Translations under genes and position numbers: made by a program
Source of the DNA: Terriglobia bacterium
Lineage (GTDB): Bacteria > Acidobacteriota > Terriglobia > Bryobacterales > Bryobacteraceae
Length of the DNA stretch: 64,000 bases
Assembly: GCA_963766615.1 (NCBI GenBank)
Contig: CAVYBC010000002.1
Span: 45,308-109,307, forward strand
Direction of reading: 5' to 3'
Shown: in pieces, positions 1-64,000 of the stretch
How the letters are laid out: every line of letters begins with the position of its first letter
Position numbering within the stretch: position 1 is the first letter of the stretch
Notes under the pieces: generated by a model
Told to the model about the DNA's origin: nothing
The model's database searches: none
The model's input: the letters and a program-made list of their open reading frames with translations, nothing else

Positions 1-23
1 AAGATTGTCTGAAAATATTTTAG

Positions 24-53
24 TTGACACTAAGTTGCATTGCAGACTAATAT
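24..53 (+). promoter_or_regulatory. candidate sigma70-type promoter for the TonB-dependent receptor operon
   Basis: TTGACA at 24-29, an 18-nt spacer, and TAATAT at 48-53. A perfect AT palindrome AAAATATTTT (12-21) abuts the -35 and could be a repressor (Fur-like) site. Based on motif reading only. Confidence 0.25.
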
Positions 54-318
54 GGTCTTACTTCGCTGATCGATGCGGTTTTGCCACCCAGTTGCAAAGA
101 GTATCAGTCAGTAAAAAAGCGAGAGACGCGTTGAGAGGATAAACGCAAATCCAGTCCGGGAACCGAATCCTAGACAGAGTGGGCTCCCGGACTGGCAGAT
201 CGACAAACCCCGTAGGGCTGGCGCCCACTTCATTGTAGTGCGCCCGCCTCACGGTTTCAATTTATTCCGAAACGGTTCTGGAGGATAACATAATGGGCCT
301 CAATGAAGGTGGTTCGAA

Positions 319-2775
319 ATGAGGATTCGCTTTAAGCGTCATGGTTTGAAGCGGATCAAAAGACCGGCCCAACGCTTCTTAGCGACCGGAGCACTAGCAT
401 TTTACACCGTAGCTGGAAGCGGAAAATATGCCCTGGCCCAGCAATCAGCCGACGTCACGAAAGTATCCCGCAGCCAGTCTTCGAATCTGCCAGTTGTACG
501 GTTCGACATTCCTGCAGGTAGCCTCGACTCCGCGATCGCTAAATTTACTGCTGCAACAGGGTTGCATGTAAATGTTGCAAACGACGGGCTCTTCTCCCTC
601 ACTACGAAAGCAGTCAGCGGCCTCTATACTCCCGACGCGGCCCTGAAAATCCTGCTCGCCGAAACCGGATTATCCTACCGCTTCACCTCAGCGACCGACG
701 TCGTGATAGAGATCGCCCCCATCACCTCAAGCGCCGACGTCACCACCTCCGTCGCGGCCCCGATCGGTTCCTCCGCCAAGTATTCCGAACCCCTCCTCGA
801 CACTCCGCAGAGCATCGACGTCGTCTCCCAGAAAACGATGGAGGAGCAGAACGTCACCACTCTGCGCGACGCCCTCCGCAACGTGGCCGGCATCAGCATC
901 GCCGCAGGCGAAGGCGGCGCGCAGGGCGACAGCCTGACGATCCGTGGTTTCACTGCTCGAAACGATCTCTACATCGACGGTATGCGCGACTTCGGCAGCT
1001 ACTACCGCGACCCGTTCAACCTGGACGAAGTCGACGTTATCCAAGGTCCCGATTCCACCAACTTTGGCCGAGGCTCCACCGGCGGCGTGGTCAACCAAGC
1101 CACCAAGCTGCCAAACATGGACCGCTTTTTCATGGGGTCATTCGACGCCGGCACCAACGGTACCCGGCGCCTGACCGCCGACCTCGACACGCCTTTCAGC
1201 GCGTTCGGCACTCCGTCCGCTTTCCGCCTCAACGTGATGGGCGACGAAGGCGGAGTCGCGGGACGTCCCGTAGTCAACAACCGCCGCTACGGTGTCGCGC
1301 CTTCTCTTTCCTTCGGCCTGGGCAAGCCCACCCGTCTGATCATCAGCGGACTCAACCAGCAGGCCGACGACATCCCCGACTACGGCATTCCGTGGCTCTT
1401 CAACGGACCCGCCCCCGTCTCACGCCACAACTACTACGGTTTTGACAACAGCGGCAACTATCTCCGCACGCGCGACAACATCGCCACCATCCGCTTCGAG
1501 CACGACTTCGGCTCTCACTTCACCCTCCGCAATCAGAGCCGCTATGCGCGCTACGACCGCGACGTCCGGATCACCGAGCCTCAGGCCATTCTCACCACCA
1601 CGCCCGGCGTTACGCCCGGTCTCTCAACGCCGCTTTCGGCCATCGTCATCAACCGCAACCAGCTCGCAAACAACAGCATCGAAGGTTTCCTGGCAAATCA
1701 GACCGATCTCAGCGCGCATTTCAAGACTGGCTTCATCGAGCACAGTGCTACCGGCGGCGTCGAACTCGACCGCGAGGATTCCGATCCTGTTCGGCCCAAA
1801 TACACGAACGTTCCCACCACCAGCCTGTTGAATCCCGATCCCACACAGCCCTTCTTCGGGACCGCCGCCCCCAGCAGCAATGTCCACACCCGCGCCAACA
1901 CGGCCGCTGGTTATCTCACCGACGTGATGAAGCTCGGCCATCGTTGGGAACTCTCCGGCTCCATGCGGCTGGACCGCTTCGACACTCACTACACCCAATC
2001 GGTAGCTCCGGCTGCCGCGTACAACCGCGTGGACCTCATGCCTTCCTGGCACGCCGCGCTAGTCTACAAACCCGTCGCCGCTGCCAGCCTCTACGCTTCC
2101 GCGGGAACGTCCTTCAATCCTTCCGCCGAATCACTCTCTCTAAGCGCCACCACCGCCAGTCTGCCGCCGGAAAAGAACCGCACCGTGGAAGCCGGCGTGA
2201 AATGGGATTTCGCGCGTCCACGCGTCTCTGTTCACTCGGCCTTGTTCAGTACCGACAAGCTAAACGCTCGCGAGCCCGACCCCACCAATGCTCTGCTCAA
2301 CGTCCTCGCCGGCAACCAGCGCGTGCGCGGGTTTGAGGCCGGAATGAACGGTCACCTCACCAGCCGTTGGGATGCGCAAATGAGTTACGCCTATCTGGAT
2401 TCGCGCGTAGTCTCCTCCAACGCCTACCCGCTCGCCATAGGCGCGCAACTCGCCAACGTTCCGCGGCACACATTTACGTTCTGGCAGACTTTCAAGCTGC
2501 CGTACCACACCACCTTCGGCGCGGGCGGCAACTTCGTGGGCACTCGCACCGCCAGCGCGACCACTCCGCTCGATCCGATCACCGGTCTAGTCAAACAAGC
2601 CCCCGGTTACTGGGTCTTCAACGCAATGGCCGAGCATCCGATCACCGAACACATCACGCTCCACGCCAACATCTACAACATCGCCGATCGTTATTATTAC
2701 GATCAGCTCCACCCCGCCCACATCGTACTCGGCCCCGCCCGGTCCGCGTTGATAGGCGTCAAATTCCGGTTCTAA
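319..2775 (+). CDS. TonB-dependent siderophore-type receptor with N-terminal STN signalling domain
   Basis: 818-aa ORF with an AAGGTGG RBS upstream and a signal peptide. It has an STN-like segment ([19 protein letters not shown]...[15 protein letters not shown]), a plug region ([33 protein letters not shown]) and a terminal aromatic residue (GVKFRF) typical of TBDT barrels. Confidence 0.9.
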
Positions 2776-2777
2776 AC

Positions 2778-3455
2778 ATGCTCCTTCCCATTCCCTCCGT
2801 CCTCACCCCCGACCAAGTAGCCCACGCGCGCCAAATCCTGGAGCGGGCCGATTGGGTGGACGGCAAAGTCACCGCCGGCCACCAGTCCTCCCACGCCAAG
2901 GACAATATGCAAATCCCGGAGAACCATCCCGCCGCTCGCGAGGTCGGCGAAATGATCCTCTCCGCGTTGGGACGGAATGTCCTGTTCATTTCCGCAGCGC
3001 TGCCTGCACAGGTGTTTCCTCCGTTGTTCAATCGTTACTCGGGCGGGCAGGCCTTCGGCACGCACGTCGATAACGCCATCCGTCAGGTAGCAGGCTCAGG
3101 AGCCCGCATCCGTACCGACCTCTCCGCCAGTCTCTTCTTCTCCGCTCCCGAAGAATACGAAGGCGGCGAACTGGTGGTCGAAGATACCTACGGTACGCAC
3201 CAGGTAAAACTCCCTCCAGGTCACATGATTCTCTATCCGTCGACAAGTCTGCATCACGTCCGCCCGGTGACGCGCGGCACCCGCCTGTGTTCCTTTTTCT
3301 GGATTCAAAGCATGATTCGAGACGACGGCGAGCGTACCCTGCTCTTTGATCTGGACACCGCCATTCAAAGCCTCGACCAGGATCCGCCCAGCCCCGCTGC
3401 AGTACAACTCACCGGCGTCTATCACAACCTGGTCCGCCGCTGGGCCGACGTATAG
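2778..3455 (+). CDS. piuC: Fe(II)/2-oxoglutarate-dependent PKHD-type hydroxylase (PiuC/YbiX family)
   Basis: The ATG lies 2 nt after the receptor stop. The 225-aa product [14 protein letters not shown]...[10 protein letters not shown]...[11 protein letters not shown]...[10 protein letters not shown] matches the PiuC/YbiX layout with an HxD...H iron triad. The upstream part of the 2367 ORF is read-through of the receptor gene in another frame. Confidence 0.85.
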
Positions 3456-3467
3456 CAGTCACAGTCT

Positions 3468-4307
3468 TCAGGGCCTAAGTGTGCCCGCCGATATCTTCTT
3501 TACGTGAACCTCGGTCAACTTCATGAGCTTCGCCCCAGGCACAAACTTAGCCAGCTCTCTGCTCTGGAGCGCGAATTCCAGATTTCTCCAGGCCAGGTTC
3601 GCGTGCTCCCGCATGATGCTCTCCGCGCGAGCGCCGTCATTGCTTGATATCGCTTCCGCCACGCTCCGATGGTGATCCAGCGCGAGTAAAAATATCTCTC
3701 GAAACTGCGGCGCCAAATAGTGCCGCCGCAGAAATGAGCTGGGCGACGCGAACGGCAAAGAGGACACGTGCTCCAGCGCGCGCCGAAGTATCCGGCTACC
3801 CGACAAGCGAACCAGCTCCGTATGAAATTGGACATTCAATTCGATGTACGCCGCCAGGCAATCCAGCGTGAGTGTGCGCCGTTGCACCAGCGCGATCATT
3901 TCGTAGCTAAGCGCATGTAAGGCCGCCACCTCGCGCGCATCTTTCACTCTCTCCGCGGCGAGCCTGGCCGCGTTGCCCTCCAGCAGACCTCGCAATTGAA
4001 TCGAGTCATAGATGTCGTCCACCGAAAATTGCGGCACCACAAACCCGGTAGTGGGTCGAACCTCCAGCAACCCCTCGTTGGCCAACCTCTCCAGTGCAAT
4101 CCGAAGGGGAATTCGCGATACCTTCATTTCCTCCGACAGCGGAACTTCACGGATTCGCTCGCCGGGCTGGAATTTCCCTTCTAACAGCAGCTCTCTCAAC
4201 GACAGCGTGGCACGTGCAGTTTGCGATCCACCTTGCGAGTCTCCATTCACTGGATCCTTCGCGCGCGAAGTTTTGGCCGGGGTCGAACGGACACGGGGCG
4301 GCGGCAT
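3468..4307 (-). CDS. GntR/FadR-family transcriptional regulator (wHTH plus FCD domain)
   Basis: wHTH segment ERIREVPLSEEMKVSRIPLRIALERLANEGLLEV followed by a helical FCD-like C-terminal domain. I placed the start at the internal ATG (4307) to avoid overlapping the neighbouring LysR gene. Confidence 0.8.
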   Translation of the reverse strand: MPPPRVRSTPAKTSRAKDPVNGDSQGGSQTARATLSLRELLLEGKFQPGERIREVPLSEEMKVSRIPLRIALERLANEGLLEVRPTTGFVVPQFSVDDIYDSIQLRGLLEGNAARLAAERVKDAREVAALHALSYEMIALVQRRTLTLDCLAAYIELNVQFHTELVRLSGSRILRRALEHVSSLPFASPSSFLRRHYLAPQFREIFLLALDHHRSVAEAISSNDGARAESIMREHANLAWRNLEFALQSRELAKFVPGAKLMKLTEVHVKKISAGTLRP

Positions 4308-4330
4308 AGTTCTCTTTCTCAAAATTGCCA

Positions 4331-5236
4331 CTAAGACGCGAGAAAGAGTTCCGCCATCACCGCCCGGAACCAGCGGTTGGCCGGGTCGTGCGTGTAGCGC
4401 TCGTGCCAATGTTGAACGATGTGATAGCTGGGAATCGCAAAAGGCGGAGGAAAGACTTTGATCTTTCCAGCCGCCGCTAAGTGCTTGCCCAACTGCGCGG
4501 GCAAGACAGCAATATAGTCGGTTTCAGCGATCAGCGAACCCACGCCAAGGAAGCTTGGAACCGTAAGGCCGATCGTTCGCTGAATGTGCTTGGCTTCCAG
4601 TGTTTGTTCCACGATTCCGTGCCCTGTGCCCGACGTTGAAATCGCCAGATGCGCCTCCGCCTCAAACTGCGCCAGTGTGAGCGCCTTTCCAATTCGCGGA
4701 TGGTCGGCCCGGACAGCACAAACAAATTTCTCGCGGAATAGCCGTTGTTGGCAAAACCCGGCGCCCATCGGTGGGATGAACCCGACCGCCAAGTCTCCTG
4801 CTCCTGATTCAAGACATTTTGCTGTGGTTTCAGAGATTCTTCGGAGATCGATGTGAACGCCAGGCGCGGTCTCAGCAATATGCTTGATTAACGGGGGCAA
4901 CAGCGTTACTTGAGCGATGTCGGTGGAATAGAGGTGAAACGTGCGGTCGGAGGTTAGTGGGTCGAAGACAACATGGTGCCCCAGAACCGTATGCAAAATT
5001 CCCTCCGCCTGCTTGAGCAACCGAATCAGCTCGATTGCATGCGGCGTAGGCTCCATGCCTGACGATGTTCTGACGAAGAGAGGATCGTTGAAGTGCTTGC
5101 GGAGCTTTGCCAGCGTCATGCTAATGGCAGATTGGCTTAGGGCCAGGTTCTCGGCTGCGTGGGAGACGCTTCTGGTTTCGTGAAGTTCGCTGATCACTTC
5201 AAGCAGCCTCAGGTCGATGTTCCGTATGCTGGACAT
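4331..5236 (-). CDS. LysR-family transcriptional regulator
   Basis: N-terminal HTH IDLRLLEVISELHETRSVSHAAENLALSQSAISMTLAKLRKHF and a LysR substrate-binding domain. The start MSSIRN at 5236 fits the usual LysR N-terminus. The longer ORF runs to 5380. Confidence 0.8.
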   Translation of the reverse strand: MSSIRNIDLRLLEVISELHETRSVSHAAENLALSQSAISMTLAKLRKHFNDPLFVRTSSGMEPTPHAIELIRLLKQAEGILHTVLGHHVVFDPLTSDRTFHLYSTDIAQVTLLPPLIKHIAETAPGVHIDLRRISETTAKCLESGAGDLAVGFIPPMGAGFCQQRLFREKFVCAVRADHPRIGKALTLAQFEAEAHLAISTSGTGHGIVEQTLEAKHIQRTIGLTVPSFLGVGSLIAETDYIAVLPAQLGKHLAAAGKIKVFPPPFAIPSYHIVQHWHERYTHDPANRWFRAVMAELFLAS

Positions 5237-5430
5237 GCGGTGCGGAGGTTGAATGCGCTTGAGCCTCGGCACCTTGGATTGACCTAACGTCACGGTAGGT
5301 CCTGTATGTTGCGCGGCCAGACGAGAAGGCCTAAATTCGGCCGCAGGGGCGGCCATAGCAATTGGATACGCATCCGACATGGGGCGTGAACAGCTCCTTA
5401 ACCTAAATCTCGGTACAGGCTAGCACAGAA

Positions 5431-5515
5431 ATGCATGCATTACCAGGGTACGCTCGCGAGCAAGGTCACGCACGGCGTCGCAAAACCACCCGGAATCCAC
5501 TTACTATGCATGCAT
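5431..5515. promoter_or_regulatory. two identical 10-bp perfect palindromes ATGCATGCAT (5431-5440, 5506-5515), candidate operator pair upstream of the LysR gene
   Basis: Read directly from the sequence. The centres are 75 bp apart in the long non-coding region upstream of the LysR start. Confidence 0.25.
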
Positions 5516-5528
5516 ATTGGGGAATGTG

Positions 5529-5639
5529 GCGCACGCACTCGTGCGTGCCGCGTCGACAATCGTGTCGACGCCTGGAGCCTTATGAAACATTGACAGGCGT
5601 CGAGAAAGTCTCGACGCGGCACGCAAAGTGCGTGCGCAC
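5529..5639. repeat. 111-bp compound inverted repeat; each arm carries two short palindromes
   Basis: Left arm 5529-5574 and the reverse complement of right arm 5594-5639 are near-identical (GCGCACGCACT..TGCGTGCCGCGTCGA......TCGACGCCTG). The internal hairpins are GCACGCAC/GTGCGTGC, GTCGACA/TGTCGAC, GTCGAGA/TCTCGAC and GCACGCA/TGCGTGC. Confidence 0.7.
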
Positions 5640-5654
5640 ATCGGTTGTTGGGGG

Positions 5655-5689
5655 CCCTAAAAACGCTTCAGGCCCGAAGGACTCGGGCC
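5655..5689 (-). terminator. rho-independent terminator downstream of the minus-strand PQQ dehydrogenase
   Basis: On the minus strand, hairpin GGCCCGAGTCCTTCGGGCC is followed by TGAAGCGTTTTT. Confidence 0.5.
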
Positions 5690-5808
5690 TGAGCGGGGGT
5701 TAGTTGTAGCGCGAGACGATTTTTAGCAGTATGGTCGGATTCTGCTATTTGGTCAATGGAACGCCGTTGATAGTCGATATCATTCCCGTTGACCCGTTAA
5801 CCTTTTGC

Positions 5809-7528
5809 TTACGGCAGCGAGAACACATAAATCGAGTTGTGTCCTCTCGGCGTTTTCATTTCAGGAAACTCACCCGAAAGTTCCGGTACTTTGGGATTGT
5901 CTCCAGTCATCACCGCGACGTACTGTTTGCCATTCACTGCATACGTCACGGTACTCACGGAAATGTTCCCGCCCAAGATCGACTCCCATAATTGCTTGCC
6001 CGTGGCGGCGTCAAACGCCCGGAAGCGCCGGTTCATATCGCCATGAAAAACCAGATCGCCCGCAGTCGCGAGCATGCCGCCATTGCCGGGGGTGCGGCCG
6101 ACGTCGAACCGCGTGATCTCGCCAGTCGACAGATTGATCTTCGCGAGTCCCGTCATCGCGTTCGGATCTGAGCCCGGCCGTGGAACCACCTTCCACGTTT
6201 CCCGGGTCCCCGGACCCGCAATCGTCAGGTCGCGGCAATTATCAATGTAGGAAGTGTACAGCGAATTCGTGTTTGGGGAGTAAGCGGTCGGCCAGTAGCT
6301 TCTGGTGTTCCAGTAGCAGATCACGTGCTGCTCGCCGGGCTTCTTGAATACCAGATCCCAATTGATTGTTGTCTTGCCCGTCTTCGGATCGATGCCCGAC
6401 AAAACCCAGTTGGGAGTATCGAACGGAAACGGGTGTCGCCCATAAGAACTGGCCGTTACCCCGATCCAGCGCGAAGATCCCACCTGCCTCCCCGATCGCT
6501 ACCGTGATGTCGCGCTCCTCGCCCTTCTTGATGTCGGGATTGATGTACTTCACGAACTTCGGATCGGGATTCACGCGCGTGTGCACCAGCGTCCGTTCGT
6601 GCGTATAATCGGAATCCCAATCGTCGCCGGGAAGATGCTGGTAATACCATGCGAGCTTTCCCGTATTCGGATCCAGCGCGATCGTCGAGTTGCTGTACAG
6701 ATCGGCGGGCGCGGTCTTGGACACCGCTTCTGGATTACCGTTGTGGCGAGCCATGCGCTGATCCGGCATAGCGTTTGCGACGCCCCAATAAATCAAATGT
6801 CGCGTGGGATCGTACGTACCCGGCAAGCCCCACGTAGATGCGAGTCTCTTGTCCAGATCCGCGCCGCCCCATGTTTCATCGCCGGGTTCACCGGGTCCAG
6901 CCGTGGTGTAAAACTTCCATAATTCCTTGCCCGTTTTTGCATCGGTCGCCATGATGAAGCACTTCGTGCGCGGACCGCCGCCGCACGATCCGCCCGAAAT
7001 CGCTTTGCCGTCGACCACGAAAGCACCCGAGCTGTTTCCGCGCCCATAAGTATTCGCCGTCCATCGAAGTTCACCGGTGCGAGCATCCAGGCCGACCTCG
7101 GCATCCGGCGCATCATACACAACGATGTCATCGTAGATCGCCAGGCTCTTCGGCCGAGCCTGTCCTGCAACATTAGCCGCTACGGGCCGCTTGTATTCCC
7201 AGAGCACATCGCCGTTGGTGGCGTTCAGAGCCTGCACCACCGCGCTTGGGTTGATCACATACATGACGCCGTCGTGAATAAGAGGAATGGTTTCGGTCTG
7301 GCCGGCTCCCATGCCGCGCTCCCAAGCCAAGCGGAGTTGACTGACGTTCCCCTTGTTGATCTGCTTCAGCGGACTGAATCTCTGGCCGTCGTAGGTTCTG
7401 CTGAACATCAACCAGTCGTTCGGACTGGGATTCAGCAGCATGTCTTCGGTGACCGGCTTGAAATTCTGGACCTGCCCGAAAGCCGCCGCGCCACACGCAG
7501 CGATTGCGAGAATCAGTTTCTTGGTCAT
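5809..7528 (-). pseudogene. PQQ-dependent dehydrogenase (methanol/ethanol-family beta-propeller), reading frame broken near 6430
   Basis: The N-terminal ORF 6242-7528 (signal peptide, PQQ propeller motifs) and the C-terminal ORF 5809-6483 are contiguous homologous halves. The frames join at ...FLWATP | FPFDTPNWV, with one extra base (or two missing) at about 6430. Confidence 0.8.
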
Positions 7529-7608
7529 ACGCTTCCTCTCAGCTCAGTGTGCATCATAAAGGAAAGCGCGGGTTATAATCCACCCTTGGGCTTGGAGAAA
7601 AATCATAA

Positions 7609-9547
7609 ATGGTAAGGTGCGCACTACTAGTAACGCTGGCCTCAGGGCTCAGCTTGTTCAGCCAGTCGAAAACTTCACCCGCGAACGGCGATTGGCCGAT
7701 GTTTCTCCACGATCTGGCGGGAACTCGCTATTCGCCGCTGACGCAGATCGATACGAAAAATGTATCGAGCCTCACCCCGGCTTGGATGTATCGCTTCAAT
7801 CGCGAGGGCAAGACGATCAAGGGTAACAGCCCGAGCGAGCTTTATCAGGAGATCACGCCGATCGTCGTGCAGGGTGTGATGTACCTGCCGGCCGGAGACC
7901 GCGTTGTCGCGCTTGACCCGGTGACGGGCAAAGAGATTTGGACGCACGAAGTGGAGGGCGGACTCGCGTCGTTTCGAGGGGTGAGTTATTGGGCGGGCGA
8001 TCGCAATAATCCGCCGCGGATCATTTATACGTCGGCACACAAGATGATCGGGTTGAACGCGAAGACGGGAACTATCGATCCGGGATTCGGGAAAGAAGGC
8101 GAGGTCCCGCTAGAGGTTGCTTACGACGGCGCGCCGACCATTTACAAAAATCTTCTGCTGATCGGCACGAACTTCTATGGTCCGGGCGACCGGCACATCA
8201 ATCCTGCGCTGGATCAAGGAGGAGGCCAGCCGGGCGATGTTCATGGCTATGATGTCCGCACGGGCAAACAGCTTTGGGAATTCCATACCATTCCGCGCCC
8301 TGGCGAACCAGGGATCGAAACCTGGCAGAAGGAAGGCAGCGGCGCAAACAGGACCGGCAATAATGTTTGGGCGTTCGCGCTTACTGTTGATGAAGAGCGC
8401 GGGATTCTTTACCTGCCTGTAAGCGGTCCGGGCGCGAACTTTTATGGCGGCGACCGGCCTGGAAATAATCTGTACGGGAATACTCTGGTTGCAGTGGACG
8501 CGCAGACGGGAAAGGTCAAGTGGAATTTCCAAACGGTTCGTCATGAACTGTGGGATTACAACCTGCCGCCCGCACCCAGCCTGATTGACATCGTGAAAGA
8601 CGGCGTGAAGATTCCGGCGCTGGTGCAGGTGGGCAAGTCGGGCTACATGTTTATCTTGAATCGCGTGACGGGTAAGCCAATTTTTGGCGTGGAAGACAGG
8701 CCCGTGGCGCAAGGCGACGTGCCGGGCGAGTGGTACGCGCCTACGCAGCCATTTCCGTTGAAGCCCCCGCCGATTTCGCGGACCAGCTTTACAAAGGACG
8801 ACTTGGTAAGGCCGGAAGACACGACGCCGGAACATGCCAAGGCATGTCTCGGATTTGTACAACAAGCTGAATCTCTATAATGGCGGTCCGTTCACTCCGT
8901 TTCTTCTTCATGAGGCGGGCGTCGCTTCCAAACCTTCGCTAGTTTTCCCTGGCTTCACCGGCGGGGCGAACTGGGGCGGAACGGCTGTCGATCCTAAGCT
9001 TGGTCTTATTTTCGTGAACACCAAGGACGCTCCGGCGGTGGGGTGGATGGAGAAGAATCCCAAGTATGTGCCTGGCAATCCGGATGGAATCGAGCCTTAT
9101 ATTAGGACCGCGCCGCAAGGGGCAGGCCAATTCAGCGCGACCGTGCGGGATTCCGCGGGCAAAGTGATTGGAAATTGGCCATGCTATCGTCCGCCGTGGG
9201 GGAGGTTGATCGCGGTGAATGCGAAGACCGGCGACTTCGCTTGGGAGGTTCCGCTCGGCGTGACGGATTCGCTGCCCGAGGGCAAACAGAACACGGGATC
9301 GACCAACAGTGCTGGTGTGATCGCCACTGCGGGCGGCCTGATCTTCGTCGGCTCGACCGCGGACTCGCGATTCCGTGCGTTCGATTCGCGGACGGGCAAG
9401 GAATTGTGGGTAACCAAGCTCGACCACACTGCGACAGCGATCCCGATGACCTATCTGGGCAAGAACGGGAAGCAATATGTCGCGATCGTGGCCGCGGCGG
9501 CCGGGCGCGGCGACAACCAGGGCCTGGTTGTTTACAGCCTGCCGTAA
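7609..9547 (+). pseudogene. PQQ-dependent dehydrogenase (glucose/quinate-like soluble quinoprotein), reading frame broken near 8848
   Basis: ORFs 7609-8880 and 8834-9547 are the two halves of one propeller protein. They join at ...TPEHAKAC | SDLYNKLNLYNGGPFTP. The C-terminal W-motif GKQYVAIVAAAAG...VVYSLP is typical of the family. Confidence 0.8.
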
Positions 9548-9628
9548 TTGATGGGCTGAATCATTTTAAGTGATAGGCCCGGTTGAGTTTGCTGCCCGGT
9601 GAAATATAATCGTACTGGCCTCAAGCTG

Positions 9629-11989
9629 ATGAAAATTTTAACGGCCAGCCTGTTCTTTAGCATTCCGATCTTGGCGCAGAGCGGGCCTCAGGTGCGCCAG
9701 ACTCTGGACAAATATTGCGTCACCTGTCACAACCAGAAGACGCGAAGCGGGTCGCTGGCGCTGGATACGATGGATTTCGGCGGAGTCCCCGAGCACGGCG
9801 ACATTTGGGAAAAGGTTGTGTTGAAACTTCGCTCGGGCACTATGCCTCCGGCAGGCATGCCGAGGCCCGACCTGGTTACGTATCGTGAAACGGCATCGTG
9901 GCTCGAAGCCAAGTTGGATACGGCTAAGCCCTACGCGGGCCGGCCGCTGCTGCACCGGATGAATCGCTCCGAATATGCAAATGCGATTCGCGACCTTCTG
10001 GATCTTCAAATAGACGTCAACGCGCTCTTGCCACCTGACGATTCCGCTTTTGGGTTTGACAATATTTCAGAATCGCTGGGTGTTTCACCTGCGCTACAGG
10101 AACGGCACTTATTAGCTGCGCTGAAGATCGCGGCGCTTGCGGTGGGAGATCCTTCTCAACCGGCCTCCAGCAAAACCTGGCGCATTCGTCAGGACCTATC
10201 GCAGAATCGCCAGGTGGAGGGCCTTCCGCCAGGAACAGTGGGCGGCACGCTGGTACGTGAGAATTTTCCGCTGGACGGCACGTATCGCCTGCAAGCCAAG
10301 CTGTACCGAACTAATTTGAATATCGTGCGCGGTTTGCAGACAGGCCACCAAGTAGAATTCAGCGTGGACGGCAAGCCTGTTTATCGGACCTCGATTGGCG
10401 GTAAGGAAGATTTGGCGGCGCTGTTTGAGAAACCAACCGATACAGGCGATGCTGTGGACGCACGCCTGAATGTGGAGGTTCCCATCACTGCCGGACCGCA
10501 CATGGTGAGCGTCGCGTTTGTGCAGAACGCGCAGTTTGCTGAGCCGGTGCGGTTGCAATCGTTCTTGCGCAGTTCGGTGGACAACTTCGATTGGGCCGGT
10601 GATCCGCATCTTCAAACACTGACGGTGAGCGGGCCGTTTCACCAAACTGGCGCGGGCGATACACCCAGCCGGAAACGCATCTTTACTTGCCGTCCGCAGA
10701 GCCCTTCTAAAGAGGAAGTCTGTGCGCGGACCATCGTCACTACGCTTTTGAAACATGCCTATCGTCAGCAGCCGACGGCTCCCGAGATTCAGCAGGTGAT
10801 GGCATTCTACTCGGCTGGACGCCGCGGCGGGACTTTTGATAGCGGCATTCAGGGTGCATTGGAACGCATCTTAGCGAGCCCACGATTCCTATTCCGCGTT
10901 GAACACGAACCGGAGGGGATTGCGGCGGGCGATTTGTATCCGGTCTCGGGCGTCGAACTGGCGTCGCGGCTTTCCTTCTTCTTGTGGAGCAGCATCCCCG
11001 ACGATACGCTGCTGGACCTGGCAGGCCAGAACAAGTTGAAGGGTACGGCTGCGCTCGACGCACAAGTTCGCCGCATGCTGGCCGATCCGCGAGCCGAGTC
11101 GCTGGTGACCAACTTCGCGGGCCAATGGCTGCAGTTGCGCAACCTGGATCACTTCCAGCCCAACACCGATATATTCCCGGATTTCGACGATAATCTTCGG
11201 CAGGCGTTCATACGGGAAACACAACTTTTATTTCAGAGTGTGGTGCAAGAAGACCGCAGCGTACTGGACCTGATGACGGCCGATTACACATTTGTCAACG
11301 AACGGCTGGCGAAGCATTACGGAATTTCCGGCATTTATGGCAGCCGCTTTCGCCGTGTTCCTGTTTCGGACGAAGCTCGCAAAGGCTTGCTGGGGCAGGG
11401 AAGCATCTTGGCCTTGACCTCGCATGCCGAGCGCACTTCTCCGGTTGTCCGAGGCAAATGGGTTTTGGAGAATTTGTTAGGCCTCGAAGTTCCGCCGCCG
11501 CCTCCCGACGTTCCCCTGCTCAAGGAGAGGAAGGAAGGCGAGAAGCCGCGCACGATGCGCGAACAGATGGCGGAGCATCGAGCCAACCCGGTGTGTGCGG
11601 CGTGCCACAAGACGCTGGACCCGATCGGTTTCGCGCTGGAAAACTTCGATGCGGTAGGCGCTTGGCGTAACGACGATGCCGGCAATCCGATTGATGCTAG
11701 CGGAGTGCTGGCGGATGGCACGAAGGTCGACGGGGCGGTGGAGCTAAAAAACGGGTTGTTGAGCCGGCCTGAGAATTTCGTCACCGCTCTTACGAAGAAA
11801 CTCTTGACCTATGCTTTGGGCCGGGGGCTCGATGAGCGCGATATGCCGCAGGTGCGCACCATTGTGCAAGCAGCGGCGAAGGATAATTATCGCTTTTCGA
11901 GCCTGGTTCTGGGCATCACGCGGAGCACGCCGTTCCGCATGAGCACCGCGGTTGGCCCGATTCAAGAGGAACAGGTCGCGAAGAAGTGA
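9629..11989 (+). CDS. DUF1592/DUF1595/DUF1587/DUF1588/DUF1585-type exported protein with two CxxCH motifs (copy 1)
   Basis: Signal peptide MKILTASLFFSIPILAQ, an N-terminal CVTCH and a C-terminal CAACH. The architecture matches the planctomycete PSCyt/PSD-type family, recognised from memory. The 9599 GTG is an alternative start. Confidence 0.8.
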   Translation: MKILTASLFFSIPILAQSGPQVRQTLDKYCVTCHNQKTRSGSLALDTMDFGGVPEHGDIWEKVVLKLRSGTMPPAGMPRPDLVTYRETASWLEAKLDTAKPYAGRPLLHRMNRSEYANAIRDLLDLQIDVNALLPPDDSAFGFDNISESLGVSPALQERHLLAALKIAALAVGDPSQPASSKTWRIRQDLSQNRQVEGLPPGTVGGTLVRENFPLDGTYRLQAKLYRTNLNIVRGLQTGHQVEFSVDGKPVYRTSIGGKEDLAALFEKPTDTGDAVDARLNVEVPITAGPHMVSVAFVQNAQFAEPVRLQSFLRSSVDNFDWAGDPHLQTLTVSGPFHQTGAGDTPSRKRIFTCRPQSPSKEEVCARTIVTTLLKHAYRQQPTAPEIQQVMAFYSAGRRGGTFDSGIQGALERILASPRFLFRVEHEPEGIAAGDLYPVSGVELASRLSFFLWSSIPDDTLLDLAGQNKLKGTAALDAQVRRMLADPRAESLVTNFAGQWLQLRNLDHFQPNTDIFPDFDDNLRQAFIRETQLLFQSVVQEDRSVLDLMTADYTFVNERLAKHYGISGIYGSRFRRVPVSDEARKGLLGQGSILALTSHAERTSPVVRGKWVLENLLGLEVPPPPPDVPLLKERKEGEKPRTMREQMAEHRANPVCAACHKTLDPIGFALENFDAVGAWRNDDAGNPIDASGVLADGTKVDGAVELKNGLLSRPENFVTALTKKLLTYALGRGLDERDMPQVRTIVQAAAKDNYRFSSLVLGITRSTPFRMSTAVGPIQEEQVAKK

Positions 11990-11996
11990 GGATTTC

Positions 11997-13310
11997 ATGT
12001 TTGTAAGCAAGCTCGCTCTTTCACGCCGCACAATTTTGCGAGGAGCGGGCTCCGTCATTGCGCTGCCGTTTTTGGATGCGATGATTCCAGCCCTGACGGC
12101 CGCTGCCGCACCGCGTCTTCGTTTCGGAGCGGTCTATTTTCCCAATGGCGCGATCATGCAGCAGTTCACGCCCAAAACATTCGGCAGCGACTTTGAATTT
12201 ACGCCCATCCTGAAGCCACTGGAGCCGTTCAAAGAAAATCTTGTTGTGGTGACCAACCTCACGCGTTCGCATCCGGGCAGCCAGGTAGGCGATCATGCGG
12301 TGAGCGCCGCGGGATTTCTCACGGGCGTGTGGCCCAAGCGCACAGAAGCCGAAGATGTGCTGGCGAACACCACCATCGATCAGGTTGTGGCGCAGAAGAT
12401 CGGGCAGGAAACGCCGCTGCCTTCGCTGGAACTCGCGACAGAAGATTTTTCGGGCTACGTGGGAGGGTGCTCGCCGGGCTTCAGTTGCTCCTACATGAAT
12501 ACGATTTCGTGGAGCTCGCCTAAGACGCCTCTGCCCATGGAGACGAATCCACGCGCGGTGTTCGAGCGGCTTTTCGGCGAACCGGGCACGCCGGAGCAGC
12601 GCCACGCGCGGCTGGAGAAGCAGCGCAGCATTCTGGATTCGCTGGCCTCCGACACGAAAGATCTGGAACGAACGCTGGGGCCGCGCGACCGGGCCCGCGT
12701 GAGCGATTATCTGGACAACATCCGCGAGCTGGAGCGGCGCCTTCAGCAGACCGAAACGCGCAGCGCGACTGAGACGTCGCTGGAAGCTCCTATCGGGACA
12801 CCGGATAATTTTGACAGCCACGTGCCCATGATGTTCGATCTGGCCGCGGCGGCTTTTCAGGCAGATGTCACGCGTGTGTTCACCTTCATGATGTCGCGCG
12901 AGCTGAGCCAGAGGACTTATCCGCAGATCGGCGTGGGAGAGCAGCATCATTCTGTTTCCCATCATTTGAACGATCCAAAGAAGATGGCCACCATGGTGAA
13001 GATCAACACTTACTATGCGGGGCTGTACGCGAAGTTTCTGGAGAAACTCCGGTCGACACCGGATGGAGATGGGTCCGTGCTGGATCACTCGCTGCTGGTT
13101 TACGGCGCGGGGATGGCGGATTCGAATGGCCATGCTACCGATCCGCTACCTATGGTCTTGATTGGCGGCGGCGCGGGTAAAGGGCAGCGTCATGTGCAGC
13201 TTCCTACGCGGACACCGATCGGAAATTTGTGGCGCAACGTGGCGGAGACGTTCGGGGCTCCACAGGAACAATTCGGCGATAGCACGGGGAAGACGGATGT
13301 CCTGGCGTAA
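11997..13310 (+). CDS. DUF1552-family protein with twin-arginine signal (copy 1)
   Basis: Starts MFVSKLALSRRTILRGAGSVIALPFLDAM, which is Tat-like. It is the conserved partner of DUF1592-type genes. The ATG lies 8 nt after the upstream stop. Confidence 0.8.
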   Translation: MFVSKLALSRRTILRGAGSVIALPFLDAMIPALTAAAAPRLRFGAVYFPNGAIMQQFTPKTFGSDFEFTPILKPLEPFKENLVVVTNLTRSHPGSQVGDHAVSAAGFLTGVWPKRTEAEDVLANTTIDQVVAQKIGQETPLPSLELATEDFSGYVGGCSPGFSCSYMNTISWSSPKTPLPMETNPRAVFERLFGEPGTPEQRHARLEKQRSILDSLASDTKDLERTLGPRDRARVSDYLDNIRELERRLQQTETRSATETSLEAPIGTPDNFDSHVPMMFDLAAAAFQADVTRVFTFMMSRELSQRTYPQIGVGEQHHSVSHHLNDPKKMATMVKINTYYAGLYAKFLEKLRSTPDGDGSVLDHSLLVYGAGMADSNGHATDPLPMVLIGGGAGKGQRHVQLPTRTPIGNLWRNVAETFGAPQEQFGDSTGKTDVLA

Positions 13311-14790
13311 GGCCATCGCCGCGTTGATTGTCTGTGTGGGGCTGAATGCGGCCACGCTGAAGGAAGCTGTGGATGCCGGCGATCGCCAGACTGTTCAGGC
13401 GCTGCTGAAAGCCCATGCCGATGTGAATGCCGCGGCTCCCGACGGCGGTACGCCTCTGCTCTGGGCTGTGGGTAATGGCGATCTGGAAACTGCTCGGCTG
13501 CTGCTGCAGGCGGGGGCCAACGCGAAGGCAACCAACCGCTTCGGGGTTACGCCGCTATGGCTGGCGGCTATGAATCGCGACGTGAAGATGGCTCAAGCGC
13601 TTTTGAAAGCTAGAGCCGACGCGAACGCTGTTCTTCCAGGCGGGGAGACGATCCTCATGGAAGCTTCGCGCACCGGTAGCGGCGAATTGGTGGAACTGCT
13701 GTTGAAGAGCGGGGCCAACATCGCTGCGGCGGATCCGTCCTTTGGAGAGACGGCGCTAATGGTGGCGGCTGCCCAAAATCAGGGCGATGCGGTTCGCGTG
13801 TTGCTGAGTCATGACGCGGGTGTGAACAGCCGCACCGTCGCTCTGACATATAACAAGGATCGCTTCGGCCTGGAGGGCGTTCTGACTATCCTTCCGCACG
13901 GGAGTTGGACTCCGCTGATGTATGCGGCGCGCGAGGGAGCAATGGATTCGGTTCGGGTGCTCTGCGAGTCGGGCGCGGACTTGAACCTGGCCGATCCGGA
14001 CGGGTCCACTGCGCTGCTGCTTGCCATCGAGAATGGTCACTACGATACGGCCGCGTTGCTGCTGGAAAAAGGTGCTGACCCTAACCGGGGCGATTCGACG
14101 GGGATGGCTGCGCTTTATGCGGCGGTCGATATGAATACTTTGGGTGAGGTTTTTGGACGGCCCAATCGGGTGTCGCCCGACCACCTTTCTGCGCTTGGAC
14201 TGATGAAGGTCCTGCTGGATCGGGGAGCGAACCCGAATCAGGGATTGAAGAGCGCTACCCTGCAGCGTGCGCATACGCCGGGCGAGCCGACCCTGCAAGC
14301 GGGAGCGACTCCCATTGCAAGGGCTGCGCGCGCGGGTGATGTGGCTTCCATCGAGTTGCTGATCGCGCATGGCGGAGATGTTTCTCTGCCTCTTAAGAAC
14401 GGAACGACGGCGCTGATGTTCGCTGCCGGGCTCGGCCGGGGCGTCAGCGCGTTTGCCAAAGATTACGGGACCGAAGGGGATCTGCTTGCCGCGGCTCGGG
14501 TGCTGCTGGCGCATGGCGCCGATGTCAACGCGATCAGCGCGGCGGGCCAGACTGCGATGCACTTCGCCGCTCAGGCCGCCGACGCGAATTTTCCGCAGCC
14601 TTCCGATGACATGGTGAAATTTCTCGCCGCACATGGAGCTAAGCTCGACGTGGTGGATAAGCAAGGACGGTCGCCGATTGAAATGGCTCAGGGCAAGGGC
14701 CTGCGAGGACGAGCTGGAGGACCGGTGAAGCCTCGCGAAGGGACGATCGCGCTATTGGGCCAGTTGAAGACAGCGTCCGCCACGCATTGA
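13297..14790 (+). CDS. exported ankyrin-repeat protein (copy 1)
   Basis: Signal peptide MSWRKAIAALIVCVGLNA followed by more than 8 ANK repeats (G.TPL..A......V..LL..GA..N). The start overlaps the DUF1552 stop by 14 nt. Confidence 0.8.
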   Translation: MSWRKAIAALIVCVGLNAATLKEAVDAGDRQTVQALLKAHADVNAAAPDGGTPLLWAVGNGDLETARLLLQAGANAKATNRFGVTPLWLAAMNRDVKMAQALLKARADANAVLPGGETILMEASRTGSGELVELLLKSGANIAAADPSFGETALMVAAAQNQGDAVRVLLSHDAGVNSRTVALTYNKDRFGLEGVLTILPHGSWTPLMYAAREGAMDSVRVLCESGADLNLADPDGSTALLLAIENGHYDTAALLLEKGADPNRGDSTGMAALYAAVDMNTLGEVFGRPNRVSPDHLSALGLMKVLLDRGANPNQGLKSATLQRAHTPGEPTLQAGATPIARAARAGDVASIELLIAHGGDVSLPLKNGTTALMFAAGLGRGVSAFAKDYGTEGDLLAAARVLLAHGADVNAISAAGQTAMHFAAQAADANFPQPSDDMVKFLAAHGAKLDVVDKQGRSPIEMAQGKGLRGRAGGPVKPREGTIALLGQLKTASATH

Positions 14791-14823
14791 TCGTGATGCG
14801 AACCATCAACCAGGAGAAGGTAG

Positions 14824-15986
14824 CTAGTGTGGTGCGTCACTCAGATGCGACCTTATCCAGGGTACGACGGGCGCGAGTGACTTTTTCGAGGATATCCGAG
14901 GCCTTCGCCGTCCAGATGAAGGGTTTTGGCGCTTGGTTGTAATTCTGGATGTAGTCTTCGATAGCGGAGATTAGTTCGGGAACGCTTCGGAAAACACCAC
15001 GTCGAATCCGGTTCTCTGTGATGTCGCGAAAGAAGCGCTCGATCATATTGAGCCAAGAAGCACTGGTTGGCGTGAAATGCATGTGGACGCGCTTGTTCCG
15101 CCCCAGCCACGCTTTGACCGCCGGGTGTTTATGCGGTGAGTAGTTGTCGGCGATCACGTGGATGTGCTTTTCCTTGGGAGTATTACGGATGATCAGGCGA
15201 AGGAACGCTAACCAGTCTTCGTTGGTATGGCGGGGACGGCACTGACTGAGGACCTCGCCGGTGAGGACGTTGAGAGCCGCGAATAACGTGGTGGTTCCAT
15301 GGCGTTTGTAGTCGTGCGTCATGGTGCCCTTGCGGCCTTTCTTCATCGGCAAACCGGGCTGGGTACGATCCAAAGCTTGAATCTGGCTCTTCTCGTCCAC
15401 CGAGAATACGATGGCCTGCTGCGGTGGGTTCAAGTACAGCCCGACGATGTCTTCGAGTTTTTCAACGAACTGCGGATCGCGGCTGACTTTGAAGGTATCG
15501 ACCAGATGCGGCTTGAGCCCGTGGGCATGCCAGGCGCGTCGAACAGTAGCCTCGCTGATTCCCAAAACGCGGGCCAGGGTGCGGGTGGTCCAATGGGTCG
15601 CATGCGCTGGCTTTTCCTGCGTTGTTTTCCGGATGATTTCGTCCGGATTGATGGTTCGAGTTCTTCCTGGTCGGGGCGCATCTTTCTCAATTCCGGCCAT
15701 GCCGTACTGCAAAAATCGCGCTCTCCATCGTGCAACCGTGTGGCGCCCGAGTTGAAGCGCAGAGGCGATTTCCTGGTCTCGCTTTCCTTCGGCTGCTTGC
15801 AGGATGATGTTGGCTCGCTCCACCAATCGCAAAGCAACTGACCGGCGCCGCGCGTAGGCTGACAACTCGGATCTTTGCTCCTCCGTCAAAACAACTTGGG
15901 CGGCAACTCGCATTCGGGCTCGTCTCCTATTAAGACAAACCCGATTGGTTTGTATAAGTAGCGCTATTTACGACGCACTACACTAG
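14824..15986 (-). mobile_element. IS630-family insertion sequence, intact
   Basis: Terminal inverted repeats are CTAGTGTGGTGCGTC (14824-) and the reverse complement CTAGTGTAGTGCGTC (-15986). TA occurs at both junctions, consistent with IS630 TA target duplication. There is a single transposase ORF. Confidence 0.85.
14837..15913 (-). CDS. IS630-family DDE transposase
   Basis: 358 aa with an N-terminal HTH region and a DDE region (VFSVDEKSQIQAL...IHVIADNYSPHKH...WLNMIERFFRDIT). Confidence 0.9.
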   Translation of the reverse strand: MRVAAQVVLTEEQRSELSAYARRRSVALRLVERANIILQAAEGKRDQEIASALQLGRHTVARWRARFLQYGMAGIEKDAPRPGRTRTINPDEIIRKTTQEKPAHATHWTTRTLARVLGISEATVRRAWHAHGLKPHLVDTFKVSRDPQFVEKLEDIVGLYLNPPQQAIVFSVDEKSQIQALDRTQPGLPMKKGRKGTMTHDYKRHGTTTLFAALNVLTGEVLSQCRPRHTNEDWLAFLRLIIRNTPKEKHIHVIADNYSPHKHPAVKAWLGRNKRVHMHFTPTSASWLNMIERFFRDITENRIRRGVFRSVPELISAIEDYIQNYNQAPKPFIWTAKASDILEKVTRARRTLDKVASE

Positions 15987-16009
15987 TTGCATAGGTTATC
16001 GGGCGCATT

Positions 16010-16303
16010 GTGGTTGACACTAGACTCGCTGTGCAGCTTTGGGTGATTGGCGCGGTCCTTGGCATCGCCGGATGGGCCTTGTTCATTCGAATGGCCGTCG
16101 AGCTGAACCGGGCATTGCCTCCCGGGAAAAGACTGCCGCTCATACGGTTTCGCGAAAACCTGGATCATATCAAACGACTGCATGGTGACTACTTTCCTAA
16201 TAGCGTTGTGCGCCTGTGGGCATTCCTTCTGATTGCAGCATCCGCTAGCTTGTCCGCGACTGGCGTGATTGTTGGCGTGATTGCGGGCTCGAAGCACTGG
16301 TAA
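16010..16303 (+). CDS. hypothetical small membrane protein (two predicted TM helices)
   Basis: 97-aa ORF with a non-ATG start and two hydrophobic stretches (LWVIGAVLGIAGWALFI and LWAFLLIAASASLSATGVIVGVIAG). I recognise no homology. Confidence 0.35.
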   Translation: MVDTRLAVQLWVIGAVLGIAGWALFIRMAVELNRALPPGKRLPLIRFRENLDHIKRLHGDYFPNSVVRLWAFLLIAASASLSATGVIVGVIAGSKHW

Positions 16304-16309
16304 GCCTCG

Positions 16310-16332
16310 GGTCGCGCGACCTGCATGCAGGT
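16310..16332. promoter_or_regulatory. two overlapping perfect palindromes (GGTCGCGCGACC 16310-16321; ACCTGCATGCAGGT 16319-16332) upstream of module copy 2
   Basis: Read directly. The second palindrome shares the TGCATGCA core with the 5431 and 5506 palindromes. Confidence 0.25.
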
Positions 16333-16422
16333 TTCCCAATGTCCGTTTAAATGATGCCAGGAATCAGTTTGGATGATAGTCCACCCTTTGAGTTTCACAA
16401 CAGCTAAGCGTATACTTCTCAT

Positions 16423-18798
16423 GTGTTTATAAATCGCCGAGTCTTAGCGATCTCGATCTTCTGTATGTCTGGCTCGGCCTTGTGGGCCGATGCTGGGCAA
16501 CCGCAACGGTATACAGAGCTCACCAAGACTTATTGTGTGAAATGCCATAACGATAAGGCTAAGATCGGGGGGCTTTCCCTGCAGTCTGCCGACGTTGAGA
16601 ATGTCCCAAAGTCGGCTGAAACGTGGGAAAAAGTGATCCGCAAGATCCGCACTGGGGCGATGCCGCCGCAGGGAGTTACGCGTCCGCCCGCTGCAGAATT
16701 AGATGGGTTCGCCGGCTATCTGGAAACCTCGCTCGATAAGGCTGCCTCGGCGAAAATGAGTCCTGGCCGGTCGCCTCTTCGGCGGCTGAATCGGGCCGAA
16801 TATTCGAACGCGATTCGCGACCTGCTGAACCTGGATATCGATGTCTCCGATACGCTTCCAGCGGACGACGAAAGCAACGGGTTTGACAACATCGCCGACG
16901 CATTGCGATTCTCGCCGTCGTTGATGGAGCATTATTTGTCGGCATCCTGGAACATCAGCCGCCTGGCGGTGGGCAACCCTCAGGTTGCGCCTTCGACCTC
17001 GACGTATCGTGTCCGGCCGGACCTATCGCAGGATCAGCATATTGAAGGGTTGCCGCTGGGGAGCCGGGGAGGCATCGCCGTCCGCCACAATTTCCCCGTG
17101 GATGGCGATTACGTTCTGAAAGCGCGGCTCTGGCGCAACACTTTTGATTTATTGCGAGGCATGGAAGATCCGCACGAGATTGAGATCGCGATGGATGGGG
17201 CGCGGTTGACGTCGGTCACCATCGGCGGTCATGAGGATTTCGTCAAGATGGCGGCAAATCCCGGCGAGTTTGGAGCGGCGCTCGATCAGAAATTGACGGT
17301 TCGCACTCCGGTGAAGGCGGGTCCTCACATGGTGACGGCTACCACGATTCTGCGCAGCCACGCCGTCCGTGACGATCTGATCAAGCCTTTTATCCGGACG
17401 ACCATTGATGGCCTGGATATTACCGGAGATCCGTCGATGGACCGGCTGACAATTGAAGGTCCCAGCAATGCGAAGGGAGCCAATCAGACGCCCTCCCAAA
17501 AGCGCATTTTTGTGTGCCACCCGGAAAATCAATCGCAGGAATTGCCTTGCGCGAGGAAGATACTATCGGCTCTGTCTCAACATGCTTATCGCCGTCCCGT
17601 GAAGGATGCCGACATGGAACAGTTGCTGACATTCTTCCAGCGGGGCCGCAACAACAAGGGGACCTTCGAAGCGGGTATCGAGTCGGCGTTGCAGTTGATT
17701 CTGGCCAACCCGGAATTCCTGTTCCGCTTTGAGGACGAGCCTGCGGGCGCGCCGGGGGTGGTTTATCGGATCGACGATATTGCGCTGGCGTCGCGATTAT
17801 CGTTCTTTCTGTGGAGCTCGGTTCCGGACGATCAGCTTATGGCGCTAGCGGTGAAGGACAAGCTGAAAGATCCCGCCGTGCTGGACGCGCAGGTTCGCCG
17901 GATGCTGGCCGATCCTAAGGCTAATGCGCTGGTGGATAACTTCGCGGAGCAGTGGTTGTTTCTGAGGAATCTGAAAAACTCGGCTCCGAACATGACGGAG
18001 TTTCCGGACTTCGACGATAATCTGCGGCAGGCCATGAAGGAAGAAACCAAGCTTTTCTTCCTCAGCATCATGCATGAGGATCGCAGCATTATCGACCTGC
18101 TGAACGCGGATTATACGTTCATCAATGAGCGGCTGGCGCGGCATTACGGTATTCCTAACATTTATGGAAGCCAGTTCCGGCGGGTCTCGGTCACCGATCC
18201 AAGGCGGCGCGGCCTTTTAGGGCAGGCGAGCATCCTCACTGTTACTTCGTATCCGAACCGGACGTCTCCGGTGCAGCGCGGTAAGTGGATTCTCACCAAC
18301 ATTCTGGGAACTCCCCCGACGCCGCCTCCACCTGGTGTGCCCGAATTGAAGGAAAGTGGGGCAAATGCCCCTACGACTTTGCGGGAACGGATGGAAGCTC
18401 ATCGGGCCGATGCGGTCTGTGCCGGATGCCACAAGGTGATGGACCCGATTGGGTTCTCGCTCGAAAACTTTGATGCCATCGGACGGTGGCGCGCTTCGGA
18501 TGAAGGCGCAAAGATCGACCCGAGCGGAGTTCTTTATAACGGAATGAAGGTTTCGGGACCTGAGGATTTGCGGGCCATGTTAACGGCTCGGCCCGAGAAC
18601 TTTGCGGGCATCGCAGTGGAGCGGTTATTGACCTATGGAATCGGGCGCGGGCTTGACTATAGCGATATGCCGATGGTGCGGAAGATTGTCAGTCAGGCCG
18701 CTGGTCAGAACTTCCGTTTCTCGTCGCTGATTCTTGGGATTGTGGATAGCCCGGCGTTCCAGATGAAAGAGCACAAGACGCAAATTGCTTCGCGTTGA
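16423..18798 (+). CDS. DUF1592-type exported protein with two CxxCH motifs (copy 2)
   Basis: 791 aa with a GTG start, containing CVKCH and CAGCH. It is collinear with copy 1 at roughly half identity by eye. Confidence 0.8.
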   Translation: MFINRRVLAISIFCMSGSALWADAGQPQRYTELTKTYCVKCHNDKAKIGGLSLQSADVENVPKSAETWEKVIRKIRTGAMPPQGVTRPPAAELDGFAGYLETSLDKAASAKMSPGRSPLRRLNRAEYSNAIRDLLNLDIDVSDTLPADDESNGFDNIADALRFSPSLMEHYLSASWNISRLAVGNPQVAPSTSTYRVRPDLSQDQHIEGLPLGSRGGIAVRHNFPVDGDYVLKARLWRNTFDLLRGMEDPHEIEIAMDGARLTSVTIGGHEDFVKMAANPGEFGAALDQKLTVRTPVKAGPHMVTATTILRSHAVRDDLIKPFIRTTIDGLDITGDPSMDRLTIEGPSNAKGANQTPSQKRIFVCHPENQSQELPCARKILSALSQHAYRRPVKDADMEQLLTFFQRGRNNKGTFEAGIESALQLILANPEFLFRFEDEPAGAPGVVYRIDDIALASRLSFFLWSSVPDDQLMALAVKDKLKDPAVLDAQVRRMLADPKANALVDNFAEQWLFLRNLKNSAPNMTEFPDFDDNLRQAMKEETKLFFLSIMHEDRSIIDLLNADYTFINERLARHYGIPNIYGSQFRRVSVTDPRRRGLLGQASILTVTSYPNRTSPVQRGKWILTNILGTPPTPPPPGVPELKESGANAPTTLRERMEAHRADAVCAGCHKVMDPIGFSLENFDAIGRWRASDEGAKIDPSGVLYNGMKVSGPEDLRAMLTARPENFAGIAVERLLTYGIGRGLDYSDMPMVRKIVSQAAGQNFRFSSLILGIVDSPAFQMKEHKTQIASR

Positions 18799-18810
18799 TC
18801 GGAGATTAGC

Positions 18811-20160
18811 ATGACGTTTATTACTAAGAAACATCTTTCCAGACGCACGGTGCTGCGCGGCTTGGGCGTATCGCTATCACTTCCGCTTCTTGACTCGATG
18901 CTGCCCGCGCAGACGCCATTGGGGAAGACTGCCGCGAAGCCCAAAGTGCGGTTGGCGTTGTGCTACATCCCACATGGCGGGGTCATGGCGAATTGGACCC
19001 CGGCGGCCCAGGGCGACAAGTTTGAGGTGTCGCGTATTCTCATGCCGCTTGCACCCTATCGCGACAACGTGGTGGTGGTGAGCAACCTCGCTCACGCGAT
19101 GGCTGCGCCGGGTGGGCCGGGCGATAATGGCGGCGATCATACGCGCTCGCCTGCGGTCTTTCTGAATGGCGTGCATCCGAAACGCACGGACGGAGCGGAT
19201 ATTCGAGCCGGGGTCACGATCGACCAGATCGCGGCGGCGCAGCTTGGCCAGGAGACACCGATCCCGTCGATGGAGCTTGCCATCGAGGATTTCAGCGGTC
19301 TGGTGGGTTCTTGCGACGTTGGATTCAGTTGCGCCTACATGAATACGATTTCCTGGCGCACGCCGACCACGCCGCTTCCCATGGAGATCAATCCTCGCGC
19401 CGTATTTCATCGCATGTTCGGCGACGGAGCCACGGCGGAGGAACGTCAGGAGCGCATCGCGCAGCAGCGCAGCATTCTGGACGCGGTGACGGGGCAGACT
19501 CGCAAACTGGAAAACGAGCTTGGCGCAGCGGACCGGTCACGGGTCGCCGAATATCTCGACTCGGTGCGCGAGGTGGAGCGTCGAATCGAGCTTTCGGAAA
19601 AACAAACTCAGGGTACGGCCGAGGTGCCGGAGTCTCCCGTCGGCATTCCGGACGCACACGACGTGCACACCAAGCTGATGTTCGACCTGATGACCATCGC
19701 GTTTCAGACCGACCTGACTCGCATCGCGACCTTCATGATGGCGCGCGAGGTGAGTTACCGCACGTTCCCGATGCTGGGAATCGCCGAGGGCTTCCATCCG
19801 GCATCGCACCACCAGAACAACGCGGACCGGCTAGAGAATCTCACAAAGATCAATACCTATCACGTCAGCCTGGCGGCGCATTTCCTGGAACGGCTGAAGG
19901 CAACGCAAGACGGCGACGGCACGCTGCTGGATCATTCGCTGATTCTCTACGGGTCGGGAATGAGTAACAGCAACATCCACAATCATTCGCCGCTGCCTGT
20001 GTTTGTCGCGGGCGGCGCGGCAGGCCGGTTGAAGGGTGGCCGCCATCTGCTGTATCCCGAAAATACGCCGATGTCGAACCTGCTGCTTTCGATCCTGCAA
20101 AAATCGGGAGTTGCTATCGATAGTGTTGGTGATTCAACTGGGCCGTTGACGGAGCTTTAA
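18811..20160 (+). CDS. DUF1552-family protein with twin-arginine signal (copy 2)
   Basis: Starts MTFITKKHLSRRTVLRGLGVSLSLPLLDSM, has a GGAGA RBS, and is collinear with copy 1. Confidence 0.8.
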   Translation: MTFITKKHLSRRTVLRGLGVSLSLPLLDSMLPAQTPLGKTAAKPKVRLALCYIPHGGVMANWTPAAQGDKFEVSRILMPLAPYRDNVVVVSNLAHAMAAPGGPGDNGGDHTRSPAVFLNGVHPKRTDGADIRAGVTIDQIAAAQLGQETPIPSMELAIEDFSGLVGSCDVGFSCAYMNTISWRTPTTPLPMEINPRAVFHRMFGDGATAEERQERIAQQRSILDAVTGQTRKLENELGAADRSRVAEYLDSVREVERRIELSEKQTQGTAEVPESPVGIPDAHDVHTKLMFDLMTIAFQTDLTRIATFMMAREVSYRTFPMLGIAEGFHPASHHQNNADRLENLTKINTYHVSLAAHFLERLKATQDGDGTLLDHSLILYGSGMSNSNIHNHSPLPVFVAGGAAGRLKGGRHLLYPENTPMSNLLLSILQKSGVAIDSVGDSTGPLTEL

Positions 20161-20161
20161 A

Positions 20162-21689
20162 ATGCGAAATCGAATCTTCATTCTGCTCGCGGGCGCTTTG
20201 ACGCTGGCGGCGCAAGTTCCCAGCGGATCGGCGCAGGTTGCCGACGCGGCTCAAATTCGCGATACCGACAGCTTGCGGCGGCTATTGGCCCAGCACGCCA
20301 ACCCGAGTGTCGCGCAGCCGGATGGAACTACGGCGCTGCATTGGGCGGCGCACTGGAATGATGTCGGACTCGGTGAAACTTCTCTTGAAGGCTGGGGCGG
20401 ATGTGAAAGCGGTGAACCGGTTTGGCGCGAGTCCTCTGTCTGAGGCTGCCGGAGGCGGGAATGCAGAAATCGTCAACGCATTGCTGGCGGCGGGAGCCGA
20501 TGCGCGCACGCTGACGACCAAAGACGGCGAAACTGTCCTCATGACAGCGGCTCGCGGCGGCTATCTGGACGTGGTTAAAGCGCTGGCTGCGCATGGCGCC
20601 GATGTCAACGCGCAGGAGCATTACAAATCGCAGACCGCTTTAATGTGGGCCGCGGCCGATGGCCATGCCGACGTGGTCAAGTTCCTGCTGGATCACGGCG
20701 CGGACTGGAAGGTGCAATCCTCCTCGCGCGAAAGCAAAATACCCAAGCTGAGCGCTGCTTCGTCGGTCACGCCGATGTCGCGCGGCGGCCTTACGGCTCT
20801 GCATTTTTCGGCTCGTGAAGGCGACGTCAAGTCGGCCGGATATATGTTGGATGCGGGAGCGGACATCAATATCGGAGATGGGGATGGAACCAGTCCTTTG
20901 ACGGTTGCGATTCTGAACAAGCACTACACGTTCGCGAAGTTTATGCTGGATCGCGGCGCCAACCCGAATGTCGCTGACGTTCGCGGAGAGGAGTCGCTTT
21001 ACGCGACTCTCGATATGCGTAACGAAGATTATTCGGCGCTGCCTTTGCGTAAGGGGGATGATCCGGTATCCACTACGGAGATGCTCCGGGCGCTGCTGAA
21101 GCATGGTGCGGACCCGAACGCGGCGCTGACAAAGAACCTGCCGGGGAAAAGCGGTATGGATGCGGGCGATACGAGCCTGGACAAAGGGACGACTCCTCTG
21201 ATGCGGGCTGCCCGCGCAGGCGACGTCCCTGCAATGGAATTACTGCTGGCGGCGGGTGCCGATCCCAAGAAAATTACTGCCGAAGGAAATGACATCCTGT
21301 TGTTTGCAGCCGGCGTCGGCTATCGGGACAAGAGCACCTATGGCGATGAAGCAGCCGCGCTGGCGGCGGTGAAACTTGCGCTGAAGCTAGGCTTGGACCT
21401 GAATCGTACTAACAACAAGGGCGAGATCGCGCTGCACGGTGCGGCATTTCGGGGAGCCGATACCATCGTTGCCTTTCTGGCTGAGCAAGGGGCTTCCCCG
21501 AATGCCAAAAACAAACAGGGGATGACGATTCTGGATTACGCCATGGGCAAGGCGGTGCTGTTCCAGTTGCCAGTGCCGCATGACAGCACGGTAGAACTGG
21601 TTCGCAAGCTTGGGGGAGTGGAAGGGAAAGCCCCGAGCGCCCCGGTCACCGCTGTCAGCAATAAGGGCGTCGTCAGAGACGATCATTAA
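20162..21689 (+). pseudogene. exported ankyrin-repeat protein (copy 2), reading frame broken near 20366
   Basis: ORF 20162-20443 carries the signal peptide and first ANK repeat. It continues in ORF 20238-21689 at ...ALHWAAHWNDV | DSVKLLLKAGADV. GTCGGAC is found where GTCGAC would keep the frame. Confidence 0.75.
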
Positions 21690-21767
21690 TTTCGGGTTAC
21701 GAACACAATTCCCTATCAAGCGGGCTGATTTTCACTATCACCCCCAGCCAATCGACTAAAGCGAATT

Positions 21768-22670
21768 TTGCGGGTATTCTGTTGCCCTAGAACAGAAATG
21801 AACGCCCACGTATTGCGCGCTCGCGCTCTGCCTAAAGTTGAGCGTGAGCAAGTCTTTTGGAAATCGGCGAAAGTTGGCTGGCTCGGGCCCGCTCATCAGC
21901 CCATGACTCTGATTACGTTCGTCAACGGGAAGAAAGGCCACGGCTTCGCCCGTTTCGCTCCGAATGGCTCGACTGAGGAACAACTACGGGCTCTTCGAGC
22001 ATATATTGAAACCATGGGATGTCCGAAGCGGATCGCGACAGCGGAAGGGTTGGGTACCATGAGTCAACTGCCGCGGGCGTTGAAGGAACTGGGAGTTTTG
22101 TGGGCTTCGCAGAACCAACCGCCGGCGGACGGAGTTTCAGCGCGACTTTTCCGTGATATTCAAGTGCGGATTGTGCCGTCGTTCCAGGAAGCCGGAATAT
22201 CGACGATCGAAAAGGCCAATCGCTTTTTGGACCAAGTCTATTTGCCTCGATGGAATTCCCGCAGAGAGCCGGCCAACTTCGAAGCCAACCAGCCAGCGCC
22301 GTCGAATGAAGATTTGGACTCAATCCTGAGCGTGGTGACTCTCCGCGTATTGAATAGCAGAAACGTACTTCGCTACAAGAATCGAACTTATGGAATGCCT
22401 CCGGGCGCGGTTCCTCGGGGACCGGGGGGATCGGTCATCCGAATTGAAGCGCGTTTGGACGGAGGCGTGCGATTCCGGCTGGCGGATCAAAATGTTCCCA
22501 TCGAATTAATAGAACGGGACGCTGCTCATCAGGCGGCTGCTCATCAGGCATTGGGGGAAGGCAAGAAAGCCAAGAAGCCGCGGAAAATCGGCGGATACAA
22601 CCGGTCGTGGATGAAAGGTTTCCTGGACCGTCCGGCGCCGCAATTGTGGAAATCTTTCGGCTCCGTTTAA
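21768..22670 (+). pseudogene. decayed, N-terminally truncated transposase relic (ISNCY-like rve-type integrase family)
   Basis: It keeps family-like blocks (ALKELGVLWASQ..., AGISTIEKANRFLDQVYLPRWNSR, and a C-terminal RLDGG segment). It lacks the N-terminal HTH and the SPQAKGR-type catalytic block, and I found no terminal repeats. Confidence 0.45.
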
Positions 22671-22774
22671 ACACATCATTTTGGATGATAGGGGGTATCA
22701 ATGAGTCGCCATCGACCAGCGAGTGTCAAGCAGATATTATCGTTGGTGCATAGTGTTAGATAGGAGAGAAGCAT

Positions 22775-23581
22775 TTGTTGAAACATTTTATAACCCCTTG
22801 TAGCGGATTAATTCTCATGGCGGCGGCAGTGTTGCCTATACAGACTTGGGCGCAGGAAGCGCCTGCAGCTCCAAAACCGGCTGCAGCAGCGGAAGGAGCG
22901 GCCCCCGCGCGAGCTCCTCGTGGTCCTCAGCCTCCCACTGGTCCTGCACCTCGCACTGCCGACGGGAAGGTGGATTTCAGCGGCAATTGGGCGCCGAATG
23001 CGATCCGGCAGAATATTAATCTGGCCTCGGTGGGCGGCGAACCGGAAATGGCGCCCTGGGCCCTGAAGGTCTATCAGGAACACAAAACCAACATTTCCAA
23101 AGACGATCCGGAAGCGCGCTGCCTTCCTCCCGGAGTGCCGCGTATGAGCACCACTCCGTACCCGTGGACGATGATTCAGACTCCGAAAATGGTCGTGATC
23201 GTCTACGAGGGCGGAGCGCATATCTGGCGGAAGATCTTTTTGGATGGCAGGCCCCACGATCCGAACGCAGTGGAAACGTGGCTGGGCGATTCCACGGGCC
23301 ATTGGGAAGACAATGACACCTTGGTGGTTGAAACAGTTGGTCAAAATGCGATCACTTGGTTGGACGAAGATGGACATCCTCACACGAACAACATGGTGGT
23401 GACAGAAAAATTCCGCCGTCCTGATATGGGCCATCTGGAAATCGAACACGAGATTAAGGATCCGGAGGCTTATCCCAAGGGTTGGAAATTCACCACTCAT
23501 CCCACCATGCTGAATGGCGAATTGATCGAGTACATCTGCCAGGAAAACAACCGCGACGTCCAGCATCTGCAAGGCAAGTAG
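22775..23581 (+). CDS. exported protein of an uncharacterised family (paralog 1 of 4 in this window)
   Basis: TTG start 8 nt after AGGAG, a signal peptide and a Pro/Ala-rich linker. Conserved blocks are DFSGNW, ARCLPPGVP, WLGDSTGHWEDNTLVVET and EYICQEN. Confidence 0.7.
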   Translation: MLKHFITPCSGLILMAAAVLPIQTWAQEAPAAPKPAAAAEGAAPARAPRGPQPPTGPAPRTADGKVDFSGNWAPNAIRQNINLASVGGEPEMAPWALKVYQEHKTNISKDDPEARCLPPGVPRMSTTPYPWTMIQTPKMVVIVYEGGAHIWRKIFLDGRPHDPNAVETWLGDSTGHWEDNDTLVVETVGQNAITWLDEDGHPHTNNMVVTEKFRRPDMGHLEIEHEIKDPEAYPKGWKFTTHPTMLNGELIEYICQENNRDVQHLQGK

Positions 23582-23585
23582 TCTC

Positions 23586-24002
23586 ATGAAAGTGAAGTTG
23601 ATGATCGCTGTGGCGGCGGGGTTACTCTGTGCGGGCATCCCGCTGGCCGCTCATCATTCGTTTGCGGCGGAGTACGACGGCACCAAACCCATCACCTTGA
23701 AAGGCAAGGTGAACAGGATGGAGTGGGTAAATCCTCATTCGTGGGTTTATGTCGACGTGACGGATGCGAGCGGCAAAGTGACCACCTGGGCCTGTGAAAC
23801 CGCGCCGCCGAATGGCCTTTACCGGCAAGGCTGGCGAAAAGACAGCTTAAAGGCTGGGGATGAAGTGACCATTGAAGGATTCCTCGCCAAGGACGGAACG
23901 CCAACCATGAATGCGCGATCGGTCACCATGGCGGATGGTCGCAGAATGTTTGCGGGCAGTTCAGGCGACGGCGGGCCCGAGGCGAAATCCAATTCCAAGT
24001 AG
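23586..24002 (+). CDS. small exported DUF6152-like protein, predicted mature N-terminus HHSF (copy 1)
   Basis: 138 aa. The signal peptide ends PLAA and is followed by HHSFAAEYD. It contains the conserved motif MEWVNPHSW. The ATG lies 5 nt after the upstream stop. Confidence 0.75.
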   Translation: MKVKLMIAVAAGLLCAGIPLAAHHSFAAEYDGTKPITLKGKVNRMEWVNPHSWVYVDVTDASGKVTTWACETAPPNGLYRQGWRKDSLKAGDEVTIEGFLAKDGTPTMNARSVTMADGRRMFAGSSGDGGPEAKSNSK

Positions 24003-24028
24003 CACAACCGGCGGTCTGGCCGGTCTCA

Positions 24029-24070
24029 CATCCCGCCCACTCCTGACGGAGTCCGGCGGGATTTCTTCTA
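24029..24070 (+). terminator. rho-independent terminator
   Basis: Hairpin ATCCCGCC-ACTCC-TGAC-GGAGT-CC-GGCGGGAT followed by TTCTTCT. Confidence 0.6.
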
Positions 24071-24071
24071 T

Positions 24072-24422
24072 ATGATGATTTCGATTAAGAATCTACGCGT
24101 CGCCACAGTGCTTGGCGTCTACGAGGAAGAACGCCACGCCGAACGCGATATTGTCATCAACGTGCGAATCGAATATGACGATCGGGCGGCGCGGCTTAGC
24201 GATTCGCTGGCGGATGCGCTGGACTATAAGGAGATTCGCGACAAGATCGTGAAGATTGTCGGCGCGGCGAAGTTCCGGTTGCTGGAGACGCTTGCGGATC
24301 GGATCGTCCAGGAACTGATTTGCGACGCGCGGATTCTCAAGCTGGAGTTGGAGATCGACAAGCCGCGTGCGATGCGGCTGACGGACTCGGTTTCGGCTAT
24401 TGTGCACTGGCAGCGGGAGTGA
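24072..24422 (+). CDS. folB: dihydroneopterin aldolase family protein
   Basis: 116 aa. IKNLRVATVLGVYEEERHAERDIVINV...LDYKEI matches the FolB tunnelling-fold pattern. Confidence 0.7.
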   Translation: MMISIKNLRVATVLGVYEEERHAERDIVINVRIEYDDRAARLSDSLADALDYKEIRDKIVKIVGAAKFRLLETLADRIVQELICDARILKLELEIDKPRAMRLTDSVSAIVHWQRE

Positions 24423-24460
24423 GCCGGGAGTGAAATACTGTATAGGGTAAAGGAGCATCC

Positions 24461-26071
24461 ATGTCACTAACGCGGACCGGGCTACGTACGCAGACGTTTC
24501 TGAATTTCGCGTTCTAATAACTGCCGGAGCCGCTGGCGCGCACGCGCAGGCCTTCGCCGATGTCAAGGGAGCGCTGGTCGATTACACCCAGGCGGACCTG
24601 ATGCCTCGCAAGTCTTGCGGAGAGCTGGTCAGTTTAAGTTGAAGGAGATTGTCGCAGATCCAGGCGTCGATGCTGCCGGCTGAAGGAACCAGGCCCGCAC
24701 ACTGCAGCGTGACCGGGATGCTTTCGCCTGAAATCGCATTCGAGGTGAACTTGCCCACGGCTTGGAACGGTCGCTTTTACATGATCGGCAACGGTGGCCA
24801 CGCGGGCGAGGCACTTGACGATGCTGGACGAGTGGCGCAGCGCAATGAGGCGGTGAGGTTGGGCTTCGCGTTCGCGCAGACCAATACCGGCCATGACTCG
24901 AAGAAGGAACCGGGCGCGACGTTCGTGCTTAGCAACCCGCAGAAGGCGATCGACTACGCTTATCGGGCGGTCCACCTAACGGCTACCACGGCTAAGGAAC
25001 TCACCAAGGATTATTACGGGAAGGCGGTTTCCAAAGCCTATTGGAACTCCTGCTCCAATGGCGGACGGCAGGGATTGATCGAGGCTCAGCGCTTTGCCGA
25101 GGACTTCGACGGGATCGTCGCCAATGCGCCCTGGGTTGACCAGACCGGTTTTACGATCGCCTCGTTGTGGAATCAGAAAGCGTTATCCGAAGCTCCGGTC
25201 ACGCCGGCCAAACTCGCGCTGGTGGGGGAGAAGGTGATGGCTAAGTGCGACGCGGTTGACGGTTTGAAAGACGGCTTGATCGATGACCCGCGAAAATGTG
25301 ATTTCGACCCCAGACGCGACGTGACCAAATGCGCCGAAGGAACCGATGGGGCCGATTGTTTAACCCCCAAGCAAGCCGAGGCGATCGAGAAGGTCTATAG
25401 CGGTCCTATGAGCAACGGCAAGCCATTCTTCCCTGGCTACATGGTGGGAAGCGAAGGCGTAGTGCCGGGACGCGGCGGCGCGGCGGCGAGCGGATGGCTG
25501 AACTTGATCGTCGCTGTAACGGCGGACGGCAAGCCTGCAGACTTCAACCTAGCCGAGAACACGATGAAATATCTGGTGCCGACGCCGCCCAAGCCGGACT
25601 ACGATTACAAGACCTTCGATTTCGATCGCGATACTCATCTGCTGGACGCGTGGAGCAAGCAGGTGGATGCGAAGAACCCGGACCTTTCGAAATTCAGGAA
25701 GCATGGCGGCAAGCTCATCATGACTTACGGATGGGCGGACTCGATTCTGGAGCCGATGATGGGCGTCAATTACTACGAAGCAAGCCATGGCGAAAAACGG
25801 AACTGACGTCACGCCTCAGTTCTTCCGGCTTTTCATGGTGCCGGGTATGGCGCATTGCGGCGGCGGAATCGGGCCGGATCGTAATGACGCCGTTTCGGCG
25901 GTGATCGACTGGGTGGAGAAGGGAAAGGCTCCGGAGTCGATTACGGCCAGCCGAGTGGTGGGCGGGAAGGTCGTGCGGACGCGGCCGCTATGCCCGTATC
26001 CGCAGGTGGCTCGCTATAACGGGCAGGGCAGTATTGACGACGCGGGTAATTTCCGTTGCGTCGCGCCATAA
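24461..26071 (+). pseudogene. tannase/feruloyl-esterase-family hydrolase with three lesions
   Basis: A strong RBS (AAGGAG) precedes the ATG at 24461 and a signal peptide. A frameshift lies at about 24510, an in-frame TGA at 24640-24642, and a frameshift at about 25785. The family motifs HCSVTG...LPTAWNGRFYMIGNGG and RLFMVPGMAHCGGG are present. Confidence 0.75.
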
Positions 26072-26118
26072 CTCCGAATTCGAATTTAGAAGTAGAATTT
26101 GAATATGGAGTCGGCCGA

Positions 26119-26880
26119 ATGAGGCATCGACTTAGTTACTCAATCCTCTTTACGCTGATCGCCGGCGTGGCTATCGCACAGGACTCAGCACAGCTCTCCA
26201 CAAAGAGGGAAGTGATGCTCGGCGACCAAATGGCGGCGACGATCCGTACCCAGCAGCCAATGGTCACAGACCCGGAAGTGACCGCGTTTGTCGATCGGGT
26301 TCTCGGGGCGCTTTCCCGTAATGAGCGACTGAGGCTGCCGATCAATATCAGTCTGATCGACAACTCAGATTTGATCGCATCGGCACTCCCTGGTGGACAT
26401 TTGGTGCTCAGCTCGGGAGCGATTCTACGAGCGGACTCCGAGGCCGAAGTGGCGGGCTTGCTGGCGCATGCATTAGGTCATGCCCAATCCGGACAATTCT
26501 ATAATTCGGGTAAAACACCCCAATTGGGAACAATTCCCCTTGTGTTCGTTGGCGACCAGTGGGGAGTATGCAGGAGGACATCGCTCCAAACGATCCTCAT
26601 GCCCGTCGCCATGCGGGAGCAGTCGGGGCTCTTCGAGACCCAGGCCGACATGCTCGGGCTGGGATACATGACTAACGCCGGCTACGATCCACAGGCTCTG
26701 GCTGGCGTTTTCGATCACTGGACGGGGAAAATCCCGCTCAGCGACGATACCAAAACGAAAGCTTTAGAGTTGAGAAATGCTGCCGTGAACCCGATCGAAA
26801 ACTCTTCGGATTTCGATGCGATCAAGGCTCGTCTTACGCCGCCCAGAGTGGCCGCGAGACGTCCCACCTTAATCAAATAG
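26119..26880 (+). CDS. M48-like exported protein with a degenerate zinc motif (HALGH instead of HExxH)
   Basis: Signal peptide plus M48 blocks (ASALPGGHLVLSSGAIL, AEVAGLLAHALGHAQ, ETQADMLGLGYMTNAGYDP). The catalytic Glu position is Ala. Confidence 0.65.
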   Translation: MRHRLSYSILFTLIAGVAIAQDSAQLSTKREVMLGDQMAATIRTQQPMVTDPEVTAFVDRVLGALSRNERLRLPINISLIDNSDLIASALPGGHLVLSSGAILRADSEAEVAGLLAHALGHAQSGQFYNSGKTPQLGTIPLVFVGDQWGVCRRTSLQTILMPVAMREQSGLFETQADMLGLGYMTNAGYDPQALAGVFDHWTGKIPLSDDTKTKALELRNAAVNPIENSSDFDAIKARLTPPRVAARRPTLIK

Positions 26881-26882
26881 TT

Positions 26883-27737
26883 TTATTTGCCCTTGGCGTC
26901 GGCCTGGGCTTTTTGCTTAGCTACCGCAGCCTCGAAGGTCTTTTCGTATTCGGCGACGTGAGCCTTATAGCCTTCGGGGTCGATAAACGGATTCGGGTCT
27001 CCGTCCTTGCGCGCTTTCAGCTTGTCGTACTTCGCCTGCAGGCCATAGAACGAAGCATGCGAGCTGACCCACACTTCGACCGGGAACGTAAGGGCTTTTT
27101 TATATGTCTCCCTCATGTCCGCTTCGATGGTCGGATAGTCCTTGTTGTTCAGATACTGCAGGAACTGGCCGTTCAGGCTGCACTCAACAAACACGTTGTA
27201 CGTCTTGCCGTTTTCTTTCAGCTGAGTGGTCCAGGCGAGGCATCCCTTGGTGTGGCCGGGCATCACGTGGGCTGTCAGCGTGGTTCCGCCCAGGCTGACC
27301 GTGTCGCCATCGTCGATCACTCGATCGACAGGGTGAACCTTGCCGCCCGGTTGAAATTTCTTGGTGTCTTCCAGGTCCATGCGGCCGACCACTACCTGGG
27401 CTCCGGTCAATTCCTTGACCGCTGCGTCTCCTTCGACGTGGTCGGGGTGCGCGTGGCCGGCGATCAGGATTTTGATGTCGCTAAACTTGAAACCCAGATC
27501 CTCGACGCTCTTCTTGATGATCGGCACCGATGATTCGTAATTGCTGTTCATCAGGATGTTGCCCTGCGGCGTGACGATCAGGAAAGAGGCGAGCTCCTTG
27601 GTCCCCACGTAATACATGTTGTCCATGATCTTGTGGGGCGGAAACGGATCGTTCCATCCGTTCGGAACCCTGGATTGAGAAAACGCCGCGCTCGAAGACA
27701 GTGAGAGCGCGAGGAGCGACAAAGTCAGTCGGCGCAT
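26883..27737 (-). CDS. subclass B3 metallo-beta-lactamase-fold hydrolase
   Basis: Signal peptide, the HAHPDH motif, and downstream PGHTKG and SSHAS histidines in B3-like spacing. Confidence 0.8.
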   Translation of the reverse strand: MRRLTLSLLALSLSSSAAFSQSRVPNGWNDPFPPHKIMDNMYYVGTKELASFLIVTPQGNILMNSNYESSVPIIKKSVEDLGFKFSDIKILIAGHAHPDHVEGDAAVKELTGAQVVVGRMDLEDTKKFQPGGKVHPVDRVIDDGDTVSLGGTTLTAHVMPGHTKGCLAWTTQLKENGKTYNVFVECSLNGQFLQYLNNKDYPTIEADMRETYKKALTFPVEVWVSSHASFYGLQAKYDKLKARKDGDPNPFIDPEGYKAHVAEYEKTFEAAVAKQKAQADAKGK

Positions 27738-27743
27738 GCTTGC

Positions 27744-28175
27744 TTACTCTTTTGGCGGTTCTTTGCTGCCGACGTCTTTGGCGCCGGTATAGCTGCTGCC
27801 GGTGTCGAGCTTGCGGCCGTCGGGGAATTCGATGCTACGCGAATTGGCCCGCAGCGCGCCGTCCTTGGAGGGGAATCCATTGACGATAATCTTGGTGCCT
27901 GCGGGAAGCGAATTCCTATTCCAGCCAGCCCTTAACAGGACTCCCGGCGCTCCGCCCTCTACCATCCAATGGTCCACTGTGCCGTCTGGTTTCGTGACGT
28001 CCAGATAGAGCCAGGTGTGAGGGTTGGTCCATTCCATCTTCACCACCTTGCCCTCCAGCTTGATCGGCTTGGTGGAATCGAACTCCGCGGAAAAGGAATG
28101 ATGGGCCAACGCGGGAGAGACCGCGGCCACCAGCAGGCCTGTGGTCGCCAGAATCGTCACCAGTTTATTGTTCAT
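27744..28175 (-). CDS. small exported DUF6152-like protein, predicted mature N-terminus HHSF (copy 2)
   Basis: 143 aa. The signal peptide ends PALA and is followed by HHSFSAEFD. It contains MEWTNPHTW and is collinear with copy 1. Confidence 0.75.
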   Translation of the reverse strand: MNNKLVTILATTGLLVAAVSPALAHHSFSAEFDSTKPIKLEGKVVKMEWTNPHTWLYLDVTKPDGTVDHWMVEGGAPGVLLRAGWNRNSLPAGTKIIVNGFPSKDGALRANSRSIEFPDGRKLDTGSSYTGAKDVGSKEPPKE

Positions 28176-28190
28176 AATCCTACTCCTAGT

Positions 28191-29000
28191 TTACTTTGTA
28201 GAGGGCTTAGGCAGCTCCATGTGCATCAAATCGTGATATAGCAGTTTATCGGCGAACGGCACGCACTTATGTTCCAGTACCTCGGCATCTTTATCGACCA
28301 AACGATATAGAGGCATTTCGATGGTCCACGGCTTTGAAAATGTCATGGGATCTTCCATCGTCGCTTCGTACTGAATGTGAGTGGAATCGATGAGCTTGAA
28401 ACGCTCGGTGACCTTCATGGCTGCGCTGTGAAAATTGCCTGCGCGATCCAGCCACGTTTTTTCGTTCTGGCCAATAGTCGTTACGACCAGGGTGTTGCCT
28501 TCCCAGGCTCCCATGGACTTACCCATCCAGGTGTCCACCGGTGGCTCGGAATGATCCTTCATGAAGATGATTCTGTTGGTGGCCGCGAACGGGTAGACCA
28601 TCAGGGGGTCGCCGTCGCCCTGGAAAATCTGAAAGGGCATGTTGTGGTAGGTGACACGGGGAACGCCCAGCATGTAGCACTTGGCTTCAGGGTCGGTGTG
28701 CGGCCAGCTGGCGCGGTTTTTGTTTCGCTCTTCCAGGGCTGCCGGCAGATAGGGGATGGTCCCGCCACCTTTCAGGACGCTTTTGCCAGCGGGGATCGCG
28801 GCGATCGCGCCCTCCGGCCAGAATTCGTCGAGGGCTTGGGCGCTGTGCGCTTCCAGGTTCCAGTAGGCCGTGTTGATCGCCTGCCAGATGCCATTCATGT
28901 TCGGGTGGCCGGCGATTGTTGCCGGGCGGTTGGCTTCCTGCGCTGCGGCGGGCAGAATCAGCGCTATCGAAATGAGCGCGCCGATGAATCGATTTTGCAT
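28191..29000 (-). CDS. exported protein of the uncharacterised family (paralog 2)
   Basis: 269 aa with blocks NMNGIW, AKCYMLGVP, WMGKSMGAWEGNTLVVTT and EHKCVPF. It lies directly upstream of DUF6152-like copy 2. Confidence 0.7.
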   Translation of the reverse strand: MQNRFIGALISIALILPAAAQEANRPATIAGHPNMNGIWQAINTAYWNLEAHSAQALDEFWPEGAIAAIPAGKSVLKGGGTIPYLPAALEERNKNRASWPHTDPEAKCYMLGVPRVTYHNMPFQIFQGDGDPLMVYPFAATNRIIFMKDHSEPPVDTWMGKSMGAWEGNTLVVTTIGQNEKTWLDRAGNFHSAAMKVTERFKLIDSTHIQYEATMEDPMTFSKPWTIEMPLYRLVDKDAEVLEHKCVPFADKLLYHDLMHMELPKPSTK

Positions 29001-29244
29001 CTGTCTATTCTCAATCTACCAATACTAAAAAATGCGGGTCGCAAAACACCTCGTCAAGCATAACATGGGCGTTTCTGGATCGATACTCGTTACATCCCAT
29101 TGAGTCTTCAACCAAAGTGATACCGGTTGACAGTCTGAATGATATTCGAGATGGAACAGTTTGCCAGCAAGTCCTGGGGAAGGTAATATAGTCTCCGGAT
29201 GGAGATCGCTCCCGGCGATATCCTCTAAAAGAGGAGTTTAAGCA

Positions 29245-30288
29245 ATGATCAGACAGATTCTGGCAATCGGCGGAATGAGCATGGCGATCACCCTGGCGCA
29301 AACGCCGGCTCCAAAAGCTGCGACGTCTGCCAAGGCTGCTACGGCTACTGGGAAATATACGCCGCCGAAGACGCCCTGGGGCGAGCCTGATCTACAAGGA
29401 ATCTGGCCGATCAATCATCTGATCAACGTCGGGCTGGAGCGCAACAAAAAATACGGTGACCGTGCTACGCTCACCGAAGACGAGGCTGCGGCAGCTGAGA
29501 AGGCCCTGCATGCGCGCGATGAGCGCTATCAGACCGGAGCCATTCCGCAGGCCGACGCCGGTGGAAAGGTGACCAAGCAGACGTCGCTAATCGTCGATCC
29601 GCCTAACGGCCGGTTTCCTGAGCTCACTCCATTGGGAAAGAAGCTGCAGGCCGAGATGAAGAGCAGCTATAAGCCGGGCCAGACGGTATTCGACAGCGTG
29701 GAGGATTTCGCGGCCTGGGATCATTGCGTTACGCGCGGCATGCCGGTTTCGATGGAGCCGCGCAATTACAACAATGGAATCCGCATAATGCAGTCGCCCG
29801 GGTACGTGATCATTCTGCTTGAGATGGCCCACGAGGCGCGCGTCATTCCCACCAAAGCCGAACCGGCTCTCGATCCCAGCATCAAACAGTGGATGGGCGA
29901 GTCGCGCGGCCATTGGGAAGGCAATACGCTGGTAGTGGAGACCGCCAATTTCAACGGACTGGTCGGCCAAACAAGCGCGGGCGTCCCAGGATCGCCCGGC
30001 CCCTTGCAGCCGGAGACCGATAAGATGCGCACCGTGGAGCATTTCACGCGGACTGCGGCGGACACTATCGATTACAAGATGACCATTTCCGATCCGGACG
30101 TCTTGGCGACGGGTTTTTACACGATCTCGTACCCGATGTACCTCGACAACAAGTACGAGTTTTTCGAGTACGCCTGCCACGAAGGCAACACGGCGATCCG
30201 TAATTACATCGAGACGTCGCGTTTCGAACGGGAGCATCCGGATAAGGTCGGTAAGCCTGCGCCTCGCGGGGGGCGGCCGCCTCAGTAG
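29245..30288 (+). CDS. exported protein of the uncharacterised family (paralog 3, no DUF6152 partner)
   Basis: 347 aa with a GAGGAG RBS and blocks DLQGIW, DHCVTRGMP, WMGESRGHWEGNTLVVET and EYACHEGN. Confidence 0.7.
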   Translation: MIRQILAIGGMSMAITLAQTPAPKAATSAKAATATGKYTPPKTPWGEPDLQGIWPINHLINVGLERNKKYGDRATLTEDEAAAAEKALHARDERYQTGAIPQADAGGKVTKQTSLIVDPPNGRFPELTPLGKKLQAEMKSSYKPGQTVFDSVEDFAAWDHCVTRGMPVSMEPRNYNNGIRIMQSPGYVIILLEMAHEARVIPTKAEPALDPSIKQWMGESRGHWEGNTLVVETANFNGLVGQTSAGVPGSPGPLQPETDKMRTVEHFTRTAADTIDYKMTISDPDVLATGFYTISYPMYLDNKYEFFEYACHEGNTAIRNYIETSRFEREHPDKVGKPAPRGGRPPQ

Positions 30289-30294
30289 GTCGGT

Positions 30295-30654
30295 CTAGCC
30301 GCCAACAAGCGCGACGCCCGCCAGCACTGCCAGTGCGCCTGCTGCTCTTCGAGTATCCAGCTGTTCGTGCAAAACGAATTTCGCGAGCAGTGTCTCTAAA
30401 ACAAAACTAGCCGACGATGCGGGCACGGCGAAGCTGAGCGGTTCATTTTGCACCAGCGCCATAAACGCGAAAAACGATACGGCGTTGCAGGCGACTCCTA
30501 AAATCAACAATCGCCGCCGTGCGATGGTTTCGATCAGCCGAGCCAACCCTCGCGCACTTACCGACTGTTCCCCGGCGCTCTTCATCTCATGGCTTTGCAG
30601 CAAGTCTCCCATCACCGTCGCGATTACCGTAACGGCCACCAAGAGCCACCTCAT
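30295..30654 (-). CDS. half-size DMT/EamA-like membrane protein (about 4 TM)
   Basis: 119 aa and hydrophobic. Its ATG overlaps the upstream stop (ATGA). Confidence 0.6.
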   Translation of the reverse strand: MRWLLVAVTVIATVMGDLLQSHEMKSAGEQSVSARGLARLIETIARRRLLILGVACNAVSFFAFMALVQNEPLSFAVPASSASFVLETLLAKFVLHEQLDTRRAAGALAVLAGVALVGG

Positions 30655-31049
30655 TTCGAGTCCTCGACGGGCACGGGAGTCTTTTGCGATGTCGATCCCA
30701 CCAGGGCGGCGCCGGCGAAGATCAGCAGGGTCCCCAGCCATCGCTGGCCGGATACAGCCTCATGCAGGAACACCTTGCCCAGCACGACTGCGGCGATGTA
30801 TCCGATGGCGGTTACGGGCAACACGAAGCTCAAATCGGCAAGGCTGAGCAACGCCATTCGAGTCAGCAGGGCGAGCGCCAACGCTATTACGCCCGTCGCC
30901 ACGAAAGGGTTCAGCATGGCGCGCAGGTAAAGCACCGGGTTCATCGACATTTGCTCGGGGACCTGCTTCATTCCCCACGCCATGGACGAATTTCCCGCGC
31001 TCTTCAATGCCAGGAAGAGCAGCAGAACAGAGGTAGTCTTCATAGTCAT
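30651..31049 (-). CDS. half-size DMT/EamA-like membrane protein (about 4 TM)
   Basis: 132 aa and hydrophobic, with ATGA overlaps at both ends. The pairing resembles ArnE/ArnF-type heterodimeric flippases by architecture only. Confidence 0.6.
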   Translation of the reverse strand: MTMKTTSVLLLFLALKSAGNSSMAWGMKQVPEQMSMNPVLYLRAMLNPFVATGVIALALALLTRMALLSLADLSFVLPVTAIGYIAAVVLGKVFLHEAVSGQRWLGTLLIFAGAALVGSTSQKTPVPVEDSK

Positions 31050-31894
31050 CCGCCGGCGCGCCGGAGAAGTTTCTCGGCTTCCTGCCTGGGAGGGTCGTCG
31101 GGAGTGAGGCTCGAGTGCAGATAAGACTCGAGCAGGGCTCGCGCCTGTTCCCGGTTGCGGTTGTTTTCGATATCCGTCCTGGCTTGGGCGAAGGCGACCC
31201 TCGGCACGCCCGGCGCCAGCTTCATGGCATGCGCAAAAAGCTGATCGCTTTCCTGCAGCCGCCCCCGTTTGGCGAGGTAACGGGCCAGATCCACCACGCG
31301 CCCCGGCTCGGTAGGGGCAAGCTGCATGGCGCGGCGCAGATGAGCCTCTTCGGCGGCGTAGTCTTTTCTTCGATTGGCAAGCTGGGCTTCTTCAAACTCG
31401 GCTTCGGCGGGCCGCTCGCTCGCGATGCTCTTCGCGAGGGCCTCGGCTTTATCCAATCCCCCGCCCATGATTCCTGGCGCGTTGAGGTAGAAATCGAATA
31501 AGTCGTTCTTGGCTTCGCGGTTGTGCGGGTCCAGGGCGACTGCCTTTTCGAAATATTGGCGGGCTTTCAAAGCCCTGGGCGCAGCGCTCATCCAGTTACT
31601 GCTCTCCGCACGACGGCCCCAAGCACGGCCCAGCCAAAGGTGGTAGTCGGAGTCGGTGGGCGAAATGGCGAGGGCCTTCTCGAAAAATCCTATTGCTTTC
31701 TGATAGTCGCCCAGCATGAAGGTGTTTTTGCCGCTCAAAAAAAGGCTGGCCTCATCGGGTGCGGGGTCGTTCGCCAAAAGATGGAGGGATTTCTCATATT
31801 CGGTGTGCTGGTAAAGCTCGCCGGCCTGGCGGAGGACTTCCGGAGGCGCACCTAAGGCGGCCGCCACCAGCGCTAGACCACTCAATAAACGCAT
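31046..31894 (-). CDS. TPR-repeat protein with signal peptide
   Basis: Starts MRLLSGLALVAAALG, followed by several TPR-like units (Y..A...FEKAL...P, AKNDLFDFYL...). Confidence 0.65.
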   Translation of the reverse strand: MRLLSGLALVAAALGAPPEVLRQAGELYQHTEYEKSLHLLANDPAPDEASLFLSGKNTFMLGDYQKAIGFFEKALAISPTDSDYHLWLGRAWGRRAESSNWMSAAPRALKARQYFEKAVALDPHNREAKNDLFDFYLNAPGIMGGGLDKAEALAKSIASERPAEAEFEEAQLANRRKDYAAEEAHLRRAMQLAPTEPGRVVDLARYLAKRGRLQESDQLFAHAMKLAPGVPRVAFAQARTDIENNRNREQARALLESYLHSSLTPDDPPRQEAEKLLRRAGG

Positions 31895-32006
31895 ACACGG
31901 TCGGGATACGTAATTCAGTTTAGCGGATCTACAAAAAAAGAGCCCCGCCGGGATTCGGCGAGGCTCATTTGCTAAGGAGAACACTAAGGAGAGATTTTGG
32001 CGACTC

Positions 32007-32765
32007 TTACGGGATCTTGAAGTCCACGTTACGGTCACTATTCAACTTTTGGCTCTGGCCGATGTCCACGCTCGAAACGGGAGCCTGTCTTTCCTGTCCG
32101 TCCTGCGTCATCCAATGAATCTGATCGCCCTCGACCTTATAAGCCGTCGCGGCGACAATCGTGTGATCCTTGAACGCGATCAGGAAGTAGTTGGTGCTGG
32201 CATCGTTAGCCTGCGGCTGAGTCTGCTGAGGCGCCTGCTGCTGCGGGTACTGTTGCGCCGGATACTGTTGCGCCGGATACTGTTGTTGCGGGTACTGTTG
32301 CGGATACGCAGGAGCAATCGGTGCAACCTGATATCCATAAGCGTTCGGATCATAGTAGCCGTTGTAATAATACGGGTCGTATCCGTAAGCGTAGCCGGGA
32401 TAGTAACCCGGATAGTACCAGCCACCTAAACCGACGTAGAAACGTGGATAGCCATAGTAGCGGCCACCGTAATAATAGCCGCGGCCACCATAATAGCCAC
32501 CGCGATACACACCCACGGCGCCACCGTGATATACACCGACGGATCCGCCACGGTAGGTGCCTACTGAGCCTCCGCGATAGGCTCCCACGGAGCCCCCGCG
32601 ATAGGCGGAACCTCCCGAGAATCCGCCACGGGCGACGCCACCACCGCCGGCGTGTCCACCACCGCCGGCATGCCCGCCGCCTCCGCCCCCGCCGCGGCCG
32701 TATGCGGGAACCAGCGACAAGGCTGAGAACAAAGCCGCGCAAAGAGCTAATTTCGTATATCTCAT
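32007..32765 (-). CDS. exported Gly/Tyr/Gln-rich low-complexity protein with a small globular C-terminal domain
   Basis: Signal peptide; GGGGGGGHAGGGGHAGGGG; five YRGGSVG-like units; a Tyr-rich tract; QQYPAQ repeats; then NYFLIAFKDHTIVAATAYKVEGDQIHWMTQDG... Confidence 0.65.
   Translation of the reverse strand: MRYTKLALCAALFSALSLVPAYGRGGGGGGGHAGGGGHAGGGGVARGGFSGGSAYRGGSVGAYRGGSVGTYRGGSVGVYHGGAVGVYRGGYYGGRGYYYGGRYYGYPRFYVGLGGWYYPGYYPGYAYGYDPYYYNGYYDPNAYGYQVAPIAPAYPQQYPQQQYPAQQYPAQQYPQQQAPQQTQPQANDASTNYFLIAFKDHTIVAATAYKVEGDQIHWMTQDGQERQAPVSSVDIGQSQKLNSDRNVDFKIP
32210..32700. repeat. coding tandem repeats (15-bp period for QQYPA units, 21-bp period for YRGGSVG units, GGN runs)
   Basis: Visible in the DNA, for example GGATACTGTTGCGCC repeated at 32250-32290 and GCCACCGCC runs at 32640-32700. 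Confidence 0.7.
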
Positions 32766-32876
32766 GCCCTAAGTAGAGCAACTAACGGGCCATTGGCCAA
32801 GTTATTGTCGGCATTGGTTATCTCCATGTAAGTAGGTGGCTTAAAACCACCACTCCGCTGAAAACCACCACCCCGC

Positions 32877-34208
32877 TCACTCATACTCCATCATCGCCAT
32901 AAACCCATAATCCATATGGATCTGCTGATGGCAATGGAATAACGTCGGCCCTGGATTATTCGCCAGCAGGTACGCCTGCAGGCGCGATTTCGGCTGCACA
33001 ACTACGACGTCCTTAAACACGCCTGACGTCTCGCGTCCCTCGACGTTTCTTAGCTCGAACGTGTGGCGATGCAGGTGAACCGGGTGGGCCTCATCGCTAC
33101 GGTTGTCAAACACCAGCCGGTAGCCATTGTTGCGCTTCACTCGAATCGGATCCGTCTTGGGAAACTGCTTGCCGTTGATCGCCCATCGGTCCGGCGTGTG
33201 TTTTCCCGCAAACTTTTTCTCGAACGTCAAAAGAATCTCCTCCGCCTTGGGCTGCGACGCCGGAGGGGCGCCGAACGCCGTATAATCCCAACGCTCATTG
33301 GACGGAGGCGTCCAGACCGGGGCGCCCGACCGGCCCGCATATTCAATCACCACGCCCATGCCCGCCTGACGATCGTGATCGTCGGTCGCACCCAGAATCC
33401 ACACACCCGGCCGATTCATCTCCACCACCGCGTCGATTCTCTCGGCGGGGCCTAGTTCCAGGGCCTCGACTTTTTTGGGGGTCGCCACTGCATTGCCATC
33501 CAGTGCGACTACCTCGAATGTATGCCCCGCCAGAGCGATCCTTCTATGGACGGTTGCGCTTGCGTTCAGGATGCGAAGCAACACGCGATCGCCCTCCTTC
33601 ACTCGGATCGGTTCGCCGTAACCAAGAGAATGGTCGTTGATCGAGAACAGTTTGTAGGCGACGTCCAACCCCTCGTCTTCCATAGTCGCCAGGTAGGGCT
33701 CCCATTCGCGCAGGGCCAGAAATTTTTCCTGGTCATACCTTGCGGGGTCGCTTGCGGGCTCGATGTAGAGAAAACCAAACTGACCTGTGTAGCTGGCTCG
33801 CTTCAGATCCTGACGTGCCTGCGTATGAGTGTGATACCAGCGCGTCCCCGAGGGTGTCGGCGTGATGTTGTAGCGCTTGTAGCTGTTTGGCGCGACCATC
33901 GGCGTCCCCTCTTCCATCGACCCGTCGACGTCAGACGCCACATGCAGCCCATGCCAATGGACCAGCTCCGGAAAAGTCGAATTGTTATAGACGTCGATGC
34001 TGACCGCCTTGCCTTCCTTCATCCGCAACAGCGGCCCTGGCGCGATGCCATTGTACCCAATCGTCTTCACGATTTTCTTGGGCGCAAGTTCCACGGAGAC
34101 AGGCCCGATCTTAAGAGTGAAGTCGGCGGGCGAGGAATTCTGCGCTCGCAGAAAAGGACCCGCCAGAGCGGTAGCTCCCAACCCGCGCAATAAATCTCTG
34201 CGCCGCAT
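32877..34208 (-). CDS. multicopper oxidase with Tat signal
   Basis: Starts MRRRDLLRGLGATALAG. Copper-site motifs are HWHGLHV, WYHTH, HPVHLHRH and HCHQQIHMDYGFM. Confidence 0.85.
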   Translation of the reverse strand: MRRRDLLRGLGATALAGPFLRAQNSSPADFTLKIGPVSVELAPKKIVKTIGYNGIAPGPLLRMKEGKAVSIDVYNNSTFPELVHWHGLHVASDVDGSMEEGTPMVAPNSYKRYNITPTPSGTRWYHTHTQARQDLKRASYTGQFGFLYIEPASDPARYDQEKFLALREWEPYLATMEDEGLDVAYKLFSINDHSLGYGEPIRVKEGDRVLLRILNASATVHRRIALAGHTFEVVALDGNAVATPKKVEALELGPAERIDAVVEMNRPGVWILGATDDHDRQAGMGVVIEYAGRSGAPVWTPPSNERWDYTAFGAPPASQPKAEEILLTFEKKFAGKHTPDRWAINGKQFPKTDPIRVKRNNGYRLVFDNRSDEAHPVHLHRHTFELRNVEGRETSGVFKDVVVVQPKSRLQAYLLANNPGPTLFHCHQQIHMDYGFMAMMEYE

Positions 34209-34233
34209 CGCTATCAATCTTAGAATATTGTCT

Positions 34234-34785
34234 ATGGACGAATCGCTCCCGTCGTTTAAGTACTTTGCCGATCCTCTCGCCGCCGGCTCTTTCAAAGTCG
34301 ATTCCGACACTCCGTGCCTGGGCTGCAACCGCATTCGCGGCTACATCTATACAGGGCCTGTCTACGTCGAAAAGAATTTCATCCTTGACGATCACCTCTG
34401 CCCCTGGTGTATCGCCGACGGGACCGCCGCCGAGCGGTTCGGAGCAAGCTTCAACGACGCGGGAATGATGGACGACCTTTCTGAAGAAGTCATTCAGGAA
34501 ATCGCGGAGCGCACTCCTGGTTTTGAGTCTTGGCAGGGCGCGGGGTGGATGGCCTGCTGCAAGGATGCGGCCGGGTTTCTGGGTCTGGCGGGTTCCAAGG
34601 AACTCAAGCGCGATTTTCCCGATGCCATTCCCGCAGTCATGGCGATTCTGGAGGATGACTACGGCTACTCCGGCAAAGAACAAAAGGAATTTTTCAACGC
34701 CCTGAGCAAAGACGACCAGCCCACGGCCTACATCTTCCAGTGCCTGCACTGTAAGAGCTACCTGGCCAACGTCGATGAGTCTTGA
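34234..34785 (+). CDS. cbrC: CbrC (UPF0167) family protein
   Basis: FKYFADP...CLGC...YTGPVY...LCPWCIADGTAAERF is the characteristic CbrC N-terminal pattern. Confidence 0.7.
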   Translation: MDESLPSFKYFADPLAAGSFKVDSDTPCLGCNRIRGYIYTGPVYVEKNFILDDHLCPWCIADGTAAERFGASFNDAGMMDDLSEEVIQEIAERTPGFESWQGAGWMACCKDAAGFLGLAGSKELKRDFPDAIPAVMAILEDDYGYSGKEQKEFFNALSKDDQPTAYIFQCLHCKSYLANVDES

Positions 34786-34914
34786 AATACTCAGTCACAT
34801 CGATTTCATTTTTTCCTTCCTTCACAAAGCAGGCCACTTAGCTCGATTTCGAGCACATGCCGCGGCCGGATTTGGCGTTTGCCGTTCTATTCTTAAACCG
34901 GCAAAGGTGCGCGC

Positions 34915-35907
34915 ATGCAATCAACCAATCATCCAAATGTCCATGAACCATGGCGGCAATGGTCGGAGGGGGAAACTCTCCATGTCGCCTCGGCATACTG
35001 TAATCCGGTGCGGTGGCAATCCCGCCGGGAGCTGATGAACGATTTCCGCCAGCACATGGCGGCCAGCAAGAACGTCCAGCTTTATGCGGGCGAAGTCCAG
35101 TACGGAGACCGGCCCTTCGAGGTCACCTCGGCCTCAAATCCTCGCGACCTGCAGCTGCGCACGCGCGATGAGATGTGGCACAAGGAGAATCTGCTGAACC
35201 TGGTGGTGCAGCGCTTTCCTTCCGATTGGAAATACGGCGCGATTATCGATGCCGATTTCCACATGACGCGGCCCGACTGGGCGCTGGAAGCCATCCACCA
35301 GTTGCAGCTCCACGAATTCGTCCAGCTCTTTTCGAGCTACGCTCCGCTCTCCGCCGACCACCGGCCGACCTCTATTTCGCCCGGCTTCGCTTACACGTTT
35401 CTCACCACGCGCAAGGCGCCATCGGCGAACCTTCCGTCTCACGTCGGCTCGCCGGGCGGGGCTTGGGCCTTCCGCAGGGAAGCCTTTGATCAGGTCGGAG
35501 GACTTCTCGACACCTGCATCCTCGGTTCGGCTGACTGGCACATGGCTACCGCCATGGTCGGGGTGGCGGATCGTCATTGGGAAATCCGCGAGTGCACCGA
35601 TCCTTACGTGCGCAAGATTGAAGCCTGGGCCCAGAGGGCGACTGCTCTGAAGGGCAACATCAGCTACGTCCAGAACCACGCTATTCATCACTTCCACGGG
35701 GCAATGTCGAAGCGTGGCTATGGCACCAGGGGCCGCATTCTCCGGAATCATCAATTCGATCCCGACTTGGACCTGAAGCGCGATGCCCAAGGTCTATGGG
35801 GGTTTACCGGCAACAAACCGGGACTGAGGGACGACATTCGAGCTTACTTCCGCGAACGCAACGAAGATTCCCCCGAGCTAGGGCCACGCGATCGGCTGCT
35901 TGTTTGA
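34915..35907 (+). CDS. hypothetical protein, possibly a GT-A-fold glycosyltransferase-like enzyme
   Basis: 330-aa ORF with DxD-like IIDADFH preceded by WHKENLLN. This is an architecture-level guess only. Confidence 0.4.
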   Translation: MQSTNHPNVHEPWRQWSEGETLHVASAYCNPVRWQSRRELMNDFRQHMAASKNVQLYAGEVQYGDRPFEVTSASNPRDLQLRTRDEMWHKENLLNLVVQRFPSDWKYGAIIDADFHMTRPDWALEAIHQLQLHEFVQLFSSYAPLSADHRPTSISPGFAYTFLTTRKAPSANLPSHVGSPGGAWAFRREAFDQVGGLLDTCILGSADWHMATAMVGVADRHWEIRECTDPYVRKIEAWAQRATALKGNISYVQNHAIHHFHGAMSKRGYGTRGRILRNHQFDPDLDLKRDAQGLWGFTGNKPGLRDDIRAYFRERNEDSPELGPRDRLLV

Positions 35908-35999
35908 GCCGCATCCGGGCACTGCTGCTCACGCTCGGATAGCCTCGTGCCGTAAGGCCGGGGATTTCTGCTTCGGTCCGCGAAGTAGGATCATTAGAT

Positions 36000-36206
36000 A
36001 TGCCTATTTCCGCGCGAAATCAACTCGAAGGAAAAGTAGTGGAAGTCACTCTGGGCGACATCATGGCTCACGTTGTAGTGAAGATCGGCAAAAGCCACAT
36101 CGAAAGCGTAATCACCCGTCGTAGCGCCGAAGAGCTCAAGCTCAAGAAGGGCGACAAGGTCAAGGTGGTGATCAAGTCCACCGAAGTAATGCTGGATAAA
36201 GACTAA
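36000..36206 (+). CDS. mop: molybdopterin-binding Mop/TOBE-domain protein
   Basis: 68 aa. MPISARNQLEGKVVEV......V.IKSTEVML is the classic Mop/TOBE pattern. Confidence 0.85.
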   Translation: MPISARNQLEGKVVEVTLGDIMAHVVVKIGKSHIESVITRRSAEELKLKKGDKVKVVIKSTEVMLDKD

Positions 36207-36447
36207 CGGTCGGTCAGCTCCCAGGGAAAGGCTTTCGACGGAGTGGTTCCAATTTTTCCGGCTCGGCAAGCCGTGCAATTTCCGCCCAGATCTCTCGTTT
36301 TCCGTTCTCGCGCCGGACGCGTTTTGATCCGTCCTTAGCGACCCGCTTTGGTCCCCAAAAAGCACCTTGGCCGTGCTTAGGGCCGCAGTGTTCCGTCTTT
36401 TTGACTTTGGAGCCCATAACAAGGCGTGGTTGTTGAGACCTTGCAGC

Positions 36448-37002
36448 CTACTTCTGCGGCGGCGATTGTGGGGCAGGCGCGGGTGGCGGGACTGCGCTTC
36501 CGTCCGGAGGCCCTCCTCGGCGGAATCCTTTACGGCCATCGGTCCGGGGCTCGCCTTTTAAATCAGCGGGAGCTGACTTCATCCGATTCCGCATCCGCTC
36601 TTCTTGACGTTCCCGCAACTGCTGCCACTGTTCAGCCGTCAGCACATTACGCATTTTCAGCGACATTTGCGAAATTGTCTTGGTCATTTCCGCGCGAGCA
36701 TTCCCCAGCCGCTCAATCGCATCGTTGGCGCGCCGCTGATCGGCGGGTGCGTCGTTGAAGATGTCCTGGAAATCCCCTTGCGCCTTCTCCTCATTCGCGC
36801 GCAGGTCGATCAACCGGCTGCGATACTCCGCCACAATCGAGCGGATCTGTTTGTTTTGTGCCTCGGATAAATTCAAGCCGTTGGCGACTGGATTATCCCA
36901 CCACTGAAATCCGATACCGCCAGGAAGTCCCTTTCCCCGAGATCCTTGGGCGAGCAGCGCTGCCGGAACCAGCAGTAACGCTACTAGGAACCCTCTGGAC
37001 AT
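36448..37002 (-). CDS. periplasmic Spy/CpxP-family (LTxxQ-motif) protein
   Basis: Signal peptide MSRGFLVALLLVPAALLAQ, the LNLSEAQNKQI and LTAEQWQQL motifs, and a basic Pro-rich tail. Confidence 0.7.
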   Translation of the reverse strand: MSRGFLVALLLVPAALLAQGSRGKGLPGGIGFQWWDNPVANGLNLSEAQNKQIRSIVAEYRSRLIDLRANEEKAQGDFQDIFNDAPADQRRANDAIERLGNARAEMTKTISQMSLKMRNVLTAEQWQQLRERQEERMRNRMKSAPADLKGEPRTDGRKGFRRGGPPDGSAVPPPAPAPQSPPQK

Positions 37003-37006
37003 GGCG

Positions 37007-37438
37007 CTATTGATTCTCCTCAAATAATCCGCGAATCGGTTCTACTGCGCGAGGCTCAGCCGTCAGTTCCATGGACACAGCTTCGGAAAACAACTGTGCA
37101 TCGCCCTCGTCCAACTTCTGCGCGGCAAGGATCTTCGGCGGATGATGCGTTACGGGTTGATACACGTATACGCCTAAGGCCAGCAACGCCGCCGTGGCTA
37201 GTGCTGGAACCCAGGCATGAAAGCCGCCCGGCTTCTCGCCCATCCGGCTATATACGGCCCGGCGTTGCGCGGCGAGAAGATCGGCGGGAATTTGCTCCGG
37301 AACTGTCAGCTCAGCCCGCCTTGCCTCCAGAGCCTGATAGCGGGCGCCGCATTCCGGACAACCCTCCAAATGGCTTGCACCTGTATCCATCCCGTACAGG
37401 CGCTGAATCAGTTCATCGCGTGTTAAATGCTCGCTCAT
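37007..37438 (-). CDS. anti-sigma factor (zf-HC2-like, single TM)
   Basis: N-terminal H..GCPEC motif and a central TM segment (WVPALATAALLALGVYVY). An ATGA overlap links it to the sigma-factor gene. Confidence 0.7.
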   Translation of the reverse strand: MSEHLTRDELIQRLYGMDTGASHLEGCPECGARYQALEARRAELTVPEQIPADLLAAQRRAVYSRMGEKPGGFHAWVPALATAALLALGVYVYQPVTHHPPKILAAQKLDEGDAQLFSEAVSMELTAEPRAVEPIRGLFEENQ

Positions 37439-38037
37439 TTGCTTCCCTCGTACAAATCGCGAAGTTCCTCGCGCAGCTTTGCCACCGCGCGGAACATATG
37501 CACCTTTACGGTGCCCACATCCAGGTCCAGATGGCTTCCGATCTCCTCCAGACTCATTCCTTCAAAATGCCGCAGCGTGAATACCGCTCGCTGGCGTCCC
37601 GACAACCTGTTCAGCGAAACGCGCAGCCTGCGTGAAACTTGATCCGCGAAATACTTCTGTTCCGCCTCAGGCGACGTGGACCGGGTCTTCAAAAGAATCG
37701 CCTGCTCGTCTTCGGGCGACGGCCTGCGCCGCCACAATTGCCATTTACGCGACCGCAGCCGGTCCATGCAGGCATTCACGGCGATCCGGGTCAACCAGCG
37801 GGCAGGGTCATCGATCTCCGGCGCGTTCTGCTTGCTTAGCGCCTGGTAGGCCTTAAGAAAAACATCCTGTGTGGCCGAATCCGCTTCATCACGGTCTTGC
37901 AGGAGCCGTTGGCACAGAGCATAGACGCGCCTCTGTTCCGAGGTCATCCACGCGCCGAAATCCTGCAAAACGCCGCCGTCCCAGGCCGCCGATCTTACGG
38001 CTGAGGGGGCGGCGATGATACCCGCCATGGCTCCCAT
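37435..38037 (-). CDS. ECF-type RNA polymerase sigma factor
   Basis: Region 2 (DEADSATQDVFLKAYQAL) and region 4 (LSGRQRAVFTLRHFEGMSLEEIGSHL) are both present. Confidence 0.85.
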   Translation of the reverse strand: MGAMAGIIAAPSAVRSAAWDGGVLQDFGAWMTSEQRRVYALCQRLLQDRDEADSATQDVFLKAYQALSKQNAPEIDDPARWLTRIAVNACMDRLRSRKWQLWRRRPSPEDEQAILLKTRSTSPEAEQKYFADQVSRRLRVSLNRLSGRQRAVFTLRHFEGMSLEEIGSHLDLDVGTVKVHMFRAVAKLREELRDLYEGSK

Positions 38038-38131
38038 TTTACTGCCACTTGATGTTGAAAGAACTACTGTAAGGAAAGACGGAATCCAAGGCCCGCCGGT
38101 TTACCAGGCGTTACCCGCGAGAGCGGAATTA

Positions 38132-38731
38132 CTATTGGATGCCGAAAGCGGCCATCCGGGCCGGAATCATGGCCCCGGGCTGCTCGCGCTCTTCTTCCTG
38201 AGATCCGAAATCGTCCAGGAGCTTCGAGATGGCCAAGCGGCCGCTATCGGAGGCAAGTTGCGAAGTGGTAAAGATGGAATCCACCTGCATCTGGTCCAGG
38301 TCGCGACCCTCTTCCAGCACCATTTCGCGCTCTACCCAGTTGGAAAGAGGGATGTTGCGGAAGAACAGGCGTTCCTGCATGATCATGCTCTTTTTCATGG
38401 AGTTGGCCGTCTTCGATTCGCGCCCGTAACTGCGCTCCTCCACCCGGAAATCCTGCATGAAATCGTCCAGCGCCGCGCGGCGGCTGGAGGCTTCGGTCGC
38501 TTTGACCTTCTCTTCCATGGTCACTTTCTGGGAATTGATAATCGCCCGCGCTTCGGCCAGCGATTCCCGCTCTTTGGAAATCGCGATTTCCATCTTGGCT
38601 TGCATGATGTAGAAGGATAACAGCGCGCTGCCCGCGGCGACGAAAACAGGAAGAAACATCCAGAGAAAGGCATCCATGTGCATAGCGAGGTGAGTTTCCA
38701 CGATTGTATTGATCGGCGGAGCATGGGCCAA
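38132..38731 (-). CDS. hypothetical membrane-anchored protein
   Basis: 199-aa ORF with one N-terminal TM segment (FLWMFLPVFVAAGSALLSFYI) followed by a charged helical region. Confidence 0.45.
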   Translation of the reverse strand: MAHAPPINTIVETHLAMHMDAFLWMFLPVFVAAGSALLSFYIMQAKMEIAISKERESLAEARAIINSQKVTMEEKVKATEASSRRAALDDFMQDFRVEERSYGRESKTANSMKKSMIMQERLFFRNIPLSNWVEREMVLEEGRDLDQMQVDSIFTTSQLASDSGRLAISKLLDDFGSQEEEREQPGAMIPARMAAFGIQ

Positions 38732-38901
38732 AAGTTATGGTCTTAGGCAAAAAACCTTAAACAGCGTAAGGACTTTTGACCTTCGTTAGCTGTCTTTGTT
38801 AGCGATCTATGCCATCAGTAATACTCGGCCTTTTCGGCCAGCGATGATACGATTAATTTCAGCACCTCCCCGTGCCCGGTTTGACAAAATAGGGACTCTC
38901 T

Positions 38902-41900
38902 ATGTGGATTGTCAGGTTAGCTTTACGGCGTCCCTACACCTTCGTGGTGATGGCGGTTTTGATCGCCATTCTGGGTGGCGCAGCCATCTGGACCATGCCG
39001 GTGGACATCTTCCCCTACATCGACATTCCCATTGTCAGCATCGTGTGGCAATACAGCGGCCTTTCCCCGGAGGAAATGGAGAGCCGTATTGTCACCAATT
39101 TCGAACGCGCCCTGACCTCCAACGTCGAAGATATTGAGCACATCGAATCGCAATCCCACCAGAGTATCGCCGTTGTTCGCGTCTATTTTCATCCCAACGT
39201 TCAGGTGGATCTCGCGCTGTCGCAAATCGTCACGCAGTGCCAGGTGCAGGTTCGGAATATGCCTCCGGGAACCTTCCCGCCGCAGGTCCTGAAATACGAC
39301 GCGGCCAGCGTTCCTATTCTGCAACTAGGGCTTAGCAGCAAGACGCTCAAAGAGCAGGAAATTTTCGATCTCGCCAATAACTTCGTCCGCACCCCGCTTG
39401 CGACGGTGCAGGGAGCCAACGTTTCCTATCCCTTTGGCGGCAAGAACCGGCAAATCATGGTGGACCTGAACCTCCATGAGCTATTCGCCAAACAGCTTTC
39501 TCCCATTGATGTGTCCAACGCCCTCAATCTACAGAACCTGATCCTGCCCGCCGGCACCGCGAAGTTCGCTCAGACCGAGTATCCGGTTCGCCTCAATAGC
39601 AGCCCCACGGTTCTCTCAGACTTCAATAATCTGCCGATTAAGACCGTCAACGGCGCCACCATCTATATGAAGGACGTGGCCACCGTCCACGACGGCTTCA
39701 CCCCGCAGCAGAACATCGTCCGTACCAACGGGTCACGCGGCGTGCTTCTCACCGTGACGCGCAATGGCAAGGCTTCCACGCTGGCCATCGTCAACGCGGT
39801 GAAGAACGCGATGCCTAAAGTGATGAGCACCGTTACGCAGGACCTGAAGCTATCCATCTTCGGGGATCAATCGGTGTTCGTGCGCGCCTCCGTCGAAGGC
39901 GTGCTGCGCGAGACGCTGATCGCGGCATTTCTCACCGGTACGGTGATTCTTCTTTTCCTGGGCAGTTGGCGCAGCACCTTTATCGTCTGCATTTCGATTC
40001 CGCTTTCGATCCTTACCTCGATCTGTCTGTTGAGCCTGCTGGGGCAAACCATCAACGTCATGACGCTGGGAGGTCTGGCGCTAGCGGTCGGCATCCTGGT
40101 GGACGACGCCACAGTGGAAATAGAAAATACGCATCGCAATTTAGGCATGGGTAAGCGGTTGGTGAAAGCGGTGCTGGATGGAGCATCACAGATCGCGGTT
40201 CCGACGCTGGTTTCCACGTTGTCGATTTGCATTGTCTTCGTTCCAGTGCTGCTGCTGACGGGTACGGCTCGCTATCTATTCACTCCTCTCGCGATGGCGG
40301 TGGTGTTCGCCATGCTCGCCTCCTACATGTTGTCGCGAACTCTAGTTCCCACCCTGGTTCACCACTTGCTTGGAAGTGAAGCGGAGATGTATCGAAGCGG
40401 CGGGCACGGAGGCAAGGGGTTTCTCTGGGCCGTCCACCGCGGCGTGAACAATCTGTTCGAACGGCTGCGCTATCGCTATATGGGCCTGCTGGATTTCTCG
40501 CTACGCCACAGGGGACCTGTTCTGCTTACGTTCCTGATCTTCTCCTTCGGGTCATTCTTCTTAGTGCGCTTGATCGGCGAAGATTTCTTCCCAGACGTGG
40601 ACGCCGGCCAGATCCGCCTTCATGCCCGCACCGCTGCCGGCACGCGCATCGAGGAGACCGAAGTCCGCATGGCCGAAGTGGAGAAGGAGATCCGCGCCGC
40701 GCTCCCGGCGGGTGAGGTCGAAACAATTCTGGAAAACATCGGCATCCCCAACGCCTGGGGCAGTATCGCGCAGGGGGATGTGCCCAACATCGCGGCCACC
40801 GACGGGGAGATTCTGATCTCGCTGAATCACGACAAACATGGTCCTGTGCGCGAGTATGAAGTCATGCTGCGTAAGCGTCTTCAGGAGCGCTTCCCCGGCA
40901 TGATCTTTTTCTTTGAGCCTGCCAACATCACCAATCAGATTCTGAATTTCGGCCTGCCCGCTCCGATCGACCTCCAGGTGACGGGTCGCGACACGGCGAA
41001 TAATTTCAAGATCGCCTCCAGGCTGAAGGACCGCATCGAGCGCATTCCCGGTGCGGCCGACGTCCACATTCATCAGGTCTACAAGCAGCCGCAATTGAAC
41101 GTAAACGTGGACCGCGTCAAGGCGGGTGGGTTGGGCCTCACCCAGCGCGACGTTACCAGCAGCGTTCTCATCTCGCTTAGCGGCAATAATCAGGTGGCAC
41201 CCAGCTTTTGGCTGAATCCCGCCAATGGGGTCAGTTACAACGTAGGCGTGCAGACTTCGCAATACCGCATCGATTCTTTGGACGCGCTGCTGCGGACGCC
41301 CATCACCGCCGCGTCTAGTGACGTCAACACCACCACCGCTGGCTCGACTGCGGGCGTGGCCAGCATGGGCAACGCGTCGGTAGGAGCCTCGCCCAGCGGC
41401 GCGTCACAAGCGTACGGAAACCCTGGGGCCCTGACGAACCCGACGCAGCTTCTTTCCAATCTTGTCGACGTCCAGCGCAGTTACGGCCAGGTGATTGTGA
41501 ATCACTACAACGTTGCTCCTGTGTTCGACATCTATGCCAACGTGGACCGCCGCGACCTGGGAAGCGTGGGCAGGGAAGTGGAAAAAATCGTTCAGGAGGA
41601 ACAATTCCACCTGCCGCGCGGCACCACCTTCAACATGCGGGGCGAGTATGAAACCATGCAGAGCTCCTTCGTGCGGCTGGGACTGGGCATGGCCTTCGCG
41701 GTCATCCTGGTCTATCTTCTAATGGCGGTAAACTTCCAGTCCTGGCTTGATCCGTTTATCATTCTTACCGCGCTGCCCGGAGCCATCGCCGGCATCCTGT
41801 GGATGCTGTTTGTCACCGGCACCACGCTGAGTGTTCCGTCTTTGATGGGCTCCATTATGTGCGTCGGCGTGGCGACCGCGAACAGTATTCTGTTGGTGAC

Positions 41901-42240
41901 CTTTGCCAATGATGAACGCGCGGCCATTCCTCTGGCTCGCGATGCGATGCTTTCGGCCGGGTACGCGCGTATCCGCCCTGTGCTGATGACCGCGTCGGCG
42001 ATGATACTGGGTATGCTGCCCATGGCTCTGAGCCTGGGTGAGGGCGGAGAGCAGAACGCTCCTCTGGGTCGCGCTGTAATCGGCGGGCTGCTGGGGGCTA
42101 CCGTCACGACACTATTCGTGGTCCCCATCTTCTACAGCTATCTGCGCAACAAGCCTCCCGTGGATCAGGAGCGCCGTCTGGAAGAGGAAGAACACAACGA
42201 AACCTTGGCGGCTGAATTGGATTTGATGGAGAAAGCTTAG
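38902..42240 (+). CDS. RND efflux transporter permease (AcrB/CzcA superfamily)
   Basis: 1112 aa. Starts MWIVRLALRRPYTFVVMAVLIAILG and has the 12-TM/2-loop architecture. The conserved TM4 region is GLALAVGILVDDATVEIEN. Confidence 0.9.
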   Translation: MWIVRLALRRPYTFVVMAVLIAILGGAAIWTMPVDIFPYIDIPIVSIVWQYSGLSPEEMESRIVTNFERALTSNVEDIEHIESQSHQSIAVVRVYFHPNVQVDLALSQIVTQCQVQVRNMPPGTFPPQVLKYDAASVPILQLGLSSKTLKEQEIFDLANNFVRTPLATVQGANVSYPFGGKNRQIMVDLNLHELFAKQLSPIDVSNALNLQNLILPAGTAKFAQTEYPVRLNSSPTVLSDFNNLPIKTVNGATIYMKDVATVHDGFTPQQNIVRTNGSRGVLLTVTRNGKASTLAIVNAVKNAMPKVMSTVTQDLKLSIFGDQSVFVRASVEGVLRETLIAAFLTGTVILLFLGSWRSTFIVCISIPLSILTSICLLSLLGQTINVMTLGGLALAVGILVDDATVEIENTHRNLGMGKRLVKAVLDGASQIAVPTLVSTLSICIVFVPVLLLTGTARYLFTPLAMAVVFAMLASYMLSRTLVPTLVHHLLGSEAEMYRSGGHGGKGFLWAVHRGVNNLFERLRYRYMGLLDFSLRHRGPVLLTFLIFSFGSFFLVRLIGEDFFPDVDAGQIRLHARTAAGTRIEETEVRMAEVEKEIRAALPAGEVETILENIGIPNAWGSIAQGDVPNIAATDGEILISLNHDKHGPVREYEVMLRKRLQERFPGMIFFFEPANITNQILNFGLPAPIDLQVTGRDTANNFKIASRLKDRIERIPGAADVHIHQVYKQPQLNVNVDRVKAGGLGLTQRDVTSSVLISLSGNNQVAPSFWLNPANGVSYNVGVQTSQYRIDSLDALLRTPITAASSDVNTTTAGSTAGVASMGNASVGASPSGASQAYGNPGALTNPTQLLSNLVDVQRSYGQVIVNHYNVAPVFDIYANVDRRDLGSVGREVEKIVQEEQFHLPRGTTFNMRGEYETMQSSFVRLGLGMAFAVILVYLLMAVNFQSWLDPFIILTALPGAIAGILWMLFVTGTTLSVPSLMGSIMCVGVATANSILLVTFANDERAAIPLARDAMLSAGYARIRPVLMTASAMILGMLPMALSLGEGGEQNAPLGRAVIGGLLGATVTTLFVVPIFYSYLRNKPPVDQERRLEEEEHNETLAAELDLMEKA

Positions 42241-42244
42241 GCGA

Positions 42245-43597
42245 ATGAGAGACAGCGAAACCAATCCTCCAAGCGAGTCGGCCGAGCAGCAACTGCGGCG
42301 CCGCGTCGAGGAATTAGAGCGTCAGCTTCGCGAGCGCAAGCCGGCGGCTCATGCCGGTCCTCCCGCCGAGCGTTGGCGCCCTTCCGGCGTCACCATTTCC
42401 GCGCTTGTGTTGGGATTTGTGGTGCTTCTGGCGGTAGCCTTTTTCGCGGGCTACGTTCCGTTGCAGAAGCGCGACGCGTTGGTGCGCGCCGAATCGCAAG
42501 AGCGCGGGAAAGAATTGCCGCGCATGGAAGTGATGCGGATCGGCCGCTCCTCGCCAAAAAGCGAGCTGAACTTGCCGGGCACACTGCAGGCAGTCACCGA
42601 AGCCCCGATTCTCGCGCGCACGGACGGGTATTTGAAAACCCGGCTGGTAGATCTTGGCGATCATGTCCGCGCCGGACAGCCCCTTGCAGAGATCGACGCA
42701 CCTGAGGTCGATCAGCAAATCCTGCAGGCTGAAGCCGCCGTTCAACAGGCTCAAGCCGCGCTGGAACAGGCTGAGGCGGCATTGGCACAGGGCAAGGCCA
42801 ATCGCGATCTGGCCAAGGTTACGGCGGATCGCTGGAAATCGCTGGCCGCGCAGGGAGTGGTTTCGCAGCAGGATAACGACACCAATCAGGCGCAATTTGT
42901 CGCTCAGACGGCCAATGTGCAGGCGCTGGAGAAGGCAATCTCCGCGCAGCGCTCAAATGTCGCCGCCGCAAGGGCGAACGTGGCTCGCTTGCAGGAAGTG
43001 CAGGCCTACCGTGTGGTGAAAGCGCCGTTTGATGGCGTGATCACTCTGCGCAACGTCGATGTGGGCGCGCTGGTAAGCACCGGCACTACTCTGCTCTATC
43101 GCATCGCGCAGTTGGGAACGCTTCGCACTTACGTAAACGTTCCGCAGGATAATGCTAACTCGGTCCATACAGGCCAGCCCGCGCTGTTGGCGCTGTCGAA
43201 TTTTCCGGGCCGCCGTTTCTCGGGCAAGGTCGCGCGAACGTCGAATTCGCTCGACCCATCCAGCCGTACATTGCTGGTGGAGGTCGACGTACCTAATTCC
43301 GACGGAGCTCTTTTTCCGGGTATGTACGCCGACGTCGACTTAAGCGCCGCGCGTCCTAGCCCGCCCTTGCTGGTTCCCGCCGGAGCCCTCATCATCCGCG
43401 CCAACGGAGCGCAAGTCGCCCAGGTCGACGCGGACGGGATCGTGCATCTCCGCAAAATCACAGCCGGCCGCGACTATGGAGATCGCGTGGAGATCGTGCA
43501 GGGTGTGGAGGAAGGTGCAACGATTGTCACTGCTCCTGGGGACGCGGCGCAGGAGGGGGCGAAGATTGTGCCGGTAAGCGGGGGGAAAGAGAATTAG
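42245..43597 (+). CDS. RND efflux periplasmic adaptor (MFP/HlyD family)
   Basis: TM anchor, a coiled-coil hairpin ([22 protein letters not shown]...), and lipoyl and beta-barrel segments. Confidence 0.85.
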
Positions 43598-45700
43598 CCC
43601 CGCGACTCCCTGGCCCTCCTCAACATCCCCTTCATGACCCTCTCCGTCCAGGTACCGAAGGGCTGATCCGTAGTCAAATACGTCCAGGTCGCGCCTCTCT
43701 CCGTCGGATCCAAACGACCTTCTTGAGCCTCCTCAAGCCGCTCCGCAATCGCCCCGTCTAACGATTCCTCCAACTCGCGATACATCACATCCACGGCCTT
43801 CAGATACTCAAATAGCGGCTCGCGCCCGCCCCAGGAAACCCAGTGGACTCCCTGACGCAGTTCCGTGATCGAAGCGAGATAACCCGACCAAAATTCGTCC
43901 ATCACGGTCAGTGCGACCACCCTGTCTAACTCCGATGCCCTCTCCTCCGTGCCGGTCAAGATCGCTTGCCGCCGAGCCTGCCAGCGCTGCCGCTGGCCTT
44001 CGATCACCATCTCGTATTTCCACAGAAACGTGCGAATTCCGAGGTTCTGCCCTTCGGCGATTCTCTGCACCGCGTCCACGTCGTCTTCCGGATTGAGAAT
44101 ATCGGCCGCATACCGCACAAACAAATCATCCTGTAGGGAGATGAAGAATCGCGAGCTCCCGGCATCGCCCTGACGGCCTGAGCGTCCCCGCAATTGGTTG
44201 TCGATGCGCCGACTCTCATGCCGGTTGGTGCCGATCACATGCAGACCGCCCAACTCCGCCACAGCCGTCCCCCAGCCGGATGTCGGTCCCGCGTCCGGCC
44301 ATGTTGGTCGAGATAGTGATCGCGCCGCGTTCTCCGGCCCTGGCGACAATCGCAGCCTCGGTCTCGTCGTGCCGGGCGTTCAAGACTTCATGAGGCACGG
44401 TCAGCCTGGCCGCCAGCCTTTCCGATTCCTCTACGCTCCGGGTCCCTACCAGCACCGGACGCCCCGTCTCATGCACGCGCAGAATTTCTTTGAGTACCGC
44501 CTCTTCTTTGTCCCTCTTGTAGGGAAACACCACATCGGATGCATCTTCGCGAATCACCGGCCGATGCGTTGGAATTACCTCGACCTCCAACTGATAGAGC
44601 TCACGGAATTCGGTCGCCTGCGTCTCGGCTGTTCCCGTCATTCCGCACAAATGCGAATACAGCCCTACCAGGTTTTGGAGCGTGATTGACCCGAGAATCT
44701 CGCCTTGCGTCTTCAGCGCGACGCCCTCTTTCGCTTCGATCGCCGTGTGCAGGCCTGCGGGCCAACGGCGATCCTTTGCAACACGCCCCTTGAACTCGTC
44801 TACGGACTCGATCGCGCCGTTCTTGACGATATAGTCCACATCGCGGCGCAATAAGGCGTGTGCGTGCAGAGCGTCTTGAATCGCGCTAAGTATGCCCAAG
44901 CTCTCCTCATCGAACAAACTGCGCAGGTGAAACGCCCGCTCCCCTTCGCGAATGCCCCGATCGGTAAGCGAGATGTTGCGGCCAAATTCATCCACGTTGA
45001 AATGCTCGAAGCGGCGGAAGTGGCGGACCAATTGATCGGCTCGAAGAGCCAGCGGAAGCTCGTCGCGCGGAATTCCTCCCGCGATCACCAGAGGAATCCG
45101 CGCCTCGTCGATCAGGATGGAATCGGCCTCATCCAGCACCGCGGACACGAACGGCCTATGTACCTGCTCATTCGGACGGAGGCACATCTGGTCGCGCAGC
45201 AGGTCGAAGCCGCATTCGTTCGCGGTGACGTAGGTGGCGTCGCAGGCATAAGCCGCGCGACGATCCTCAGCACTCATGCCCTGCTGGACGAATCCTGTCT
45301 TAACGCCCAGCATCCGATACACAGGACCCATCCACTCCGCATCGCGCCGCGCCAAGTAATCGTTCACCGTCATGACGTGAACGCCCTGACCCTGTGTTGC
45401 GAGCCACGCCACGGCGGGTACTGCGGCCAGGGTCTTGCCCTCGCCCGTCTGCATCTCGGCGATCTTGCCGTCGGCGAGCGCCAGCGCGCCTGCGAACTGC
45501 TCAGCGTGCATCTCCAGGCCGAGCACTCGTCGAGCTGCTTCCGCGGCAGCGGCAAAGGTGTGGACTAAATCGCCAGGCTCGCGCAGCCGGTCTTCGTCAG
45601 CGTCGCGCAAGCGCGCCCAGGCTTCTTGAATCGGCGCAATCCGATCCAGGTTCGGAAACACCTTGCCCGAGAAAATCGACCGAAGGAATGGCCAAGTCAC
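43594..45700 (-). pseudogene. short SecA-family ATPase (about 700 aa if repaired), reading frame broken near 44270
   Basis: Walker A MQTGEGKTL, the DEAD-like motif LDEADSILIDEARIPLVIAGG, and [13 protein letters not shown] are in ORF 44216-45700. [31 protein letters not shown] continues in ORF 43594-44349. The break lies at a run of five G (minus strand). Confidence 0.8.
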
Positions 45701-46560
45701 CCCGCCTGAGATCCGTCCAGTTTCTCCCCGCTTAGAATTTTCGTGAAGCCGCCGAAGTCCGCGCGTCCTAAGGCTCCAAACGCTGCGCCCAGTTTGAACG
45801 GGAACGCGCCGCCCCCATATTTCGAAAGCAGCGCCGCGGCTCCAGCGACCTTATCGATGCGGGCGATCTTCTCCCCTGCCAGCGGATCGGGCGCCGGATG
45901 ATAGACCGCGCGAATGCCCGGGTACAAGCGAATCTTCTTTCCTGCCCGCTTGGCCTGCGCTGCAAGATCGGCATCGGCCCAATAGTGGCCAAAGCGCTCA
46001 TCGAAGAAATTCATTCCGCGCACAAACGTCTTGCGAACCATCAGCGCGTCCATGGCGGGATATTCTACCGTCACCACGTCTTGCGATTCATCAATCACGA
46101 TCGGTTTCAACTCACCGCCCTTACACACCGATGCCAGCTCGTCTTTCCCCGGCATTTTGTAGGCGCGCGATACGGACTTGCCTTCCTCGTCGGTCAGAAG
46201 GGCACAGGCCGCTACCGCCTCCTGGTCCTCAGCCAGCCGCGCGGCGAGCAGAGCCGCCGTATCGGGCTTCACCTCTACGTTGGGGGAAACAAAAAACAGC
46301 AGATCCGCTTTGGCCGTCCTGGTTGCGATGTTCATCGCTCTCGCAGCGCCCAAATGATGCGGCAACCGCAGCATGTTGACCGCTTTGAAATCCGTGTCCA
46401 CGCTGGAACTGCGATCGTTGCTTCCGCAATCCACCACCAGAATTTCCAGCTTGTCGCGATCTTTGGATTGCTCCAGCGCCTGCACCGCGCGGTGCACAGC
46501 GGAGCCCTGATTGAAGGTGACCAGAATCGCGGACACCTGCGGCCCAACGGGCCCTTCCAC
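45697..46560 (-). CDS. family-2 glycosyltransferase
   Basis: GT2 N-terminus VSAILVTFNQG...LEILVVDCGSNDRS. The stop overlaps the SecA-like GTG start (GTGA). The start is uncertain: the GTG at 46560 is preferred, and the ATG at 46698 would overlap the divergent BNR start codon. Confidence 0.7.
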   Translation of the reverse strand: MEGPVGPQVSAILVTFNQGSAVHRAVQALEQSKDRDKLEILVVDCGSNDRSSSVDTDFKAVNMLRLPHHLGAARAMNIATRTAKADLLFFVSPNVEVKPDTAALLAARLAEDQEAVAACALLTDEEGKSVSRAYKMPGKDELASVCKGGELKPIVIDESQDVVTVEYPAMDALMVRKTFVRGMNFFDERFGHYWADADLAAQAKRAGKKIRLYPGIRAVYHPAPDPLAGEKIARIDKVAGAAALLSKYGGGAFPFKLGAAFGALGRADFGGFTKILSGEKLDGSQAG

Positions 46561-46696
46561 GGAATCCGGCCAACGAAGGCTCGGGCGACGTTGTTTGATC
46601 GGAACGAGGTGCGCCGCCTTTGCGGAACCGCTGGTCTTTTTCCTGTGGCATGGGGGTGAATCCCGATCATAGCGCGAACCGGATACAATTCTGTCC

Positions 46697-47803
46697 ATGG
46701 CGGCAAGAACCAACAAACAAACCATTGAGATTTGGGTTGGAACCAAGAAGGGAGCGTTCGTATTTCGCTCTTCCGACCGAAAAAACTGGACCATCTCGGG
46801 CCCCGAATTTCGGGGCTGGGAGGTGAATCACGTGGTGCAGGACCCGCGCGATCCCGCCCGCTATTACGCGGCTGTGAACAGCGCATGGTTCGGTCCGCAC
46901 ATCCACGCCTCCACCGATGGCGGCAAGACCTGGCATGCTTCTGAACAAGGCTTGGCCGTCCAAGGATTGGGCGAGGTCGCGGGCAAGCCGGCCACCCTCG
47001 CGCGTATCTGGCACATTCAACCCGGCCATGCCGACGAGCCCGGCGTGGTCTACGCGGGCGCCGATCCGGGGGTGCTCTTCCGCAGTCGCGATTGGGGCGC
47101 GTCCTGGGAAGTTGTCGATGGCATTACTCGCCATCCTACGCGCGACAAGTGGATGCCCGGCGCAGGCGGCATGACCGTACACTCAATTCAAGCCCTCGGC
47201 AAACGCCGGTTGATCGTAGGAATCTCCGCCGCTGGAGCGTTCCGCTCGGCCGATGGCGGCGAAACGTGGGAACCGCACAACGCGGGAGTGCTAGCCGACT
47301 TCCTGCCCAACAAACGTCCCGAGGTCGGCCAATGCGTTCACAAACTGTTAGCCCATCCTCGCAAGCCCGAGGTGCTCTATCAGCAGAACCACTGCGGCGT
47401 CTACAAGGGAAAACTCAACGGCAAGAAGTGGACCGACATTTCCGAAGGCTTGCCCACTCGCTTTGGTTTCGGTCTGGCGGTTCCCAGCGCGGAAGAAGAG
47501 ACCCTCTTCACCGTGCCCATGGAGTCCGCCAACTACCGCTGCAACCTGAACGGAAAGCTCTCTGTCGCGCGTTCCCGCGATGGAGGAAAAACCTGGAAGT
47601 TGCTCAACAAGGGCTTGCCCGATCACGACGCTCACGTCACCGTGTTGCGCGAGGCCATGACCTCCGATCCTCTATCGCCTGCCGGCGTCTACTTCGGCAC
47701 CTCTACCGGCGCCGTGTACCACACCCGCGATGCCGGAGAAGCCTGGCATCCCCTGGCAGCCAACCTACCAGCGGTCTATTCGGTGACCGTTGCGACGCAG
47801 TAG
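46697..47803 (+). CDS. BNR/Asp-box repeat (sialidase-like beta-propeller) protein
   Basis: Four SxDxGxTW-type boxes are present: STDGGKTW, SADGGETW, SRDGGKTW and TRDAGEAW. Confidence 0.75.
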   Translation: MAARTNKQTIEIWVGTKKGAFVFRSSDRKNWTISGPEFRGWEVNHVVQDPRDPARYYAAVNSAWFGPHIHASTDGGKTWHASEQGLAVQGLGEVAGKPATLARIWHIQPGHADEPGVVYAGADPGVLFRSRDWGASWEVVDGITRHPTRDKWMPGAGGMTVHSIQALGKRRLIVGISAAGAFRSADGGETWEPHNAGVLADFLPNKRPEVGQCVHKLLAHPRKPEVLYQQNHCGVYKGKLNGKKWTDISEGLPTRFGFGLAVPSAEEETLFTVPMESANYRCNLNGKLSVARSRDGGKTWKLLNKGLPDHDAHVTVLREAMTSDPLSPAGVYFGTSTGAVYHTRDAGEAWHPLAANLPAVYSVTVATQ

Positions 47804-47808
47804 GATGT

Positions 47809-48861
47809 TTATTGATTTACGACCTTGGGGCCATCATCCAGCCCGTAGATAACCGGTTTGGTCTGCTTGGGGACGCTTGTGTCGCGCACGGGAAGATATT
47901 TTGCAGCGGCCACCAAAGTCGACAATTGCTTGCCCACAGCGCTGGCGGCGATCTGTCCAAACCGCTGTTGCAGTTCATTGGCTTCCATCGACATTCTGTA
48001 GTGAGCCGTGGTGCCTTCGAGCGAGATCGGGCCGATGGCGGTTTGAAGGTTCTTCATCGTGACGGGGGCCGGAGGTCCGTTGAATTCGAACGCCAGGTCG
48101 CTGATCAAGCGATCGCGAATGGAGACGGTCAGCATGAATCGCTTTAGTCCTGTACTCGCTGTTTGCGGTCCTGCCAGGGCGGGCGAGCCGATCATCCAGA
48201 ATTCACACGACGCCTGTCGCTCCTCAGCAAGGCGAGTCACGTCTGTCGGCCACGCCGGTGTAGCCATACGCCGCACCGATGCGTCGACGGCATCTGCATG
48301 ACCCAGCAGCATAGCGTTGCCCGAAATCGGCACCGCTTTCATTCCGGACTCCGGAGCAGGAATCGCTGCGTTGGCCACTTGGCCGGTGACCATCACCACA
48401 ACGCGATTGCCGCGTACAGATACGGCCACCTGATCCACATCGGAGAGCCCATCGAAAATCTTCTGCAGGTCGTCTGCATTCAGCCCTTGCTGGGCTCCGA
48501 GCTGAGCGATCATGTTGCGGGCCAGAGGCGAGGCGGAAAGAGTGCTGAAATTCAATCCGATCAGCGCATCCGGAAACGGATCCGCGAAGCGCCAGTCGAT
48601 CGCGCCGACAGAGATTATGGCCGGTGCCGCCGATGTCCCGCTAGGGACGCGGCTTCGCTGCGTGTTGTTGGGCGAAAACGTATTTGTCACCACGCTTTTG
48701 GATTTTTGCTCGGTTGGAGGCTGGGGCTTAATCGCGAAGTCGTGGCCGGGGCAATAGGGAGCTCCGGGATTTTTGAAGCAGGCATCCTGCCAGCTGAACT
48801 TCGACTGACCCCAGGAACTCGCGGCACAAACGAGACCGGCGGCAAGGATACAAGTCTTCAT
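47809..48861 (-). CDS. hypothetical exported protein
   Basis: 350-aa ORF with signal peptide MKTCILAAGLVCAASSWGQ. I recognise no family. Confidence 0.5.
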   Translation of the reverse strand: MKTCILAAGLVCAASSWGQSKFSWQDACFKNPGAPYCPGHDFAIKPQPPTEQKSKSVVTNTFSPNNTQRSRVPSGTSAAPAIISVGAIDWRFADPFPDALIGLNFSTLSASPLARNMIAQLGAQQGLNADDLQKIFDGLSDVDQVAVSVRGNRVVVMVTGQVANAAIPAPESGMKAVPISGNAMLLGHADAVDASVRRMATPAWPTDVTRLAEERQASCEFWMIGSPALAGPQTASTGLKRFMLTVSIRDRLISDLAFEFNGPPAPVTMKNLQTAIGPISLEGTTAHYRMSMEANELQQRFGQIAASAVGKQLSTLVAAAKYLPVRDTSVPKQTKPVIYGLDDGPKVVNQ

Positions 48862-48956
48862 AATGTCGATTCTGAGGTTGAAAAACGCGGGTTGGAATCA
48901 GGCATAAACCTGAGCCGCTGAGGGAAATTGGTACCACTTCGGTAAGCGTTCGTGTC

Positions 48957-48987
48957 TTGACAACTATACTGTTAGTGAGTATAGTTG
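48957..48987 (+). promoter_or_regulatory. promoter with overlapping operator for the PadR-permease operon
   Basis: TTGACA (48957-62), N17, then TATAGT (48980-85). The perfect 9-bp inverted repeat CAACTATAC-N9-GTATAGTTG (48961-48987) spans both hexamers. Confidence 0.6.
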
Positions 48988-49005
48988 CATAGAGTATACT
49001 TACCC

Positions 49006-49368
49006 ATGGCTGATTCTAAACCGCCTGATCCGGATTCCCTGCTCCCGCTTCCAACCGCCGTCTTCCACATCCTGATCGCCCTGGCCGATCGCGACCGCCA
49101 CGGCTACTCCATCATGCAGGACGTCTCCACCAGGACCGGTGGCAAGACCCAGTTGAGCGCCGGGACCCTGTACAGCTCCATCCGGCGCATGCTGGAACAA
49201 GGGTTGATCGAAGAACTGGCCGACAGTCCCGACCCTTCCAGCAGCGATGAGCGGAGACGCTATTACCGGCTTTCCCGGTTCGGCAAACGAGTGGCCGCCG
49301 CCGAAGTGGAACGCCTGAATATGCTGGTTCGCCAGGCTCGCGCGACGGGGCTGGTGACAGGAGCATAG
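49006..49368 (+). CDS. PadR-family transcriptional regulator
   Basis: The segment VFHILIALADRDRHGYSIMQDV...LSAGTLYSSIRRMLEQGLIE is a PadR wHTH. Confidence 0.85.
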   Translation: MADSKPPDPDSLLPLPTAVFHILIALADRDRHGYSIMQDVSTRTGGKTQLSAGTLYSSIRRMLEQGLIEELADSPDPSSSDERRRYYRLSRFGKRVAAAEVERLNMLVRQARATGLVTGA

Positions 49369-49370
49369 AG

Positions 49371-52094
49371 ATGCGCGCCAAGGCCGTGTACAGGGCTCTG
49401 TTGTACTTCTACCCGGCAGCGTTCCGGCACGAGTATGGCGACCAGATGCTTTACATGTTTGCCGAACAACTGGACGACGCGCGTCAAAGCGGAGGCCAGC
49501 TTACTCAAGCGAGGCTGTGGCTGCGAGCCGCTCTGGACGCATTCATCATTGCTCCCCAGGAACATTGGCATGTGATTGCTCAGGATTTGAACTACGCTCT
49601 GCGTACCATGGCGGCGAGTCTGAGATTTACCGTTTTCGCTGTGCTGTCGCTGGCTCTGGGCATTGGGGCCAACATCGCAATTTTCGGCTTGTGGAATGGC
49701 GTGCTGCACGCGCCCCTCCCAGGTGTTCAGAAGCCCGAGCAACTGGTGATGCTCTCCGATCCCGACACTCCGGGGATGTGGACGGGCCGATGGATTAGCC
49801 GCACTGACGGACCCCGGCAACGGCTCACGTACTCTGAGTTCGAGCAATTGCAAGACAACGCTTCAGCCTTCTCGGCACTGATGGCTTCGGAAAGCAATTT
49901 CGATACGTGGAGGGGAAGGTACGGAAACGGAGAGTGGGAGCAGGTCAAGGGGCGTGTGGTATCGGGAGAGTATTTTCAGGTTCTGGGGGTGACGCCGGTT
50001 ATTGGCCACGCATTTACCGTAGCCGACGATCAGGGCGACGCGCCTTATGCGGTGCTTAGCTACAGCTACTGGCAGAGCCGGTTCGGCGGCCGTCCGGAGG
50101 TGCTTGGCCAGACGCTGACGATACGAACGAAGATGCTGACCATCATAGGCGTCGCGCCGCAAGGGTTTTTCGGGGAGACAAGTGGCCAGCAGCCGGACCT
50201 GTGGATCCCTCTCCGCATGCAACCATCGCTGAATCCGGGCCGCGACTGGCTCTCCGACCAGGGCCCAGGGAAGACAATGTGGCTGAACGTCTTCGGAAGA
50301 CTCAAGCCCGGGCTGACGCAGGCCCAGGCAGAGGCTCAGGCGAATGCTCTCTTCCAGGCGGGCCTCGAGACGTTCTACGGGAACAATCTTTCCCCGGAAA
50401 GACGAAGGGACTTTCTGGACCAGTACCTCCGAATCCGTTCGGCTGCGCGCGGAGCGTCGGATGTGCGCACTCAATTCGCGGCTTCGCTCACCACAATGCT
50501 GGCCGCGGTGGGTGTGCTGTTACTGATTGCTTGCGCAAATCTCGCGAATCTTCTACTTGCGCGTGGCGCTGCCCGCAGACCGGAGATGGCTTTAAGGCTG
50601 TCGCTGGGAGCGAGTCACGGCCGGCTCATCCGCCAGATGATGACCGAGAGCCTGACGCTTGCCGTCCTGGGCGGCTTGGCTGGTCTTGTTGCGGCGGTCT
50701 TTCTTCACGCCGCGCTGGTACGGCTGATGGGTGGGTACGATCCGGAATTCCACATGAATTTCTCGCTGGACCCTTTGGTTCTGGCCTTCGCGCTCGCATC
50801 CACGCTCGCTTCCACGTTGTTGTTCGGCCTTCTGCCGGCATGGCAGGCCACGAAAATGGATGCCGGAGAGAGCCTGAAAGATTTGGCCCGCAACACCACT
50901 TCTTCCCGCGGCCGGATGCGTTGGGGCCGGTTCCTAGTCAGCATGCAACTGGCGCTTTCCCTGCCTCTGTTGGTGGGAGCGGGATTGCTGACTCGAACAG
51001 CTTACAATCTCCAGCGGGTGGAACTTGGTTATCCCGCCGGGCATCTCCTGCTGGTGCGGATCGATTCTCGAGAAGGAGGTTATGACGCGCTACGCCGCCA
51101 ACGCTTGTTTGAAGAACTGCTGGGCGAGTTCCAGCGGAATCCCGCGATACAAGCGGCGAGCTTTTCACTTCTCGGAGTATTTAGCGGAGGAAATTCCGCA
51201 CTGGAAGTCCAGGTGGAAGGATACGCTGCGAAAAGCGACAATGACCGTGGCTCCGCGGTCGATACTGTAGGCCCCGGCTACTTCTCGACCTTGGGAGTTC
51301 CCGTGGTGCTGGGCCGCGAGATCCTGGAGAGCGATCACGCCGGCTCTCCAAGGGTCTGCGTGATTAACGAGGCTTTCGCCCAACAGTTCTTCCAAGGCCG
51401 AAATCCCATCGGAATGCATATTACGGCGACTGACGAGGGCGGGAAAACGACTTGCCAGGTGGTGGGCGTCGCCAAAGATGCGCGCACCCAACATTTGCGG
51501 GGGAAGATTGAGCCCCGTTTCTACGTGCCGGCCATGCAGCCTCCTTCAAATATCATCTACCCGATCTTCTTGATCCGGCCGGCTACGGCGTCCGCTCCCG
51601 CGCTCGCGGCTGTGCGCGACTCGATTCAGCGCGCGGGCACTTCGATCCCAATTGTTAAGTCCGCTACCATCGAAGAGCAACTGGCCCCGCTAACAGCTCA
51701 GGACCGCGCTATCGCGCAACTCGCAGCGGCGTTCGGAGCGGTGGCGATCGCGCTGGCCGCGGTTGGGTTGTATGGCGTGCTGTCATACGGCATCGCCAGG
51801 CGCCGGAGCGAAATCGCGATCCGCATCGCGCTTGGCGCGCGGCCGCGTGCGGTGACCGCGATGATTCTACGCGAAACGTCGGGCGTCATTCTGACGGGCC
51901 TGGCGCTGGGAGCAGGCCTAGCCTTTGCGGCATCGCGCTGGATCACGAGCCAGCTCTATGGAGTGGCTCCGCAGGACCCGCTGACATTAATGCTCTCAGC
52001 GGCCATGCTGGTCGCCGTGGCCATGGGCGCAACTTATCTGCCGGCGCTGCAAGCTTCGCGGCTGGACCCTATGGCGGCCCTTCGCAGAGAGTAA
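49371..52094 (+). CDS. ADOP-type duplicated MacB/FtsX permease
   Basis: 907 aa with two MacB-periplasmic plus FtsX halves. The N-terminal YPAAFRHEYGDQM motif and the PadR partner are typical of acidobacterial duplicated orphan permeases. Confidence 0.85.
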   Translation: MRAKAVYRALLYFYPAAFRHEYGDQMLYMFAEQLDDARQSGGQLTQARLWLRAALDAFIIAPQEHWHVIAQDLNYALRTMAASLRFTVFAVLSLALGIGANIAIFGLWNGVLHAPLPGVQKPEQLVMLSDPDTPGMWTGRWISRTDGPRQRLTYSEFEQLQDNASAFSALMASESNFDTWRGRYGNGEWEQVKGRVVSGEYFQVLGVTPVIGHAFTVADDQGDAPYAVLSYSYWQSRFGGRPEVLGQTLTIRTKMLTIIGVAPQGFFGETSGQQPDLWIPLRMQPSLNPGRDWLSDQGPGKTMWLNVFGRLKPGLTQAQAEAQANALFQAGLETFYGNNLSPERRRDFLDQYLRIRSAARGASDVRTQFAASLTTMLAAVGVLLLIACANLANLLLARGAARRPEMALRLSLGASHGRLIRQMMTESLTLAVLGGLAGLVAAVFLHAALVRLMGGYDPEFHMNFSLDPLVLAFALASTLASTLLFGLLPAWQATKMDAGESLKDLARNTTSSRGRMRWGRFLVSMQLALSLPLLVGAGLLTRTAYNLQRVELGYPAGHLLLVRIDSREGGYDALRRQRLFEELLGEFQRNPAIQAASFSLLGVFSGGNSALEVQVEGYAAKSDNDRGSAVDTVGPGYFSTLGVPVVLGREILESDHAGSPRVCVINEAFAQQFFQGRNPIGMHITATDEGGKTTCQVVGVAKDARTQHLRGKIEPRFYVPAMQPPSNIIYPIFLIRPATASAPALAAVRDSIQRAGTSIPIVKSATIEEQLAPLTAQDRAIAQLAAAFGAVAIALAAVGLYGVLSYGIARRRSEIAIRIALGARPRAVTAMILRETSGVILTGLALGAGLAFAASRWITSQLYGVAPQDPLTLMLSAAMLVAVAMGATYLPALQASRLDPMAALRRE

Positions 52095-52124
52095 TCGGGG
52101 ATAGAATTGGAGGGGATTCCTCTC

Positions 52125-53189
52125 ATGAAAATTCTGCCCATCGCCCTGCTCTTCGCAGCGAGAACGCTCGTGATGGGTCAATGGCTCGACTATCCCACGC
52201 CTTCCATCCCGCGAACCGCCGACGGTAAGCCCAACTTCGCGGCCCCAGCGCCCCGCACGTCCGACGGCAAGCCGGATCTCTCCGGGCTGTGGAACATGAA
52301 TGCGGGGCCGGGGCATCTGGCTAACGTTACTGCCGATCTCAAACCCGGTGAAATTCGGCCGTGGGCGGAGGCGCTCTACAAGCAACGCCTGGGCGACCTG
52401 GGTAAAGACGATCCCTGGACTGCAAAGTGTCTTCCCGCCGGTCCTCGCGTGATTCTCACGGGAGCCAACGGTCCGTCTCAAATCACACAGACTCCTCAAC
52501 TGATCGTGATTTTATACGAGGACCTCACCTATCGCCAGATCTTCATGGACGGCCGCGAATTGCCGCGCGATCCGAATCCGAGCTGGATGGGATACTCGGT
52601 TGGCCGTTGGGACGGCGACTCGCTGGTGGTGGAGAGCACGGGCTTCAATGAACGGAGCTGGCTGGATATGGGCGGCCATCCTCATACCGAATCGCTGCGC
52701 ATCACGGAGCGGTTCCGACGCACTAGCTTCGGCCACATGGACCTCCAGGTGACCTTCGACGACCCGAAAGCCTATACGAGGCCCTGGACCATCTCCTTTG
52801 GAGTGAACTTCGCCGCCGACACAAGCATGCTGGAATATGTTTGCGCCGAAAACGAGAAGGATCGCGAGCATCTGATAGGCAGAACGGCGGAGGAGAAGGG
52901 CGTCACGGTCTCGCCTGAAATCCTCGCGAAGTATGTGGGTATTTATGAAACGGTAGCAACCACAGGGTCGGCGATGTCGGCACGGATGTTTCGCGTCACG
53001 CTCGCGGACGGGCAATTGATGATCGAAATCGGCGGCAATGGCAAAATTCCTTTGATCCCGTTGAGCGAAACCACTTTCTCGCCCCGCCTGCTGGGCACCT
53101 ATGAGTTCGTCAAGGACAGCCGCGGCGTGGTGACGCACATGATAGCTTACGCAACCGAGGGCGAAGTAAAAGCGGCCCGAAAAGATTAA
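52125..53189 (+). CDS. exported protein of the uncharacterised family (paralog 4) with an extra C-terminal domain
   Basis: Blocks DLSGLW, AKCLPAGPR, WMGYSVGRWDGDSLVVEST and EYVCAENE, plus a C-terminal extension of about 90 aa (LAKYVGIYE...LIPLSETTFSP...). Confidence 0.7.
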   Translation: MKILPIALLFAARTLVMGQWLDYPTPSIPRTADGKPNFAAPAPRTSDGKPDLSGLWNMNAGPGHLANVTADLKPGEIRPWAEALYKQRLGDLGKDDPWTAKCLPAGPRVILTGANGPSQITQTPQLIVILYEDLTYRQIFMDGRELPRDPNPSWMGYSVGRWDGDSLVVESTGFNERSWLDMGGHPHTESLRITERFRRTSFGHMDLQVTFDDPKAYTRPWTISFGVNFAADTSMLEYVCAENEKDREHLIGRTAEEKGVTVSPEILAKYVGIYETVATTGSAMSARMFRVTLADGQLMIEIGGNGKIPLIPLSETTFSPRLLGTYEFVKDSRGVVTHMIAYATEGEVKAARKD

Positions 53190-53297
53190 TTTTCCTATCT
53201 GAAGCCGTTGGAACCTGAGGCAACGTTACAGCATCTTTTTAACTGAGACCAGAAAAAAGGGGCCGGCTGAAGGCCTCGATTTGAAAGAGAGACATAC

Positions 53298-53507
53298 GTG
53301 AAAAAGATACTTGGAATTTCCTTACTGACGGCGGCAGGGTTAATGGCTCAAGCGACTGCTCCAGCCACTCCTCCAGCGACTTCCACCACTCCGGCTCCGT
53401 CAACGAAGGCGCATACCGGCAAGAAACATCATCACAACAAGAAATCGACCGGTACCAATCCGGCGCCCGCGGCCTCAACGGCTCCGGCACCGGCGGCTGG
53501 AAAGTAA
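53298..53507 (+). CDS. small exported Pro/Thr/Ala-rich peptide with a His/Lys cluster
   Basis: 69 aa with a GTG start, signal peptide MKKILGISLLTAAGLMAQA, and HTGKKHHHNKK. A strong terminator follows. Confidence 0.45.
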   Translation: MKKILGISLLTAAGLMAQATAPATPPATSTTPAPSTKAHTGKKHHHNKKSTGTNPAPAASTAPAPAAGK

Positions 53508-53533
53508 TTGGCGAATCGCATTGACGCTTCATG

Positions 53534-53574
53534 AAAGGGCAGTGGGCTGAAAAGCTCGCTGCCCTTTTTGTGTT
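53534..53574. terminator. rho-independent terminator shared by convergent genes
   Basis: AAAGGGCAGTGGGC-TGAAAA-GCTCGCTGCCCTTT followed by TTGTGTTTT on the plus strand. Confidence 0.7.
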
Positions 53575-54048
53575 TTATAGGGGCGAGAAGGCGATCGCCC
53601 CAGCTGCAGTGGCGGCCCGCCGGGCGGAATCGATTTGCCCGAGGTGATAGTTGAAGTGTCCTAAGAGGTGCAGCAGGAAGTGTCCCTTTGAAAGGGGCGC
53701 TCCCAATACGTCCTGAGGATAGCGAGCATCTGCATCCAGGATCGTGGCAATGATGGGTGGAATTTCTAGGATCAGTTGACTGACGCGATGCGAGAGATCC
53801 GCTTTGCTCAATCCCTTGCTGGAAAATTCCTCGGGGCGGTTGCGCTTGTAATTGGCCGAGCCCAATTGCCTGGCGATGTATTCCCGCAGATTGCCTTCCA
53901 GGTGCAGCACCAGGTTGCCCGGCGAGTTGTTCATGCCGTTGGCGACCTGCCAAAGAGAGTGGTCGTCGGGGAAGCCTTCAACTTCCTGCAGCAGACGGTT
54001 GAGGTCGCGATGAAACATTGCGGCGAGGGAGGGACCGAAGCTTTGCAT
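53575..54048 (-). CDS. DinB-superfamily protein
   Basis: 157 aa with the four-helix DinB_2-like pattern (N.PGNLVLHLEGNL, HFNYHLGQI). Confidence 0.7.
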   Translation of the reverse strand: MQSFGPSLAAMFHRDLNRLLQEVEGFPDDHSLWQVANGMNNSPGNLVLHLEGNLREYIARQLGSANYKRNRPEEFSSKGLSKADLSHRVSQLILEIPPIIATILDADARYPQDVLGAPLSKGHFLLHLLGHFNYHLGQIDSARRAATAAGAIAFSPL

Positions 54049-54091
54049 TCCTTTCTTAAAGTAGCAAGCTTGTAAGAACCGCTAGGTGCCG

Positions 54092-55423
54092 TTAGTCGAT
54101 GAGTTTTTCGGGCGGCTCAGGCAGGAAAAACGTCAGGATCAGCGACAACGCCACAGCAGTGGTGCCGACTACCGCCGCCGCTGAGGCCAGTTTGGCCCCA
54201 GGCAAAACGCCCGGCATGACCGCTGAGAGGTGCGTGGTGACGAACGCCATGGATGTGCCCAACATGCGGCCGCCGACGTTGACCGCGAAACCTTCGCCCG
54301 TGCCGCGCAAGTGTACCGGATACACTCGCGGCAGGTAATTTCCCCAGAACGTTAGTTGTGCCACCGTAAAGAATCCCGCGACGGCGATGGTCCAACGAAA
54401 GATCTGCAGACTCTCGGATGCGGTGAACAGATAAATCAGCGGCATCAGAATCACGGCGGGCACTAGAAAGATGCGCAGCAGCTTGCGGCGGCTCACGATC
54501 ACCAGTGCGAGCCCCGCCATCGCGATACGGCCCGCCAGCCCGCCCAATTCCTGAGTGCCTTGGATGCCGGAGACCGCCTGCCCGCGCAGAGCCGGAGCCA
54601 TGCTGAGCACTTCGGGAATTCCGGCGGCGATTTGCGGAGCTTGTTGAAGAGCCCCGAACGTGCATCCGTACGCGCACGCCAACATGAGCGCCGTGACGAT
54701 CGACGTCAATCGAAAGCGGGGCGTGAAAATCTCCGCCAAGCTTGGGCGCTTCAGCGTTCCGAGCTTCCGCTTTTCCTCCCATTGTGGCGACTCAGGCAGA
54801 AATGGCCTGATCAGGATCAGCGGCAGCGCTGGGATCATGCCCGAGATCAGCAAGTATCGCCACGCCGAGTGTCCGCCAGCGATCGCGGGAAACGAGGGGC
54901 CATAACGATTGGCGATGTAAAAAATTTCGGCAGAAAGCACTCCTCCGAGTGAAGAGAACGCCTGGGTGTAGCCGATGATGGCTTCCCTCTGTTTCGGCTC
55001 GGTGAAAATTTCCGCGAGCCACGCCACTGCGGCGACGAACTCCACACAGGACCCCGCGAAGGCCGCCGTGCGGAATACCAACAGCGTGGTCAGACTGGTC
55101 GCTGCTCCTGCGGCGAACGCGGCAATACTGTAGACGATGATGCTCCATGTAAGTACGCGCCGGCGCCCGAACCGGTCGGCCAGATAGCCTCCGCAGAAGC
55201 CGAAAAATCCACCCACCAGCGGCGGAACCCAAAAGAGAATGCCCGCCCAATCCCGATACTCGGACGTGCCGGGTCTCAGATTTGCTAATTCCAGCAGCGC
55301 GGGCTGCAGGATAAGAGGACCCACCAGGATTTCGTAGATGTCGAACAGGAACCCTATGGAGGCGATGACGACTACTGTGTAGCGGACTAACTTCGAAAGA
55401 GGCTGGGACGGGGCCGGGGACAT
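54092..55423 (-). CDS. MFS transporter
   Basis: 443 aa and about 12 TM. The motif GYLADRFGRRRVL lies in loop 2-3. Confidence 0.85.
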   Translation of the reverse strand: MSPAPSQPLSKLVRYTVVVIASIGFLFDIYEILVGPLILQPALLELANLRPGTSEYRDWAGILFWVPPLVGGFFGFCGGYLADRFGRRRVLTWSIIVYSIAAFAAGAATSLTTLLVFRTAAFAGSCVEFVAAVAWLAEIFTEPKQREAIIGYTQAFSSLGGVLSAEIFYIANRYGPSFPAIAGGHSAWRYLLISGMIPALPLILIRPFLPESPQWEEKRKLGTLKRPSLAEIFTPRFRLTSIVTALMLACAYGCTFGALQQAPQIAAGIPEVLSMAPALRGQAVSGIQGTQELGGLAGRIAMAGLALVIVSRRKLLRIFLVPAVILMPLIYLFTASESLQIFRWTIAVAGFFTVAQLTFWGNYLPRVYPVHLRGTGEGFAVNVGGRMLGTSMAFVTTHLSAVMPGVLPGAKLASAAAVVGTTAVALSLILTFFLPEPPEKLID

Positions 55424-55454
55424 GAACGTTTCAAGGTAGCACGTATACGCAAGA

Positions 55455-56066
55455 CTACGTAGTCACTTCAAACACCGCAGTCTGCGCGAACAGATTCGGA
55501 AACGACTTCACCTGCCTGGTGCCTGCCAGAAAGATTCGACGAGTGATGCGCCAATTCTGCTTCTCGACCAAGGATTCGAAATCCAGCACAGTCAGGAAAT
55601 GGATGTTCGGCGAATCGTACCAGTCGTAGGGGAACAGTCCGGTCCTCGGCGCGCGTCCGCTCAGTAGCCACGACAACCGCACCGAGTAGTGGCCGAAATT
55701 AGGGAACGCTACGATGGCATGCTTGCCCACGCGCAGCATTCGCTCCAGCACGCGTAAAGGATAGCGGGTTTCCTGCAGCGTTTGGGACAGGATTACGTAG
55801 TCGAAAACCTGGTCGGGGTAGTCATCGACCGCGGTTTCCAGGTCGCCCTGGTACACCGAGACTCCACGGGCGATTGCCTTCTGGACCTTGGCGCCCGAGC
55901 GCTCCACACCGCGTGCCTCAACGTTCTTGTGCTCCTTCAGCCATGCCAGCAGTTCGCCGCCTCCGCAGCCCAAGTCAAGCACGCGCGTGCCGGGCTGAAT
56001 CAATTCGCCGATGATGGCGTAATCGTGGCGGCCGTAGACTTCATGTAGTTGGGAGAGCTCAGGCAC
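55455..56066 (-). CDS. metW: methionine biosynthesis protein MetW
   Basis: [15 protein letters not shown]...YVILSQTLQ... pattern. It overlaps the end of metX by 8 nt. Confidence 0.85.
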
Positions 56067-57159
56067 GCCGCTGAGCCTTGGCCTTCGTCAAAGACTTGAT
56101 GGTGCTGGAGAGGAATCCACGAACCAGCTCAGTCTGTTCGGCTACCTCCACCAGAAACGCGTCATGGCCGTAGCGCGATTCCAGATTGCAGTAAGCCACG
56201 TCGCAGTTGCGGCTGCGAAGCGCGCTGACGATTTCCAGCGATTGATAGGACGGGTAGAGCCAGTCCGACGTAAAGCTGACTACCAGAAACCGCGTGCCGC
56301 CCCGATCGAACAAGCCTGAGAGGGCACCACGCTGCGTGAGATCGAAATCGTCCATGGCGCGCGTGATGTAGATATAAGAATTTGCGTCGAATCGGTCGAC
56401 GAATTTCGAACCTCTGTAAGTGAGATAGCTCTCCACTTCGAATTGGTCTGGCGTGCGCAAGCGTCGGCCGAATTTCTCGCGCATGCTCTCATCGCTCATG
56501 TAAGTGATGTGGCCGACCATGCGAGCTACTGATAGCCCGCGTCCCGGAGCGCGGGCGCCGTAGTAGTCGCCGTGATTCCAGTCCGGATCGGCCATAATGG
56601 CCTGGCGACCCACTTCATTGAAAGCGATCTGCTGCGCGCTATGACGAGTCGTCGTAGCGATCGGAATCGCCGCGGCGACCGATTCCGGATAGGCCACAGC
56701 CCACTCCAGAGCCTGCATCCCACCCATGGAACCACCTGCAACACAAAGCAGTTTCTCGATTCCCAGCGAATCGATCAGCATCTTCTGCAGGCGAACAATA
56801 TCTGTGACAGAAATCGACGGAAACGTCATGCCCCAGGGCCGGCCTGTCTCCGGGTTGATCGACCCGGGACCCGTCGTCCCCCGGCACCCGCCCAGAATGT
56901 TGGAGCAAATGACGAAGTATTGATCGGTATCAAACGCCTTGCCGGGCCCGATCATGCTGTCCCACCAGCCGCCCTCACCGGCCGCGTGCGCGTCGCCTGA
57001 AAATGCATGCAAAGCAAGAATGGCGTTGGTGCGGGTGGCGTTCAGAGTCCCGTAGGTCTCGTAGGCGACCTCCACGTTCTGAAGCGACACCCCAGCTTCT
57101 AGGTCCAGCTTTTCAAACTGGGCAGTCGCGGCCGCGGTGATCATCTCCTGGGTCGGCAT
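56059..57159 (-). CDS. metX: homoserine O-acetyltransferase
   Basis: 366 aa with an alpha/beta-hydrolase nucleophile elbow [12 protein letters not shown], and [14 protein letters not shown] at the N-terminus. Confidence 0.9.
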
Positions 57160-57200
57160 GGATAGAGTTAACTCTTAGTTTAGCTTGCCGGTTTTACCGG

Positions 57201-57581
57201 TCAGACATCCACCACTTGCAGTTGCGGATCGATTCGCCTTAGATCACCGGCGTCGCTGGTGATGACGGCCTGCGCGGCTCGCCGTGCGCACACCACGACA
57301 TGTGCGTCGGCGATGTCCGAAGTTCCCGTTCGCCGCAACAGCAGACCGACCGCCGTGGCGTCGGGACCATCCAGCGCAACCAGGTCCGTTTGGGACTGCC
57401 GGATCAACCGCGACAAGCGAGCCTGCTTAGAGGGGTTGCGAATTGCCTGCGCCAGCGCTGTAGCGGGAATGGTGATGCGCGCGCCCAACTCGACTGCGCG
57501 GGCCACAAGAGCGATAACACGCCGATCGTCGCGATCCAGGGCGATTAGGCCCCCGGCGTCGAAGGTAACTCCGCTGCTCAT
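57201..57581 (-). CDS. PIN-domain toxin (VapC-like)
   Basis: 126 aa. Starts FDAGGLIALDR and ends with a TSD acidic residue. An ATGA overlap links it to the upstream small gene. Confidence 0.65.
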   Translation of the reverse strand: MSSGVTFDAGGLIALDRDDRRVIALVARAVELGARITIPATALAQAIRNPSKQARLSRLIRQSQTDLVALDGPDATAVGLLLRRTGTSDIADAHVVVCARRAAQAVITSDAGDLRRIDPQLQVVDV

Positions 57582-57844
57582 GCTGCTTGTCGCCCGCCCT
57601 TCTTCTTGCCCGCGACGAGGATTTTGTCGGCCCACGCCCGTTCGCCCTTGGTTAACTGTCCGCCAGTCTGCCGAAGCGCATCGGTGAGCATTTCGCGCCA
57701 GCCCGCGGCATCTGAAATGGCAATTCCAACGGCATGCTTGACGAAGGCCGAAATACTGGGGGAACCTCCGGTGGCCACGATGGCGCGAATCTCATCCAGT
57801 TGCGCGTCGGGCAGCGTAATAGTGATCTTCGTGGTAGTCGCCAT
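57578..57844 (-). CDS. ribbon-helix-helix type II antitoxin (VapB-like)
   Basis: 88 aa. MATTTKITITLPDAQLDEIRAIV is an RHH N-terminus. Confidence 0.6.
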   Translation of the reverse strand: MATTTKITITLPDAQLDEIRAIVATGGSPSISAFVKHAVGIAISDAAGWREMLTDALRQTGGQLTKGERAWADKILVAGKKKGGRQAA

Positions 57845-57983
57845 ACCAAAAACAATACCACACGCGTATCGTAGCCACCCCTGCCGGCCAAGTGTGAACA
57901 TTGCATGACTGCAAATTATCCTGCACCCATGCCGCGGCGTGTGTTTCAATAGGAATTACCCCCAGTTCTGGAGGCCGATCCGA

Positions 57984-59114
57984 TTGAAACCCGCAGTCCT
58001 CGCCCTGGAAGACGGCACCGTCTTCGAAGGCCAGAGTTATGGTGCGCCCGTAGAACGAGCCGGCGAGGTCGTGTTCAACACCGCCATCACCGGCTACCAG
58101 GAAGTATTCACCGACCCGTCCTATTCCGGACAGATCGTCGTCCTGACCTATCCGCAAATCGGCAACTATGGGTCCAACGATGCCGACAACGAATCGGCCC
58201 GGCCTTTCATAGAGGGCCTGGTGGTCCGCGAATTTTCGCCGCTGGCCAGCAACTGGCGATCGGGTGAGACCGCGCAGCAATTTCTCACCGGCGCAGGCGT
58301 GCCCGTGATCACCGGCATCGATACACGAGGCCTGGTGCGCCACCTGCGCTCGCGCGGCGTCATGCGCGGAGTTCTCTCCGCCGGAAGTTCGCAGGATCAC
58401 CAGCAACTAGTGGACAAGGCCCGTAATTCGCCATCGATGACCGGGCTCGATCTGGCTACGGTAGTCTCGACCAAAACATCCTATCCATGGGATAAGCCCG
58501 TCGAGCCGTGCTCGCCTTCGAGCATTGTGGGCGCCGCCGCCGCGCCCGAGTTTAAAGTAGTCGCCTACGACTTCGGTATTAAACGAAACATTCTGCGGCG
58601 CCTCGTTCAGGTCGGCTGTGAGGTCACCGTAGTGCCCGCCGGAACTTCAGCCGAGGATGTACTCGCGCTGAAGCCGTCCGGAGTGTTTCTTTCCAACGGC
58701 CCCGGCGATCCCGAGCCGTTAACCGAACAAGCGGCCCAGGTTCGCAAGCTGATCGGCAAAACGCCGGTGTTTGGAATTTGCCTGGGCCACCAGATTTTGG
58801 GCCTAGCCCTGGGCGGAAAAACCTACAAGCTGAAGTTCGGACACCGCGGCGCGAATCATCCGGTAATCAACAAAATTACCAACAAAGTGGAAATCACTTC
58901 CCACAATCACGGATTCGCAGTCGACCCCGATTCGCTAAACCTGAACGAGGTCGAAATCACGCACATGAATCTGAACGATTCCACGCTGGAAGGTTTTCGC
59001 CATCGCAGCCACCCGGTGTTCTGCGTGCAGTATCATCCGGAGGCGGCTCCGGGCCCCCACGATTCCCATTACCTGTTTGACGATTTCGTGAAGCTGATGC
59101 GGGAGGCGAAGTAG
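57984..59114 (+). CDS. carA: carbamoyl-phosphate synthase small (glutaminase) subunit
   Basis: Aligns by eye with E. coli CarA from [16 protein letters not shown]. The TTG start lies 10 nt after GGAGG. The catalytic GICLGHQ motif is present. The ORF extends upstream to 57939. Confidence 0.9.
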
Positions 59115-62100
59115 ATGCCTCGCCGCAACGATCTGCACCGGATTCTGATCGTCGGGTCGGGTCCCATCATCATCGGCCAGGCATGCGAGTTCGACTACTC
59201 CGGCGCGCAGGCCTGCAAAGCTCTGAGGTCGGACGGCTATGAGGTGGTGCTCATCAATTCCAACCCGGCCACCATCATGACCGATCCCAACCTGGCCGAC
59301 CGCACCTACATCGAGCCACTCAGCGTCGCCTACGCCGAGGAAGTGATCCGCCGCGAACGCCCGGACGCGCTGCTCTCGACAGTCGGTGGGCAAACCGGAT
59401 TGAATCTCTCCATCGCGCTGGCCGAAGCGGGCGTGCTGGAGAAGTATGGAGTTGAGCTGATCGGCGCCAAGGTCGATTCCATCAAGAAAGCCGAAGACCG
59501 CCTGCTGTTCAAAGACGCGATGCGCAAGATCGGCCTGACGCTGCCGCAATCGCAACTGGTCAACTCCGTGGAGAAGGGCCTCGGGTTCGCCAACCGCATC
59601 GGATACCCCGTGATTCTGCGGCCCAGCTTCACCATGGGCGGGTCGGGCGGCGGCATCGCCTACAATCGCGAGGACCTGGTACAGATTCTGGAACAGGGCC
59701 TCGACCTTTCGCCGGTCCACGAAGTCCTGATCGAAGAGAGCGTGCTGGGCTGGAAAGAATTCGAGCTCGAGGTGATGCGCGACACCGCCGACAACGCCAT
59801 CATCGTCTGCTCCATCGAGAATTTCGACCCGATGGGTGTTCACACCGGCGATTCCATCACCGTGGCTCCCGCGCAAACTCTGACCGATCGCGAATATCAG
59901 ATGATGCGCGACGCCGCGCTGGCCTGCCTGCGCGAGATCGGCGTGGATACGGGCGGCTCCAACGTGCAGTTCGCCATCAATCCGCAGGATGGCCGGATGG
60001 TGATCGTGGAGATGAACCCCCGCGTATCTCGAAGCTCCGCGCTGGCTTCGAAGGCCACCGGTTTTCCCATCGCGAAAGATCGCCGCGAAGCTCGCAGTAG
60101 GATATCGCCTGGATGAAATCAAGAACGACATCACGCTGAAAACCCCCGCGTGTTTCGAGCCGACCATCGACTACGTTGTAGTGAAGATTCCTCGCTGGCA
60201 ATTCGAAAAATTCCCCGGCGCGGAGCCCGTGTTGGGCACGCAGATGAAGAGCGTTGGCGAAGTGATGGCCATCGGGCGTACCTTCAAACAGGCTCTGGGC
60301 AAGGGGATGAGGAGCCTGGAGACCGGTAAGGCCGACGGCGCCGTGAAGTACCAAGAGGATTTGATCGAGGCTCGCCTGATCACGCCCAACCCCGATCGAC
60401 TGGGTTACATTCGCTATGCGTTTGAACAAGGCTACACGGAGGAACAGGTCAATTCGCTCACCGCCGTGGACCCGTGGTTTCTGCGGCAGGTGCGCGAAAT
60501 GGTCACGCTAGAGCACGACGTCAAAGCTCTGTCGGCATCTTCCGTAACCAAAGAGCAGATGCAGCAAGCCAAGCGCGACGGCCTGTCCGACAACACGTTA
60601 GCGCGCGCCTGGAAAACGACGCCTTTAGAGGTTCGCGCGCGCCGCAAGGAATTGGGTGTCAACGCGGTCTTCAATCGCGTGGATACCTGCGCGGCAGAGT
60701 TTGAAAGCTTCACGCCTTACCTCTATTCCAGCTACGAATCGGAATGCGAGGCCTCGCCTTCGGACCGCAAGAAGGTGATGATTCTGGGCAGCGGTCCGAA
60801 TCGCATCGGGCAGGGAATCGAGTTCGATTACTGCTGCTGCCACGCCGCCTACGCGCTGAAGGATTTCGACGTGGAGTCGATCATGGTGAACTGCAACCCT
60901 GAAACCGTCTCCACCGATTACGACACCAGCGACCGTCTTTATTTCGAGCCTCTGACGCTCGAAGAAGTCCTCAACATCTGCGATACGGAAAAGCCCGACG
61001 GCGTGATCGTGCAGTTCGGAGGACAGACGCCTCTTACGCTGGCTCTACCGTTGAAAGCCGCCGGCGTGCCCATCATCGGCACCAATCCCGAAAATATCGA
61101 TCTTGCCGAAGACCGCAAACGCTTCGGCAAGCTGCTGGACGACCTAAAAATCCCGGCGCCTGAAAACGGTTCGGCCACCAACGTGGAGGGCGCCTGCGAT
61201 GTCGCCCGATCCATCGGTTTCCCTGTGCTCGTGCGCCCCAGCTACGTGCTGGGTGGCCGGGCGATGGTGATCGCCTATGACGAGGACACCGTGCGCCGCT
61301 ACATGCAGGAAGCCGTGATTTTCTCGCAGGATCGGCCCGTGCTGATCGACCGCTTCCTGGAAGACGCGACCGAGGTCGACGTCGACGCGCTAGCGGATAT
61401 GCAGGGCAGCGTTCTGATCGCCGGCATCATGGAGCACATCGAAGAAGCGGGCGTGCACTCGGGCGATTCCAGTTGCGTGCTGCCTGCCACTTCGCTGGCT
61501 CCCGAAGTGATCGCCACCATTCGCAAGTACACCGAACAACTGGCGCGCGCGCTGAACGTAATCGGGCTGATGAATATCCAGTATGCGGTAAAGGATGGCA
61601 CCGTCTACGTGCTGGAGGTGAACCCGCGAGCATCGCGCACCGTGCCATACGTCAGCAAAGCCACGGGAGTGCCGCTGGCGAAGATCGCCGTAGGGCTGAT
61701 GCTGGGCCACAAGATTTCCGACTTCACCGACAAAACGGGCGTGCTGCCCGTGCCACAATTCTTCGTGAAGTCGCCCGTGTTTCCATTCAACAAATTTCCG
61801 GGAGTCGACCCGACGCTCGGGCCGGAGATGCGCTCGACCGGCGAAGTGATGGGGGTCGGAGACAACTTCGGCGAGGCCTTCGCGAAAGCGCAATTAAGCG
61901 CAGGCACGCCGCTGCCGGACAAAGGCCGTGTGTTTATCAGCGTTAACGATAAGGACAAGTCCTCAGCCGTGGCGCTCGCCGGACGGTTCACGGAATTGGG
62001 GCTTGAGGTAACCGCCACGCGCGGAACCGCTGAGGTGATTCGCGCCGCCGGAATCCCCTGCAAGGTCGTCTTCAAAGTGAATGAAGGCCGCCCCAACGCC

Positions 62101-62346
62101 GTCGACTTGCTGAAGGCAGGCTCGCTCGACCTGATCGTTTACACCGGAACATCGGGCGCGCACGCATTCACGGATGAGAAAGCAATTCGCCGTCACGCGG
62201 TGACGTATCGCGTCCCCTGCATCACCACCATGAGCGGAGCCCGGGCCGCCGCCGAAGCCATCGCGTCGCGCCGAAGGGACCCGGTCCGCGTGTGGAGCTT
62301 GCAGGAAATCCACCAAACCAAAATGGCCGCGGATGAACGCCGATAG
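59115..62346 (+). pseudogene. carB: carbamoyl-phosphate synthase large subunit, reading frame broken near 60077 (probably a sequence error)
   Basis: ORF 59115-60116 ends ...[10 protein letters not shown] and then goes out of frame. The expected [19 protein letters not shown]... continues in the frame of ORF 60181-62346. One extra base lies in GCGAAAGATCGCC. Confidence 0.9.
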
Positions 62347-62390
62347 ACGCGGATAGAAATTAACTTCAATCGGCGTTCATCCGCGTTTGT
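62329..62390. terminator. strong hairpin terminator overlapping the carB stop
   Basis: A 16-bp perfect stem, GCGGATGAACGCCGAT (62329-44) with ATCGGCGTTCATCCGC (62369-84), then GTTTGT. It lies between convergent genes. Confidence 0.6.
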
Positions 62391-62409
62391 CGGCGGCCAT
62401 TTTTCGAAC

Positions 62410-64000
62410 CTAACGTTGAGTCAACGTATACGGGTGATCCCACAGCGCCATCGACCCAATCGAATCCCCCGTAATCACGATCTCCACGCGCCGATTGTCC
62501 TCGCGTCCTTTCGCCGTAGCATTGGACCCAAGCGGCCGCGTGTCGGACAGGTCGCGGACCGAAAGCATTGAGCTCGGCAAGCCTCGACGCGCCAACGTAT
62601 CTTCCACTGTCTGCGCGCGCCGCGCGGCCTCAGATTCGCCCGCGGCGGTATCGCAATGCCCTTGCACTTCCGCTTTCAATTCCGAGTGAGCCATCAGTAT
62701 CCGGCTAATGCGCCCGAGTTGATCATCATAGGAACTTCTCAAAACTGCGCCCGTGAATCCTGCGTCGGGAATGGTCACCACGACGCCGTATGCGGTGTCA
62801 CGCGTGGCCCCGATGCCATTCAACTGCCCTAGGAGCCGCGACCGCGCTTCACGTTGCGCCGATTCGCGGGCCTGTTTGTCATGCTCGGCATTTACAGTTG
62901 CCACTACAGTGGCGGTTTTGGCGCGCTCCGCATCCAGCTTGGCTTGAATGTCGGCAGCCTTGCTCTGCGCCTCTAGAGCCTGTTGCTCGGCCTGCCGCCG
63001 GGCATTGCGGTCCGCTGTTGCCTGCGCGATCGCAGCGTCGGATTTCGCTTGTGCCTCGCGAGCCTGGGCCTGGGCCTCCGCGCGCGCCGCATCGGCTTGC
63101 AGGGTCGCCTGCTGTGCTCTGGATGCGTCGGACTGAGCTGAGGCCAGCTTCTCTTGCTGCTGGCGCTGTTCCGAGATCATCCGCGCGTCCTCAGCCGATT
63201 GCGCCGCTTCACGCGCTTCCTGGATCGCCAGAGTTCTATCGGCCTTCCTCGCATGGCGCTGCTGCGCCTGGTTAAGCAGCGATTCCGCCTTGGCCAGCCC
63301 GTCTGGGGCATACTGCGCGGCTCCCGCCGTGCGAGCTACTCCAATCGCGTTTTGCGCCTGATAGATTTCGATCAGCTCTTCATATTCACGAGCCGATACC
63401 TTGGGTCCGTTCGCCTCCGCGGCCTGTAGAGTCGCTGGAACCTCCCACGCGTAATGTCCTCGCGGAAGAAGTTCATAACGCGCGTTTACCTGTTCGATGA
63501 TGCCCGTAGTATCCGGGCGAACCTGGTTCTCCATCACCACCACATCGCTCGGTTGACGCACCGCCGAGTACGGCTCAGCGGTCACAATCATGGCGAAAGC
63601 CTGCAGATCGGTAGTCACCAGAATGTGGCTGCGGTCCACGCTATTGGGAATCACTTCGCCCAGGTTGTGCGGACGGCCATCCGGCGTAAGCGCCCAAAGA
63701 ACATAGGTTAGATATTCGCGGCCGAAAGTGGAAGGCACGGTTACGTGATTAAAGCTCACGTCGATTTCCGTGCGGCCTTGCTTGGATTGAACCACGGCTT
63801 CGCCCTTCGCCTTGGGCATCAGAACCGTGCCCCTGAAATCAATCATCGTAGGCTCGGATCGGTACTGATAGTTGATAGCCTTGACGGTTCGTTCTACCAC
63901 CGTTACGCGATAGATCGGCACATGATCGTCAGGGATGTGGCCGTCAGCCGAAACCTGAGCCTGCTGGCAGAATATCGGCAGCGGACAGATCGCCAGAAAT
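62410..64000 (-). CDS. OmpA-family protein with a long Ala/Gln-rich coiled coil (5-prime end outside the window)
   Basis: C-terminal OmpA-like domain (GHCDTAAGESEAARRAQTVEDTL...NRRVEIVI). The frame stays open upstream of the GTG at 63921 to the window edge (..LAICPLPIFCQQAQVSA looks like a signal peptide). Confidence 0.75.
   Translation of the reverse strand, partial: FLAICPLPIFCQQAQVSADGHIPDDHVPIYRVTVVERTVKAINYQYRSEPTMIDFRGTVLMPKAKGEAVVQSKQGRTEIDVSFNHVTVPSTFGREYLTYVLWALTPDGRPHNLGEVIPNSVDRSHILVTTDLQAFAMIVTAEPYSAVRQPSDVVVMENQVRPDTTGIIEQVNARYELLPRGHYAWEVPATLQAAEANGPKVSAREYEELIEIYQAQNAIGVARTAGAAQYAPDGLAKAESLLNQAQQRHARKADRTLAIQEAREAAQSAEDARMISEQRQQQEKLASAQSDASRAQQATLQADAARAEAQAQAREAQAKSDAAIAQATADRNARRQAEQQALEAQSKAADIQAKLDAERAKTATVVATVNAEHDKQARESAQREARSRLLGQLNGIGATRDTAYGVVVTIPDAGFTGAVLRSSYDDQLGRISRILMAHSELKAEVQGHCDTAAGESEAARRAQTVEDTLARRGLPSSMLSVRDLSDTRPLGSNATAKGREDNRRVEIVITGDSIGSMALWDHPYTLTQR

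Follow-up and report, generated by a model that had tools for sequence, protein, structure and literature searches.

Organization of the locus

The window, i.e., the whole stretch of 64,000 nucleotides that was analysed, contains two collinear gene triads located on the + strand (triad 1, 9629-14790; triad 2, 16423-21689). Each of them encodes a large di-CxxCH protein (BIG), a DUF1552 protein and an ankyrin-repeat protein (ANK), in this order (Table 1).

Table 1. Coordinates of the triad genes, their motifs and the intervening element in the window.
Feature	Position	Strand	Remarks
BIG1, di-CxxCH protein with Sec signal	9629..11989	+	ATG start; alternative start GTG 9599
BIG1 haem motifs	CVTCH 9716-9730; CAACH 11594-11608	+	
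DUF1552 copy 1 (PF07586, HxxSHH)	11997..13310	+	putative Tat motif SRRTILRG 12021-12044
ANK copy 1	13297..14790	+	497 aa; Sec-type N-terminal signal MSWRKAIAALIVCVGLNAA; ~12 ankyrin repeats with long insertions
IS630-family insertion	14827..15983	-	transposase 14837-15913; between the triads; outside the module
BIG2, BIG1 paralogue, 51% identity	16423..18798	+	CVKCH 16534-16548; CAGCH 18418-18432
DUF1552 copy 2, 50% identity with copy 1	18811..20160	+	putative Tat motif SRRTVLRG 18838-18861
ANK copy 2, broken by 1-nt insertion at 20366	20162..21689	+	stitched product (508 aa) 37% identical to ANK1

A first-pass annotation of this DNA had described a triad that occurs twice in one order and on one strand, with tightly packed genes and copies that are roughly half identical, and these points have been borne out. 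The coordinates agree, and the pairwise full-length BLASTP comparison of copies 1 and 2 gave 51% identity for BIG (E=0), 50% for DUF1552 (4e-164) and 37% for ANK (1e-67). The BIG and DUF1552 genes are separated by 7 nt in triad 1 and by 12 nt in triad 2, and the DUF1552 and ANK genes overlap by 14 nt in triad 1 and are separated by 1 nt in triad 2, the start of ANK overlapping or abutting the DUF1552 stop. The CVTCH/CAACH, CVKCH/CAGCH and SRRTILRG/SRRTVLRG strings were also found exactly as described. Judged from the sequences, the likeness of the two triads is far above chance. The copies are not directly tandem, because 1.6 kb separates the triads and an IS630-family element lies in the gap. 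The original observation is confirmed in part.

A promoter-like TTGAGT-16-TATAAT sequence is located upstream of BIG1 at 9583-9610, and therefore we favour the ATG at 9629 over the GTG at 9599 as the BIG1 start. Promoter and terminator scans were overall at background level. No Rfam or tRNA features were found in the window.

The element between the triads belongs to the IS630 family: its transposase matches DDE_3 (E 8e-23) and HTH domains in Pfam, its ends are imperfect terminal inverted repeats of 12 nt with one mismatch (GTGTGGTGCGTC / GTGTAGTGCGTC), and TA flanks it on both sides. It is missing from a close relative (locus L001). This relative, 90-97% identical, carries an intact 512-aa ANK2 gene, and the window shows one extra base at 20366. 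As a result of this insertion, the 5' ORF of ANK copy 2 (20162-20443) encodes the signal peptide MRNRIFILLAGALTLAAQ and the first repeat, and the remainder (20238-21689) is read in a different frame. The in silico removal of base 20366 yields a 508-aa ANK2 with a signal peptide. ANK copy 2 is therefore not a single ORF in the window, which differs from the initial description. The 1-nt insertion, the IS630 element and the presence of the old paralogue lineages apart in other genomes had been overlooked in the first-pass annotation.

Two old paralogue lineages

The two triads of the window represent two old paralogue lineages, and their duplication far predates the locus. The two paralogue types sit on separate contigs in other genomes, and all three genes best-match one and the same window paralogue in 68 of the 72 loci that could be typed for all three. 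Moreover, when identities to the window copies are compared across loci, those of ANK and BIG follow those of DUF1552 with Spearman coefficients of 0.92 and 0.88, respectively (n=72). Genomes of this group often carry several triads, which are clustered at some loci (L001, L050, L051, L053, L056, L062, L055, L058 and L081). The claim of an old duplication with both copies retained needs two limits: the duplication is much older than the locus, and ANK2 is frameshifted here.

The large di-CxxCH protein

The Pfam search with all six proteins returned DUF1552, ankyrin and, for both BIG1 and BIG2, the domain order PSCyt1/Cytochrome_CBB3, PSD3, PSD5, PSD4 (DUF1592), PSCyt3 (DUF1588) and PSD2 (DUF1585). 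The last five of these domains are above the gathering scores in both copies, with E values from 1e-17 to 1e-49. The two CxxCH motifs pointed out initially proved to be conserved: that of PSCyt3 (C666/C669/H670) is invariant in 74/74 aligned homologues, distant ones included, and the N-terminal one is present in 70-71 of the 74. By these features, BIG is classified from its sequence as a PSCyt3/DUF1592-type 'planctomycete-specific cytochrome' protein (group III). Its gene adjoins a DUF1552 gene in nearly all loci. Sequence searches of the PDB, with profiles as well as with single proteins, gave no match for the large protein, and NCBIfam has no model either for it or for DUF1552.

The DUF1552 protein

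Both DUF1552 copies match PF07586 above the gathering score (E 2e-94 and 1.3e-96), within a family of ~16,700 clusters at 50% identity. According to their motifs they are putative Tat substrates: the twin arginines R10/R11 are at least 90% conserved and an RR motif occurs in 98 of 109 family representatives, and the Pfam TAT_signal model matches 4 of 15 DUF1552 proteins. No second Pfam family beyond TAT_signal was detected in these 15 proteins at E<=10. Neither single proteins nor profiles found a DUF1552 match in the PDB by sequence.

The AF2 model of DUF1552, built on an MSA of only ~3 effective clusters, reached pLDDT 75 and pTM 0.82. When it was compared with the PDB by Foldseek, the top 50 matches were all members of the alkaline-phosphatase superfamily (best E 1.6e-4, prob 1.0). 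Eight of the matches had E<=1e-3. TM-scores of 0.3-0.46 limit the assignment to this superfamily to moderate confidence. The top matches of an earlier AlphaFold model from 40 close homologues (pLDDT 45), although not significant (Foldseek E>=0.3), were to an alkaline-phosphatase-superfamily enzyme as well. The model also contains a helical insertion of ~170 residues.

The protein has a conserved His/Asp cluster (H100, D128, H318, H322/H323, D363 and H379). The HxxSHH motif of copy 1 corresponds to H318-S-V-S321-H322-H323, and all 163 clade members share H318, H322 and H323. We found neither a conserved Ser/Thr/Cys nucleophile nor a C/SxPxR motif in DUF1552. A type I (formylglycine) sulfatase was rejected, since C/S-x-P-x-R is absent and the 15 proteins have no Pfam Sulfatase match at E<=10; the only C-x-P stretch, which reads CSPGF in the first copy and CDVGF in the second, has no Arg. 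Homology between DUF1552 and DUF1501, the latter being filed in the alkaline-phosphatase Pfam clan too, is not claimed here, as the hhalign comparison of the DUF1552 profile with one DUF1501 protein was not significant (E 0.017, probability 2.6%) and covered only the C-terminal strand/metal region.

A Cys158-x5-Cys164 loop is present in 163/163 DUF1552 proteins of the sampled clade and missing from four distant ones that lack ANK. It was rejected as a strict marker of ANK docking because P0388 has no loop and yet has an ANK gene downstream, and because the motif was itself part of a pattern used in the scan.

Conservation of the ankyrin gene

The synteny proposed initially was found: of the 144 loci that could be assessed, 134 have an ANK gene (42-83% identity) directly downstream of DUF1552, a proportion that is not an unbiased census because the loci were sampled via sequence patterns and ranked by similarity. 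On the same strand, these are 76/80 loci of species-representative genomes and 58/64 metagenome loci, and they come from Acidobacteriota, the cultured Novosphingobium sp. KACC 22771 and metagenomes. Between the end of the DUF1552 match and the ANK start the median distance is 15 nt (interquartile range -7 to 47). L002 and L003 have the 14-nt overlap of triad 1 as well. In 4 further loci ANK is divergent and upstream, and it is not present at a few loci within the clade (L039, L046, L061, L132, L135 and L159).

Beyond the clade, none of the four distant pairs examined (28-34% identity; two from Planctomycetota, one from Bacteroidota and one from Sphingobium) has ANK beside it, and it is absent in 4 of 5 intermediate relatives. 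ANK is therefore a subfamily marker and not a family-wide one, i.e., the partner is a property of one clade, and the idea of a conserved third partner holds within the clade but not for the distant pairs (0/4) and for only one of the five intermediate ones. The assumption that this partner was undescribed agrees with the literature that we found on DUF1552 or DUF1592, which does not mention ankyrin. Against ANK as a needed part, the family at large does without it.

The flanking genes differ and are unrelated between loci. The clustering of 1,489 flanking ORFs revealed no general fourth gene, the commonest cluster being DUF6152 in 30 loci. A link to the adjacent PQQ dehydrogenases was rejected, because they are not kept at other loci.

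It might be argued that the adjacency is real but ANK acts on another target, e.g., a different protein of the envelope, and has only its promoter in common with the pair, without a three-protein complex. Ankyrin repeats are generic binders, ANK is missing from many related pairs and from some loci of the clade, and it lies upstream in the four divergent loci. However, the adjacency survives down to ~40% DUF1552 identity, in at least two phyla and among unrelated flanks, the contigs checked for three ANK homologues (P0001, P0108 and P0118; 7 places) all place them beside DUF1552, and the overlap of start and stop codons, the strong co-divergence (rho 0.92) and the matching paralogue types also speak against it. 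We find this explanation highly improbable.

The ankyrin protein

The ANK copies match Pfam Ank_2 (E 5e-61 and 4e-53, respectively), and each model matches them in 5-7 stretches. The ANKs of the loci have 440-530 aa and ~12 repeats, and 120 of 134 contain a hydrophobic, signal-like N-terminal segment. The comparison with Legionella/Coxiella Dot/Icm ankyrin effectors was discarded, since the best NCBIfam score was 110 bits against a cut-off of 600 and the matches were at the level of repeats.

The alignment of 115 ANKs revealed generic repeat conservation only, with no ligand-like and no Cys/His/Met signature. This result argues against a role of ANK in supplying its neighbours with a cofactor (haem or metal) or in their maturation, similar to that of catalase-linked ankyrin proteins, and we regard such a role as very unlikely. 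In addition, dedicated maturation systems attach c-type haem covalently and are not known to need an ankyrin chaperone, and the predicted export of DUF1552 by Tat implies cofactor loading in the cytoplasm, while ANK would be exported by Sec. A catalase-associated ankyrin of the AnkB/Cj1386 type was also rejected, there being no catalase around the triads or in related loci. What recommends such a role is that the triad includes a protein with two haem-attachment motifs, that Cj1386 of C. jejuni is reported to traffic haem to catalase (Flint 2012, cited in PMC4518328), and that a katB-ankB operon exists in P. aeruginosa (Ochsner 2000).

Alternatively, ANK could be a guard or inhibitor that binds either the haem protein or the exported DUF1552 enzyme and holds it inactive in the periplasm of the producer until the substrate is met or the enzyme is released. 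The model for this is Bd3460, a bacterial ankyrin protein encoded beside its target that inhibits two endopeptidases via a conserved epitope (PMC4686830). Similarly, ANK adjoins and is tightly coupled to a putative hydrolase-fold protein, every paralogous enzyme retains its own ANK, and ANK evolves faster than its neighbours (37% vs 50% identity between paralogues), as is common in binders. Nevertheless, ANKs of this length are large for an inhibitor, the majority of DUF1552 pairs have no ANK, so that the enzyme is not generally self-toxic, and the loci show no sign of secretion past the periplasm or of antagonism. We consider this function unlikely.

Proposed three-protein system

On balance, we lean towards the view that each triad forms one operon whose three products are exported and work jointly, i.e., a clade-specific three-gene elaboration of the widespread PSCyt3/DUF1592-DUF1552 pair. 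The large protein would be exported by Sec and most likely carries two covalent c-type haems, one in a class-I-like cytochrome c domain at its N-terminus (CxxCH ... GxMPP) and the other in the PSCyt3 domain. The DUF1552 protein would be exported already folded by Tat, and its predicted alkaline-phosphatase/sulfatase-type core with a long helical insertion, together with the conserved His/Asp cluster, suggests that it is probably a metal-dependent catalytic subunit. The ankyrin solenoid of ~500 aa, predicted to be exported by Sec, most likely has a binding partner among the other two proteins, for which DUF1552 is the better candidate, and may serve in the periplasm as an accessory subunit in stoichiometric amounts, either as an adaptor or as a stabiliser. 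The interpretation given in the first-pass annotation is supported in part: of its three refuting conditions, those on synteny and on CxxCH conservation were checked, and it withstood both.

Enzymes with the alkaline-phosphatase fold are hydrolases or transferases, and for this reason a redox link to a dihaem partner, for which we know of no precedent, counts against our proposal.

According to a bolder and rather doubtful version, a periplasmic haem-metalloenzyme complex based on the alkaline-phosphatase fold would contain the ankyrin solenoid as an obligate structural subunit. The solenoid would either attach the catalytic protein, exported by Tat, to the dihaem protein or determine which substrate or partner is recognised. 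If this were true, soil Acidobacteriota would have in abundance an exported enzyme system of a kind new for bacteria, and each paralogous triad would be a separate specificity variant.

Comparison with known systems

The C. jejuni protein Cj1386 contains ankyrin repeats, is encoded downstream of katA and is needed for full catalase activity (Flint 2012, as cited in PMC4518328). In KatA-Cj1386 and katB-ankB, as in the triads, an ankyrin gene accompanies a haem protein gene, there lying directly downstream of it and being functionally tied to it. However, the haems here would be c-type (covalent), the ANKs are of much greater length, and their genes are coupled to that of DUF1552 and not to that of the haem protein. 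Bd3460 is an ankyrin self-protection protein of Bdellovibrio that targets its own peptidoglycan DD-endopeptidases (PMC4686830). It resembles ANK in being encoded beside an exported enzyme, on which Bd3460 acts by binding, but the triad loci show neither a DD-endopeptidase nor a signal of predatory lifestyle.

With regard to the alkaline-phosphatase superfamily (type I sulfatases, LtaS/EptA-type transferases and phosphonate monoester hydrolases), the predicted core fold of DUF1552 matches its members only, but DUF1552 has no sequence-level relationship with them and no formylglycine motif, and it has the helical insertion and HxxSHH.

The DUF1501 + PSCyt1/PSCyt2/PSD1 module of PVC bacteria is duplicated many times per genome, and a role in electron transport has been proposed for it (Kamneva et al., 2012; PMC3542564). 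It shares with the triads a Sec-type protein with cytochrome c motifs that adjoins a twin-arginine protein, but the Pfam families of both partners differ and no ankyrin partner has been described there.

The closest system is the pair of PSCyt3/PSD (DUF1592-type) and DUF1552 proteins of Planctomycetota/Verrucomicrobiota, group III of the 'planctomycete-specific cytochrome c' proteins (He et al., 2017; PMC5615132). BIG has the same Pfam architecture (N-terminal PSCyt1, PSD3-PSD5-PSD4-PSCyt3-PSD2) with DUF1552 immediately next to it, and the invariance of the second CxxCH extends to the distant members. The differences are the exported ankyrin gene downstream, which the planctomycete, Bacteroidota and Sphingobium pairs examined do not have, the compact size of the large proteins (~790 aa), which carry no extra carbohydrate-binding or other modules, and the Cys-x5-Cys loop.

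PSCyt/PSD proteins with DUF1501 or DUF1552 partners have been known for years as conserved, highly duplicated modules of unassigned function (PMC3542564, PMC5615132). What is new is a fixed third component in a large clade that is frequent among soil Acidobacteriota and also found in a cultured Novosphingobium, and the placement of DUF1552 in the alkaline-phosphatase superfamily by its predicted fold. This placement would narrow the chemistry to metal-dependent reactions in which phosphate-, sulfate- or similar esters are transferred or hydrolysed, with some form of coupling to haem. To our knowledge, free-living bacteria rarely have exported ankyrin proteins whose partner is defined, which makes the ankyrin partner itself of interest, and it provides a natural co-purification handle and a built-in test of complex formation by such modules.

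Organization of the two triads in the window

Each triad consists of a gene for a large PSCyt/PSD (DUF1592-type) protein (BIG1, BIG2), a DUF1552 gene and an ankyrin gene (ANK1, ANK2). The ORF and Pfam assignments bore out the existence of two gene sets in the same order and on the same strand, and the CxxCH and twin-arginine strings quoted in the first-pass annotation match the window sequence exactly. Both large proteins contain the Pfam domains PSCyt1/Cytochrome_CBB3, PSD3, PSD5, PSD4 (DUF1592), PSCyt3 and PSD2, the middle proteins match DUF1552 (PF07586) with E values of 2e-94 and 1e-96, and the third ones carry ankyrin repeats. The junctions are a 7-nt gap and a 14-nt overlap in triad 1, and gaps of 12 nt and 1 nt in triad 2. 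The copies are collinear and share 51% (large protein), 50% (DUF1552) and 37% (ankyrin) identity. A sigma-70-like site precedes each triad, TTGAGT-16-TATAAT ending 18 nt before the start codon of triad 1 and TTGAGT-17-TATACT ending 6 nt before that of triad 2; they share the -35 hexamer, and so placed they would leave a transcript with a very short leader or none. The promoter scan as a whole was at background level.

Features of the window in and around the two triads
Feature	Position	Strand	Basis or remarks
PQQ dehydrogenase		-	insertion at 6431; 428 aa (572 aa in L001)
PQQ dehydrogenase	7609-8880 + 8834-9547		insertion at 8851, split (645 aa in L001)
Sigma-70-like site, triad 1	9583-9610		
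BIG1, 786/796 aa	9629 or 9599 to 11989	+	ORF, Pfam
DUF1552 copy 1, 437 aa	11997-13310	+	ORF, Pfam PF07586
ANK1, 497 aa	13297-14790	+	ORF, Pfam ankyrin repeats
IS630-family element	14827-15983		TA flanks
IS630-family transposase	14837-15913	-	12-nt inverted repeats, TA duplication around element
Segment adjoining IS	15990-16315		
97-aa ORF	16010-16303		
Sigma-70-like site, triad 2	16388-16416		
BIG2, 791 aa	16423-18798	+	ORF, Pfam
DUF1552 copy 2, 449 aa	18811-20160	+	ORF, Pfam PF07586
ANK2, frame interrupted	20162-21689	+	ORFs, Pfam ankyrin repeats
ORF, weak ISNCY-family match	21768-22670		
268-aa secreted protein	22775-23581		
138-aa DUF6152 protein	23586-24002		
Tannase			insertion at 25781; 385 aa (530 aa in L001)
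RND efflux pump + membrane-fusion protein	38902-43597		pump AcrB-type, 1112 aa

The copies had been described as tandem. They do share strand and order, but they do not adjoin directly; the 1.6-kb gap between them holds the IS630-family element. This element is absent from a close relative, L001, a 357-kb metagenome contig that has both triads and shares 90-97% identity with the window in the triad region. About 320 bp adjoining the IS are likewise missing in L001, and this segment includes the 97-aa ORF, which has two hydrophobic stretches and no family match.

The second ankyrin gene is present, with signal peptide and repeats, although not as the single open frame first annotated: ORF 20162-20443 encodes the signal peptide and first repeat, and the remaining part is read in another frame. 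The L001 counterpart is intact (512 aa); compared with it, the window sequence contains an additional base at 20366, and deleting this base in silico restored a 508-aa secreted protein. Three further uncompensated 1-nt insertions relative to L001 break neighbouring genes, i.e., two PQQ dehydrogenases and a tannase. Three of the four insertions are an extra G after C, and the genes are otherwise conserved. Errors in the assembly or very recent pseudogene formation could account for all four.

Regarding the history of the copies, orthologues in some genomes share more identity with copy 2 (57-61%) than the two window copies share with each other (50%), and copy-2-type loci are found on contigs other than that of the same genome's copy-1-type locus (e.g., L008/L070, L013/L072, L023/L084); thus, the two lineages are old paralogues. 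Clusters of several triads, side by side or convergent, recur in L050, L051, L053, L056, L062, L055, L058, and L081.

Downstream of triad 2, an ORF with a weak ISNCY-family transposase match (93 bits, cut-off 250) is 90% conserved in L001. It is followed by the gene of the secreted protein, which has no Pfam match, and then by the DUF6152 gene, whose predicted mature product would begin with HHSF. Of the 81 genome loci, about 30 have homologues of one or both of the latter proteins within 5 kb of the triad, as does a single metagenome locus (L128); these genes lie on either strand, and multiple copies are frequent. L003, an unrelated locus, likewise has the RND pump/membrane-fusion pair downstream of its triad.

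Association of the ankyrin gene with DUF1552

The ankyrin partner was examined both from ANK1 homologues and from DUF1552 loci; the resulting counts derive from samples seeded with sequence patterns and ranked by similarity rather than from a census. The best 120 ANK1 homologues (59-95% identity, ~380-555 aa, most ~500) belong to Bryobacteraceae and other Acidobacteriota assemblies. In the three cases whose contigs were examined, the gene directly follows a DUF1592-type and a DUF1552 gene within otherwise unrelated neighbourhoods. A DUF1552 scan with one genome per species yielded 79 loci (52-83% identity). As the proposed synteny anticipated, an ankyrin gene lies downstream on the same strand in 76 of the 80 assessable species-genome loci (L002 and L003 included) and divergently upstream in one more. 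The triad also turned up in a plasmid search: Novosphingobium sp. KACC 22771, a cultured alphaproteobacterium, carries it at 41% identity on megaplasmid NZ_CP117882.1, at about 943,533-948,515. A metagenome scan seeded with the Novosphingobium protein found the ankyrin downstream in 58/64 assessable loci and divergent in 3. The ankyrin start is a median of 15 nt away from the end of the DUF1552 match.

The three genes also diverge together. Identity of the DUF1552 protein to the window copies correlates with that of the ankyrin (Spearman 0.92) and of the large protein (0.88), and of the 72 loci in which each gene could be typed, 68 have the same window paralogue as best match for all three. 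Comparison of flanking genes found no generally conserved fourth gene. Two tandem DUF1552 genes follow the large gene in L063, L068, L080, and L176, with an ankyrin after them in all except L176.

The ankyrin gene is absent from four distant pairs, in Chondrinema (Bacteroidota, 30%), Planctomyces sp. SH-PL62 (33%), Aquisphaera giovannonii (34%), and Sphingobium (28%), and, among the five intermediate representatives that could be assessed (36-49% identity), is present in only one. Thus, the ankyrin marks a subfamily within the very large DUF1552 family (at E<=1e-3, DUF1552 is matched by 16,703 clusters formed at 50% identity). A less likely reading, that the ankyrin is merely co-located without shared function, is favoured by these absences and opposed by the parallel divergence of the three genes.

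Features of the encoded proteins

The CxxCH motifs proved conserved: the PSCyt3 one is invariant in 74/74 large proteins, distant ones included, and the N-terminal one is kept in 70-71 of 74, the exceptions being truncated or split genes. A GxMPP motif follows the N-terminal CxxCH; it is typical of Met axial ligands and may play this role here. The twin-arginine motif of DUF1552 is kept throughout the homologues. A simple hydropathy criterion placed a hydrophobic, signal-like stretch at the N-terminus of 120 of 134 ankyrin ORFs; in most of the remaining ones it lies further in. An alignment of 115 ankyrins revealed repeat-type conservation only.

No PDB relatives were detectable by sequence for the large protein or DUF1552. 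An AlphaFold model of DUF1552 built with 99 sequences from two clades (pLDDT 75, pTM 0.82) gave Foldseek matches whose best 50 all belong to the alkaline-phosphatase superfamily (best E 1.6e-4), including sulfamidase, LtaS/LtaP, choline and carbohydrate sulfatases, phosphonate monoester hydrolase, YejM, phosphoglycerate mutase, and autotaxin. A helical insertion of ~170 residues keeps the TM-scores at 0.3-0.46. Conserved-residue analysis found neither the sulfatase C/SxPxR motif nor a conserved nucleophile; H100, D128, H318, D363, and H379 are conserved family-wide and H322/H323 within the clade.

A Cys-x5-Cys loop at DUF1552 residues 158-164 (window 12468-12488; CSPGFSC and CDVGFSC in the two copies) is invariant in 163 clade members and in 120/120 acidobacterial homologues, and found in 0/120 planctomycete ones. 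In the model it maps to the surface, in a loop predicted with low confidence. For a Tat substrate, a disulfide would be an uncommon feature.

Proposed function and relation to known modules

Each triad is most likely an operon whose three exported products act as one system. The large protein would be a Sec-exported protein predicted to load two haems, and DUF1552 a Tat-exported, probably metal-dependent protein that combines an alkaline-phosphatase fold with a putative metal site. The ankyrin solenoid, probably Sec-exported, would bind one of the other two; DUF1552 is the better candidate, since the two genes overlap. Less likely, the ankyrin is an inhibitor or guard, as Bd3460 is (PMC4686830), or traffics a cofactor in the manner of Cj1386 or AnkB. 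The invariant haem partner remains the main difficulty for the three-protein system because, to our knowledge, enzymes with the alkaline-phosphatase fold do not carry out redox reactions.

The three-gene unit is now well defined, DUF1552 has a fold assignment, and a cultured host is available. The uncharacterised PSCyt3-type/DUF1552 pairing we rate as known: PSCyt3-type genes paired with an adjacent unknown family had been noted before, with "nothing known about their functions" (PMC5615132), and a sister DUF1501 module has been described (PMC3542564). None of the literature that we found to mention DUF1552 or DUF1592 refers to ankyrins, in agreement with the earlier claim that such a conserved partner was undescribed, and what we rate as new relative to the known pairing is the ankyrin third gene.

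Follow-up and report, generated by a model that had tools for sequence, protein, structure and literature searches.

ZinT is a calycin-fold zinc protein, and the histidine-brace proteins known to us are all beta-sandwiches, never OB-folds; to our knowledge, no calycin has an OB-fold protein as a gene partner or fusion domain. The histidine brace consists of the N-terminal His together with a second His residue (PMC10952591, PMC7529816, PMC8424229), and among periplasmic OB-fold proteins CusF and SilF are metallochaperones (PMC10656224); with the BOF family (YgiW, SipA), they are small, Sec-exported single OB-folds that bind metal ions or small ligands (PMC10656224, PMC6370654). Secreted bacterial lipocalins are in turn able to capture antibiotics (PMC5350466). 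In the locus described here, an exported protein family of ~270-350 aa with the working name FAM, predicted to adopt a calycin-like fold, is encoded next to DUF6152 (PF19649), a small exported protein predicted to be an OB-fold. The two form a genuine two-protein unit with no assigned function; neither a function nor publications on DUF6152 were found in the literature, nor biochemical data on FAM and DUF6152, and the OB-fold of DUF6152, its almost invariable pairing with FAM and the fusion proteins of the two appear to be previously undescribed.

The window, that is the whole stretch of DNA analysed, comprises 64,000 nt from a Terriglobia bacterium (GCA_963766615.1 CAVYBC010000002.1:45308-109307). 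All the open reading frames reported in the initial annotation are found where it placed them, and an HMM search of the window returned exactly four FAM and two DUF6152 genes, in agreement with the four FAM paralogs that it had counted. The relevant genes are the following:

21768-22670, plus strand: ISNCY-family transposase relic, N-terminally truncated (NF033594, 92.9 bits, cutoff 250; match to positions 137-362 of the 368-position profile)
22775-23581, plus strand: FAM A1, subfamily I, ORF of 268 aa, mature Cys residues C116 and C255, no Pfam/NCBIfam match
23586-24002, plus strand: DUF6152 D1, 138 aa (PF19649, E 3.5e-33)
24072-24422, plus strand: folB, dihydroneopterin aldolase (PF02152, E 5e-26)
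24505-26071, plus strand: tannase/feruloyl-esterase-like gene, disrupted (PF07519, E 6.5e-86)
26119-26880, plus strand: M48-like protein (PF01435, E 1.3e-9), with HALGH replacing HExxH
26883-27737, minus strand: subclass B3 metallo-beta-lactamase (MBL), 6 nt 3' of D2 (NF033105, 264.5 bits, cutoff 240)
27744-28175, minus strand: DUF6152 D2, 143 aa (PF19649, E 3.3e-36)
28191-29000, minus strand: FAM A2, subfamily II, ORF of 269 aa
29245-30288, plus strand: FAM A3, long subfamily III, ORF of 347 aa, divergent from A2
52125-53189 (alternative start 52107), plus strand: FAM A4, subfamily I, ORF without a DUF6152 partner

The DUF6152 genes closely follow two of the FAM genes, as previously noticed, D1 starting 4 nt after A1 and D2 15 nt after A2. 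Sec-type signal peptides are predicted in all six proteins (four FAM and two DUF6152) and the adjacency is conserved elsewhere, both of which sustain the proposal of a two-component extracytoplasmic unit. In 80 loci selected by DUF6152 alone, 73 DUF6152 genes had enough flanking DNA to be testable, and 72 of them have a FAM gene directly adjacent on the same strand; where loci were selected by FAM instead, nearly every one of the 32 DUF6152 genes borders on a FAM gene. The "strict pairing" asserted in the initial annotation is thus seen from the side of DUF6152 but not from that of FAM, given that 128 of 207 near-full-length FAM genes have no adjacent DUF6152; since most FAM genes lack this partner, FAM must also be able to function alone. 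Subfamily II is the FAM type that is usually located directly upstream of DUF6152 (28 of 36 members). The pair is also carried by Novosphingobium and Croceibacterium (Sphingomonadales) plasmids, at about 30-40% identity, and the pairing is conserved across bacterial phyla, Proteobacteria included. Moreover, both domains belong to one ORF in two loci (L066 and L069), and such fusions account for at least 120 protein clusters; all the 120 listed (369-406 aa) are ordered DUF6152-FAM, with [AGS]HH right behind the signal peptide. No fusion in the order FAM-DUF6152 is present among the clusters listed, although FAM followed by DUF6152 is the commoner gene order. The fused genes stand alone, in unrelated contexts and with no metalloenzyme partner.

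The conservation of the pairing across phyla and the frequency of single-chain fusions indicate a real two-protein unit. An incidental adjacency, in which two families expanded in Acidobacteria would lie side by side without coupling and the arrangement in the window would be a by-product of transposition, could be suggested by the IS relic adjoining A1, by the lack of the left pair at this position in a close relative and by the many FAM genes with no DUF6152 partner. This explanation is extremely improbable, being effectively refuted by the adjacency in 72 of the 73 testable genes and by the full-length fusions, besides the occurrence of the pair in Proteobacteria and intergenic gaps of 4-15 nt.

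FAM is a very large family (some 19,900 clusters when grouped at 50% identity) and has many paralogs per genome. The four paralogs of the window share 33-43% pairwise identity (36% between A2 and A1, E 2e-28) and display the common sequence blocks and the two invariant Cys residues that had been recognized earlier; each mature protein contains exactly two Cys. A4 is located directly 3' of a MacB/FtsX-type permease (49371-52094) and carries a C-terminal DUF3471-like extension, for which the DUF3471 match is weak but is confirmed in the homolog P0270 (E 2e-8). Across 207 sequences, the two Cys and one Asp are 100% conserved and an Arg and two Glu 95-98%, while no invariant His and no conserved His or Met cluster are present; in the conservation analysis G-x-W reaches 96-100% and Arg residues 91-98%. 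The two Cys probably form a disulfide. The four paralogs gave no Pfam or NCBIfam match at E<=0.1, curated calycin families (Lipocalin, ZinT, YceI, THAP4_heme-bd and others) included, and the comparison with the PDB by sequence profile returned chance matches only, so that no characterised family was matched.

The AF2 model of A1 (pLDDT 76) consists of nine strands (at least 3 residues each) and two helices after strand A; around both Cys residues its confidence is low, pLDDT falling below 50 at 111-117 and 252-268. Among PDB structures, CRABP2, FABP1 and FABP4 resemble the model most (Foldseek E 5e-4 for CRABP2/FABP; TM 0.55-0.62 normalised to the target). On this moderate fold match FAM is predicted to be a closed calycin/FABP-like beta-barrel, in which the first strand bears the invariant G-x-W; in calycins this first-strand motif packs on a basic residue from a late strand. 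The helix pair after the first strand resembles that of FABPs among the calycins (lipocalins, FABP/CRABP, avidins), and FAM is exported as bacterial lipocalins are; in contrast, it has no sequence-profile match to any calycin family (Blc, YceI/BcnA, ZinT and nitrobindin-like included), is larger (mature core about 210 aa) and possesses an invariant Cys pair. It differs from ZinT-type zinc proteins, too, in having neither a ZinT profile match nor an invariant His.

A barrel of this kind could act as a lipocalin-like scavenger, periplasmic or secreted, that captures toxic hydrophobic molecules, e.g., antibiotics, beside beta-lactamases and MacB-type efflux, with DUF6152 as no more than a structural adaptor. 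The predicted calycin fold, the presence of the B3 MBL, class-C-type beta-lactamase-fold proteins and MacB/FtsX permeases among the neighbours, and the antibiotic capture described for secreted bacterial lipocalins (PMC5350466) are consistent with such a role. It is nevertheless quite improbable, because it leaves unexplained why the site of His-His, Asp, His and Glu in DUF6152 is absolutely conserved, MBL and efflux neighbours represent a minority of contexts, and FAM is unrelated in sequence to the YceI and Blc lipocalins.

D1 and D2 are 47% identical and score 114 and 123.7 bits, respectively, against the PF19649 gathering cutoff of 27. Both have HHSF as predicted mature N-terminus (AHHSF in the sequence), corresponding to the HHS motif of the Pfam family. 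Across 113 DUF6152 sequences, A-H-H is 98-100% conserved, as are Asp, N-P-H and Glu, and the whole set with Trp added 96-100%, with N-P-H invariant, and the predicted signal-peptidase cleavage site falls between the Ala and the His-His in 113 of 113. The AF2 model of D2 (pLDDT 76) is an OB-fold whose N-terminal His region is of low confidence. DUF6152 would resemble the histidine-brace copper proteins (LPMOs, CopC, YcnI, PmoD-type) in having an invariant His exactly at the predicted cleavage site, in addition to acidic residues and to N-P-H, whose His is likewise invariant; since DUF6152 is always N-terminal, the free amino terminus would be kept in the fusions. It differs from them in its predicted OB-fold, as opposed to an Ig-like/cupredoxin-like sandwich, and in the lack of any sequence match. 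As in CusF/SilF and the BOF family, DUF6152 is small, Sec-exported and a predicted single OB-fold, but these proteins are not known to have a calycin partner and the conserved positions of DUF6152 include neither a Met pair nor the CusF-type Cu(I)/Ag(I) site of His/Met/Met/Trp; no Pfam match to ZinT, CusF, BOF, CopC, YcnI or LPMO families was found for the FAM and DUF6152 proteins. Signal-peptide cleavage would expose the invariant His-His N-terminus which, together with the invariant Asp, Asn-Pro-His and Glu, would most likely constitute a metal site resembling a histidine brace.

The arrangement of the two pairs, facing each other around a small island, is present in the window as first described; it is not a conserved unit. 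In a relative (L164) with 88-91% nucleotide identity, A3, A2, D2, MBL, M48-like, tannase and folB are found in the same order and a TonB-receptor-like gene occupies the place of D1-A1, the homology ending at window position 24028, just upstream of folB. Since this relative has no left pair, the inverted layout is lineage-specific and is a local accident. No DNA-level inverted repeat was found between the two pairs, the best candidate being 132 nt with 70% complementarity inside the DUF6152 genes; the pairs are thus old, diverged paralogs, and a composite transposon or a recent inverted duplication is not supported, long near-identical inverted repeats being absent. The GC content of the segment is unremarkable.

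The identities of folB, the degenerate M48 homolog and the B3 MBL between the pairs were upheld by their profile matches and by the HALGH substitution, as was that of the transposase relic beside the left pair. The M48-like protein, with the same HALGH change in L164, is predicted to be inactive. The tannase-like gene, indicated as triply disrupted, has an in-frame stop at 24640-24642 (tblastn against intact orthologs) and, compared with an intact ortholog, one inserted nucleotide at 25781 (gap map against L161), while a third lesion is likely, as the start region has diverged; since secA and carB are also split within the window, this pseudogene could be partly an assembly error. The B3 MBL, which exceeds the NCBI B3 equivalog cutoff and has the HxHxDH zinc motif as HAHPDH (residues 95-100), had been assigned to the island; instead, the order FAM, DUF6152, MBL recurs in at least seven other, metagenomic loci (L081, L082, L083, L086, L092, L104, L107), and the MBL, rather than being cargo of the island, is the third gene of a conserved FAM-II, DUF6152, MBL operon beside which a long FAM lies in divergent orientation. 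The long FAM is itself a recurrent third member of the module, A3-like genes in divergent or convergent orientation being found also in L107, L115, L126, L089, L094, L098 and L106. We know of no earlier description of a B3 MBL as the third operon gene after a calycin-like and an OB-fold protein.

The neighbours of the unit are heterogeneous: of 317 genes immediately beside it, the largest cluster includes 13. MBL-fold genes occupy this position most often, and genes for TonB-receptor-like proteins, PQQ dehydrogenases and tannases recur. Neighbour counts are inflated by orthologous loci, and many of the neighbour families are greatly expanded in Acidobacteria. Regulators of the TetR and MarR types, whose usual signals are organic molecules, are encoded in the sphingomonad loci; neither a metal-responsive regulator nor a riboswitch was detected in the vicinity.

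On this background, the unit could be a dedicated periplasmic metallochaperone or metal buffer, in which the His-His of DUF6152 would take Zn, Cu or Ni and, with FAM, deliver it to co-encoded periplasmic metalloenzymes; here the metal would go to the B3 beta-lactamase, a di-zinc enzyme, with a TonB-dependent metal/metallophore receptor possibly acting upstream. Such a role would agree with the invariant His-His, Asp, His and Glu of DUF6152, with the conserved operon ending in the B3 MBL, with the recurrence of metalloenzymes or metal/cofactor-dependent proteins nearby (MBL, Amidohydro_3, glyoxalase/VOC, PQQ dehydrogenases, M48-like), with TonB-dependent receptors adjoining the unit in several lineages and with the existence of CusF/SilF OB-fold metallochaperones in the periplasm (PMC10656224). 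It is unlikely, however, as FAM lacks a conserved His or Met cluster, ZinT, CusF, CopC and YcnI are not matched in Pfam, Zur, Fur or CueR-type regulators were not found nearby while the sphingomonad loci have TetR and MarR, the MBL link is limited to the D2 clade and the fused genes do without a metalloenzyme partner.

The catabolic genomic context (esterases, amidohydrolases, dehydrogenases) could also point to an enzyme, whose barrel would bind an organic substrate while the DUF6152 metal centre or the Cys/Arg/Glu/Asp of FAM would perform the chemistry, e.g., an oxidation, the many paralogs corresponding to different substrates. A very large family with many paralogs per genome is expected of substrate-diversified enzymes, the unit is autonomous in that the fusions stand alone, the polar residues of FAM are invariant, and oxygenases and peroxygenases are found among histidine-brace proteins (PMC10952591). 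Nonetheless, an enzymatic function is improbable: no similarity to any known enzyme was found in Pfam, NCBIfam or the PDB, FAM is frequently found without DUF6152, the structures that match its model most closely are those of non-enzymatic carriers, and nothing indicates a substrate.

The explanation that we favour, tentatively, is that FAM and DUF6152 make up a single, self-contained periplasmic unit with an accessory role, one half being a ligand-binding barrel and the other a metal-binding OB-fold partner. FAM, a Sec-exported, predicted barrel of lipocalin/FABP type that is probably stapled by a disulfide, would hold a small ligand, and would act in complex with DUF6152 or, in one large subfamily, joined to it in one chain (DUF6152-FAM). 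An accessory role is suggested because the unit is found next to genes for varying exported enzymes and for uptake or efflux at the outer membrane, i.e., the B3 MBL here and, elsewhere, tannase-type esterases, amidohydrolases, PQQ dehydrogenases, TonB-dependent receptors and MacB-type permeases; the unit may thus bind small molecules or a metal cofactor, or pass them to the neighbouring exported enzymes.

FAM, a family of exported, predicted beta-barrel proteins of about 270-350 aa, and the DUF6152 proteins (PF19649) constitute a real, widespread and uncharacterised protein pair of known fold types. The window contains four FAM paralogs (A1 to A4) and two DUF6152 genes (D1 and D2, partners of A1 and A2 respectively), and all the genes named in the initial annotation, with their coordinates, are borne out by the ORF listing. 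The features considered here are the following:

22775-23581, + strand: FAM A1, ORF of subfamily I
23586-24002, + strand: D1, PF19649 match (E 3.5e-33), starting 4 nt past A1
27744-28175, - strand: D2, PF19649 match (E 3.3e-36), starting 15 nt past A2
28191-29000, - strand: FAM A2, ORF of subfamily II
29245-30288, + strand: FAM A3, ORF of the long subfamily III
52107/52125-53189, + strand: FAM A4, ORF of subfamily I with a C-terminal DUF3471-like domain
26119-26880, + strand: M48-like gene with HALGH replacing HExxH, as also at 4897-5643 (- strand) of L164, the contig of a close relative
between the two pairs: folB
between the two pairs: tannase-like gene with an in-frame stop at 24640, a 1-nt insertion at 25781 and a diverged start region
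between the two pairs: canonical B3 metallo-beta-lactamase (MBL) with an HAHPDH motif, score 264.5 bits (cutoff 240)
upstream of the left pair: N-terminally truncated ISNCY transposase, the decayed transposase proposed earlier

The four FAM paralogs are 33-43% identical pairwise (A1 versus A2, E 2e-28), have in common the motif blocks given for them earlier, and each carry a Sec-type signal peptide and exactly two Cys residues in the mature protein; an HMM built from them gave these four matches and no others in the window. D1 and D2, which are 47% identical, are bona fide DUF6152 members as judged from their profile matches, in agreement with the earlier report of DUF6152-like genes close behind two paralogs.

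The association of the two families extends well beyond this genome. In 80 metagenome loci fetched by DUF6152 alone, which contain 87 DUF6152 genes, a same-strand FAM gene lies immediately upstream of 63, downstream of 2 and on both sides of 7; 14 of the 87 are at contig ends, and only one adequately flanked DUF6152 gene is without an adjacent FAM. In 80 genome loci fetched by FAM, essentially every DUF6152 gene adjoins a FAM gene, whichever of the two comes first. The pair is also found on Sphingomonadales plasmids with all hallmark motifs kept, in the order GH39-like, FAM, DUF6152 and TetR in Novosphingobium humi, and DUF6152, DUF6152, FAM, TonB-dependent receptor and MarR in Croceibacterium atlanticum. 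Upstream of the N. humi cluster, two DUF6644 membrane-protein genes are arranged divergently (L165, 5406-6381, - strand).

The strongest evidence for the pairing is fusion: at two loci (L066 and L069) one ORF encodes DUF6152 and then FAM, and among the matches listed in a search with the L069 fusion, 120 of 120 clusters are full-length fusions of 369-406 aa. All of these have the DUF6152-FAM order with [AGS]HH directly past the signal peptide, and no reverse-order fusion was seen among the listed matches; this bias, though the FAM-DUF6152 gene order prevails, fits the keeping of His-His at a free N-terminus. Incidental adjacency is effectively ruled out, and the proposed two-component extracytoplasmic system is supported, with added strength from the fusions and the cross-phylum conservation. 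The pairing is one-sided rather than strict, as had been claimed, since 128 of 207 near-full-length FAM genes have no adjacent DUF6152. FAM divides into three subfamilies: subfamily I (A1, A4) consists mostly of solo genes or tandem arrays, 28 of the 36 members of subfamily II (A2) are directly upstream of DUF6152, and the long subfamily III (A3) is repeatedly the third gene of the group, in divergent or convergent orientation. Four-copy co-directional FAM arrays devoid of DUF6152 occur at L015 (3558-6648) and L029 (1257-4305). No description of a near-obligate FAM-DUF6152 partnership was found in the literature.

As regards FAM itself, Pfam and NCBIfam gave zero matches for any of the four window paralogs, and PDB sequence and profile searches returned only chance matches, such as AMPK kinase at E 0.05; these searches thus placed it in no characterised family. 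The clusters at 90% identity retrieved by a single query numbered more than 4,683, and every one was unnamed or labelled "hypothetical"; of 1.84 billion representatives searched by profile, 19,876 proteins matched at E<=1e-3, of which 11,327 passed E<=1e-10. Clustered at 50% identity, the family comprises about 19,900 groups. Genomes carry several copies, and the hosts are mostly Acidobacteriota (Bryobacterales, Vicinamibacterales), with some Proteobacteria and Dormibacterota MAGs. Further architectures are CarboxypepD_reg-FAM, FAM-DUF3471 (the A4 type) and FAM-FAM. The N-terminal CarboxypepD_reg domain is present in many FAM proteins of the representative library (P0257, P0260, P0281, P0299, P0309, P0344) and also heads acidobacterial TonB-receptor-like outer-membrane proteins adjoining FAM genes, while the DUF3471-like domain also trails serine beta-lactamase-fold domains, for example at L169.

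The AlphaFold2 model of A1 (pLDDT 76) comprises a strand, two helices and eight further strands, and among PDB entries it matches CRABP2 and FABPs best (E 5e-4, TM 0.55-0.62 per target); FAM is accordingly modelled as a calycin/FABP-like barrel. Conserved positions in 207 diverse members are a first-strand G-x-W, an Arg, Glu-Arg, Asp-Pro and a Glu, and the two Cys are 100% conserved and probably form a disulfide. FAM resembles calycins in predicted fold and may do so in its G-x-W motif, but it fails every sequence-profile test and is not assigned to a curated calycin family. The analogy with calycins suggests that the barrel would bind a small ligand; that the pair is a lipocalin-like scavenger of toxic molecules, comparable to the scavenging described for lipocalins (PMC5350466), appears very unlikely.

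DUF6152 is predicted to be an OB-fold (pLDDT 76). The FAM and DUF6152 models were built from shallow alignments (56 and 43 sequences), and their confidence is low precisely at the FAM Cys and the DUF6152 His-His segments. In 113 DUF6152 sequences, conservation is 98-100% for A-H-H, which falls at the predicted signal-peptidase site, and likewise for an Asp eight residues on, N-P-H, a Trp and a Glu; because of the position of A-H-H, the mature protein is predicted to begin with His-His. This N-terminus is a putative metal site resembling a histidine brace, as defined in PMC10952591, PMC7529816 and PMC8424229: the predicted His-His start would give DUF6152 the N-terminal-His logic of brace proteins, whereas the fold differs; conversely, CusF/SilF and BOF proteins have fold and location in common with DUF6152 but differ in their sites. 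The literature search found no publications on DUF6152 or PF19649, nor any account of a periplasmic pairing of a calycin with an OB-fold protein or of a fusion of the two; a small periplasmic protein without conserved domain in the lanthanide/PQQ literature is a different protein and not relevant. A three-domain multicopper oxidase (32877-34334, - strand) is located about 2.6 kb from A3, with no conserved linkage seen, and is perhaps relevant if DUF6152 binds copper.

The local layout had been read as an inverted pair of modules flanking an island. A recent inverted duplication is rejected, as inverted DNA similarity between the pairs is limited to 70% over 132 nt inside the DUF6152 genes; inverted-repeat and base-composition analyses gave no evidence of a mobile island, and GC content is flat. 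The relative's contig, 88-91% identical to the window in nucleotides and with an identical D2 protein, has the order EamA, A3, A2, D2, MBL, M48-like, intact tannase and folB, followed by a TonB-receptor-like outer-membrane gene in place of D1-A1; homology ends at window 24028, between D1 and folB. The reading as an inverted pair flanking an island is thus not supported; the convergent arrangement is a juxtaposition peculiar to this lineage, with a plausible link to the IS relic beside it. The synteny breakpoint (24028-24072) lies beside a terminator-like hairpin 3' of D1 (24048-24065), which is only suggestive, terminator-like sites being regionally not above chance; promoter and terminator scans gave counts at chance level.

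Among the intervening genes, folB, the degenerate M48 homolog and the B3 MBL are as previously described; of the triple disruption proposed for the tannase-like gene, the stop and the insertion stand relative to an intact ortholog 94-97% identical, and a third lesion is likely in the diverged start region. Because HALGH is common to the window and the 88%-identical relative, the M48-like protein seems to be a pseudo-protease, catalytically dead but maintained, and not a product of recent decay. Two housekeeping genes each appear split in two within 64 kb, secA (43594-44349 and 44216-45700, both - strand) and carB (59115-60116 and 60181-62346, both + strand), which suggests that the assembly carries indel errors; every pseudogene call in the window is therefore weakened, and some apparent disruptions, that of the tannase-like gene included, may be assembly errors.

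The MBL is a recurrent operon member: subfamily II FAM followed by DUF6152 and a B3-type MBL is found at seven other loci (L081, L082, L083, L086, L092, L104, L107), and L107 additionally has a divergent long FAM, exactly matching A3 and A2-D2-MBL of the window. That the pair serves as a dedicated metallochaperone, the B3 MBL being one candidate recipient, is unlikely. Immediately beside the module, MBL-fold genes occur most often. The largest neighbour cluster accounts for 13 of 317 immediate neighbours, counts being uncorrected for phylogenetic redundancy and family copy number. TonB-dependent-receptor-like neighbours recur, with receptor, FAM and sometimes DUF6152 co-directional in several loci, as do PQQ dehydrogenases (a heterogeneous cluster, with the CxxCH of a cytochrome c domain in some members only), tannase-type esterases, amidohydrolases, serine beta-lactamase-fold proteins and MacB/FtsX permeases; DUF1592/DUF1552 pairs lie close to FAM genes at 9 further loci. 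A single conserved operon partner is rejected, given heterogeneous neighbours and fused genes that stand alone in unrelated contexts; with no dominant neighbour, the FAM-DUF6152 unit looks self-contained. That it is an autonomous enzyme is considered very doubtful.

In the window, a duplicated MacB_PCD/FtsX permease (49371-52094, + strand) is directly upstream of A4. Two tandem sets (9599-14790 and 16423-21689), each consisting of a DUF1592/PSD-PSCyt cytochrome-domain protein, a DUF1552 (HXXSHH) protein and an ankyrin-repeat protein, are separated by a DDE_3 transposase gene (14837-15913, - strand). At 319-2775 (+ strand) lies the gene of a TonB-dependent receptor whose STN-domain match is weak, and after it comes that of a PKHD-type 2OG-Fe(II) hydroxylase (2367-3455, + strand), an arrangement typical of siderophore-uptake loci. 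Rfam detected no riboswitch or other RNA in the window and, in 13 related loci, a tRNA and a group II intron fragment only; no riboswitch or informative regulator was found as a regulatory clue.

Altogether, FAM and DUF6152 form a functional unit in the periplasm, which the models depict as a calycin-like barrel and an OB-fold bearing at its N-terminus an invariant His-His/Asp/His/Glu constellation, and which may assist variable exported enzymes and transporters. A bolder and quite unlikely reading is that DUF6152 is a new OB-fold histidine-brace-like metalloprotein whose free N-terminal His-His centre acts on, or passes metal through, a ligand in the partner barrel, the pair being either previously unrecognised, very widespread periplasmic small-molecule oxidising enzymes of soil bacteria or a dedicated metal delivery to periplasmic metalloenzymes such as B3 beta-lactamases. 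If DUF6152 were a metal centre on an OB-fold, the known scaffolds that employ an N-terminal His site would grow in number; should the FAM-DUF6152-B3 MBL operon serve to deliver metal or handle substrate, it would be relevant to environmental metallo-beta-lactamase maturation. The copies on sphingomonad plasmids provide hosts amenable to genetics. FAM is among the larger protein families lacking a Pfam or NCBIfam model, mostly in soil Acidobacteriota, and once the pair is defined, tens of thousands of exported proteins now called "hypothetical" in dominant soil bacteria would have an assigned function.
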